Part shown: positions 1 to 39,273 of the stretch, one piece after another
Layout of the letters: every line of letters starts with the position of its first letter
Numbering within the stretch: the stretch's first letter is position 1
From: Hyphomicrobiales bacterium
GTDB lineage: Bacteria > Pseudomonadota > Alphaproteobacteria > Rhizobiales > JAJFHB01
Direction of reading: 5' to 3'
Assembly (NCBI GenBank): GCA_021775625.1
Contig: JAJFHM010000346.1
Location: 1 to 39,273 of the forward strand
Length of the DNA stretch: 39,273 bases
The notes under the pieces: generated by a model
Database searches by the model: none
The model's input: only the letters and a program-made list of their open reading frames with translations
Told to the model about the DNA's origin: nothing
Position numbers and translations under genes: made by a program

Positions 1-80
1 TCGCAGCTAAGGTGCCGGAGCTCACAGTCACCTTTTCTGGGCATTGCTGATATGGTCGAAACGCACCGCCTCCATCGAGC

Positions 81-2513
81 TTATCTCTGATTATCCGCAT
101 CCCTGATCGCGCGCCAAATTCTGGCCGGACTTGCCGGCATATCCATACCGCGGACGCCTGCTGGATGAAGTGCGTCCAGAACTCCGTTCATCACCGCCGT
201 GGTGCCGGCTATTGTCCCAGCCTCGCCCGCTCCCTTCACGCCGAGCGGATTGTGCGTGCACGGTGTCTGCTCGTGATTTGAAACTTCGAAAAACGGCAGG
301 TCGCCGGCGCGGGGCATCGCATAGTCCATGAACGAGCCGCTAAGAAGCTGGCCGCTGTCCGGATCATAGACGCAATGCTCGAGCAGGGCCTGCCCGATCC
401 CCTGGGCAAGGCCACCTTGAACCTGTCCTTCCACGACGAGCGGATTTATCACGCGTCCGAAATCATCGACGACAGCGTATCGGATGATCTCGGTCACGCC
501 GGTTTCCGGGTCGATTTCGAGTTCGCACATATGTGTGCCGTTGGGAAACGTAAAGTTCGGCGGATCATAGAACGCCAGTTCTTCAAGTCCTGGATCCATC
601 TTCTCAAGCGGATAGTTGTGCGGAACATAGGCTTGCTTTGCGATCTCGGCGATGCTGATGATCTTGTCGGTACCGACGACCCTGAACTCGCCGTCTGCGA
701 ACTCGATATCCGTGTCTTCAACTTCGAGGACATGGGCGGCAATTTTCGTTGCCTTTGCAATTACACGATCGACCGCCACCGCAATCGCGGAGCCGCCAAC
801 GGCCGCCGACCTGGACCCGTAGGTGCCCAAACCGAATGGCACCCGCGCTGTGTCGCCGTGGACGATTTCAATCTTGTCGAAAGGGATCCCGAGACGAGAG
901 CAGACAATCTGAGCAAAGGTCGTCTCGTGGCCCTGGCCGTGACTGTGCGAGCCGGTGAATACGCTGATGCTGGAATCCGGATTGACCCTGACACTCGCGG
1001 ATTCGAACAAACCGATGCGCGAACCGATCTCCCCCGACCCTCCGGAAGGTGACAACCCACAAGCCTCAATATAGCACGATACACCCATACCCCTGAGTTT
1101 GCCGCGGGCCTTGGCGTCGGCCCGCCGCTTTTCGAAGTTAGCGTAATCGATGTTTGCCAGACCGGTGTCCAGACAAAGCGCGAAGTCGCCGCTGTCATAG
1201 GTCATGCCGACTGGAGTGGCATACGGCATCTGATCGGATGTGATCAGGTTTCGCCGCCGCAATTCGATCCGATCGATACCGAGCTGACGGGCGGCCTCTT
1301 CCACCAACCGCTCAACCACATAGTTCGCTTCCGGCCGTCCGGCGCCGCGATAGGCATCGACCGGGAGGGTGTGGGTAAAAATGCCTTTAACCTCCGCGTA
1401 GATGGCGGGCGTCCGGTATTGGCCGGCAAGCAACGTCGCGTACAGGTATGTCGGTATCGATGGTCCCCACGTCGAGAGATAGGCACCGAGATTGGCGAGC
1501 GTCGCCACCCTCAGACCGAGGAATTTACCGTCACCATCGAGCGCCAGCTCGGCATGCGTTACGTGGTCGCGCGCGTGGGCATCGGATATGAAGCCCTCGC
1601 TCCGATCGGCGGTCCATTTGACCGGGCGTCCGCATTTGCGCGCAGCCCAGGTTACCAGCGCTTCTTCGGGATAATGATAGCATTTGACACCGAATCCACC
1701 GCCGACATCTGGCGCAACGACCCTCACCTTATGCTCGGAGACATTCAGCACCGATCCGCACATCAGCATACGCGTGAGATGCGGATTCTGGCTTGTCGTA
1801 TAGAGCGTGTAGTCTTCCGTGTCGCGGTCATACCCTGCCAGAGCTGCTCGTGGCTCCATTGGATTTCCGATAATGCGGGAATTGACCAGATCCAGCTCGA
1901 CCACATGGTCTGCATTGGCAAAGGCCTGGTCCGTCGTCGCCTTATCTCCGATGTGCCAGTCGAAGCAGATATTTTCCTTCGCAGCGTCATGAACAAGACT
2001 TGATCCCGGCGCGATTGCGGTCGCGACATTGGTGACCGCGGGAAGTTCCTCATAATCGATCACGATGCGTTCCGCGGCATCCTTGGCCGCGCTCAGCGTT
2101 TCCGCCAGAACGAGGGCCACGCCATCTCCGACATGCCGGACTTTGTCGACGGCGAGCGACCAGTGCGGTGGCTCCACCTGAGGATTGCCGTTCTTGTCGG
2201 TGATTTGCCAGATGGTCGGGATTGATTCAATGCCGTCCTCTCGCATGTCGGCGCCGGTATAGATGGCGACGACGCCTTCGGCCTGCGCTGCTGCACGCGT
2301 ATCGATGTTGCGAATGATGGCGTGGGCGTGCGGGGACCGTAGAATGAACCCCATAACCTGGCCTGGAAGTGTCAAGTCGTCTGTATACCGTCCGCGGCCA
2401 ACCAGAAAACGGCGGTCTTCACGTCGTGTAATGCGTGCGCCGAACCCCATATCTTTTTGGTTCCCACGCGTGGTGTCCATGCCGTTCGTTTCATTCGCTT
2501 TCACGTCTGTCAT
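81..2513 (-). CDS. Xanthine dehydrogenase family molybdopterin-binding subunit (form II CoxL-like)
   Basis: 810 aa; [18 protein letters not shown]-terminus, SQNPH, DVGGGFG, active-site loop [36 protein letters not shown] is the form II motif, not the AYXCSFR of true CO dehydrogenase. Confidence 0.92.
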
Positions 2514-2597
2514 GATTCACTCCAAAAATTTTCCCGGCGCTTCCTGCCGTCCCCGAACCGGGCCGGTATTCGCGCCTGTTTGCAGGACCAGTCGTGG

Positions 2598-2981
2598 CTA
2601 ATCCACCACCGCAATGGCGTCGATTTCGACAAGTAAATCCGGATTGAAAAGGTCCGCACGAACCGTCGCTCTTGCCGGCGGCTGCTCGGCAAAATACTCG
2701 CCGTAGACCTCGTTCATGCCGGCGTAGTTGGCAAAATCGGTGATGTAGACGGTGGTTTTTGTGATGTCTGACAGGCTGCCGCCGGCCGCGGTAACGAGTT
2801 CCTTGATGTTTTCCAGGACCTGCCTGGTCTGTTCCCTGACGTCGCCTTTGCCGACCATTTCGCCATGTTCGTCCAGCGCAACGATCCCGGCGACGAAGAC
2901 CATTTCACCCGACTTGGTAGCCATGGAAATCGGCGCCGGCGGCGTCGCCACCTTGGGCGTGGAAATTACTTGCTTTGCCAT
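2598..2981 (-). CDS. RidA family reactive-intermediate/imine deaminase
   Basis: 127 aa; QTRQVLENI, MNEVYGEYF, PPARATV (catalytic Arg present), LVEIDAIA; GGAG RBS upstream. Confidence 0.9.
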   Translation of the reverse strand: MAKQVISTPKVATPPAPISMATKSGEMVFVAGIVALDEHGEMVGKGDVREQTRQVLENIKELVTAAGGSLSDITKTTVYITDFANYAGMNEVYGEYFAEQPPARATVRADLFNPDLLVEIDAIAVVD

Positions 2982-3194
2982 TTCATCACTCCATGATTTT
3001 CCTGTTATTTCAAATACCTACACGCAACCATCTGTTGTTGACTCTTCGAGTTCCTCTGGGACAATGCGGGTGTGCCGCAGTCATCTCAGTGTCTGTAAAT
3101 GCTGTGATTGTCGAATAAAAATAAATGCCCATTTCGGCTTGGCCCAGCGGCGAATGAGAGATCCATCACACGCTCGCAACGGGAGGAGCACATC

Positions 3195-3590
3195 ATGGTC
3201 AAGAAGACATTCAACAGTCCTGACGACATCCATCACCCTTTCAGCCATTATTCACATTCGGTCGTTGTCGAGGGCATCGACAAACTCATCTTCTGCGCCG
3301 GCCAGGTCGCGGGAGACGGAGAAGGTAATATTCTTGGACCCGAAGATTTCGAAGCCCAGGGCGAACTCGTCATGGCCAACATGAAGCAGGTTTTGAACGA
3401 GGCCGGCGCCGAATTGACGGACGTCATCAAGCTGGTCAGCTATGTCTGCAGTCCGCATGACGTGATTAAAGTTCGCGCCCTGGTCAAAAAGCACTTTCCG
3501 GTCAATCCCCCGGGCAATACGATCTGCGTTCTGCGTGGTCTCGCACATCCCGACTACCTGCTCGAAATCGACGCGACTGCCGCGGTGTAA
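3195..3590 (+). CDS. Rid (YjgF/YER057c/UK114) family protein lacking the catalytic Arg
   Basis: YSH, AGQV, LAHPDYLLEIDATA; PPGNT in place of PPART. Start moved to ATG 3195 after GGGAGGAG (3181-3188). Confidence 0.85.
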   Translation: MVKKTFNSPDDIHHPFSHYSHSVVVEGIDKLIFCAGQVAGDGEGNILGPEDFEAQGELVMANMKQVLNEAGAELTDVIKLVSYVCSPHDVIKVRALVKKHFPVNPPGNTICVLRGLAHPDYLLEIDATAAV

Positions 3591-3593
3591 TCG

Positions 3594-4688
3594 CTAATCA
3601 CCTTCACCGACCTCGCAGTTGACAGCCGGCATCACGGCGCTCGCCATCAGTTCCATCGACTGGATGGCGAGCGCCTTGTCCATCCAGTCATGTCCCGCAT
3701 AAAGCAGTGTCCCGAACCCGCCGGTCTCCTCGCGGAATGCCAGGATCTGGTCGGTGACACTGTTCGCGGTTCCGCAAATCACCAATTGGTCGACGATCGT
3801 ATCCACGGACAGTTGATCATCCGGCATGTCCGGATCCGTCTTGAACAGATTGGCGCGCCCTGCCCGCTTCAGTTTCTTGAAGAGCGAATTGTAATAGAAG
3901 TGGTACGGACCATCGGGACCCTTGGCATAGTCACGCGCGGTGTTGTCGTCGTCGCAGACGAAGATGCTTTTCGCCACCCGCCAGTTTGACGGATCGGCCC
4001 GCCGTCCGGCGTTGTCGCAGCCTTCAACATATTTTGGCCAATGGGTCTTGACCCATTTGGGCTGGAGGAAGTTTGCGGATATGGGGTCCCACCCGCGTTC
4101 CGCTGCAGCACTCACGCCCTTCGAATATGGCGCCACCGCGGTGACCACGATCGGCGGGTGCGGCTTTTGATAGGGTTTGTGGATATATCCCTGGCCGACG
4201 TCCGCCAACAGTGTCCGGGCGGTTGAAACAGTCCAGTATTTTCCCGTGATGTCGTAGGGCGGTTCACCGGACCAGATTGCGAGGATCTGATCGATCGCCT
4301 CGACGAACATTTCGGTCCGGTCGTTATCGAGATTGCCAAACACCTCTGCGTCCGAGGGAAGTCCGCCCGGACTGATACCGAACAGAAAGCGCCCCTCTGC
4401 GAGGTGATCGACCATGGCAACCTCCGCCGCCACCATGGCGGGGTGATGGTTGGGCAGGTTGACCGTGCCGGTGCCCAACTTGATCTGCGAGGTCGCATCA
4501 AGCACCCAGGCGATAAAGATCAGGCTGGACGTGATGGTCTCCGCAGCGTCTGTGACATGTTCACCAAAGAAGCCCTCCGAATATCCAAGCTGATCGGCAA
4601 GAACCGCCAGTTGCCGGTCTTCCCGGTAAGTCTCCGCGAGCGGCCGGCCGGGCGGGTGAATGGGCATTGTGAAAAAGCCAAGCTTCAT
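3594..4688 (-). CDS. Luciferase-like (LLM class) flavin-dependent monooxygenase
   Basis: MKLGFFTMPIHP start, GEH, IKLGTG, HHPAMVAAEVAMVDHLAEGRFLFGISPG, PYQKPHPPI. Start set at ATG 4688. Confidence 0.9.
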   Translation of the reverse strand: MKLGFFTMPIHPPGRPLAETYREDRQLAVLADQLGYSEGFFGEHVTDAAETITSSLIFIAWVLDATSQIKLGTGTVNLPNHHPAMVAAEVAMVDHLAEGRFLFGISPGGLPSDAEVFGNLDNDRTEMFVEAIDQILAIWSGEPPYDITGKYWTVSTARTLLADVGQGYIHKPYQKPHPPIVVTAVAPYSKGVSAAAERGWDPISANFLQPKWVKTHWPKYVEGCDNAGRRADPSNWRVAKSIFVCDDDNTARDYAKGPDGPYHFYYNSLFKKLKRAGRANLFKTDPDMPDDQLSVDTIVDQLVICGTANSVTDQILAFREETGGFGTLLYAGHDWMDKALAIQSMELMASAVMPAVNCEVGEGD

Positions 4689-4752
4689 AGCCAAATCCTG
4701 ATCGGACGCGGGACAACCGGCACCATCCCGGCCCAGGTTTTTCACGCCCTGG

Positions 4753-7032
4753 TTACTTGATCGCCAGTTGCTTGTCCCAAACAGGATCGCTCGCCGCCAG
4801 CACGACCTCGGTTTCAATCTGCGTGGCGCAGGACGGGCAGAAGAATTGGCGGAACACCATCTCCGGGTCGATGAACAGTTCGGGGTCGACGATCAGGGGG
4901 TTGGCCTCTTGTATGTTGTTGTCCTTTCTGACCAATCCGAACTTGTAGTTCTCCGTGGCAGGTCCGATGACGTGGCCACAGTTTTGACAGGCGACATTGT
5001 TCTTGGCATCCATAACAAGGCGGTTGCTGATCCGGCGTACGAAATCGCCGTTGGCGCCATCCGAGCCCGTAGCGTCCGGTGTCTTGCCGAGTCGGTTTTC
5101 GCGTATTTTTTCACGTTCCTTTTTCGTCGCCTTGGCATCAACCGCCCCGTTAGCCACCACCACGCCGTAGAACTTCCTGGCCGCTTCCACGGTGACTGCA
5201 TCATTGATGACATCCGCCAGCACCTTCTCAGGCGGGCGAACAAGTGGATCGCCATAGCCGCCGCCACCACTCCAGGTATGCTCGAAGACATCCAGTGGCA
5301 TCTCCTGCGTCTCATATTTCGGCGGCAGATATTCGAGTGTGCCTTCGACGTCCGATATGTCAGCTGGAATCTCACCGCGCGCGAACCACTCATCGACATT
5401 GGAGTCGCGCATCATTTTGTACATTGCGGTATTTCCGGGATAGCCACCGTCAACACCAAAAGCGGTTGGAAACGCCTGACCGAAGGTTGCAAGCACGAGG
5501 TCTATCGGCTGACCATCGGTGTCATGAGGAATCCAGCATGATGTCGCCCCCATTCCACCGCGATACTCGCCCGGCCCACCGGAGTCTTTGGTTTCGCGCC
5601 GGTAGAGATAGAGGATCGGATAGAAGCCTTCATTGGTCTCGACATTGGGGCATTGACCGGTAATTGCGGCCATCAGGCCTGCCGTATCGACGCCGTCCGC
5701 AAAAGTCCTGGCGCCCCAGCCGCCCGCCATGCAGTCCATGATCATTGTCACAAAAGGCAGCTTGTTGTTGTCGATACCCGAGGCAATGACGGTGGTCCAG
5801 GATCCGACGCAGCCGGACAGCAACCGATCCTCCAGCTCCGGCACGCTGGCCAGCATGCGCGCGATGCAGTTGTTGGCCGCATTGGTTGCCGACCAGGTGC
5901 CTGCAATGGAACCCATTGAAACACCGTGAGGGAACTCCGCGTTAATGACCGTGCCCACCGGCGTGATGAACTTGAGGGCGCGGTGAAGCCCGCCCAGCGC
6001 CCACGGAATGTCGTAACAAAGCTGCGGCATGATCGCGACTGTGGAACCACCCACCGCACCGGCGCGGGTGCAGTTGATCATACCGGCGTTGGGATCGGAC
6101 TCGGAGAAATCGAACTCCAGTTCGTCGTCCCGCTTGGTCATGGCGAGTACGGTTTTGTAAACGCCCCTGTCTTGCGTCTTGCAGACTTCCTGATAGGTTT
6201 CGCAACGCCAGGTACCGTCAGGGATCTGGCGCAAGCGCTCGCGAAACCGCTTCTCGGCATAGTCCATCTGTTTCTTCATCACCGAGTTTATCGTCTTCGC
6301 TCCATAGCGATCGATCAACTCAAGCATGCGCTGCTTGGCAACATTGTTCGAGGCGATGTGGGCGCGCAGATCGAGACCGACGAGTGCCGGCGCGCGCGAG
6401 CGGCGCAGATAGACGTCCTCTATGTCTTTGCGGATCATCCCGCCCTCGACAATCTTGATCGGGGGGTATGTCATCCCTTCCGCGAAGTGCTCTTCGGCAT
6501 CGACGCACCATGAACCGACATTGACCCCGCCCAGGTCGACCTGGTGGATCGTCGAACCGGTCCATGCGAAAAGCTGACCATCGACAAAAATTGGCGAAAG
6601 CATCGCTACGTCTTGCGGGTGAAGCGCGCCGATCCAGCAGTCGTTACACAAGAACATATCATCCTGTTCGATGCCCGGATTGTCACTCCTGTGAACAACT
6701 GTCCATTTGACCATGAAATCGACATTGGCGGCGTGCGGCAGGTAATAGGGCCCGATGTTGACGATATCGCCCAACTCGTCACACAAAACCACGTTGAAGT
6801 CATTGGCATCGGTCGCCACGGGTGAACCGGAGATCTTCTTCAGGGTCTGACCCTGTTCGTCGTTGATCTGCCACAACTTGTGCGCCACCACCTCAAGGGT
6901 AATGGGATCGACTTCATGATCCTTGTCGTAGGGAAACACTTTCAGCTTCGGCGATATCTCACTCAACTCCGGACGCTTGCCTTCAGAATAGAAGTGCTCG
7001 GAACCGGGAATTTTCATTATTGTCCTGGCCAT
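4753..7032 (-). CDS. Hydantoinase B/oxoprolinase family protein with C-terminal acetone-carboxylase-gamma-like Zn-binding module
   Basis: 759 aa; DPITLEV, FLCND..HPQD, HQVDLGG, DSGGPGEYRGG, GGGGYGDPL; C-terminal CQNC...NYK...FFCPSC. Confidence 0.88.
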   Translation of the reverse strand: MARTIMKIPGSEHFYSEGKRPELSEISPKLKVFPYDKDHEVDPITLEVVAHKLWQINDEQGQTLKKISGSPVATDANDFNVVLCDELGDIVNIGPYYLPHAANVDFMVKWTVVHRSDNPGIEQDDMFLCNDCWIGALHPQDVAMLSPIFVDGQLFAWTGSTIHQVDLGGVNVGSWCVDAEEHFAEGMTYPPIKIVEGGMIRKDIEDVYLRRSRAPALVGLDLRAHIASNNVAKQRMLELIDRYGAKTINSVMKKQMDYAEKRFRERLRQIPDGTWRCETYQEVCKTQDRGVYKTVLAMTKRDDELEFDFSESDPNAGMINCTRAGAVGGSTVAIMPQLCYDIPWALGGLHRALKFITPVGTVINAEFPHGVSMGSIAGTWSATNAANNCIARMLASVPELEDRLLSGCVGSWTTVIASGIDNNKLPFVTMIMDCMAGGWGARTFADGVDTAGLMAAITGQCPNVETNEGFYPILYLYRRETKDSGGPGEYRGGMGATSCWIPHDTDGQPIDLVLATFGQAFPTAFGVDGGYPGNTAMYKMMRDSNVDEWFARGEIPADISDVEGTLEYLPPKYETQEMPLDVFEHTWSGGGGYGDPLVRPPEKVLADVINDAVTVEAARKFYGVVVANGAVDAKATKKEREKIRENRLGKTPDATGSDGANGDFVRRISNRLVMDAKNNVACQNCGHVIGPATENYKFGLVRKDNNIQEANPLIVDPELFIDPEMVFRQFFCPSCATQIETEVVLAASDPVWDKQLAIK

Positions 7033-7035
7033 GAT

Positions 7036-9117
7036 CTAACCCTCGCCTTGTGGTGTGATGCGAACATTGCCATAGCCGTCCATGCGGGCCCGCTGGCCGG
7101 GATGGATCAGTGCCGTGGTCGCTTCAAATCGGATGATTGCCGGTCCATCAAACGCCATTCCCGGTCGCAAGCCGCCGCCGTAAATACCGGTCTCGACCTC
7201 CTCTCCGAGTTCGCGCCAGTAAAGCTTCTCAACACCGGTTCGGGCGGACGTCGCGTCTGCCTGACCTTCTTCCACTTTCTGAATACTGGCGTTTTGCACA
7301 CGGGTCGCGCCCACCACCCGATAGGTGACCAGTTCGATGCCGGCTTCCCGGAAGCCCGATCCGCGGCCAAAAAGCCGTTCATACCGGGTCTCGAATTCTG
7401 CCAGCACGTCCTCCAGAAGCTTTGCGGTCACTTTGCCTTGTGGCACCGGCGTGTCGACCTGATGGACCTGGCCTTTGTAGCGCAGCTCTACGATGCGCTG
7501 CAGGGTGACGTCTCCCCCCCTGGTCCCGTCTGCATTCAGGTTCTCCAGGGCTTCCACCTCAAGCACTTCGAAATGCTTGCCGAACGTTGCGGGGTCGAAT
7601 GGCGCAAGTGCGAGGTCAGACAGCTGGGTTACCGTGGTCAGGTCCGACACCGCGAGGCCGAGCGCGGAGAATGCCGATGCGATATTGCCCAGAGGGAAGA
7701 TTGTCTCCTGAACACCGAGCTCGCGCCCAAATGCCCCGCCGTGCACCGGCCCGGCTCCGCCAAAACCGTAGACCACAAAGTCCCGTGGATCATAGCCGCG
7801 CTCGATGGTCATCTTGCGCATCAAATCGGACATGTGGTGATTGGCGATTTCGATCATCCCGGACGCCGCGTCCCGCACGCTCATATTGAGCGGGCGCGCA
7901 ACTTTTTCCTCAATCGCCTTTTCCGCCAGCGTACGGTCCAGTTTGAAGTTTCCACCGAGGAAGTAGTCAGGGTCGATATAGCCCAGGACCACATCCGCAT
8001 CGGTGACCGTTGGGTCCGTGCCTCCCCTGCCATAACAGGCCGGTCCGGGATCAGCCCCGGCGCTTTGCGGGCCGACGCGCAAGCGGTCGAGGTCGACCCA
8101 GCCGATGGAACCGCCGCCGGCACCAATCGAGACGATGTCGATGGTCGGCGCGAGCAAAGTGTACTGGTTGATGGTCGACGTCGATGTAATGATCGGCTCA
8201 CCGTCGACCACGAGACCGACATCGAAACTGGTACCGCCTACATCGGCGCAAATTATGTTGGGGTGACCCAGCATTTGGCCGAGGAATTTTGACGCCACCA
8301 CACCACCCGCAGGTCCCGAAGCGAGGGTGTTGACCGAACGGCGTTCCGAATCCGCGGCCCGCATGGAACCGCCCATGGATTGCATGACGAACAACGGCGC
8401 CGTCATCCCCCGGCTGCTCAGCGAGCCTTGCAGTTCTCCAAGATATGACGTGAGAAGCGGTGCGATGTGCGCGTTCACGGCAGTGGTTGCTGAACGTTCA
8501 TATTCGCGCATGGCAGGGGCAATGTCGCTCGATATGGAGACGTGCATGCCCGGCGCTTCCTCTTCAATGATTTCGCGCATGCGGCGCTCGTGGCTGCGGT
8601 TTTTAAACGACCACAGAAAGCATACGCCGATGGCTTCGACGTCCAGGGCCTTGAGCATCAAAACCGCTTCACGGGCGCTGTCCTCGTTCAGGGGCACAAC
8701 AACTGCCCCTTTGTAATCAACCCGCTCGAAGACTTCGGCAATCCGCGACTTCGGGACGATGGGCGTCGGTTTATTGGAGTATGAATACTGCTTCAGCTCG
8801 GATTCAGAGCGGCCGGCTGAGCGCCCTATGATGCGCATTATCGGCAGGATGTCGCGATGACCCGCCGTCGTAATGAAACCGATTTTCGCACCGGACCCGG
8901 TGATCATGGCGTTCGTCGCCACTGTGGTCCCGTGATAAAAATAGTCGATGCTTCCGAGGACACCACGATCCTGGTCGATGGCGTCGACGACGTCCACCAC
9001 GCCTTTGGAAAAATCCGGCGGTGTCGATGGGCGCTTGGTCACCTCGATTTCGCCGTCGTCACGCAGATAGACAAGGTCGGTGAAAGTCCCCCCGGTATCC
9101 ACCCCAATCGTGCCCAT
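7036..9117 (-). CDS. Hydantoinase A/oxoprolinase family ATP-binding subunit
   Basis: 693 aa; IGVDTGGTFTD, HGTTVATNA, REYER, SGPAGG, DVGGTSFD, GAGGGS, GPQSAGADPGPACYGRGG, FGGAG. Confidence 0.95.
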   Translation of the reverse strand: MGTIGVDTGGTFTDLVYLRDDGEIEVTKRPSTPPDFSKGVVDVVDAIDQDRGVLGSIDYFYHGTTVATNAMITGSGAKIGFITTAGHRDILPIMRIIGRSAGRSESELKQYSYSNKPTPIVPKSRIAEVFERVDYKGAVVVPLNEDSAREAVLMLKALDVEAIGVCFLWSFKNRSHERRMREIIEEEAPGMHVSISSDIAPAMREYERSATTAVNAHIAPLLTSYLGELQGSLSSRGMTAPLFVMQSMGGSMRAADSERRSVNTLASGPAGGVVASKFLGQMLGHPNIICADVGGTSFDVGLVVDGEPIITSTSTINQYTLLAPTIDIVSIGAGGGSIGWVDLDRLRVGPQSAGADPGPACYGRGGTDPTVTDADVVLGYIDPDYFLGGNFKLDRTLAEKAIEEKVARPLNMSVRDAASGMIEIANHHMSDLMRKMTIERGYDPRDFVVYGFGGAGPVHGGAFGRELGVQETIFPLGNIASAFSALGLAVSDLTTVTQLSDLALAPFDPATFGKHFEVLEVEALENLNADGTRGGDVTLQRIVELRYKGQVHQVDTPVPQGKVTAKLLEDVLAEFETRYERLFGRGSGFREAGIELVTYRVVGATRVQNASIQKVEEGQADATSARTGVEKLYWRELGEEVETGIYGGGLRPGMAFDGPAIIRFEATTALIHPGQRARMDGYGNVRITPQGEG

Positions 9118-9207
9118 GTTTACACTCCCTGTTTTATCGGCGCATCTTGCCTATGGCACCGCATGACCCGCAACCGGGCTGAACCTGATTGACCCGCTCA
9201 ATATGCC

Positions 9208-11007
9208 CTAGACCACAAGCTCCGCCAATTCGAAGTGATCCTCGGTGACGTAGGCCAGCCCCTTGGTGCAAATCCGGTAGTAAGGAATTGTGACCAGCGA
9301 TACGAACTCGAGATTCATCTGCGGCGTTTCCAGCGTGCAGCCCATGTCACGCCAGGCATCTAACAATTCGTATTGAGCCGCGAAAACTTCATCGAACGGC
9401 TTGTCGGTCGCCAGCCCGTTCAATGGAGTGGGCAGTGATGCTGCGACTTTACCATCGCGAAGCGCTATGAAACCTCCGCCCATGTTGATGATCTCGTTGG
9501 CGGCAGACGCCATGTCTGCATCTGACGCGCCGACCAGAACGATATTCTGATTGAACACGTTCGCAGTGGTGCCAATACAACCATCGCCTATGTCAAAGCC
9601 CTTGACGAACGCAACGCCAATTTCACCGGTGCCCATAATGCGGTCGATCATGCTGATCTTGTTGATGCCACGGGCGGGGTCGGCCAGGATTTCGCCGTCC
9701 ACAACCGGCAGGGTTTCAATTGCCTCGGGTGTTTCAAGAGAACCGTCTCGCGTGGTGATGACCCGGACGTCCACAGTCGAGCCTGCGCCTTCCGGAGCCG
9801 CGATCCGGAAATCTTCCGGCGCCAGCACACGATCGATATTCATGGTGCCGTAGAGCCAATCGGGATAGTCCGGGTTCTTCAGCGGCTGGGTCATCTTGCC
9901 GTCTTCCACCCAAACTGTTCCATTCGCCATGACTTTGGCGATCTTGAATTCTTCCAGGTCGTCAACGAACAGGATATCGGCGAACTTGCCCGGGCCGATC
10001 ATGCCCATGTCGTGATTGACACGGTAGAACTCGGCCGGCTGGATTGTCGACATCTGAATGGCGGTGATCGGATCGACACCGTTCTTGATCGCGACACGGA
10101 TCGCATGATCCATCTGGCCACGCTCCAACATCCAGTCGGGCGTGACCACGTCGGTGCATATCTGATAGGCGCGCGACTGGTGGTCCTGTTGGGTCACGGC
10201 CGGCATGCAGGCCTTGATGTCTTCGCAGGCACTGCCCTCGCGGATCACCACATAAAGACCAAGTTCGGCCTGCCGCCTGCATTCCTCCGCGGTGACCATT
10301 TCGTGGTTGTGCATGATGCCGGCTGCGATCCAGGCATTGGAGATCTTGTCGTCGCTCATGCCGGCGGAATGGCCTTGTATGACCTTGCCTTGCCTGAGGC
10401 ACTCTTCCATCAGACCCAATAGTTCCCGGTCCCGTAGATTGCGGTGCAACATCAGTTCCGGAGAGATCTCTTCGATGCCTTTGGTTTCCGGCCAGTTGAG
10501 CGCGTCCATCAGATCACCGATGCTGGGTGCGTTCGGGGATGCGGGAAATCCAATGCCCCGGTTCTGGGTGTAACACATGGTGGGGACGACGAAGATCGGC
10601 TTGACCGGCGTGGCGAGGCACTCGTCGAGGAAGAAACGCGATCCCTTGATCCCGTTGACGATGGCATGGCCGTAAAATCCGTCGACAATGGCGGTCGATC
10701 CATGCAGCAGCCGGCATGTGGCGAAAACCGTCGAGTTGCAGTAGGTGTGCCACTGATGGCAGTGCGGGTCGATCAGGCCCGGCACCAGAAAGCGGCCGGC
10801 GGCATCAATGACTTCGGTGTTGTCATCCTTGGTATATTCGACATCGCCGACAGCCGCGATCCGGTCACCCTTTATGGCGATGCCGTCGGCGTGAATGGAG
10901 CCGGTATGGGTGTTGACGATCTGCCCGTTTACGATGACCTTATCGGCAGGCTCGTATCCCATTGCGACGTCTATGAGCACTTCACGTACCAGTCCGTTTG
11001 ACTGCAT
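9208..11007 (-). CDS. Adenine deaminase (AdeC/AdeD)-like amidohydrolase with divergent active site
   Basis: 599 aa; PGLIDPHCH, GHSAG, NHE, REGS, CTD, IGPGKFADILFVDDL and an Ade C-terminal domain; several canonical motifs are altered. Confidence 0.82.
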   Translation of the reverse strand: MQSNGLVREVLIDVAMGYEPADKVIVNGQIVNTHTGSIHADGIAIKGDRIAAVGDVEYTKDDNTEVIDAAGRFLVPGLIDPHCHQWHTYCNSTVFATCRLLHGSTAIVDGFYGHAIVNGIKGSRFFLDECLATPVKPIFVVPTMCYTQNRGIGFPASPNAPSIGDLMDALNWPETKGIEEISPELMLHRNLRDRELLGLMEECLRQGKVIQGHSAGMSDDKISNAWIAAGIMHNHEMVTAEECRRQAELGLYVVIREGSACEDIKACMPAVTQQDHQSRAYQICTDVVTPDWMLERGQMDHAIRVAIKNGVDPITAIQMSTIQPAEFYRVNHDMGMIGPGKFADILFVDDLEEFKIAKVMANGTVWVEDGKMTQPLKNPDYPDWLYGTMNIDRVLAPEDFRIAAPEGAGSTVDVRVITTRDGSLETPEAIETLPVVDGEILADPARGINKISMIDRIMGTGEIGVAFVKGFDIGDGCIGTTANVFNQNIVLVGASDADMASAANEIINMGGGFIALRDGKVAASLPTPLNGLATDKPFDEVFAAQYELLDAWRDMGCTLETPQMNLEFVSLVTIPYYRICTKGLAYVTEDHFELAELVV

Positions 11008-11031
11008 TGTCTCGCCTCCTCTCGTCCTGCT

Positions 11032-12531
11032 CTAGGCACCGGTTATCAGGCCAAGGACCATTTCTTTGTTTGCATCCTTTCTTTCGACCGTTTCGACGAT
11101 CTTGCCGTCACGCCAAACCAGAATGCGGTCGCTCATTCCGACCATTTCGGACAGCTCCTGGCTGATGAAAATCACCCCCGCGCCCTCTTCAACCAGCTGA
11201 TTCAAGAGCTTGTAGATCTCCACCTTCGCCCGAATGTCGACGCCTCGTGTCGGTTCGTTGAAGATAATAATTTTGGAACTCGCATTGAGCGATCTTGCAA
11301 TCATCACCTTCTGTTGATTGCCGCCGCTGAGAAACATGGAGAGCGTGTCCAGGCTGGGCGTTTTGATGTCCAGCTTCTGCTTGTAGGCTTCGCAGTCCTT
11401 GATTTGCTCGCCGTAGGAGAGAAATCCATACGAGGCGTATTGCTGCATCGCCGAGAGCGTGGCGTTATCGGCAACGGACATTGTGAGGATGAGCCCCTCC
11501 GATTTGCGGTCCGCAGGCAGATAAAACAGGCCCGCTTCGATCGCTTCGCTGGGCGTCCGTGCCGCATAGGGTTGACCCAGAAGCTCTATCCTGCCTTCGG
11601 CCAGTTTTCTCAAGCCCAACAGGGATCTGACAAAATCCTCGTTTCCCGATCCGAGCAATCCGGCGAACGACACGATCTCACCGGCATGCAGATCAAAGCT
11701 GATATTCGTGTAGCGGCCGTCTGCATCGCTGCAATTTTGGACGCTGAGAAGTTTATCGCCCTTTTTGACTTTGACCTTGGGATACGGCTCCTTGATTTCT
11801 TCGCCAACCATGAGCCTGGGCAATTCGTCGATCGAGGTGTCCTTCAGATTGACGGTCGCAACCTTGTTGCCATCGCGCAGAACCGTTGCGCGATCACCTA
11901 TCCGTTTGACCTCTTCGAGATTGTGGGAAATGTATATAATCCCGACGCCGGCTTCACACAGGCCGGCGAGGATTTCAAACAGCCGCTCGGTTTCCTTATC
12001 CGTAAGTGCCGCAGTCGGCTCATCCAGAATGAGCACCTTGGCATCGAGAGCCAGTGCCTTGGCGATCTCAACCACCTGCTGTTCGTGGACGCTGAGCCGT
12101 CCGACGCGATCTTCCACATCTATTTCGAACCCGAGGCGATCGAGGACCGCGCGCGATCTTCGGTGGATTTCATTCCAGTCCACCATACCGTTCGAGGTCA
12201 CATCAATTCCAAGATGAATATTCTCAGCCACGGTCAATTGCGGTACCAGCATGAATTCCTGGTAGACCGTGCATATGCCAAGCTCCTTGGCATGGATCGG
12301 TGAACTGATGTCGGCCGGCTCGCCGTTCATTGAGATGGATCCGCTGTCCATCTGTTCGGCTCCGGACAGGATCTTGATCAGCGTTGACTTGCCCGCACCG
12401 TTCTCGCCCAGCAGGACATGGATCTCCGAGGCATTGAGTTCGAAATCAACGCCTTTCAAGGCATGAACGCCCGGATAGGTCTTGTCGATGTTCGCCATGA
12501 TCAGCAAACTATTTTGGGTTTGATCGTTCAC
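11032..12531 (-). CDS. Sugar-type (CUT2/RbsA-like) ABC transporter ATP-binding protein
   Basis: Two NBDs; GENGAGKST, ILDEPT, LSGGNQQK, EPTRGVD. The GTG start is uncertain. Confidence 0.95.
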   Translation of the reverse strand: MNDQTQNSLLIMANIDKTYPGVHALKGVDFELNASEIHVLLGENGAGKSTLIKILSGAEQMDSGSISMNGEPADISSPIHAKELGICTVYQEFMLVPQLTVAENIHLGIDVTSNGMVDWNEIHRRSRAVLDRLGFEIDVEDRVGRLSVHEQQVVEIAKALALDAKVLILDEPTAALTDKETERLFEILAGLCEAGVGIIYISHNLEEVKRIGDRATVLRDGNKVATVNLKDTSIDELPRLMVGEEIKEPYPKVKVKKGDKLLSVQNCSDADGRYTNISFDLHAGEIVSFAGLLGSGNEDFVRSLLGLRKLAEGRIELLGQPYAARTPSEAIEAGLFYLPADRKSEGLILTMSVADNATLSAMQQYASYGFLSYGEQIKDCEAYKQKLDIKTPSLDTLSMFLSGGNQQKVMIARSLNASSKIIIFNEPTRGVDIRAKVEIYKLLNQLVEEGAGVIFISQELSEMVGMSDRILVWRDGKIVETVERKDANKEMVLGLITGA

Positions 12532-12683
12532 GGTTTATCGGATCGCCTGTGATGTTGTTCGCAAGATGCGGGGAAACCCGGCGCAAGTGCCAAGTGCTGA
12601 GCTTTCCACGTTGAACAGTTGTCCACTATCAGCCAAACGCAATCGAAGGCTTCACCTTCGAACACCGCTTGGATTTCGGTGTC

Positions 12684-12720
12684 GGCCAAAGACCCGCCCG
12701 AACCGAGCGGGTCTTTGACC
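12684..12720 (-). terminator. Strong intercistronic hairpin after the binding-protein gene (partial terminator or mRNA stabiliser)
   Basis: Minus strand GGTCAAAGACCCGCTCG-GTT-CGGGCGGGTCTTTGGCC, about 17-bp stem with G-U pairs, 14 nt after the SBP stop. Confidence 0.6.
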
Positions 12721-12734
12721 AAAGAGTGTTTCGT

Positions 12735-13871
12735 CTATTCGACGAGAGTGGCGCCCGGTTTCCAGCCCGGTGCAGCAAAGTCGATCCCGACGAGAGAATC
12801 TTCGAACTGCCCGATGTTTTCAGGGGTATAGGCCCTGATCGGAACGAACATCTTTTTCGGAACCGGATTGCCTTCCAGAATGTGGACCAGCATGTATGTG
12901 GCGTACTTGCCTTCAAGTGCGGCGCCTTCGCTCAGGCCCCAGGCAAACCAGCCCTGCTTGAGAAATTCGATTGATTCCTCATCCATGTGGACGCCGGTGA
13001 CAAACACGTCACCGGGTTTCTTGCCAGCAGCGCGCAGCGCGGAAATGGCGCCTTTGCACTGGAAGTCGGCTGTACAGAATATAAGCTTCATGTCGGGCCA
13101 CGTGGCCAGGGCATCTTCTGTCAGCCGCTGGGCGACCGTTCTGTCCATCTCATGAAATCTTTCACCGAGGATGGTCATGCCGGGTGCCAGTTTGGCGAGG
13201 GTTTCCTTGAAGCCAAGCGCGCGTTGCTTGCCCCACTCCACGCCCGGAGGTCCGTTGAGCATGAAGATCTTGGCGTCTGCGGGCATGCGTTCGGCCGCGA
13301 GTTGGGCCTGGATGATACCGGTTTGATAATCATTTATCGAAACGCCCGGTGCGCCCGCATAGGATGTCGGGATCAAGGCGCTCGTGGTCGGGATGCCAGC
13401 ATCCCAGGCTTTCTTGACCGGCACGGAGACGGCAGAGTAATCGACCGCTGAGATCACCATTCCGTCGACGCCGCGGGCGATGAAATCCTCGATATCGGAA
13501 ATCATTTGCCCAAGTTTCAAATAGCCTCCGGCGGGACGCAGATCCAACTTCAAACCCAATTCTTTCGCCGCCTCATAGGCGCCGTAGGCAACCGCTACCC
13601 AATAGGGGTCGCGAACGTGGGGAATGACCATTCCAATATGATACTTTTTGGAGGCTTTGGGCTTCCACCAATCGATGTTTTCACCATCCCGCAGAACCCA
13701 CGTACCAGTGGGTTCCGCTCCGTACATCGCCCGATACTGCTCGACCGTAACAGTGCGGCCGGCTTCTTCGGCAGTTGCCTGCGGCGCAGATATAATCGAT
13801 GAAGATGCAAAAAGGCCAAGTACGGCAAAGGATAATATCCGGATTTTATTTTTAAGCTTTAGTATTTTCAT
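12735..13871 (-). CDS. Periplasmic substrate-binding protein (RbsB/TorT-like fold)
   Basis: Basic/hydrophobic signal peptide; PHVRDPYWVAVAYG, AGGY, GVDGMVISAVD, GPPGVEW..QRALGF; lies between permease and ATPase. Confidence 0.88.
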   Translation of the reverse strand: MKILKLKNKIRILSFAVLGLFASSSIISAPQATAEEAGRTVTVEQYRAMYGAEPTGTWVLRDGENIDWWKPKASKKYHIGMVIPHVRDPYWVAVAYGAYEAAKELGLKLDLRPAGGYLKLGQMISDIEDFIARGVDGMVISAVDYSAVSVPVKKAWDAGIPTTSALIPTSYAGAPGVSINDYQTGIIQAQLAAERMPADAKIFMLNGPPGVEWGKQRALGFKETLAKLAPGMTILGERFHEMDRTVAQRLTEDALATWPDMKLIFCTADFQCKGAISALRAAGKKPGDVFVTGVHMDEESIEFLKQGWFAWGLSEGAALEGKYATYMLVHILEGNPVPKKMFVPIRAYTPENIGQFEDSLVGIDFAAPGWKPGATLVE

Positions 13872-13937
13872 CTTATTCCTCCCTTTATGCCCCCTACAAC
13901 GTGTTCTAAAAGGTAAAAAACTCTATATATGCCACTC

Positions 13938-14936
13938 TTATATATCTCCTTTCTGGCGATAGCGATCTACAACTATTGCCGCAATAATAATAATACCTAT
14001 CACCATTAGCTGAACGAATGATGATACGTTGTACAAATTCAGACCGTTCTTGATGATTGAAAGCATCGCGACGCCAACGATGATGCCGAACACCCTTCCG
14101 ACGCCACCGCCGAACGCAACGCCGCCGATGACCGCTGCGGCTATTGCATCGAGTTCGCGTCCAGATCCCATATTGGGAGCGCCGATACCCCCGCGCGACG
14201 TCAGCACCGCTCCGGCCGCGCCGGCGAACAGACCACAGATGACGTAAGCGAGGATTCTGGTGCGCACGATCTTAATGCCCGCCAATCGGGCCGCCTCCCG
14301 GTTGCCGCCGATGGCATAAGTGTGCCGACCCGCAGTCGTGCGCCGAAGATAGAGGTACAGGAGGGCAAAGCCGAGTGCGCTGACAAACACGGCAAACGGT
14401 ACCGGGCCGATATGGCCGTTGCCGAGAAACAGCATGCTGTCAGGAATATTTCCGTGCAGAGGGATACCGCCTGTGGAGTAAAGCGCTAACCCGCGAACCG
14501 CCGTCAGCGTCGCCAGGGTGACGACGAAAGCGTTAACCCCCCAAAACGCGATAATCGAACCATTGACCAACCCAACAATGCCGCCGACCAGGATCGCAAC
14601 AATGATCCCCGGGATGACACCGAAGGTCCAAACTGTGCCCACCATACACACGCTGGTCAGCGCAATGATGGAGCCGACCGAAACATCCACGCCGCCTTCG
14701 ATGAGAACCACCGCTTGACCGCAAGCCAGCAGAGCAAGTGGCGCCGCCTGCCGGAGGACATTTTGCGCGTTCAGCAGCGTTGCGAACCGCGGCTCAAGGA
14801 GTGAAAACATAATAATCAGCGCAATGAGGAAAATGAACAATCCCCATTTGAGCGCGAATTGCCCGATCACCTGAGCGGCGTCGGCAGAGTTCGATCGAGC
14901 GGTGCCGGAGGCCCCGTGAATGTCATCATCCGACAT
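13938..14936 (-). CDS. Sugar-type ABC transporter permease (RbsC-like)
   Basis: Hydrophobic; GGVDVSVGS, GRHTYAIGGNREAARLAGI, ELDAIAAAVIGG. Confidence 0.95.
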   Translation of the reverse strand: MSDDDIHGASGTARSNSADAAQVIGQFALKWGLFIFLIALIIMFSLLEPRFATLLNAQNVLRQAAPLALLACGQAVVLIEGGVDVSVGSIIALTSVCMVGTVWTFGVIPGIIVAILVGGIVGLVNGSIIAFWGVNAFVVTLATLTAVRGLALYSTGGIPLHGNIPDSMLFLGNGHIGPVPFAVFVSALGFALLYLYLRRTTAGRHTYAIGGNREAARLAGIKIVRTRILAYVICGLFAGAAGAVLTSRGGIGAPNMGSGRELDAIAAAVIGGVAFGGGVGRVFGIIVGVAMLSIIKNGLNLYNVSSFVQLMVIGIIIIAAIVVDRYRQKGDI

Positions 14937-15074
14937 CGTTAAATTCCCCCCAAAGGACGTTTCCCAGACAGGTGATACTTGAACATTATGATCAACAATC
15001 CACGATCAGAGGACGGCGTCATTGCCAATTATTGACTGTTTTTCGTTGTCTCTTCACCAAGAATCTACGCAATC

Positions 15075-15127
15075 AACTTGATTATCGTACGATAAATAAC
15101 GTAACCTGATTATCACACGATAAATAA
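15075..15127. promoter_or_regulatory. Tandem operator: two 25-bp direct repeats, each with a TTATC-N4-GATAA palindrome
   Basis: AACTTGATTATCGTACGATAAATAA (15075-15099) and AACCTGATTATCACACGATAAATAA (15103-15127), 22/25 identical, in an AT-rich divergent intergenic region; TTATCGTACGATAA is a perfect palindrome. Confidence 0.7.
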
Positions 15128-15273
15128 GATAATGGGTCGTTGTCAATCGCTTCCTGACCAGTTGCTCGCGAGAATCCGGTGCCCGGGCGAGCGGCCGCGG
15201 ACCTGGAAGGACAGCCTCCAGCAGCGGCGCGCTGAAGCAGCGATTGGACCGGCCACAAACAGGGATGGCATCA

Positions 15274-16560
15274 ATGGTGCGCTATCTGAAAACAGCGATT
15301 ACGGCTGAAGAACGCGCAGAGGCGGATGACCGGGTCAAACGTGTGGTCGAGGCCGCGCTCGAAGACATCGTCAAACGCGGTGACGATGCGGTGCGCGACA
15401 TGTCGATCAAATATGACAACTGGAATCGCGACGATTTCCGGCTGACGTCGGACGAAATCGAAACCTGCCTCGCGAAACTCAAACCAAGAGACCGTACCGA
15501 TATCGAGTTTGCTCAAAAACAGGTGCGTAACTTTGCGCAGATTCAGCGCGACGCACTGCAGGACGTCGAAGCAGAAACGCTTCCTGGCGTCATTCTCGGG
15601 CACAAGAACATTCCGATAAATTCGGTCGGTTGCTATGTGCCCGGAGGCAAGTATCCGCTCCTGGCATCTGCCCATATGTCGGTGGTGACCGCCAGGGTCG
15701 CAGGCGTTAAGCGCATCGCGACCTGTGCCCCGCCCTTCCAGGGCGAAATCGCACATGCCATCGTGGCCGCGCAGCATCTCGCCGGCGCTGATGAAATCTA
15801 CGTGCTCGGCGGAATTCAGGCGGTTGGAGCGATGGCGCTTGGCACATCGTCCATTGCGCCGGTCGATATGCTGGTTGGACCGGGCAATGCCTTTGTCGCG
15901 GAGGCCAAGCGGCAGCTTTTCGGTCGCGTCGGCATTGACCTGCTTGCGGGGCCAACCGAAACCTTGGTCATTGCAGACGACACGGTCGACGGAGAATTGT
16001 GCGCCACGGATCTGCTCGGCCAGGCCGAGCATGGACCGACTTCGCCCGCGATCCTCGTCACCAACTCCGAGAAGCTCGCTAAGGACACGATAAGCGAGGT
16101 CGAGCGCCAGCTCCTGGTTCTGTCGACAGGCGAAATCGCCGGCCAGGCGTGGCGCGATTACGGTCAGGTAATTGTCTGTGACGACGAAGCAGAAATGCTC
16201 GCGGTAGCCGACGAAATCGCTTCCGAGCACGTCCAGGTCATGACCCGCGACCCCGACTATTTCCTGAACAATATGAGCAACTACGGTTCTTTGTTCCTCG
16301 GCCCGCGCACCAATGTTTCCTACGGGGACAAGGTCATCGGCACCAACCATACCCTTCCGACCCGCAAAGCAGCCAGATACACCGGCGGTCTGTGGGTCGG
16401 CAAGTTCCTCAAGACCTGCACCTACCAGAAAGTGTTGACCGACGAAGCGACCACCCTGGTCGGCCAGTACTGCTCGCGTCTTTGCGCGCTTGAAGGTTTC
16501 GCTGGCCACAAGGAACAGGCCGATATCCGGGTCCGCCGCTATGGCGGTAGGAACACATGA
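15274..16560 (+). CDS. Histidinol dehydrogenase homologue (non-biosynthetic, HpsN-related clade)
   Basis: [50 protein letters not shown] (GDK as in HpsN-like proteins, GDY in HisD). Start ATG 15274 or 15265. Confidence 0.85.
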
Positions 16561-17327
16561 GCGAAGATTTGCCCCGCACCCCCTCCTTCGAGCTTGCCGG
16601 CAGGCGGGCGCTCGTTACCGGCGGCAGCCGTGGGATCGGCCGCGCTTCGGCAGCGGCTCTGGCTGGGGCGGGCGCCCATGTCATACTGGTGGCACGCGAC
16701 CAGGCTGACCTGGATGAAGCGCACGCGGCAATTTCCGATGCCGGCGGATCGTGTGAGGCTTTGGCCCTCGACGTCACCGACATCGCGGCTTTTGAGGCGG
16801 CGATCGCCGCCCAGGAACACATCGACATATTCGTTAACAACGCCGGCACCAACCGGCCAGCGCCGTTCGTCGAGGTTAAAGTGGAAGACTTTGATCTCGT
16901 AGTGGGACTGAACCTGAAAGCAGCGTTCTTCTGCGCCCAGGCCATTGCACGGTCCATGGTCCGCAACAAAACCAAAGGGTCAATCATAAACATGTCGTCC
17001 CAAATGGGACACGTCGGCGGCCGCAACCGCACGGTTTACTGCGCCTCCAAACATGCGCTGGAAGGGCTCACAAAGGCGATGGCCCTCGATCTGGCCGGGA
17101 ACGGAATTCGCGTCAACAGCGTCTGCCCGACATTTATCGAGACGCCCATGACGAAGCCTTTTTTTGAGAATGCGGAATTTGCGGCCGATACGCTGTCCCG
17201 CATACCACTGGGGCGCATTGGCGAGTTGAAAGATGTGATGGGCCCGGTGGTGTTTCTGGCGAGCGATGCTTCGGCCCTGATGACGGGGTCCAGCCTGATG
17301 GCCGACGGCGGATGGACCGCACAGTAG
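16557..17327 (+). CDS. Short-chain dehydrogenase/reductase
   Basis: [17 protein letters not shown]; ATGA overlap with the upstream gene. Confidence 0.95.
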
Positions 17328-17402
17328 CAAAGTGCGTCGCGTGCATATGGCGCGTTGAACGCACGGACGTGTGATTGAGTGATCTAAACGCGAGGGAGAG
17401 AG

Positions 17403-18365
17403 ATGATGTCTGCTGTGAAGAAAGTGGATAAGAAGGCGATTTATGAGGCTGCGGAGAAGCTCTCCAACTGGGGCCGGTGGGGCGATGACGATCAACTTGG
17501 AACGATCAATCACGTCACCCCACAGGACATTATCGCAGCTGCCGGGCTGATCAGAAAAGGCAAAGTCTTCGCCCTCGGCTTAGCCCTCGATGAGAAGATT
17601 CAGTCCGGACAGTTTGGCGGGCGCTGGAATCCAATCCACACCATGTTGGCGACGGGAACCGACGCAATTGCCGGCAACCAGGACATCGTGCCGAACCTGC
17701 GCTACGGCGACGATGCGGTCAACATGCCGTGCCAGAGTTCGACACAATGGGATGCCCTCGCCCACATCTTTCTGGATGACAAGATGTACAACGGCTACGA
17801 CGCCAAACTCGTTGACAGCAACGGTGCGCAGAAAAACGGCATTGAGCACATGCGGGACAAAATGGTCGGCCGGGGCGTGCTGCTCGACGTCGCCCGCTGG
17901 AAGGGCACCGACGCGCTTGATGACGGCTATGCGATCAGCAACGAGGACCTCGATCAGACTGCCGCTGCGCAGGGTGTCGAAATTTGCCGCGGCGACTTCG
18001 TCATCGTGCGAACCGGCCAGCAGGAAGCCTATATGGCAAGAGGCGACTGGGGCACCTATGCCGGCGGCGACGCCCCGGGTCTGGCGTTTGAAACCGCTTA
18101 TTGGATATACGAGAACGAGATTGCCGCTATCTGCGCCGACACCTGGGGCTGCGAGGTTCGGCCGAACGAAACCACCGAGGCCAATCAGCCGTGGCACTGG
18201 GTCGTGATCCCGAAGATCGGGATCTCGATGGGTGAGATTTTCTACCTCAAGGAACTGGCGGAGGATTGCGCCGAGGACGGCGTCCACGAGTTCTTTTTCT
18301 GCGCCCCGCCGATGCACTTGCCTGGCGGTTGCGGTTCACCACTGAACCCGCAGGCAATCAAGTAG
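17403..18365 (+). CDS. Cyclase family (kynurenine formamidase-like) metallohydrolase
   Basis: NWGRWGDDDQLGT, STQWDALAH, GRGVLLDVAR, GDFVIVRTG, GEIFYL, GSPLNP. Confidence 0.9.
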   Translation: MMSAVKKVDKKAIYEAAEKLSNWGRWGDDDQLGTINHVTPQDIIAAAGLIRKGKVFALGLALDEKIQSGQFGGRWNPIHTMLATGTDAIAGNQDIVPNLRYGDDAVNMPCQSSTQWDALAHIFLDDKMYNGYDAKLVDSNGAQKNGIEHMRDKMVGRGVLLDVARWKGTDALDDGYAISNEDLDQTAAAQGVEICRGDFVIVRTGQQEAYMARGDWGTYAGGDAPGLAFETAYWIYENEIAAICADTWGCEVRPNETTEANQPWHWVVIPKIGISMGEIFYLKELAEDCAEDGVHEFFFCAPPMHLPGGCGSPLNPQAIK

Positions 18366-18389
18366 GCTCCAGCGCGGGAAACCACAGAT

Positions 18390-19607
18390 CTACAATGAAG
18401 GATTGGCGAGCGGCAGGCCGACCTGCGCGCGCCCGTGGTCGGTCAGGTTCGCATCGAAGTTCTGCGTGACGTGGCGCGATGCCACCAGAATGTCGAGGAA
18501 AACCCGCCCTATGTCATTGCCCTTATAAACCGCGCGCGCGCCGGCCAAATCCCACAGGACCTTCGCGGCCTCAAAAGCACGCCGTCCGGCATAAGCCGCG
18601 TTCGAACGGTAATTGGTACGCTCGACATCGTCGGGCCGATAATTTTCATCGGCCGAACGTTCAGTGATGATGCGGCAATCTTCTCTGATGAGTGCCTCAG
18701 CCGCCTGCAGATTGGCTGCCGCCTCGGCAATCTTTATCTGCTGGGCCTGATAGCTGCCGCTCTCCGCGCCCGACATAATGGTGACACTCTTGCGGGTCTG
18801 CGCCAGATATTCGTCCAGCATGTATCGAGCCATGCCGATGACCGAGGCGGTGAGCAAAATGCCGAACGTCATGTAGACCGGGGGCCGGAACACTGCGCCC
18901 GGATTACTGGCCCGCCCGGCAAAATCGCCGCCCCTGAAATCGTCAACGGTGACCACCCGGTGGTCGGGCACAACGAGATCGTGCACCTGAACATCGTGGC
19001 TGCCGGATCCCTTGAGCCCAATGCCGTGCCAGGTGTCCAGTATCTCAACTTGCCCGGCGGGAATGAGGAAATAGGTTTCAGTCGGCGCACCGCCATCCGG
19101 CTCCTCGGTCATGCCCGACAATATGACCCAGTCGGCGCCGGGGACGCCGGTGACGAACGGCCAGCGCCCGGTCAGGCTGACGCCGCCATCGACCCGTTTC
19201 GCCTTGCCGATGCGGGGGATGAGGATGCCTGACACCAAGGCATCCGGCTGGTGGCTCCAAACGTCGTCCTGGGCTTGCTCCGGCCAGCGGGCGATCATGT
19301 AATTGTGCATGATGTACTGAGCCAGCACCCAGCTGGTGGAGCCGCAGCCGATGCCGGCCGGCACCAGTATGTCCACCATGGAATGAAGCGGCGCCTCAAG
19401 CCCTCCGTAACGGGCCGGTTGCAGGACACGGGCGATGCCGGTCCGGCGGATGTCAGCACAGGTCGCATCCGGCAGGCAGCGCAGATCATCGGCCTCCGGA
19501 ATCCGCTGGCGCAGGATCGGGATCAGATCATGGGCGTGTCGCACCACCGCTTCATAGTTTTCCGCTGCCGGCATATCGCTTCCGGTCCTTGCTGAGGCCT
19601 CGCTCAT
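18390..19607 (-). CDS. Acyl-CoA dehydrogenase-fold flavin-dependent monooxygenase (group D, HsaA-like oxygenase component)
   Basis: QPARYGG, CGSTSW, GRWPFVTG, DTWHGIGLKGSGSHD, C-terminal RH. Confidence 0.85.
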   Translation of the reverse strand: MSEASARTGSDMPAAENYEAVVRHAHDLIPILRQRIPEADDLRCLPDATCADIRRTGIARVLQPARYGGLEAPLHSMVDILVPAGIGCGSTSWVLAQYIMHNYMIARWPEQAQDDVWSHQPDALVSGILIPRIGKAKRVDGGVSLTGRWPFVTGVPGADWVILSGMTEEPDGGAPTETYFLIPAGQVEILDTWHGIGLKGSGSHDVQVHDLVVPDHRVVTVDDFRGGDFAGRASNPGAVFRPPVYMTFGILLTASVIGMARYMLDEYLAQTRKSVTIMSGAESGSYQAQQIKIAEAAANLQAAEALIREDCRIITERSADENYRPDDVERTNYRSNAAYAGRRAFEAAKVLWDLAGARAVYKGNDIGRVFLDILVASRHVTQNFDANLTDHGRAQVGLPLANPSL

Positions 19608-19675
19608 GACTTCCTCCGCTTAATTTCGATGCGTCCGCGCTCTAAATTTGACTAACCAGATCCGTTTTGCAATAT

Positions 19676-19689
19676 TTATCGAATGATAA
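19676..19689. promoter_or_regulatory. Third TTATC-N4-GATAA palindrome, in the monooxygenase/cupin divergent promoter
   Basis: TTATCGAATGATAA just upstream of the cupin RBS (GAGGA 19695-19699). Confidence 0.6.
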
Positions 19690-19706
19690 TTTACGAGGAC
19701 CCCGTC

Positions 19707-20135
19707 ATGGATGCACCAGTCGAAGACCCAAACTGGCCGCACGATGTTCGCGACGAATTTGCGCGCAACCAGCAAAACGGTGTTATCGGCAGCACTCTGG
19801 TTTCGGAGAGTTCGCGCGTGCGCGTCTGGCACATCCGGCTGAAGCCGGGTGAACGCATGCCGTTTCATCGTCACGCCCTGGATTATTTCTGGACCGCGAT
19901 GGCCAAGGGCCGCTCGCTTTCCCATCAACAAGACGGAACCACGGCCGAACATGATTATGAAATCGGCGAGACGTTTCACGGCAATTTTGCAGTCGATGAG
20001 TATCTCTATCACGACCTGGAAAATATCGGCGACACGGATCTGATATTCACCACCGTGGAGTTCCTCAACAGCGCCAACGGGGCCATTGCCGTGCCCGACG
20101 AGGTCCGCTTGAATTCCGCAAGAACGGCCGCTTAG
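19707..20135 (+). CDS. Cupin domain protein
   Basis: RVRVWHIRLKPGERMPFHRH...HDLENIGDTDLIFTTVEF. Start at ATG 19707 after GAGGA. Confidence 0.8.
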   Translation: MDAPVEDPNWPHDVRDEFARNQQNGVIGSTLVSESSRVRVWHIRLKPGERMPFHRHALDYFWTAMAKGRSLSHQQDGTTAEHDYEIGETFHGNFAVDEYLYHDLENIGDTDLIFTTVEFLNSANGAIAVPDEVRLNSARTAA

Positions 20136-20304
20136 TCGAACAAAAATCATAGTGATGCTCCGCGTCTGCTGCGATTGGAGCGGGGCACTTTCGATCATAC
20201 GGGCTTATTTGATGGCGGCGCCACAGTGTGGGGCCATGCTCGTCATCGCGCTCTAACAGTGATCCGCTTCAACCATTCCAACCGCGTAACTGGAGACCGC
20301 AGAC

Positions 20305-20655
20305 ATGCAGATTGAACGTCATCTTTCAGGTCCGAGAATGAGTAAGGCCGTGGCACATGCCGGCACGGTTTATGTTTCCGGGCAAATGGCGGTTGCGAAA
20401 CGCGGCGCATCCATCACCGAGCAAACTGAGGAAATTCTGGGTCTTCTCGAAAGCTACCTGGCGGAGGCCGGCAGCAACAAAACCAAATTGTTGATGGTGA
20501 ACATTTGGCTGGCGGACATCGCAGACTTTGACGAAATGAACCGGGTGTGGGATAGCTGGGTGTCACCCAAACACTTGCCCGCGCGCGCCACGGTGGAAGC
20601 GAAGCTCAACAGCCCCGACTGCGGTGTCGAGATTGCGGCAATCGCTGCGCAGTGA
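20305..20655 (+). CDS. Rid family protein (YoaB/Rid2-like)
   Basis: RMSKAV, VYVSGQ, FDEMNRVWDSWV, PARATVEA, VEIAAIAA. Confidence 0.9.
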   Translation: MQIERHLSGPRMSKAVAHAGTVYVSGQMAVAKRGASITEQTEEILGLLESYLAEAGSNKTKLLMVNIWLADIADFDEMNRVWDSWVSPKHLPARATVEAKLNSPDCGVEIAAIAAQ

Positions 20656-20802
20656 GATTGGCGCCCCACACCGCGGCGAGCCACGCGGACGGAATCGATG
20701 GAAACGGCGATTTCACGCAAAAGTTGTTAACACTTTGGCCGCAAGCAGGTTGCAACGACCGCTAGTATTTGCCACACATGCCGCACCGACATTAGGGAAC
20801 AC

Positions 20803-21504
20803 ATGATTGAAAGAGCCACAAATAAGACGACAGCAGTGTCGCTGAACGAGCGGGACGCGCCTGCGGGTCCCGACCGCAAGCGAAGCCGCCGACTGTCGCC
20901 AGAACAGCGCGCTCAGGATATCATTGAAAAAGCCATTGAAATGTTTGCCGATGTCGGATTTGACGGCAGCACGCGGGAACTGGCCAGCCGTCTCGGCATT
21001 ACGCAGCCACTGCTCTATCGCTACTTTCCGACCAAAGAGCACCTGATTCGCGAAGTCTATCACACGGTTTACCTGAACCGGTGGAGACCGGAGTGGGAGG
21101 CTTTGCTTGCGGACCGCTCTCGCCCGTTGCGCGAACGACTGCAGGAATTTTACCGAGACTATACCGACGCTATTTTCAGCCGCGAGTGGATCAGGATCTA
21201 CCTGTTCTCCGGCCTTCGCGGATTCGATATCAACAAATGGTACGTCAAACTCGTCGAAGAACGCATATTGAAGCGCATATGCGTCGAGTACCGGCACGAA
21301 CTTGGGTGCAGGGCGCGAAAGAAGGACGTGGCCGAGTTGGAACTGGAAGCGTCCTGGACGCTGCACGGCGGTATTTTCTATTACGGTGTCCGCAAACACA
21401 TTTACGGATTGCCGGTGGCCAAAAATAAAGACGACATGATCAACAATGCATTGGAAGTGTTCTTCGTCGGCAGTGAGAAAATTTTCCGCAACGCTGATAG
21501 TTAG
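20803..21504 (+). CDS. TetR/AcrR family transcriptional regulator
   Basis: N-terminal HTH: FADVGFDGSTRELASRLGITQPLLYRYFPTKEHL. Confidence 0.93.
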   Translation: MIERATNKTTAVSLNERDAPAGPDRKRSRRLSPEQRAQDIIEKAIEMFADVGFDGSTRELASRLGITQPLLYRYFPTKEHLIREVYHTVYLNRWRPEWEALLADRSRPLRERLQEFYRDYTDAIFSREWIRIYLFSGLRGFDINKWYVKLVEERILKRICVEYRHELGCRARKKDVAELELEASWTLHGGIFYYGVRKHIYGLPVAKNKDDMINNALEVFFVGSEKIFRNADS

Positions 21505-21539
21505 ATCGCTTCACGTTCATATGGAAACGTGAAGCGGTC
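21504..21539. terminator. Hairpin between convergent tetR and VOC genes (probable bidirectional terminator)
   Basis: GATCGCTTCACGTT (21504-21517) pairs with AACGTGAAGCGGTC (21526-21539). Confidence 0.6.
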
Positions 21540-21556
21540 CAGAACAAAGGATCCGG

Positions 21557-21946
21557 CTACAGACCGGCCGCATCCGCTTCATCGGGCGCGAAATCAATGT
21601 GAATGTGGTTGGCGTCGCAATCGAACACGTTGATCTGCAGGATCCCGAAACCGGGAACGCGCACTGCTTCGTATTGAATTCCGGCTTTCTCGAGCCGGGC
21701 GACAAAATCCGCAAGCCCGGTCGCTGAGAGCGCGAAGTGCTCGATCTTCGGTTCGATCGAATCAGGCTCGTTTTCGACGCCAACCATGTGCACGACCGCC
21801 TGCTCTCCAACATACAACCATGCTCCCGGGAACGGAAACGGTGGCCGGGGTCCGTTTTCCATTCCGAGAATTGTGCAGTACCAATCCACCATGCCATCGA
21901 GGTTGGAGGTTCGCAGGTTCACGTGATCCAGGCTTTTCAATTGCAT
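21557..21946 (-). CDS. VOC/glyoxalase family protein
   Basis: LDHVNLRT, RPPFPFPGAWLY, IEHFAL, NHIHIDF; GGAGG RBS. Confidence 0.88.
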   Translation of the reverse strand: MQLKSLDHVNLRTSNLDGMVDWYCTILGMENGPRPPFPFPGAWLYVGEQAVVHMVGVENEPDSIEPKIEHFALSATGLADFVARLEKAGIQYEAVRVPGFGILQINVFDCDANHIHIDFAPDEADAAGL

Positions 21947-21959
21947 CTGTATACCTCCG

Positions 21960-22397
21960 TCAAGTTAGGGTCTGTTTGTATCGTGCATAGACGATACAGC
22001 CGATACCGGCCCCGACAAGCAAAAGACCGGCGAACTGCCATGGGCTGATCTGCTCCTTGTAAACCAGCCAACCGACAATTGTAGCAAGAGCAATTGAACC
22101 CCCGTAGACCAGCGGCGTCACGAACCCGACATTTCCCCCGATGCTGAAGGCGCGGGACAAAGCCATGATGAAAATAGCCACGCCGATGCCGGCGACGAGC
22201 GCCCACACGATACCCTTGGCGTTGTTTTCGCCCGCAAATGTGGCACCGGAATAAAGGAACAGGCCAAGCGGCACGAACGTTCCCAAGGCATTGACAATGG
22301 CTGCCACCAGATTTGAATCGGCGAACAGCGCGGCGCGGCTTATACCCACCAAGAACACGGCGTAGGCAACTGTGGCCAACAGAACGAGCCAATACAT
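21960..22397 (-). CDS. Small DMT/EamA-like membrane transporter
   Basis: About five hydrophobic segments; YKEQISPWQFAGLLLVGAG C-terminal pattern. Start at ATG 22397 after GAGGGGAG. Confidence 0.75.
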   Translation of the reverse strand: MYWLVLLATVAYAVFLVGISRAALFADSNLVAAIVNALGTFVPLGLFLYSGATFAGENNAKGIVWALVAGIGVAIFIMALSRAFSIGGNVGFVTPLVYGGSIALATIVGWLVYKEQISPWQFAGLLLVGAGIGCIVYARYKQTLT

Positions 22398-22481
22398 GAA
22401 ATCTCCCCTCAAGTGCCCTCAAATGATTTATCCAGGTCTATCAATGGTATCTCGAATTCGGACGCATCCAGCCCGGGCTTG

Positions 22482-23150
22482 TCAACGGCCAATCAAAAAG
22501 CTTCTGCACCCGGCAAGTGTGCGCCGTTGTTTGAAATCGATGACGTTGTCGGCCGGATTCTGAAGCGCATTGACGGCGCGCACATACAGCGGCAACGCGT
22601 GAGAATAGGCGTCATAGGGGCGCATCCGCGCCACCATCCAGTCAAGCTTGGCGCGGGCATCGGTGGCAGAATATTTGCCGGTTTGCACCCATTCATTCAC
22701 CAGCCAGTCCAATGACTCAAGGAACGACAGGGAGTCCGCGGCCTGCAGAATGTCCTCCTCTGGATTGCCTCCGATTTCGTGACGCAATATGAGGCTGCGG
22801 ACCTGGAGAATGAACGCCTCATCAGCCTTGTTGCCATCGCGAAGCCACTCCTCGACAACATCGGCGGAGCGCACCGAGTGGGCAAACAGGTAATCGGCAT
22901 CATCGAAACGATCCGGAGTACTGGTCGGACCCCCGGGGAAAAACCGTTCTGCGTCATGGACCAACGCGGCAAACTTCAATGCGTCCCCGGCTTTGCCCGA
23001 AATCTTCATCGCCCAGGCCCTGGTGCACAGCAGATGCTCAAGCTGATAAAACCCATCAAGCCAGTCAACTGCCGCCAACTCCAGGCTACTGAAAGTGGCA
23101 TCGGCGTAGCGGCCGGCAAGCTCGTCAGCCATAGTCGTATCGTCATCCAT
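22482..23150 (-). CDS. HD-domain (DUF4202-like) metal-dependent phosphohydrolase
   Basis: EH...AALVHDAER...AHS...RHEIGG...LQAADSLSFLE; start overlaps the Mo-subunit stop by 8 bp. Confidence 0.75.
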   Translation of the reverse strand: MDDDTTMADELAGRYADATFSSLELAAVDWLDGFYQLEHLLCTRAWAMKISGKAGDALKFAALVHDAERFFPGGPTSTPDRFDDADYLFAHSVRSADVVEEWLRDGNKADEAFILQVRSLILRHEIGGNPEEDILQAADSLSFLESLDWLVNEWVQTGKYSATDARAKLDWMVARMRPYDAYSHALPLYVRAVNALQNPADNVIDFKQRRTLAGCRSFLIGR

Positions 23151-26061
23151 CTGGGCTGGCCGGCATCGTGGTTGTCAGATGTTTGCCGTGCAGTGCGCGC
23201 CAGACAGTTTCCGGTGTTATCGGCAGCTCAGAAATCTCGACGCCGAAATCGCTCAGCGCGTCGCAAATGGCATTTGCGACCGCAGCGGCCGGTGGGATCG
23301 TGCCCACTTCGCCAACGCCGCGCACTCCAAACGTGGTCGTTGGCGACGGCTCCTCGGTGTGCAACAGCTCAATGGGCGGAACATCGGCAGCCATCGGCGC
23401 GAAATAGTCCATCATCGTACCGTTTATCAATTGCCCGGTTTCCGGGTCGTATCGCAGCTCTTCGTTCAGTGCAGCGCCCAGTCCCTGCACGACAGCACCG
23501 CGCACCTGCCCTTCCACAAGCAGCGGATTAATCTGCGTGCCGCAATCATGCACCATGATGAACCGCTCAACCGAAAATTCCCCGCTCTCGGCATCGACCG
23601 AAACGACCGCGGCCGCCGTGCCGAATGAAAACGCGGCCTCCGCAGGCTCGAAACTGGCAGAGGCTTCCAGCCCCGGGCTATCGCCTGCCGGTATCCCCTG
23701 CCCCAGTATGGCGCCGCTGAACACTCTCGACAGTGGCACTTGCCGTTCATGGTCGGATATGTGCCGGACCACCCGGCCATCGACAACAATTTCTTCGACG
23801 GGCGCCTCCAGAATGGCCGCACCCAAACGCAATGTCTTTGAGAGAAACTCTTCGCCCGCCTGCTTGATCGCGCCAGAGGCGGCAATTATCGTGCGGGAAG
23901 CAAAGGCGCCTGTGTTGAGCGGCGACGCAGCCGTATCGCCGGCATGGACATGGATGCAGTCAAAATCCACACCGAGCACATCGGCGCAGACTTGCGCAAA
24001 GGCGGTTTCGCTGCTCTGGCCAAACGTTGAAACACCTGTGTAAAGATCAACTCCGCCCGTCCTGTTGGCCCGCAAGGTAACGCTCTCGTGGGCGCCATAT
24101 TGCGAGCCCCGATGCGCCAGAAAACGGGCACTGGCGTAGCCTGTGCGTTCCACAAATGAGGCTAAACCGATACCTGCAAATCGCCCGTCCGGCCGCTGTC
24201 GGTTCTCGTTCAATCGGTGCGCAGAATAATCCACCGCATCTGCAGCCATTTGCAGTGTTCTCAAGTAGTCACCGCTGTCATAAATCACACCACTTGGCGT
24301 GGTCCAGGGCAAATCCTCCGGCGCCAGCATATTCTGTTGCCGCAGCATCAGTGGGTCGGCGTTGAGTTTGCGTGCCAGGCGATCGATGAGCACTTCAAGC
24401 GCGAAATTCACTTCCGGCTGCCCATAGCCGCGATAGGCTCCGATAGGCGTTCTGTTCGTCAACGCAACACTGCGTTCGACCGAGCCGTCGGCAACCTTGT
24501 ATGGGCCGGCGAACACCACGCTCGATAATTGCGCGGAACCAAACGAGGAGTTCCAACCACCGAGGTCGGTAGTGTACTTGTTCTTCAGAGCGACGATCCG
24601 GCCGTCATTTCGGGCACCAATCGTATAGTGATGCACCGCTCCTCGTCCGTGGGTGCTGGCGCGAAAAAACTCCAATCCGTCTTCGATCCATTTTACCGGA
24701 CGACGGGTGGCCATGGCGTGCAGGCAGGCCAGCACATCCTCGGGATAAACCCCAAGCTTCATCCCAAAGGCACCACCAACATCACTTGCGCTGACGCGGA
24801 TGCTCCCTTCATCCAGGCGTAAAGATTCCGCCAACTGCTTGCGGACCAGATGCGGCACCTGGGTTGACGAATGGACCATCAGGTCGCGGGCACCGGGACG
24901 CCAGGTAGCGATCACACCGCGCGGTTCCATGGGCAAAGGGCTGACGCGATTAACCCGAAACTGACCCGAGACCACGAGATCCGCATCGCTCAGCTGTTTC
25001 TCGGGGTCGCCACCGCGAACCTCACTGCGCGACAGAAGATTGGACGCCAGGACATCAGAATGCATCACCGGGGCGGTGTCTTCCAATGCGTCGAGCGGAT
25101 CGGACACATGTGGCAGGGGTTCGTACTCGATTTCGAGCAATTCGATCGCATCCTCGGCAGCTGCCCGGCTGCTTGCAGCAATGCTGACAACCGGCTGCCC
25201 CTCATAAGTCGCCCTTTCCTGCGCCAACGCATAGTAGGACAGCTTGGGGGCTCCAGGCACCGGGCGCAACACCGTCAACGGATCGCTGAGGTCGCGAACC
25301 TCGGCTCCGGTCAGTATGTGCTTGACGCCGGCCACTACTGCGGCCTTGCTGATATCGATCGACTTAATTCGGACGTGCGGAAACGGACAACGCGCAACGG
25401 CCATTTCGAGTTGAAGGGAGAATTGCACGTCGTCGACAAACTGGCCGTCGCCGCACAAGAGCCGGTCGTCTTCCTTGCGCGGCGGGCTCTGGCCGATGTA
25501 GCGATCGACTTTGCATCCGTCTTGAGCCTCCCGTGGGGGCAAGGGAACATGCACCGTCGCACTGTCGGCGGCGGAACCCTCAATGTCATCAGGGCAGCCG
25601 AGATACTCTTCGACGGCTCGCAATATGCCTTCGTACCCGGTGCATCGGCACAGCACGCCGCTAATTTCTTCGCGAATTGTTTGCCGCGACGGCGGTGGTG
25701 TCCGATCAGCAAGGCTCAGCGCCAGCATCAAAAAGCCCGATGTGCAGAAGCCGCACTGCACCGCATGATGTTTTTTGAACAGGCTTTGCAACCTGCTCAG
25801 TTGGTCGCCTTCGGCAAGAGATTCCACCGTGCGGACCACTGCGCCATCCAACTGAGCGGCCAACATGATGCACGACTTTATCGCTTGCCCGTCCACTAAA
25901 ACGGTGCACATGCCGCACACGCCCTGCTCACAGCCAACGTGAACGCCGGTCATGCCCTGACGATGACGCAGAAAATCCGCGGCGTGCATGCGAACAGGTA
26001 CGGTATCCTCGATTTCCGAACCGTTCAGCGTGACCATGATTTCGATCCGATTAGCCGTCAC
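23143..26061 (-). CDS. Molybdenum hydroxylase, fused [2Fe-2S] plus molybdopterin-binding subunit
   Basis: N-terminal GCEQGVCGMC..SC, QCGFC, CRCTGY; then RKEDDRLL, STQVPH, DVGGAFG, AYRGYGQPE, EGQVRG, RGVGE. Confidence 0.92.
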   Translation of the reverse strand: MTANRIEIMVTLNGSEIEDTVPVRMHAADFLRHRQGMTGVHVGCEQGVCGMCTVLVDGQAIKSCIMLAAQLDGAVVRTVESLAEGDQLSRLQSLFKKHHAVQCGFCTSGFLMLALSLADRTPPPSRQTIREEISGVLCRCTGYEGILRAVEEYLGCPDDIEGSAADSATVHVPLPPREAQDGCKVDRYIGQSPPRKEDDRLLCGDGQFVDDVQFSLQLEMAVARCPFPHVRIKSIDISKAAVVAGVKHILTGAEVRDLSDPLTVLRPVPGAPKLSYYALAQERATYEGQPVVSIAASSRAAAEDAIELLEIEYEPLPHVSDPLDALEDTAPVMHSDVLASNLLSRSEVRGGDPEKQLSDADLVVSGQFRVNRVSPLPMEPRGVIATWRPGARDLMVHSSTQVPHLVRKQLAESLRLDEGSIRVSASDVGGAFGMKLGVYPEDVLACLHAMATRRPVKWIEDGLEFFRASTHGRGAVHHYTIGARNDGRIVALKNKYTTDLGGWNSSFGSAQLSSVVFAGPYKVADGSVERSVALTNRTPIGAYRGYGQPEVNFALEVLIDRLARKLNADPLMLRQQNMLAPEDLPWTTPSGVIYDSGDYLRTLQMAADAVDYSAHRLNENRQRPDGRFAGIGLASFVERTGYASARFLAHRGSQYGAHESVTLRANRTGGVDLYTGVSTFGQSSETAFAQVCADVLGVDFDCIHVHAGDTAASPLNTGAFASRTIIAASGAIKQAGEEFLSKTLRLGAAILEAPVEEIVVDGRVVRHISDHERQVPLSRVFSGAILGQGIPAGDSPGLEASASFEPAEAAFSFGTAAAVVSVDAESGEFSVERFIMVHDCGTQINPLLVEGQVRGAVVQGLGAALNEELRYDPETGQLINGTMMDYFAPMAADVPPIELLHTEEPSPTTTFGVRGVGEVGTIPPAAAVANAICDALSDFGVEISELPITPETVWRALHGKHLTTTMPASPDG

Positions 26062-26131
26062 TGTCTCGCCTTATCGATTTCGAGCCGGACGACGATACGC
26101 CATCGATCCAGTCCCCCAGTCCGTTCACACT

Positions 26132-27157
26132 CTAAGAGGATGGCTGCATTTCCTTGACCACCACATCGCCGTCGATGACGATTGGCTCATCGTCGAGAAA
26201 AAGGCTGCAATCGCGCATTGGGATATCGAGGTGGCAGGCGGTGTCGTTGAGCCCGCCCAGCTCGTTGTTCGGACCGGTTGAGAACATCACATTCCCGTAA
26301 AAGGAACGCAGCTCCATCCCCATACCGCCGGGGAATTGCGTCAGTCCATGCCAATTGGCACGCTCGTCCAGCCCCCATCCAACATGCGACATGCCGTTGC
26401 CTCTGGGGTCTTTGAATGCGTCCATGTAGCTCTTGATCAGGTCGGCCTCGATCCCGCCGCGAATGTCTTGCACGAACCCTTTCTCGATCGTGTACGTCAC
26501 CGGCTCGCGCACATATGAGTTGAACGGCAAAAGCACATCGCCCATTCCGAGGACGATCTGCCCGTCAACACCATCATCGGCACCGCCGGTAAAGACGAAG
26601 CCTGCCGGCCAATGATCCCAGCGCCCCGGCTCATCCGTGTAGCCATATTCGCTAATGGTCGGATAGACGCCAAGTTTGTAAGTGATGTCGGTTCCGTGCG
26701 GGCTCGTAATCCGCATGTTTTTCGCCTTGGACAAAATTTCGGCACCCACCTCGACGCGTTCCCGGATCTCTTTTGACGGCATCAGCCTCGCCAATAGCGG
26801 CGCCGGTTCGACAGCGGTGAGAACACGCGCTCCGGCCGCCTGGATGGCCATTTGCTCAGGGCTGAACAAAAGGAATATGAGATCGACCACCATATCGGCC
26901 TGTTTGAGTGCCTCAACCGCTTCCGCGTTCTGGGCCAACTGCGAAATACCAACTTCCCAACTCCCCGATCCCGGCTGTGGTGTCGGCAGACGCATATGAT
27001 AAATCTTGGCGCCAAGTGTGCGGCCGGCATTCAAAAAGGCGTCGGCATAGTCCAGCCGCTCATCGCCCTGTGACAGCACGACGACACTCTCGCCTTCGTG
27101 AACTCCACTCATCTCGAGTTGAATTCGGCAAATTTCGTTGAGAGAATTTTGATCCAT
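26132..27157 (-). CDS. nicX: 2,5-dihydroxypyridine 5,6-dioxygenase
   Basis: LLFSPEQ, AVEP, EYGYTDEPGRWDHWPAGF, SHVGWG, FYGNVMFSTGPN, CHLDIP match NicX motifs including the His/His/Asp iron ligands. Confidence 0.88.
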   Translation of the reverse strand: MDQNSLNEICRIQLEMSGVHEGESVVVLSQGDERLDYADAFLNAGRTLGAKIYHMRLPTPQPGSGSWEVGISQLAQNAEAVEALKQADMVVDLIFLLFSPEQMAIQAAGARVLTAVEPAPLLARLMPSKEIRERVEVGAEILSKAKNMRITSPHGTDITYKLGVYPTISEYGYTDEPGRWDHWPAGFVFTGGADDGVDGQIVLGMGDVLLPFNSYVREPVTYTIEKGFVQDIRGGIEADLIKSYMDAFKDPRGNGMSHVGWGLDERANWHGLTQFPGGMGMELRSFYGNVMFSTGPNNELGGLNDTACHLDIPMRDCSLFLDDEPIVIDGDVVVKEMQPSS

Positions 27158-27190
27158 GATGCATATCTCCTTTAACGCGTCCTTTGGGTT

Positions 27191-28015
27191 CTACGACTTG
27201 CGGACACCCGGTAGCAGCGGAGCCAGGACGTCGAAAAATCCTTCGAAATTGTCCCACGGCACCATATGGCCGGCGCCGGGTACCGACAGAATTGGAATTG
27301 CCGGATTGGCCGCCGCTAAATCCGCTGCAGCCTGGGCAGGAACGACAGGGCTGTCCGCGCCGCGCACAAGTGTCGCCGGGGGTGCGATCTGCGTCCAGTA
27401 TTCGAAAAAGTCCTCGGTCTGAAACCCCTCATGGGTTTCCACAACCGCCGTTTCATCACAGGTGGCCAAAATATCGGCGCGCAGTTGCAACTCGCGCTCC
27501 GGCCATTTGGGGTAAAAGCGCCGCACCTGCTCCACCGTGGTTCCCTGCTGGGCTTCATGCAACTGCGTCAGAAAGGCCTCGCGGTTCGTGGGGTAAGGTC
27601 CACGCCCGGGCCCTGAAACGGGCGGATCGACCAAAATCAGGTGGCCATGCCCGTGCAGCGCAAATCCGACCGCATAGGCGGCCGCGATCCGCGCACCAAG
27701 TGAATGGCCGATAATCGTGGGAGCCCCCAGTTCGAGCGCCGAAACAATCCCGTCGACGTCCGCGGCATAATCGGCGAGCCGGTAGTTTCCCGACGCAGCC
27801 ACGGTCGTCTTCCCCCTTCCCCGCAAATCTGGAACCACGACCCTGAAGCCCATGTCCGACAAGGCTACAGCGATGAAATCTGCCGTTGCCGCCGGGCTGG
27901 TGATCCCCGGCAAGATCAAAATGGTGCCCCGTCGAGCATCACCATATTCCAGAAGATGATGGCTCAGACCGTTGGCCTGGATGGTGTGGGAACGTCCCGA
28001 AACGGCTATGCTCAC
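27191..28015 (-). CDS. nicD: N-formylmaleamate deformylase (alpha/beta hydrolase)
   Basis: PGITSPA, DLRGRG, GHSLG, DPPVSGPGRGPYP, AGHMVPWD; adjacent to nicX. Confidence 0.85.
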   Translation of the reverse strand: MSIAVSGRSHTIQANGLSHHLLEYGDARRGTILILPGITSPAATADFIAVALSDMGFRVVVPDLRGRGKTTVAASGNYRLADYAADVDGIVSALELGAPTIIGHSLGARIAAAYAVGFALHGHGHLILVDPPVSGPGRGPYPTNREAFLTQLHEAQQGTTVEQVRRFYPKWPERELQLRADILATCDETAVVETHEGFQTEDFFEYWTQIAPPATLVRGADSPVVPAQAAADLAAANPAIPILSVPGAGHMVPWDNFEGFFDVLAPLLPGVRKS

Positions 28016-28191
28016 GCGACCGCCTCCGCTTGCACCGGCAATGAGCCAAGGGCTAACCCTGCATCAGCAACCTCCGGGGCATGAAAAGTTGCCTCCCGCA
28101 CATTCCGCTCGGAATGTCGGCGCATCAGCTCCGGGATCTCGGTTTCCATCGTCGTGTTTGAACTGGGTACGATCAATCCGATGCGGTGCAT
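28012..28191 (-). pseudogene. maiA: Maleate cis-trans isomerase (MaiA/NicE) remnant with a large in-frame internal deletion
   Basis: Hand translation, 59 aa (below the ORF-track cutoff): MHRIGLIVPSSNTTMETEIPELMRRHSERNVREATFH-APEVADAGLALGSLPVQAEAVA*. GGGAGG RBS; the stop overlaps the nicD GTG. Confidence 0.85.
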
Positions 28192-28225
28192 TCTGTAATC
28201 CTCCCTGTGCTGTCTCCATCCCGCT

Positions 28226-28879
28226 CTAGCCAGCCAACTGGAACAGGATCATGAGTGAAACCATCAGCGTCGCCGCACTCAAGGCGGCACACACCTTCGC
28301 CCAGAACTCGACAGCGGGCGCCGCCGTGCCGCGGGTTCCGACTGACAGTGTCTCGAGCGCATCTCGGCCGCGGCCGGGACGGGATGCTGCCCCCGTCGTC
28401 GGGCTCGCCACCGGGTGCAACTGTGTCTCACCGCCCAACAGCGCTTGTTCGAGATTTTCGGCGAATTCACCGGTCACCCGGTCCGCCTGCTTCGCGATGA
28501 CCTTTTGCCCGACACTGCCCAGGGCGCCCGCCAACGCGGCCTCGCCTTCAACGATGACATGTGTGATCCGATCGCCTGCCGGCTCAATCATTACTGTACT
28601 TGCCACCCGAAAATTTCCGATCGCGCCGCGCACCGCCTTGCCGGTCGAAGTGAACTGGATCCGCTCTTGATGGACTTTGTCGCTGATGTGCACCCTGGAT
28701 TCGAAGGTTGCGCTGAGCGGACCCAAATTCTGCCTCACACGAACCGATAAGGTATTGGCATCGACGATGGAGACACTTTCGATCCCGGGTATGCACTCGG
28801 CAACCAGGGCCGGTTGGTCGAAGAAAGTCCAAACCTTCGAAACGCTTTCGTTCACATCAAACTGTTGACGAAATTTCAC
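28226..28879 (-). CDS. CoxG/SRPBCC subunit with C-terminal membrane anchor
   Basis: VWTFFDQP..VAECIPG, GALGSVGQKVI..QA..F; hydrophobic C-terminal helix. Confidence 0.85.
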   Translation of the reverse strand: MKFRQQFDVNESVSKVWTFFDQPALVAECIPGIESVSIVDANTLSVRVRQNLGPLSATFESRVHISDKVHQERIQFTSTGKAVRGAIGNFRVASTVMIEPAGDRITHVIVEGEAALAGALGSVGQKVIAKQADRVTGEFAENLEQALLGGETQLHPVASPTTGAASRPGRGRDALETLSVGTRGTAAPAVEFWAKVCAALSAATLMVSLMILFQLAG

Positions 28880-29751
28880 GACGACACCTCGCTGGCGGCG
28901 GCTGCGCGTAGGTCTCTAAGAGTGCGCCTGAGATGCACCGTAACCAGATGCGTCCGGTACTGCTCGCTCGCCCGAATGTCGGTCTGCGGAGAAATCTCTG
29001 TGCCGGCGATTTCCGCAGCTTCGCCGATGTCCCCGTCGGTCAGATCCGAACCCTCCAGCCGCGCGGCTGCCTTGATGGCAAGAACCGGAGTTTCATCCAC
29101 ACCGCCCAACCCGATCCGAATATCTTGCCACTTACCCGAAGCCGATCGATTGCCGCAGACAGCAACCGACATGACCGCAAAATCATTGTGCCGTCGACAC
29201 ACCTCGTAAAAGGCGAAATGATCCGGATGCTTCGGAAAGGTGATTTGGGTGACCATTTCGCATGCGTCGATGGCAGGAAAGTAAGAGCCTTCATAAAAAT
29301 CCGGCATCGAAATTTCGCGCGCACCGTTTGCGCTGACAACCCGCACGCGGGCGCCCAACACCAACGCACCCAGCGGCATTTCGGCGGTTGGATCGCCCTG
29401 AGCGAGGCTTCCGCCAATGGTGCCTCGAGCGCGAACCTGGCGGTCGCCGACCCATCGCACCATCGCCGCAATCAGGGGCAGGCGGTGGGCAATGACCGGT
29501 GACGTCTCGATCGTATTGTAGCGCAACAGGGCGCCGAGGACCGTATCGTCGCCGTCGACATCAACACCATCGAGATTGGGAACGTGGTTGATATCCACCA
29601 GCGCCGGCGGCCGCCACAGGCGCATATTCATCATCGGCATCAGGCTTTGCCCACCAGCGAGGATGCGCGCGTCTCCGGAATAGTCGTCCAGCAACCGCAG
29701 GACCTCCTCCACCGACGCGGCCTTGTGATAGATGAAGTCCGCGCTCTTCAT
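28876..29751 (-). CDS. Molybdenum hydroxylase FAD-binding (medium, CoxM-like) subunit
   Basis: ILAGGQSLMPMMNMR, RQVRARGTIGGSLAQGDP, DIRASEQYR. Start ATG 29751 overlaps the upstream TGA. Confidence 0.92.
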   Translation of the reverse strand: MKSADFIYHKAASVEEVLRLLDDYSGDARILAGGQSLMPMMNMRLWRPPALVDINHVPNLDGVDVDGDDTVLGALLRYNTIETSPVIAHRLPLIAAMVRWVGDRQVRARGTIGGSLAQGDPTAEMPLGALVLGARVRVVSANGAREISMPDFYEGSYFPAIDACEMVTQITFPKHPDHFAFYEVCRRHNDFAVMSVAVCGNRSASGKWQDIRIGLGGVDETPVLAIKAAARLEGSDLTDGDIGEAAEIAGTEISPQTDIRASEQYRTHLVTVHLRRTLRDLRAAAASEVSS

Positions 29752-30845
29752 GACTTCGAAGCGTCGGAGTTGGAAGCGGCGACCTTGACGCCCGACAATC
29801 GCGACAAGACGTGATCGACAGGTGATTTTGTGGCCGCGATCGGCCGGCTGGGTGATTTGCGGCTCCAGACCGTTTCGGGCCGGACCTGCAACACCCAAAG
29901 GTCGTCATCCGTCCCGATCGCCCACTCGATGTCCTGCGGCGCGCCACGGTCGGCCTCGATCCGTTTGCCCAGCTTTGCCAGAAACTGGATGTTCTCGTCG
30001 CTTAGACAGACCATCTCCTGGCGGGACGGCTCAATTGGCGCCAACCCGACCGTACCGGCGTCTGGTTTGAAGCGATACTCTTCGGTTTGCGTCGCGACTT
30101 GCCGCTTCAAAACATCAAAGGTCACCTTGTCGATGACGAACAGGCTTGGCGTGATGTCGCCCTTGACAACCCCCTCACCTAAACCCCAACACGCTTCGAA
30201 AACGATCTTGGAGCGGTCGCCGGTGAGAGGATCGAGCGTGAACATGACCCCCGCTGAGCGGGCCTGAACCATTTGCTGGACGCCGACGCACATCGCAATA
30301 TCACCCTGCGTGATCACGGTGTCTCCATCCCGCTGGTACGACAGGACTGTCTCGCTAAACATACCCGCCCAGCACATCCGCATATGCTTGAGCACGTCAT
30401 CTGCTCCCGAAATCCATAAGTAAGTCTCGTATTGGCCAGCGAAGCTGGCGCCCGCGAGATCCTCGGATTCACCGCTTGACCGGACGGCAACCGGCACGTT
30501 GGCGCATGCTGTGCGAACCTCCAATTCCGCATAGCTCTTTCGCACTGTTGCTTCCAGGTCGAGCGGCAAGTCTGCGGTCATAATCGTTTCGGTCAGATGG
30601 GCCGTTTCGGCCTGAATGTCAGCCAGGGCCAGACCGGGGACCGCCTGCCGCACACGCCTGGCCTCACCGACAAGTCCCGCAGCGTCCAGAAAGTCCCGAT
30701 ATGCCACGGTGGTGATGCCAAATCCCGGCGGCACCGCATAACCGGCCGCCATCGAGGTGGCCAGGCTCGAGAACTTGCCGCCCAATAGCGGATCCCCCGG
30801 CGCCGCGGCGTCGTCAAGCCATACGATGCGCGAAGCCGCGGTCAT
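29748..30845 (-). CDS. Stand-alone ATP-grasp (PPDK/PEP synthase N-terminal) subunit, phenylphosphate synthase beta-like
   Basis: LGGKFSSL, VPPGF, VAVRSS..ED...SFAGQYET, VQQMV, GLGEGVV, QDIEWA, LQVRPET; 365 aa with no other domains. Confidence 0.88.
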   Translation of the reverse strand: MTAASRIVWLDDAAAPGDPLLGGKFSSLATSMAAGYAVPPGFGITTVAYRDFLDAAGLVGEARRVRQAVPGLALADIQAETAHLTETIMTADLPLDLEATVRKSYAELEVRTACANVPVAVRSSGESEDLAGASFAGQYETYLWISGADDVLKHMRMCWAGMFSETVLSYQRDGDTVITQGDIAMCVGVQQMVQARSAGVMFTLDPLTGDRSKIVFEACWGLGEGVVKGDITPSLFVIDKVTFDVLKRQVATQTEEYRFKPDAGTVGLAPIEPSRQEMVCLSDENIQFLAKLGKRIEADRGAPQDIEWAIGTDDDLWVLQVRPETVWSRKSPSRPIAATKSPVDHVLSRLSGVKVAASNSDASKS

Positions 30846-32719
30846 TACCCCGACTTTTCAACTATGCGTACGAGCCCGACATTGCCGTCAACTTCGATAA
30901 TGTCGCCGGTCGAGATAAGTGTCGTGGCATACCCGGTTCCAACAACTGCGGGCAGGCCGTACTCGCGTGAGATAATGGCGGTATGGGCCATGATGCCTCC
31001 GACATCCGAGACGGCGGCAGAAATTTTCGGGAAGACGGGCGCCCAACTCGGCGCGGTGATGCGGCAAACCAGGATGTCGCCATCCTCGACTTCATAGAGC
31101 TGCTCGGTCGCGGTGATGACCTTTGCGCGGCCTTTGACCTTGCCGGCAGATGCCGCAACACCGCGCAACTGGTCGCTAGATGTCGTATCAACGCCAATCC
31201 ATTCATCGACCGTTTCCTGGGTGATGCCCCAAAGCATGATGGTGAGTGGTTCTGTAATCGTTTCGGGCGGCGTCCCAAGTGCCGGCGGCGGCGACCATTT
31301 CGCCAACACATCGCGAATGCCGCGCCGGCGTTCGATAATCGGGCGCCAGTAGATTTCGCCGCGCGATTGAGAGCCCGTCGCCCAGCCGATCAGCAGGTCA
31401 TAAAGCGCGTCGTAGATTTCATGACGATGCAGATAGAAAATATCTTCGCGATCGTCAAAGAAGTTGCGCGTGACGAATATGTCGCCCAATTCCCGAACCT
31501 TTGACCAGAAAATCGAATGGTGCCAGTGCTCCACATAAAAATTGTGGTCTTCGACAAAGGGGAACACCTTGCGGGTCAACGCGACCAGCCCGTCGAAGGC
31601 TTCGCGGTCCTCATCTGTTGGCAAGTGTTCGCGATACTCCGCGGTAACGCGTTCGCGCCGCGCGACGATCTTATCCAGCGGACGGCGCACGTCCTCACCG
31701 CGTTGCAACGCGGAGATGTAACCAGAAATCGCAGACAGCGGCAGCCGCAAATCGTCCATCCAGACCGGATCGGAATGCGTATATCCAGCTCCCGTTGAAT
31801 ACCAGAACCAGGGATCCTTCGCCGCTTCCAGGGCTTCCAGCCATTTTGGACCATTCTCGGCCTTGGCTATCGCGCCGAGAACGCTGTCAGGGGAATTTTG
31901 CCCCAAAATGACGTCGGCGACGTCCAGTTCGACGGCGAGCGCGGCCAGGCCACGCAACTCGTCGTCAGGCCTGAACAGCAAGATGTCGATACCCGACACC
32001 ATGTCCGTTATCGTCTGGTCGGTAATGCCAGGAAATGCGCTTTGGCAGAATTCGCGAAAAGTAAGATAGGCGCCGTAGCCCAGGTTGAGCATCTCGAAAT
32101 GGTAGGACCCCATCTCGAGCATATTCTCAATCATACGGCTGTATGAGGTCAAAAGATCGTAGGATGAATAAAGCCCCCGATGCGAGAAAACGTGCTTTTC
32201 GTGCTCGTATTCTGGCAACGGTTCGAATTCAATTGCCTTGAGCCGCTCGATGCAGTCCTTGGCTTTGTCTTTCCAGTTTTCGTAAATTTCGTCCCAATTT
32301 TCGAAATAGTGGCCGGCCCGAGACGCAAAGATCTCGCCTCGCTCGGCCAGTTTGTCAGGGTCCGTGACCGAATTGGGGCTGATATAGAGATAGCCGTTGA
32401 TGACACGGTGATCGATGCCCATCGCGGGCGGCACCGGCCAAACACGGTTCGACATCTGGCTGGCAGCAACCCACCAGTTCTCGGTCATTATGGTGTCGAA
32501 CGGATAGAGTGGCTCCGGATTGTGCATCCCGTCGAAAAACCAGAACTTCGATTCTTCCAGTTCCCGCCGTTCGGGGCTGATGTGCATGTAATAGGGATAA
32601 AGCTCCTGCCAGCCCGCGGCACCCTTCGGAGAGGCAATGTCGAATGGACTGGAGAAGCCGGATTTAGAGGTCGATGCTTTTGCATCGGGGGCCTTGCCGG
32701 AACTTTGATTATTGCCCAT
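30845..32719 (-). CDS. PEP-utilising phospho-His swivel-domain protein with large substrate-binding domain, phenylphosphate synthase alpha-like
   Basis: C-terminal LRGVAAS.G, GDILV, TAPSW, GGIMAHTAIISREYGLPAVVG, VDG; no pyruvate-binding barrel. Confidence 0.85.
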   Translation of the reverse strand: MGNNQSSGKAPDAKASTSKSGFSSPFDIASPKGAAGWQELYPYYMHISPERRELEESKFWFFDGMHNPEPLYPFDTIMTENWWVAASQMSNRVWPVPPAMGIDHRVINGYLYISPNSVTDPDKLAERGEIFASRAGHYFENWDEIYENWKDKAKDCIERLKAIEFEPLPEYEHEKHVFSHRGLYSSYDLLTSYSRMIENMLEMGSYHFEMLNLGYGAYLTFREFCQSAFPGITDQTITDMVSGIDILLFRPDDELRGLAALAVELDVADVILGQNSPDSVLGAIAKAENGPKWLEALEAAKDPWFWYSTGAGYTHSDPVWMDDLRLPLSAISGYISALQRGEDVRRPLDKIVARRERVTAEYREHLPTDEDREAFDGLVALTRKVFPFVEDHNFYVEHWHHSIFWSKVRELGDIFVTRNFFDDREDIFYLHRHEIYDALYDLLIGWATGSQSRGEIYWRPIIERRRGIRDVLAKWSPPPALGTPPETITEPLTIMLWGITQETVDEWIGVDTTSSDQLRGVAASAGKVKGRAKVITATEQLYEVEDGDILVCRITAPSWAPVFPKISAAVSDVGGIMAHTAIISREYGLPAVVGTGYATTLISTGDIIEVDGNVGLVRIVEKSG

Positions 32720-33116
32720 TTAATCTCCCTCACATGAGAATTTGTTTGTGGCCATTGCAACTTGAAAAGCAGCCAGATGCTTGGTTCAACGTCGTAACGC
32801 CCTCGCAACGTTGTTCGACGTCGAGTTGGCCGGTGTCGTGGATTTTACGCGCCCCATCAGCGCCGACCGCCGGCTTAGCGCAGAACGCCGTTTCGGTCGC
32901 GGCGATCCTCAGAGCCCGATTGGCTTCTGAGATAAATCTTATCGCGGTGAAATCGAAGGGAAGATCAGCAAAGAGGGTAGCGCACCAATCATCGCAGCGG
33001 GTGCGTTGTCCGCACCCTGAGCCCGGAGTGAATTGTCCAAAATCTTCCGATACCATCGTCTTGATCTTGCCGAAGCAACACCTGCAGCGGTGGAGCGTCT
33101 GTTACGTGGCCCATTT

Positions 33117-33135
33117 TGGTATTATGGTATACCAT
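33117..33135. promoter_or_regulatory. Putative GntR/FadR operator
   Basis: Perfect palindrome ATGGTATACCAT (33124-33135) plus half-site TGGTAT (33117-33122), between gntR and the catabolic operon. Confidence 0.55.
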
Positions 33136-33239
33136 TGTAGCTCTGCGAACGCAATGCTCTGCACCGTTGTCGCCACGCCAGTGAGATTGGAACGCGTGGT
33201 CAAACAGTTGACGCTCGCACAAAAATTAACTCATCAGGA

Positions 33240-33926
33240 CTAAGCATCGTCAAGCTCTTTGAGACGCTCCAGCGCCATGCTGCTGGACTTTTCGATGTGC
33301 GACATCATCAACTTTTCTGCCCGTTCGGACTTACCGGAAGCAATGGCATCGAGTACAGCAGTGTGCTCTTTAAGCGCTCTCTTGAGTGTCGCACTTGAAT
33401 ATTTGTATCTCGAACGATAGGTGACGGTTACCGCCAGCACCTGCCGCACCAGAGTCAACAATAGCTGGCTTCCGGCGGCCGCCGCGATGGCTTCGTGAAA
33501 AGCCAGATCCGCCTGCGCCTGTTCGAGTGATGTTCCATCGGTTCCCAGCCGCTGCTGCGCGGCCAGCGCGTCAGCAACTCTGTCGAGCCCCTGGCGGTTT
33601 TGAGCAAGCGCCGCGCTGGCCGCGGCATGGGCTTCAAGCACCCGGCGGACCGAAAATATCTGAGCGATATCGCCGTAGGTGACGCGCCGCACGCGGGCGA
33701 AACGCCCAGGCTCCAGATCGACAAGCCCTTCGCCCTGCAGCGTGAACAATGCCTCGCGCACCGGGGTCCGGCTTACGCCGAGTTCCTTGGCGAGTTCGCG
33801 TTCCCGCAGCGGAGAGCCGGGCGCCAATACACCGCCCAATATTGCCTTGCGCAGTACTTGCGCCACACCTTCGCTGGTGCGCATGGCCATCGGCCCGTCA
33901 ATCAATCCTCCCAGCAAATCCGCCAT
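33240..33926 (-). CDS. GntR (FadR/FCD) family transcriptional regulator
   Basis: LRKAILGG.LAPG..LRERELAKELGVSRTPVREAL; DLAFHEAI, EH..VLDAI, SHI. Start set at ATG 33926 after GGAGG. Confidence 0.93.
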   Translation of the reverse strand: MADLLGGLIDGPMAMRTSEGVAQVLRKAILGGVLAPGSPLRERELAKELGVSRTPVREALFTLQGEGLVDLEPGRFARVRRVTYGDIAQIFSVRRVLEAHAAASAALAQNRQGLDRVADALAAQQRLGTDGTSLEQAQADLAFHEAIAAAAGSQLLLTLVRQVLAVTVTYRSRYKYSSATLKRALKEHTAVLDAIASGKSERAEKLMMSHIEKSSSMALERLKELDDA

Positions 33927-34147
33927 TGGCGGCACCTCCAACGTCGTTCCCAACCAAAGCAGTGTTGTAAACGGTTCCGTCACATTAGCTGGGATGATTG
34001 ATGTTAAGCCAGCCGGTAATGTCGTTGGATGCAGAAAATTTCCTACTGTCGATACCGATTTCCTCCCTCAATCATTCAGCATGCGGTGTGGCTGTATTCT
34101 TGACTTCCACTCAGCTATTCACTCTTTCGCGCCAGTATCCCGAAAAA

Positions 34148-34593
34148 CCCCTGTGTTCTTCGCGATATCTCCCCTGTTATGACGCGCACGTCCGCTGTTC
34201 TGCAGAAAAACAGAAAAGTGGGGTCTTGGAGCACAAGGCATTGATATTGCGATGAAATTCAGAGAGCCAAGGCGGCCATTGGCCGTGGCCTCCCTGTTTT
34301 GAGGCCAATACCGCAAAGAATGCCCTGTTTCCGGGAGGTTAGAGATGTTTCGTCCCTGAAATACAGCTTAGTGGGGGTGACTGGTGGTGCAGGTAGTCTT
34401 GAGCGAACCCGTCTCCGCTACACCATTCGCTGATACACGGAAATATACAGGTGAAAATCGCGAACTCAAACACTCTTGGTTAATAATCGCCAAAAATATC
34501 TCCGCAATAACAGAGGCTTAAGGCACGAATTCCCTCAAGACTCGAACAAGGAATTTATGCCGTCGAACAAGGATCTTACTGACGATAACAGGA
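34148..34593. repeat. Non-coding scar with phased CCCTGTT / AACA(A)GG repeats around a tRNA-3'-end-like core (possible recombinase att remnant)
   Basis: CCCTGT(T) at about 34149, 34172, 34292, 34323; TCGAACAAGGA at 34542 and 34563, and ATAACAGGA at about 34585 (21-bp phase). Minus strand 34382-34415 reads GAGACGGGTTCGCTCAAGACTACCTGCACCACCA. Confidence 0.45.
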
Positions 34594-34869
34594 TAACGCA
34601 TGGTGGATCGAGGAATACTGCAACGACCTTGCAATAGGTTCAAATCCGGGGCAGCCCCCGCCTTTACCGAACATCGTTGATATGGGCGAGACAACCCGCC
34701 CATGCGGTTCAGACGGAGGTCCGCCCTTCATCCTATTAGCATCTTAGGGTCAGGACCCATGAACACGGCGGCAGAGCTGAGTTCCACGGCCATGCCACGG
34801 CGGTGTTCGGAACTCTGAAATCGGCACTGTAGCCATATCTGAAAAATTGGAGCCGGATTGTTCCTCTGA

Positions 34870-36192
34870 TTACCACTCCAGTGCCAGGACCCGCACCGGC
34901 GATGCCTCAGCATCTCTTAGATTCAGCGGCATCATCACGATGACCGGATGGTCACTGCCAAGTGCGCCCATGTTGCAAAGGTTCTTGAGGATGCACACGC
35001 CCCGTTCAAGCAACACGGCCTCAGCGTCCAATTGATCCTTTCGCGCAGATGCGGCGCCGAGCGCCTTTCTGCCCGCATCGAGCTCAAAGTCCGCTCCGAC
35101 GACCGTGTATCCCGCATCGGCGATCCACCTGGCCGCGTCCGCGCTGAGGCTGGGCGAAAACGCAAACCAGCCCGCATCGTCATAACACACCCGCTCGTCA
35201 AATCCGGATCTCAGCAGAAGGATGTTGTCTGAATGCACTTCACCGACCGCCGAAAGCAAGATTTCAGCACTGATGGTGCCCTCATTCGCCATACCTGTCA
35301 GGTCCGCGATGTCCGCCCGGCGCTCCAACTGCTCGCCCATGAAACCATCAATGCCGATGCCCGCACCAACATATTTCGGGGTCAGCAGATGGGTGTGAGA
35401 ATGTCCGGCGAATCGCACGCGCGTTTCCTGGACCGGATCACCCTGTTCAAACGACTTTGCCAGGCCTGTCGAGACCTTGCCCATCCAGTTCTCTGTGACC
35501 GGCAATGACAGATCGGTGATGCGTGGGTCGGGTCCGGGCCATTCGGTCAGTGCGACCGGACTTGCCGGACCGCCGTCGGCGCCGGGCAGGCGCAAGGGCC
35601 AGCCCACCAGAAAAACACGGTCCTGCTCGATGGCACTCAGTTTGACCACGTGCTCCAGATGCATGAGGTTGGCACCCAGCACAATCTGATGTTCGGTGAA
35701 TTCCGGATTGGTGACCAGCCTCCCGTCCATCTCGCGTGCCACGTAGTCCTGCGGAAAATCGATTACCAGCGCCCGGCAACCACGCTCGACAATCCACTGC
35801 GAGCCGTCCGCGTCGACATATGGCGATTTTTGCCAGTAGTCGCCAGTGCTGTGCGGGTGCACTTCGTGCAGATTGGAACGCAAAATCAGAAGGTCACCCG
35901 CCTTGACGTGGTCACCGCGTTGCTCCAGGACGTCGGCATTCACGGCACCCGATGGAACCAGATCCGACACGTCCACCACAGCGGCCTCGCCGCACAGTTG
36001 GTTCAGGTCGCAGTCGTCCAGCGTCCGGCCGCCATGGATCATGTGACACGGCGCGTCGACATGGGTGAACCCGTGTTTTGGCCAGTCAACCCCGGTTTCG
36101 GGCAAGCAGCCGTCTCCAGGGTCCAAATGCAACGTGTCGCCACTCCAACTCCAGTGTGAGCTGATCTGATTGCTCAGGCAAATAACAGCCAC
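34870..36192 (-). CDS. Tandem two-domain cyclase (KynB-like) protein; N-domain metal site intact, C-domain degenerate
   Basis: N-domain HGFTHVDAPCH and HLE; C-domain HSHTHLLTPKY and ILKNL. Start set at GTG 36192 after GGAGG. Confidence 0.82.
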   Translation of the reverse strand: MAVICLSNQISSHWSWSGDTLHLDPGDGCLPETGVDWPKHGFTHVDAPCHMIHGGRTLDDCDLNQLCGEAAVVDVSDLVPSGAVNADVLEQRGDHVKAGDLLILRSNLHEVHPHSTGDYWQKSPYVDADGSQWIVERGCRALVIDFPQDYVAREMDGRLVTNPEFTEHQIVLGANLMHLEHVVKLSAIEQDRVFLVGWPLRLPGADGGPASPVALTEWPGPDPRITDLSLPVTENWMGKVSTGLAKSFEQGDPVQETRVRFAGHSHTHLLTPKYVGAGIGIDGFMGEQLERRADIADLTGMANEGTISAEILLSAVGEVHSDNILLLRSGFDERVCYDDAGWFAFSPSLSADAARWIADAGYTVVGADFELDAGRKALGAASARKDQLDAEAVLLERGVCILKNLCNMGALGSDHPVIVMMPLNLRDAEASPVRVLALEW

Positions 36193-36262
36193 CTCGTTAT
36201 CCTCCGCGTGATTCATTGCCCTTGACAGCATTTGGTTGGTCCCTAATCATACGCCCGTCAGA

Positions 36263-36274
36263 ATTGTTAACAAT
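36263..36274. promoter_or_regulatory. Palindromic operator candidate in a divergent promoter
   Basis: ATTGTTAACAAT, a perfect 12-bp palindrome in the AT-rich spacer between the cyclase and SBP genes. Confidence 0.45.
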
Positions 36275-36341
36275 ATACAAAATGCTTAACGTGGCCCAAA
36301 AAGCTGACCCCATGCGAACGGGCCAAGGGAGGACATTGGAA

Positions 36342-37475
36342 ATGTCACGCAGCAAGGATTTGAAACAACGCACTCCGCAGGGCACGACACGCCGCGCGCT
36401 TTTGAAGACCACCGCCAAGGGTGCGGTCCTCGGCGGGACGGTACTGGCCGCTCCCTGGATCTGGAACAGAGACGCTCTTGCCGCCGGCGAAGTGAACGTA
36501 CTGGCCTTCGGTGGATACGAAGAGCCCGGCATGCTCGACGGTTTCGAAAAGACCGGCATCAAAGTGAACCTCAAAATCCACGACGGTTCGGACGAGGAGA
36601 TGGTGGCCCTGATCAAATCGTCGCCGGCCGGCACGTTTGACATCATCACCCCGACAAGCGCCTACGTGCCCAAAGCCGCGAAAGATGGTCTGCTTCTCGA
36701 GATGAACCCGGGCGATTTCCCGCTCGGAGACTACTTCGACGTCATCGCCAAATGGCCGCCCTGCTATATTGACGGCAAGATGTACGGTCTGATCAACCGT
36801 TTTGGTTATTACGGCATCACCTACAACCACAAGAAGTTTTCCGAAAGCGACGTCTCCAGCTACTCGGTGTTGTTCGACAGCGCGGTCAAAGGCCGTGTCG
36901 CCCTGTTTGACTGGTTCCTGCCGAACATGGGCTGTATGTCGAAATACAACGGCAACGCCATGCCCTACGACCTCAACGATGCCGCCTTCAAGGGACTCGC
37001 CGATCGCGTTATGAGCCTGCGTCCCCAGGTCGGCCTCGTCGGCAACACCTCGCAGGTGATCCAGGCGATGGCCGGTGGCAGTTACGATCTGGCGATCGCC
37101 GGCGAGTGGGTGCAGGCCGGCATGTATGACGATGGACTGCCGTTCAAGGCGTTGGTGCCCAAGGAGGGTGGCGTGACCTGGGATCAGGCCGTCTGCGTTG
37201 CCGCCAACACGCCGCGCAGGGAAAACGCAATCAAGTTCGTGCAGTATGTCGCTGGACCGGATTTTCAGTCGAAGCTCGCGGTCGCCAAGACCTATTACAG
37301 CATGGTCCCGAACAAGAAGGCGGCGGCCATGCTTCCTGCAGACAAGCGCGAACTGTTGAACCTGGCGGATCTCGACAAGTTCGATGAAGTGTTCATGGCC
37401 AACCTGTCGCCGCGCAAGGATCCGGACAACCGGCAGGCCTGGCTCGACACCTGGGAGAATTTCAAGAACGCCTAA
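36342..37475 (+). CDS. PotD/PotF-like ABC substrate-binding protein with Tat signal
   Basis: TRRALLK twin-arginine signal; FEKTGIKV, FDIITP, YGITYN, KGRVAL, VPKEG..W.Q. Start at ATG 36342 after GGGAGGA. Confidence 0.9.
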   Translation: MSRSKDLKQRTPQGTTRRALLKTTAKGAVLGGTVLAAPWIWNRDALAAGEVNVLAFGGYEEPGMLDGFEKTGIKVNLKIHDGSDEEMVALIKSSPAGTFDIITPTSAYVPKAAKDGLLLEMNPGDFPLGDYFDVIAKWPPCYIDGKMYGLINRFGYYGITYNHKKFSESDVSSYSVLFDSAVKGRVALFDWFLPNMGCMSKYNGNAMPYDLNDAAFKGLADRVMSLRPQVGLVGNTSQVIQAMAGGSYDLAIAGEWVQAGMYDDGLPFKALVPKEGGVTWDQAVCVAANTPRRENAIKFVQYVAGPDFQSKLAVAKTYYSMVPNKKAAAMLPADKRELLNLADLDKFDEVFMANLSPRKDPDNRQAWLDTWENFKNA

Positions 37476-37487
37476 TCCCTCACCTTG

Positions 37488-37523
37488 ACTGGACGCCGCA
37501 GTGCTTTTAGAGCGGCGTCCAGT
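37488..37523 (+). terminator. Hairpin after the SBP gene (partial terminator or stabiliser)
   Basis: ACTGGACGCCGC (37488-37499) pairs with GCGGCGTCCAGT (37512-37523), followed by TCTTT. Confidence 0.6.
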
Positions 37524-37557
37524 TCTTTCGCGTTCTCATTCCGGTCCGGGCAACTTC

Positions 37558-38898
37558 ATGGCGATAATTGACTGCTCACAGCTGATCGAACCCCACTGGT
37601 TGTGGGACACCTATCCGTACGTGTCGCAGACATATCACCTGGGCGATGAGTTCCAGGAGTTCGGTTTGAAGTGGTACGGCTCGGGTTTCACCTATATTTC
37701 AACACCCGGCTGGCATAACAAGGGCGGCAAGACGTTCGACGACTACCCAATGTCGGCCTTTGCAGGTGTGGCGGCGCTGGCCGATATCTCCGGCGCCGCT
37801 GAAACAGACGTCAGGACGATTTCCGACAAACTGGCCGATCTTGCGCGCCGGGACATCCTCATCCTGCGCACCGGGCATGCGGATGCGGTGCCAAGCCGCC
37901 GGCAGGAATACTGGCGCAATGCTCCGTCCGTTTCGGCAGAATGCGCGGACGCAATCGCCAGGGCCGGCTTCACTCACGTGGCGATCGATCTTTCATGCGA
38001 CGACATTCCGGCTCATCGGCCGGACGGCGAAGGCAGCTTTTCCAACCCGAACGGCGCATTTCGCACGGCGCTGCACAAGCGCGGGCTGCTGTTGACCGAG
38101 AATTGCGAGAACCTGAACAGTCTCGACCAGGGGGAAGTTTTCTTCGCGTCTCTTCCCCACTCCATCCCGAAGGGCACCACCAGCCCGACACGTCCGGTGG
38201 CCCTGACCACCTGGCCGTCGGACACGCCCCGCATGGTCGACGTTTCGACACCCATCTTCAATCACTGGCGGTGGAAGCTTGACGTCTATCAGGGCCGCAG
38301 CATGGATGCAGGCGACGATGCTGACGAAACCCATTTTATCTTTGGCGGCCATGGGTTCACGCATTGCGATGCGCCTTGCCACATGCGCAAGGGCGCCTCG
38401 ACAATCCATCAGATGCCCAATTCCGGACTCGACCAGTTCATCCACGACGCAACGCTGGTCGACTTCTCGGATCTCGATCTTCCATTCCCGATCACCCGTG
38501 ACCTCGTCAAAGAGCGGGCCGCCAACAAGTACCGGCCGGGTGATCTGATCATTCTGCGCAGCGATCTTACAAACAAGATGGGCTATGAAAGCCGCGAATG
38601 GCATCTCAAGGCGCCCAACCTGGAAGAAGACGCGGCGAAATGGATCGCAGAACAGAAACCTGCCGGTGTGTGCCTCGATTTTCCTCAGGACTACATCGCC
38701 CGCGAAATGCCGACGCGGCATGTCTACAACAATGAATTCGTCGCCCACCACGCCATATTCTCGGCCGACCTTCCATTTATCGAGGACCTGAAGGATCTCG
38801 GGGAACTCACCACCGATCATCCGTTCGTGATGGCGATCCCGCTGAAAATGAACTGTGTCGACGGCGCCCCGATGCGGGTGATTGCGCTCGAATGGTGA
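37558..38898 (+). CDS. Tandem two-domain cyclase (KynB-like) protein; N-domain degenerate, C-domain metal site intact
   Basis: N-domain SGFTYISTPGWH; C-domain HGFTHCDAPCH, FIEDL, DGAPMRVIALEW. Start ATG 37558. Confidence 0.82.
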   Translation: MAIIDCSQLIEPHWLWDTYPYVSQTYHLGDEFQEFGLKWYGSGFTYISTPGWHNKGGKTFDDYPMSAFAGVAALADISGAAETDVRTISDKLADLARRDILILRTGHADAVPSRRQEYWRNAPSVSAECADAIARAGFTHVAIDLSCDDIPAHRPDGEGSFSNPNGAFRTALHKRGLLLTENCENLNSLDQGEVFFASLPHSIPKGTTSPTRPVALTTWPSDTPRMVDVSTPIFNHWRWKLDVYQGRSMDAGDDADETHFIFGGHGFTHCDAPCHMRKGASTIHQMPNSGLDQFIHDATLVDFSDLDLPFPITRDLVKERAANKYRPGDLIILRSDLTNKMGYESREWHLKAPNLEEDAAKWIAEQKPAGVCLDFPQDYIAREMPTRHVYNNEFVAHHAIFSADLPFIEDLKDLGELTTDHPFVMAIPLKMNCVDGAPMRVIALEW

Positions 38899-39273
38899 CG
38901 GCACGCAAGCCCGGAAGCCCCGCACGGCATAAGCGCGCGCCGGTGTCCAATCTTTGGTACGGCATATTGCCGGCGGTCGTGCTCATGGCCGGCTTCTTCA
39001 TTTTGCCGATCGGCTACACAATCGGCCTCAGTTTCACCGACCCGGAAGCGAGTGGGTTCACGCTGACGAATTATGCAACGTTCTTCGCCAATGACCGGTT
39101 CACCGACGCCCTCATGCGCAGCGTCTACATGTCGGTCATCGTCGTCGTCCTAAGCAGCCTCTTCGCCTATCCGCTCGCCTATTTCCTGACTTATCTGGCA
39201 CCGCCGAAGCGCCGGCTGCTGCTCCTGTTTGTTCTCATCGCGCCGTTCTGGACGAGCTTCACGATACGCGCTT
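38895..39273 (+). CDS. PotB-like ABC transporter permease (partial, runs off the window)
   Basis: GTG overlapping the upstream TGA; hand translation ...ILPAVVLMAGFFILPI...FTLTNY...AYPLAYFL...IAPFWTSFTIRA. Confidence 0.88.
   Translation, partial: MTARKPGSPARHKRAPVSNLWYGILPAVVLMAGFFILPIGYTIGLSFTDPEASGFTLTNYATFFANDRFTDALMRSVYMSVIVVVLSSLFAYPLAYFLTYLAPPKRRLLLLFVLIAPFWTSFTIRA

Follow-up and report, generated by a model that had tools for sequence, protein, structure and literature searches.

The question raised by this locus is how 3-hydroxypyridine (3HP) is brought to 2,5-dihydroxypyridine (2,5-DHP) by an operon in which a two-subunit dikinase sits beside a molybdenum (Mo) hydroxylase. An initial annotation of the window (the whole stretch of 39,273 nt that we analysed, from a Hyphomicrobiales bacterium) had described a catabolic operon encoding a split dikinase, Mo-hydroxylase subunits, NicD, NicX and an HD-domain protein. 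This observation is confirmed: the minus strand carries all the named genes, undamaged and closely spaced (Table 1). Genes overlap by 1 nt (624-aa and 365-aa subunits), 2 nt (365-aa and FAD subunits, ATGA), 4 nt (FAD and CoxG) and 8 nt (Mo and HD), and the same gene set was found again in dozens of loci of other genomes, so that the grouping is more than chance; the NicD gene adjoins the NicX gene both in the window and in related loci. The small membrane protein at the distal end has several hydrophobic stretches and matches EamA at E 5e-05 (24 bits, cut-off 28.2), and its gene drew zero tblastn matches in 82 genome or plasmid loci or in 80 metagenome loci; homologs of the VOC gene are absent from all 78 related loci (E <= 1e-10). 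We therefore take the conserved system to be the stretch 22482-32719 plus the GntR gene. A 161-aa ORF at 21937-22422 looks spurious (it is Arg/Cys-rich), and the membrane protein gene in the other frame is likelier.

Table 1. Features of the operon and its upstream region (positions in the window).
Feature	Position	Strand	Remarks
GntR/FCD-family transcription regulator	33240..33983	-	directly upstream of operon, same strand; Pfam GntR E 4.4e-18, FCD E 4.7e-24
Perfect 10-bp palindrome TGGTATACCA	33125..33134		candidate GntR operator
Dikinase large subunit, orf10/PpsA/CreH/HpeH type, 624 aa	30845..32719	-	substrate-binding domain and swivel domain with His579
Dikinase ATP-grasp subunit, orf9/PpsB/CreI/HpeI type, 365 aa	29748..30845	-	PPDK_N E 3.9e-84
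FAD subunit of Mo hydroxylase, HpdA4 type, 291 aa	28876..29751	-	FAD_binding_5 and CO_deh_flav_C
CoxG/SRPBCC subunit, HpdA3 type, 217 aa	28226..28879	-	COXG E 6.7e-16; C-terminal hydrophobic anchor
N-formylmaleamate deformylase, NicD/Nfo type, alpha/beta hydrolase	27191..28015	-	Abhydrolase_1; PDB 4l0c 'Deformylase' E 1.3e-46
NicX, 2,5-dihydroxypyridine 5,6-dioxygenase	26132..27157	-	PDB 7cn3 E 9.6e-94, residues 8-336
Fused 2Fe-2S and molybdopterin subunit (HpdA2 + HpdA1), 972 aa	23143..26061	-	Fer2, Fer2_2, hammerhead, MoCoBD_1, MoCoBD_2
HD-superfamily DUF4202-like protein, 222 aa	22482..23150	-	proposed aryl-phosphate phosphohydrolase; six-ligand H..HD..H..H..D pattern
Small membrane protein, 150 aa, weakly EamA-like	21960..22412	-	local accessory, outside conserved set
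VOC/glyoxalase-family protein	21557..21946	-	Glyoxalase E 5.7e-08; local accessory, outside conserved set

Judged by sequence, the split kinase is related over its full length to the two-component aryl dikinases PpsAB, CreHI and HpeHI. The PEP-utilizers mobile domain (residues 545-615) is the sole Pfam domain of the large subunit, which matches NCBIfam PRK08296.1-5 at 822.6 bits against a cut-off of 578; as the initial annotation had stated, Pfam finds no PEP/pyruvate TIM-barrel domain in the 624-aa protein. The His of the AHTAII motif to which it had pointed is real (SDVGGIMAHTAII, residue 579), and an SxxGGxxxH motif is present. The likeness it saw to phenylphosphate synthase holds as well, the large subunit having 44.9% identity (100% of its length aligned) with the PpsA-type protein encoded beside ppcBDAG on plasmid pAZKH of Azoarcus KH32C, 45.2% with the Rhodococcus ruber Cre-type protein and 43.8% with a Rhizobium Hpe-type protein. 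The ATP-grasp subunit shares 38% of its residues with its Azoarcus PpsB-type counterpart (E 5e-85) and 41% with the CreI-type one of R. ruber (E 2e-76). Modelled with AF2 (mean pLDDT 69), the large subunit resembles rifampin phosphotransferase (RPH; 5fbt; E 1.3e-15 over 502 alignment columns), and in a tree from which the Azoarcus row was dropped this subunit falls into a 65-row clade (SH-aLRT 99) together with loci of strains that the literature names as carriers of 3hpd. For the two-component family, whose members are ca. 45% identical pairwise, Dexter et al. (2025) give a His-phosphate mechanism in which the large subunit suffices for phosphotransfer; HpeH by itself moves phosphate between aryl substrates, and phenolic OH groups are the target of all three relatives that have been characterised.

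The hydroxylase carries a peculiarity of its own. Its FeS and Mo parts are fused in a 972-aa ORF whose linker is free of stop codons, while each has its own gene in all 48 related loci judgeable for both (fusion in 0/48). The nearest solved relative of the fused chain is quinoline 2-oxidoreductase (Qor; 1t3q_B, E 2.6e-150), and the catalytic Glu is kept, Glu918 standing opposite the Glu of the Qor motif GMGES in the alignment. The ORF of the FAD subunit spans 28876-29898, and its likely start is the ATG at 29751, because the overlap with the kinase stop and the start of the homologs' alignments both fall there. The C-terminal hydrophobic stretch of the CoxG subunit is visible in the translation; the preprint on Ensifer adhaerens HP1 describes a separate, essential SRPBCC subunit bearing a transmembrane segment (Wang et al. 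2020, bioRxiv 10.1101/2020.01.08.898148).

From the identities of its proteins, the cluster in the window is an ortholog, and a complete copy, of the 3hpd cluster of HP1, with which the initial annotation had compared it. Against their counterparts in strains given as 3hpd carriers in the HP1 paper, the proteins show 44-75% identity; the large subunit reaches 70-76% (for instance Pusillimonas caeni KCTC 42353, Salinicola peritrichatus JCM 18795, Pseudonocardia ammonioxydans and Blastococcus DSM 46838), and the listed-carrier loci also encode homologs of the ATP-grasp, FAD, CoxG, Mo and HD proteins. The initial annotation was right that the PEP-utilising/PPDK-like pair is implicated in HpdA activity. 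In the HP1 preprint (Wang et al. 2020, bioRxiv 10.1101/2020.01.08.898148), strain ZM04 did not convert 3HP (1 mM, whole cells) when given hpdA1-4 alone, hpdA1-4 with orf9/orf10 gave stoichiometric 2,5-DHP, orf9 and orf10 knock-outs of HP1 failed to grow on 3HP, and all four hydroxylase parts were needed to form the product, 2,5-DHP; its authors speculated on phosphorylation, citing CreHI and phenylphosphate synthase, and left the mechanism open.

What our analysis adds is that the HD gene is a conserved partner of the cluster. The initial annotation had counted the HD protein as part of the set, and its fold, ligand pattern and co-occurrence with the cluster bear this out. The protein scores below the curated Pfam cut-offs (HD 20.3 bits against 22; DUF4202 23.4 bits against 35.1). 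Its H39, H65, D66, H91, H124 and D139 are invariant across 18 sequences, and its AF2 model (pLDDT 92) has HD hydrolases as top fold matches (2pq7, Z 13.7; YpgQ, Z 12.4), that is phosphohydrolases and phosphodiesterases, with nucleotide hydrolases among the fold neighbours. Some six-ligand HD proteins are diiron oxygenases. Of the related loci, 45 carry the Mo subunit, and an HD homolog accompanies it in 39; for the six others the gene lies just beyond the fetched stretch in two and elsewhere in the genome in one, no HD-family gene was found anywhere in two of five genomes checked, and none of the 21 unassigned ORFs of these six loci is another recognisable phosphatase. Searching in the opposite direction, from the HD family, gave a partner gene in 35 of 41 metagenome loci of at least 5 kb. 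A divergent second operon type, seen in 19 of 80 metagenome loci, has the HD gene adjoining ATP-grasp and/or FAD genes whose identity to those of the window is only 28-41%, and it repeats the trio of kinase, HD protein and Mo hydroxylase (one full example was annotated by Pfam). Not all close HD homologs keep this company: some (58-63% identity) have unrelated neighbours, namely polysaccharide biosynthesis or CheB genes. Among the cre genes, creD carries the annotation 'phosphohydrolase'; a Rhodococcus ruber plasmid has a cre-type cluster in which an annotated HD domain protein (Pfam HD E 4e-09) is encoded at the creD position. As far as their sequences tell, this protein and ours are not detectably one family (BLAST not significant; hhalign E 0.005, probability 6.9%).

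The regulatory gene is less constant, with GntR homologs in 32 of 68 related loci, and in several metagenome loci it directly follows the HD gene. HP1 orf7 is a GntR regulator according to the preprint (Wang et al. 2020, bioRxiv 10.1101/2020.01.08.898148), and since the order in related loci is Mo, HD, GntR, HP1 orf8 is, by synteny, probably the HD gene. The palindrome TGGTATACCA, read directly from the sequence within the 520 nt that precede the kinase gene (its arms are too short for the repeat tool to report), could be a GntR operator. It overlaps a promoter-like match (33149-33121) that is weak, because the scan gave fewer promoter-like sites than its shuffles.

The Mo enzyme needs the kinase, and a phosphatase-like protein is nearly always present; therefore the ring probably receives a phosphate tag, is oxidised and loses the tag again, before ring opening by the maleamate route (NicX, NicD). 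We put the probability of this relay in 3hpd-type pathways at about 60%. The ATP-grasp subunit would present ATP, and His579 of the large subunit would be pyrophosphorylated, shed the gamma-phosphate, and pass the beta-phosphate to the 3-OH of 3HP, giving pyridin-3-yl phosphate, AMP and Pi. The membrane-tethered Mo/FeS/FAD/CoxG hydroxylase would then hydroxylate C6 of the ester with oxygen from water, the HD protein would hydrolyse 6-hydroxypyridin-3-yl phosphate to 2,5-DHP and Pi, and NicX and NicD would open the ring. From the features above we infer 3HP as phosphoryl acceptor, the Mo enzyme as taking the ester, and the HD protein as phosphatase. Phosphorylation might lessen electron donation into C6 (the conjectural 'protecting group' rationale of the initial annotation), offer a binding handle, or trap the compound in the cell. 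We know of no xanthine-oxidase-family enzyme that takes a phosphate ester, and our literature search turned up no report of a pyridyl phosphate in the 3HP pathway. Among the relatives the dikinase acts on a phenolic OH, and the relay transforms the phospho form only, with a dedicated phosphohydrolase afterwards (PMC9618137, PMC12167813). The relay proposed by the initial annotation is thus plausible, and kinase homology, 3hpd orthology, the need for orf9/orf10 and HD linkage all favour it, yet it is not new: the claim of novelty, an anaerobic-style trick in an aerobic pathway, is outdated, Wang et al. (2020) having proposed phosphorylation and the aerobic Cre and Hpe pathways coming before it, Hpe as a proven relay.

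Phosphorylation might serve trapping only, holding 3HP in the cell and keeping up an inward gradient, with the HD protein or another phosphatase removing the phosphate before the Mo enzyme acts on free 3HP. Scavenging and trapping are indeed the purpose that Dexter et al. propose for phosphorylation by HpeHI, and the PNAS 2022 paper lists the same idea; nor is a phospho intermediate seen in the HP1 preprint (Wang et al. 2020, bioRxiv 10.1101/2020.01.08.898148). We regard this account as distinctly unlikely: phosphate put on and taken off ahead of the chemistry is a futile cycle costing two ATP equivalents, the downstream enzyme of Hpe, the sole relay tested in vitro, accepted the phospho form only, and poor uptake of small neutral or zwitterionic 3HP would hardly explain why hpdA1-4 alone were inactive. 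The undetected intermediate would equally suit a kinase that activates a hydroxylase subunit or cofactor, by phosphorylation or otherwise, so that 3HP is never phosphorylated; the swivel domain is after all common to protein-phosphorylating systems such as PTS enzyme I. Such a target is very improbable in a large subunit that bears a rifampin-binding-type small-molecule domain and is 44-45% identical, over its full length, to proteins of Pps-, Cre- and Hpe-type loci, whose characterised members act on phenolic OH groups, and the conserved phosphohydrolase partner better suits a small-molecule ester.

The role of the HD protein is harder to fix. Untagging might fall to unspecific phosphatases, or the large subunit might pass phosphate from the product to fresh 3HP, as the transfer between aryl substrates by HpeH alone would allow, leaving the HD protein some other task, such as hydrolysing nucleotides or signalling compounds or catalysing an oxygenase-type reaction. 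In the HP1 data a construct without orf7-orf8 still gave stoichiometric 2,5-DHP in ZM04 (Wang et al. 2020, bioRxiv 10.1101/2020.01.08.898148); whole cells can therefore do without a dedicated phosphatase, which suggests that the HD gene is dispensable there. The two cluster-bearing genomes lacking an HD homolog, the close homologs in unrelated contexts and the nucleotide hydrolases among the fold neighbours point the same way. We still find this reading unlikely against the tight two-way linkage, the overlap of the HD and Mo genes, the adjacency to kinase and hydroxylase genes in the divergent second operon type, and the dedicated phosphohydrolase in both proven relays. It is also quite improbable that the cluster acts here on another hydroxylated N-heterocycle funnelling into 2,5-DHP: only the HP1 cluster has been tested, the identities to related loci (44-76%) leave room for a specificity shift, and the window operon has its extra EamA-like transporter and VOC protein, but the in-operon NicX and NicD fix 2,5-DHP as intermediate and the large subunit lies inside the clade of the named 3hpd carriers. 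The relay on 3HP, with the HD protein as its phosphatase, is thus the reading that we prefer.

Compared with known systems, PpsAB(C) of the anaerobic phenol pathway of Thauera and Azoarcus has the same two-subunit dikinase architecture and His motif; the pair in the window differs by having neither a CBS-domain third subunit nor a phenylphosphate carboxylase, by its linkage to a Mo hydroxylase and an HD protein, and by its separate clade (in the tree without the Azoarcus row). RPH, whose rifampin-binding and swivel domains are matched by the large-subunit model, contains an ATP-grasp domain of its own within one chain, is only ca. 22% identical and acts on an antibiotic. Qor and other Mo hydroxylases of N-heterocycles share the FeS and FAD partners and the catalytic Glu, whereas the window-type hydroxylase requires a kinase for activity (from the HP1 data), has a separate membrane-anchored CoxG subunit, and presumably acts on a phosphate ester. 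The Cre pathway of Corynebacterium glutamicum (CreHI kinase, CreJEF P450, CreG, CreC and CreD phosphohydrolase) is aerobic like that of the window and runs through the same kinase family, an oxidation and then a phosphohydrolase, and the cre-type cluster of R. ruber has an HD-domain protein at the creD position as the window operon has its HD partner; the oxidation in Cre is carried out by a P450 acting on a methyl group, against a Mo hydroxylase acting on the ring. Hpe of Rhodococcus rhodochrous GD02 is a proven aerobic relay of phosphorylation, transformation and dephosphorylation with the same two-component dikinase family, in which HpeCBA carboxylates phospho forms only and HpeD then dephosphorylates the product (PMC9618137, PMC12167813); its middle enzyme is a biotin carboxylase, its phosphatase is NagD/HAD-type and its substrate is a hydroxyphenylethanone. 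Closest is the 3hpd cluster, with its hydroxylase of Mo, FeS, FAD and separate SRPBCC/CoxG parts, the adjacent PEP-utilizing/PPDK-like pair, maleamate-pathway genes (hpdB-E in HP1) and a GntR regulator. The window departs from it by fusing FeS and Mo in one chain and by inserting NicD and NicX between the CoxG and Mo genes, and NicF and NicE types are absent from the window. A known but poorly understood cluster thus gains a further complete copy, in an operon with an FeS-Mo fusion, and the conserved HD partner, the second operon type and the HD protein at the CreD position are additions to the known 3hpd picture.

The operon consists of eight closely packed genes, and several of its reading frames run into one another: the two kinase genes overlap by 1 nt, the ATP-grasp stop and the FAD start by 2 nt (ATGA), the FAD and CoxG genes by 4 nt, and the Mo and HD genes by 8 nt. 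The split kinase, the Mo-hydroxylase subunits, NicD, NicX and the HD protein of the initial annotation are all found there by domain and structure matches on the minus strand. That gene list is borne out with two corrections: a 161-aa ORF is Arg/Cys-rich, appears spurious and was rejected as a gene, and none of the related loci searched has a counterpart of the VOC and EamA-like genes that lie at the 3' end. Read in the other frame, the stretch of the rejected ORF gives a small multi-pass membrane protein that matches EamA weakly and may be a local transporter. A perfect 10-bp palindrome, TGGTATACCA, was read by eye 400 nt upstream of the kinase start and is a candidate operator only; a repeat search upstream of the kinase gene returned no inverted repeat, and the promoter and terminator scan performed no better than on shuffled sequences. 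Elsewhere the window, which comes from a metagenome-assembled genome (61.6% complete), encodes another Mo-hydroxylase large subunit, unrelated and 810 aa long, and the A and B subunits of a hydantoinase, of which B ends in an acetone-carboxylase-gamma-like domain.

Coordinates of the features discussed, in the window or in the related locus (L) named
Feature	Sequence	Coordinates	Strand	Evidence or remark
Eight-gene operon	window	22482-32719	minus	
Large kinase subunit, 624 aa	window		minus	only Pfam domain: PEP-utilizers mobile (swivel) domain, C-terminal
ATP-grasp subunit, 365 aa	window		minus	PPDK_N, E 3.9e-84
FAD subunit of Mo hydroxylase	window		minus	start most likely at 29751
CoxG/SRPBCC protein	window		minus	Pfam and hydrophobic C-terminal tail
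Alpha/beta hydrolase, deformylase type	window		minus	PDB 4l0c, E 1.3e-46
NicX, 341 aa	window		minus	without Pfam match; PDB 7cn3 (2,5-dihydroxypyridine 5,6-dioxygenase), E 9.6e-94
Fused 2Fe-2S and molybdopterin subunit, 972 aa	window	23143-26061	minus	both 2Fe-2S domains and the whole Mo subunit in one chain
HD protein, 222 aa	window		minus	HD and DUF4202 matches both sub-threshold
GntR/FCD regulator	window	33240-33983		upstream of operon
VOC protein and small EamA-like membrane protein	window	21960-22412 (EamA-like)		co-directional, 3' end of operon
161-aa ORF, rejected	window	21937-22422		
Three 'putative cyclase' (PF04199) genes	window	17403-18365, 34870-36231, 37501-38898		
Second Mo-hydroxylase large subunit and hydantoinase pair, jointly	window	81-2513 and 4753-9117		
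Two large-subunit gene copies	L068	6051-11854		
Two large-subunit gene copies	L078	2-4459		
Hpe-like cluster	L081, Rhizobium leguminosarum plasmid	8980-18139		
Kinase pair with Mo hydroxylase	L082, Thermomicrobium roseum plasmid	9025-17501		
Cre-type cluster	L083, Rhodococcus ruber plasmid	5077-15327		
HD homolog, other context	L106	1212-1847		
HD homolog, other context	L121	2751-3521		
Second operon type	L151	59-7511		

The operon is a genuine, intact 3hpd cluster, a type already known. According to a preprint on strain HP1 of Ensifer adhaerens (bioRxiv 10.1101/2020.01.08.898148), the 3-hydroxypyridine (3HP) dehydrogenase HpdA1-4 has four components (Mo, FeS, a separate SRPBCC protein and FAD), and the hpdA genes adjoin orf9 (PPDK-like), orf10 (PEP-utilizing) and the maleamate-pathway genes. 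All four components are encoded in the window operon, with a separate SRPBCC/CoxG protein (Pfam), whose hydrophobic tail would be the membrane segment, beside the Mo, 2Fe-2S and FAD parts. The orf10-type and orf9-type genes adjoin the FAD subunit gene, as in the 3hpd cluster, and this order is repeated in related loci. Both NicX and the deformylase of the maleamate pathway for 2,5-dihydroxypyridine (2,5-DHP) are in the operon (PDB matches); no gene of NicF or NicE type was found within the window, and ten isochorismatase-family matches lie elsewhere in the same genome (62% complete).

A scan with the large kinase subunit, one genome per species, gave 584 relatives, from which 78 loci were kept. 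Many of these come from strains in the Figure 8 legend of the HP1 preprint (bioRxiv 10.1101/2020.01.08.898148), including Pusillimonas caeni KCTC 42353 (73%) and Salinicola peritrichatus JCM 18795 (75%), as well as Pseudonocardia ammonioxydans, P. oroxyli, Blastococcus DSM 46838 and Geodermatophilus sabuli. Orthology to HP1 is shown indirectly, through these named strains, the HP1 plasmid itself being absent from the 257 plasmid records matched. The similarity to the 3hpd gene set that the initial annotation had noted is upheld.

Occurrence of window proteins in the 78 related loci, split by large-subunit identity; a match was counted at an identity of at least 35% and a coverage of at least 50%, and contig ends cut many loci
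Window protein	Loci at 55% or above	Loci below 55%
ATP-grasp	66/68	8/10
FAD	60/68	0/10
CoxG	54/68	0/10
Mo subunit	45/68	0/10
HD protein	48/68	0/10
NicX	36/68	0/10
NicD	39/68	0/10
GntR	32/68	0/10

The large-subunit tree, rooted at its midpoint only, holds 75 rows (the window and 74 loci) and leaves out five loci with a stop inside the match, including Azoarcus, and three of low coverage. In it the window falls within a clade of 65 rows (SH-aLRT 99) that contains all Mo-linked loci; outside this clade are the Acidimicrobiia-type rows, grouped with a Cre-type row, and a Thermomicrobium and Hpe-type pair that was flagged as a possible long-branch join. Two actinobacterial loci, L068 and L078, each have two copies of the large-subunit gene, in tandem or nearby.

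The Mo subunit carries the MoCoBD_1 and MoCoBD_2 domains (Pfam), and its closest solved relative is quinoline 2-oxidoreductase (Qor, 1t3q_B, E 2.6e-150). Glu918 aligns with the Glu of the GMGES motif of Qor, which we take to be Glu743, the catalytic base. The 2Fe-2S and Mo parts are joined in a single open frame by a 33-residue linker with no stop codon; in each of the 48 related loci in which both parts could be judged, two distinct genes encode them. The 972-aa chain may be a genuine fusion, or it may stem from faulty assembly of the metagenome bin. The hydroxylase looks canonical, with the catalytic Glu kept as Glu918.

The large kinase subunit carries the phospho-histidine motif SDVGGIMAH (His579), and Pfam detects in it no PEP-utilizers_C domain (the PEP/pyruvate TIM barrel). 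Its AlphaFold model (mean pLDDT 69) matches rifampin phosphotransferase 5fbt in Foldseek with E 1.3e-15 over 502 columns, and the matches to pyruvate phosphate dikinase and enzyme I cover the swivel domain only (ca. 120 columns). These features recall the two-component small-molecule dikinases defined by Dexter et al. 2025 (PMC12167813), whose members are about 45% identical to one another and share a T/SxxGGxxxH phospho-histidine motif and a large-subunit substrate domain of the rifampin-binding type. At 624 aa and with its swivel domain at the C-terminus, the window protein also fits the size of about 600-640 aa and the layout of their large subunits. Hydroxypyridine is nowhere named in that paper.

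The HD protein scores below the Pfam cut-offs of both HD (20.3 bits against 22) and DUF4202 (23.4 against 35.1), and the 120 homologs listed of 891 are named only 'hypothetical', 'HD domain-containing' or 'DUF4202'. A fold search was needed because the sequence search of solved structures gave at best E 0.42. The AF2 model is confident (pLDDT 92) and resembles most closely two HD hydrolases, 2pq7 (VIA; Z 13.7, rmsd 3.6, 156 aligned) and YpgQ (VIA; Z 12.4, rmsd 3.8, 163 aligned), scores to be read with the caveat that helical folds may reach Z of about 13 through arrangement alone. Small alarmone hydrolases, YedJ and cyclic-nucleotide phosphodiesterases rank lower, and Foldseek agrees weakly (E ca. 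8e-3). Residues H39, H65-D66, H91, H124 and D139 are invariant across 18 homologs; judged from this alignment, the set is the six-ligand, two-metal HD pattern.

A homolog of this protein occurs in 39 of the 45 related loci that hold a Mo subunit; in proteobacterial loci its gene immediately follows that of the Mo subunit, in actinobacterial ones that of CoxG. Five of the six loci without it were examined genome-wide (L048 was left out): two have an HD gene at the edge of the fetched stretch or 3.3 kb beyond, one has it on another contig, and in two genomes none was found. Among the 21 unassigned ORFs in the six loci, many of which are probably spurious in this high-GC DNA, none belongs to a phosphatase family that could supply a replacement, and 10 belong to no family at all. 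The reciprocal search of metagenome contigs with the HD alignment kept 80 loci. Of these, 41 measure 5 kb or more, and 35 of the 41 carry at least one partner gene; in 34 of the 80 the HD gene follows a close Mo gene (33 loci) or a CoxG gene (1 locus) at a distance of 400 nt or less. Among 400 other genomes sampled in the window's phylum there is no close homolog, and six have weak matches (31-37% identity), a result that shows no more than the rarity of the cluster in that phylum. Homologs of 58-63% identity are also found in L106 and L121 beside polysaccharide-biosynthesis, DUF6880 or CheB genes, with kinase and Mo genes absent from view, so the HD family is not exclusive to the 3hpd-type operon.

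The metagenome loci also include a second type of operon. In 19 of the 80 the HD gene adjoins an ATP-grasp gene, an FAD gene or both, 28-41% identical to those of the window. The order in L151 is large kinase subunit, GntR, cyclase-family protein, short ATP-grasp, HD/DUF4202, FAD and Mo subunits; L137, L139, L143, L156, L159, L161 and others are of this type, at 26-44% identity to the window proteins. The trio of kinase, HD protein and Mo hydroxylase is thus preserved over deep divergence. Its cyclase-family protein (PF04199) might serve as a formamidase; three genes of the same family lie in the window.

In the HP1 genetics (bioRxiv 10.1101/2020.01.08.898148), strain ZM04 given only hpdA1-4 left 3HP unconverted, hpdA1-4 with orf9 and orf10 gave stoichiometric 2,5-DHP in the same strain, and knock-out of orf9 or orf10 abolished growth on 3HP; its authors speculated that orf9 and orf10 form an intermediate, citing CreHI and phenylphosphate synthase. 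No later paper resolving the role of the two was found in the PMC and bioRxiv literature searched. In the aerobic Hpe pathway (PMC9618137), HpeHI phosphorylates the substrate, the carboxylase takes only the phospho form, and HpeD dephosphorylates the carboxylated product with a strong preference over the unreacted phospho-substrate. The dikinase is predicted to O-phosphorylate 3HP with AMP and Pi as by-products, the Mo enzyme would hydroxylate the ester at C6, and the HD protein, a proposed phosphohydrolase, would take the phosphate off the hydroxylated ester. We consider this whole chain the most likely mechanism, with a probability of about 0.6, and place more confidence in its first step and less in its last. 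To our knowledge, the phosphate ester of 3HP has been seen by no one so far. Aerobic precedents and the HP1 genetics make the relay put forward in the initial annotation reasonable, but it is not a new idea, and its presentation as an anaerobic trick in an aerobic pathway loses its novelty to Cre and Hpe, both aerobic: with the speculation in print and two such precedents, neither idea nor framing is new. What is added here to the published idea is the conservation of the HD partner and the existence of a second operon type.

The phosphate need not be consumed at each turnover. It could instead be a catalytic, recycled handle, the large subunit shifting the phosphoryl group through His579 from the hydroxylated product onto fresh 3HP, with ATP merely priming the cycle and the HD protein acting as a release valve; the trio would then be a general means of letting water-dependent Mo hydroxylases attack electron-rich hydroxy-N-heterocycles. 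This scheme draws on the exchange of phosphate between aryl substrates by HpeH and PpsA, which without their partner subunit transfer it from an aryl phosphate to another phenol (PMC12167813), and on the occurrence of the trio in two divergent operon types (26-44% identity). It also draws on HP1, where orf8 is probably the HD gene, judging from the order Mo, HD, GntR in many loci and from orf7 being GntR, and where a construct without orf7-orf8 still produced 2,5-DHP (bioRxiv 10.1101/2020.01.08.898148). If orf8 is the HD gene, the HD protein is not essential in whole cells and appears dispensable in HP1. This speaks against the relay, as do the HD-less loci with no other recognisable phosphatase among their 21 unassigned ORFs and the close HD homologs beside unrelated genes. 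All the same we regard recycling as unlikely and prefer the relay in which the kinase, the Mo enzyme and the HD protein act in sequence.

Should that relay prove true, it would account for the 2020 result that HpdA is inactive without two 'PEP-utilizing' proteins, and would give a function to widespread 'hypothetical' proteins (PRK08296 and DUF4202-like HD proteins). The Mo enzyme would then be, as far as we know, the first hydroxylase of the xanthine-oxidase family to act on a phosphorylated substrate. The conserved HD gene offers a specific third enzyme, so that the 2020 question becomes testable with three purified components, and a 3hpd-type pathway bears on the breakdown of pyridine-derived pollutants.

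The kinase pair has the two-subunit architecture of phenylphosphate synthase, as proposed at the outset: a separate, adjacent ATP-grasp gene, a swivel-domain large subunit, and 38-45% identity to Pps- and Cre-type proteins. On plasmid pAZKH of Azoarcus KH32C, genes for PEP-utilizing, PEP/pyruvate-binding and CBS proteins lie directly 5' of ppcBDAG (phenylphosphate carboxylase); the window large subunit is 44.9% identical to the first over its full length, and the ATP-grasp subunit 38% identical to its partner. Phenylphosphate synthase proper differs in having a CBS-domain subunit and phenylphosphate carboxylase genes beside the kinase, neither of which is in the window. With its counterpart in the Hpe-type cluster on the R. 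leguminosarum plasmid the large subunit shares 43.8% identity; there the kinase pair accompanies biotin carboxylase genes, a HAD hydrolase and an acetoacetate-CoA ligase (L081). On the T. roseum plasmid (L082) the kinase pair stands with accC and a Mo hydroxylase of three subunits, and CoxG and HD are both absent. Identities to the cre-type cluster of R. ruber (L083) are 45.2% for the large and 41% for the ATP-grasp subunit; this cluster encodes a P450, both kinase subunits, an SDR, a ferredoxin, a reductase, an HD protein and an aldehyde dehydrogenase, and a second HD-domain gene upstream adjoins an IclR regulator. The Corynebacterium cre order is creC, creD ('phosphohydrolase'), creE, creF, creG, creH, creI, creJ (PMC7764795), and the gene at the creD position in R. 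ruber encodes an HD-domain protein. The window HD protein has no significant BLAST match to either R. ruber HD protein, and hhalign aligns the ligand columns with the creD-position protein weakly (E 0.005, probability 6.9%); the parallel between HD and CreD is therefore functional, at superfamily level only, and the two are not claimed as one family. If the relay is true, the 3hpd-type operon would represent a third aerobic pathway with a transient phosphate tag, after Cre and Hpe.
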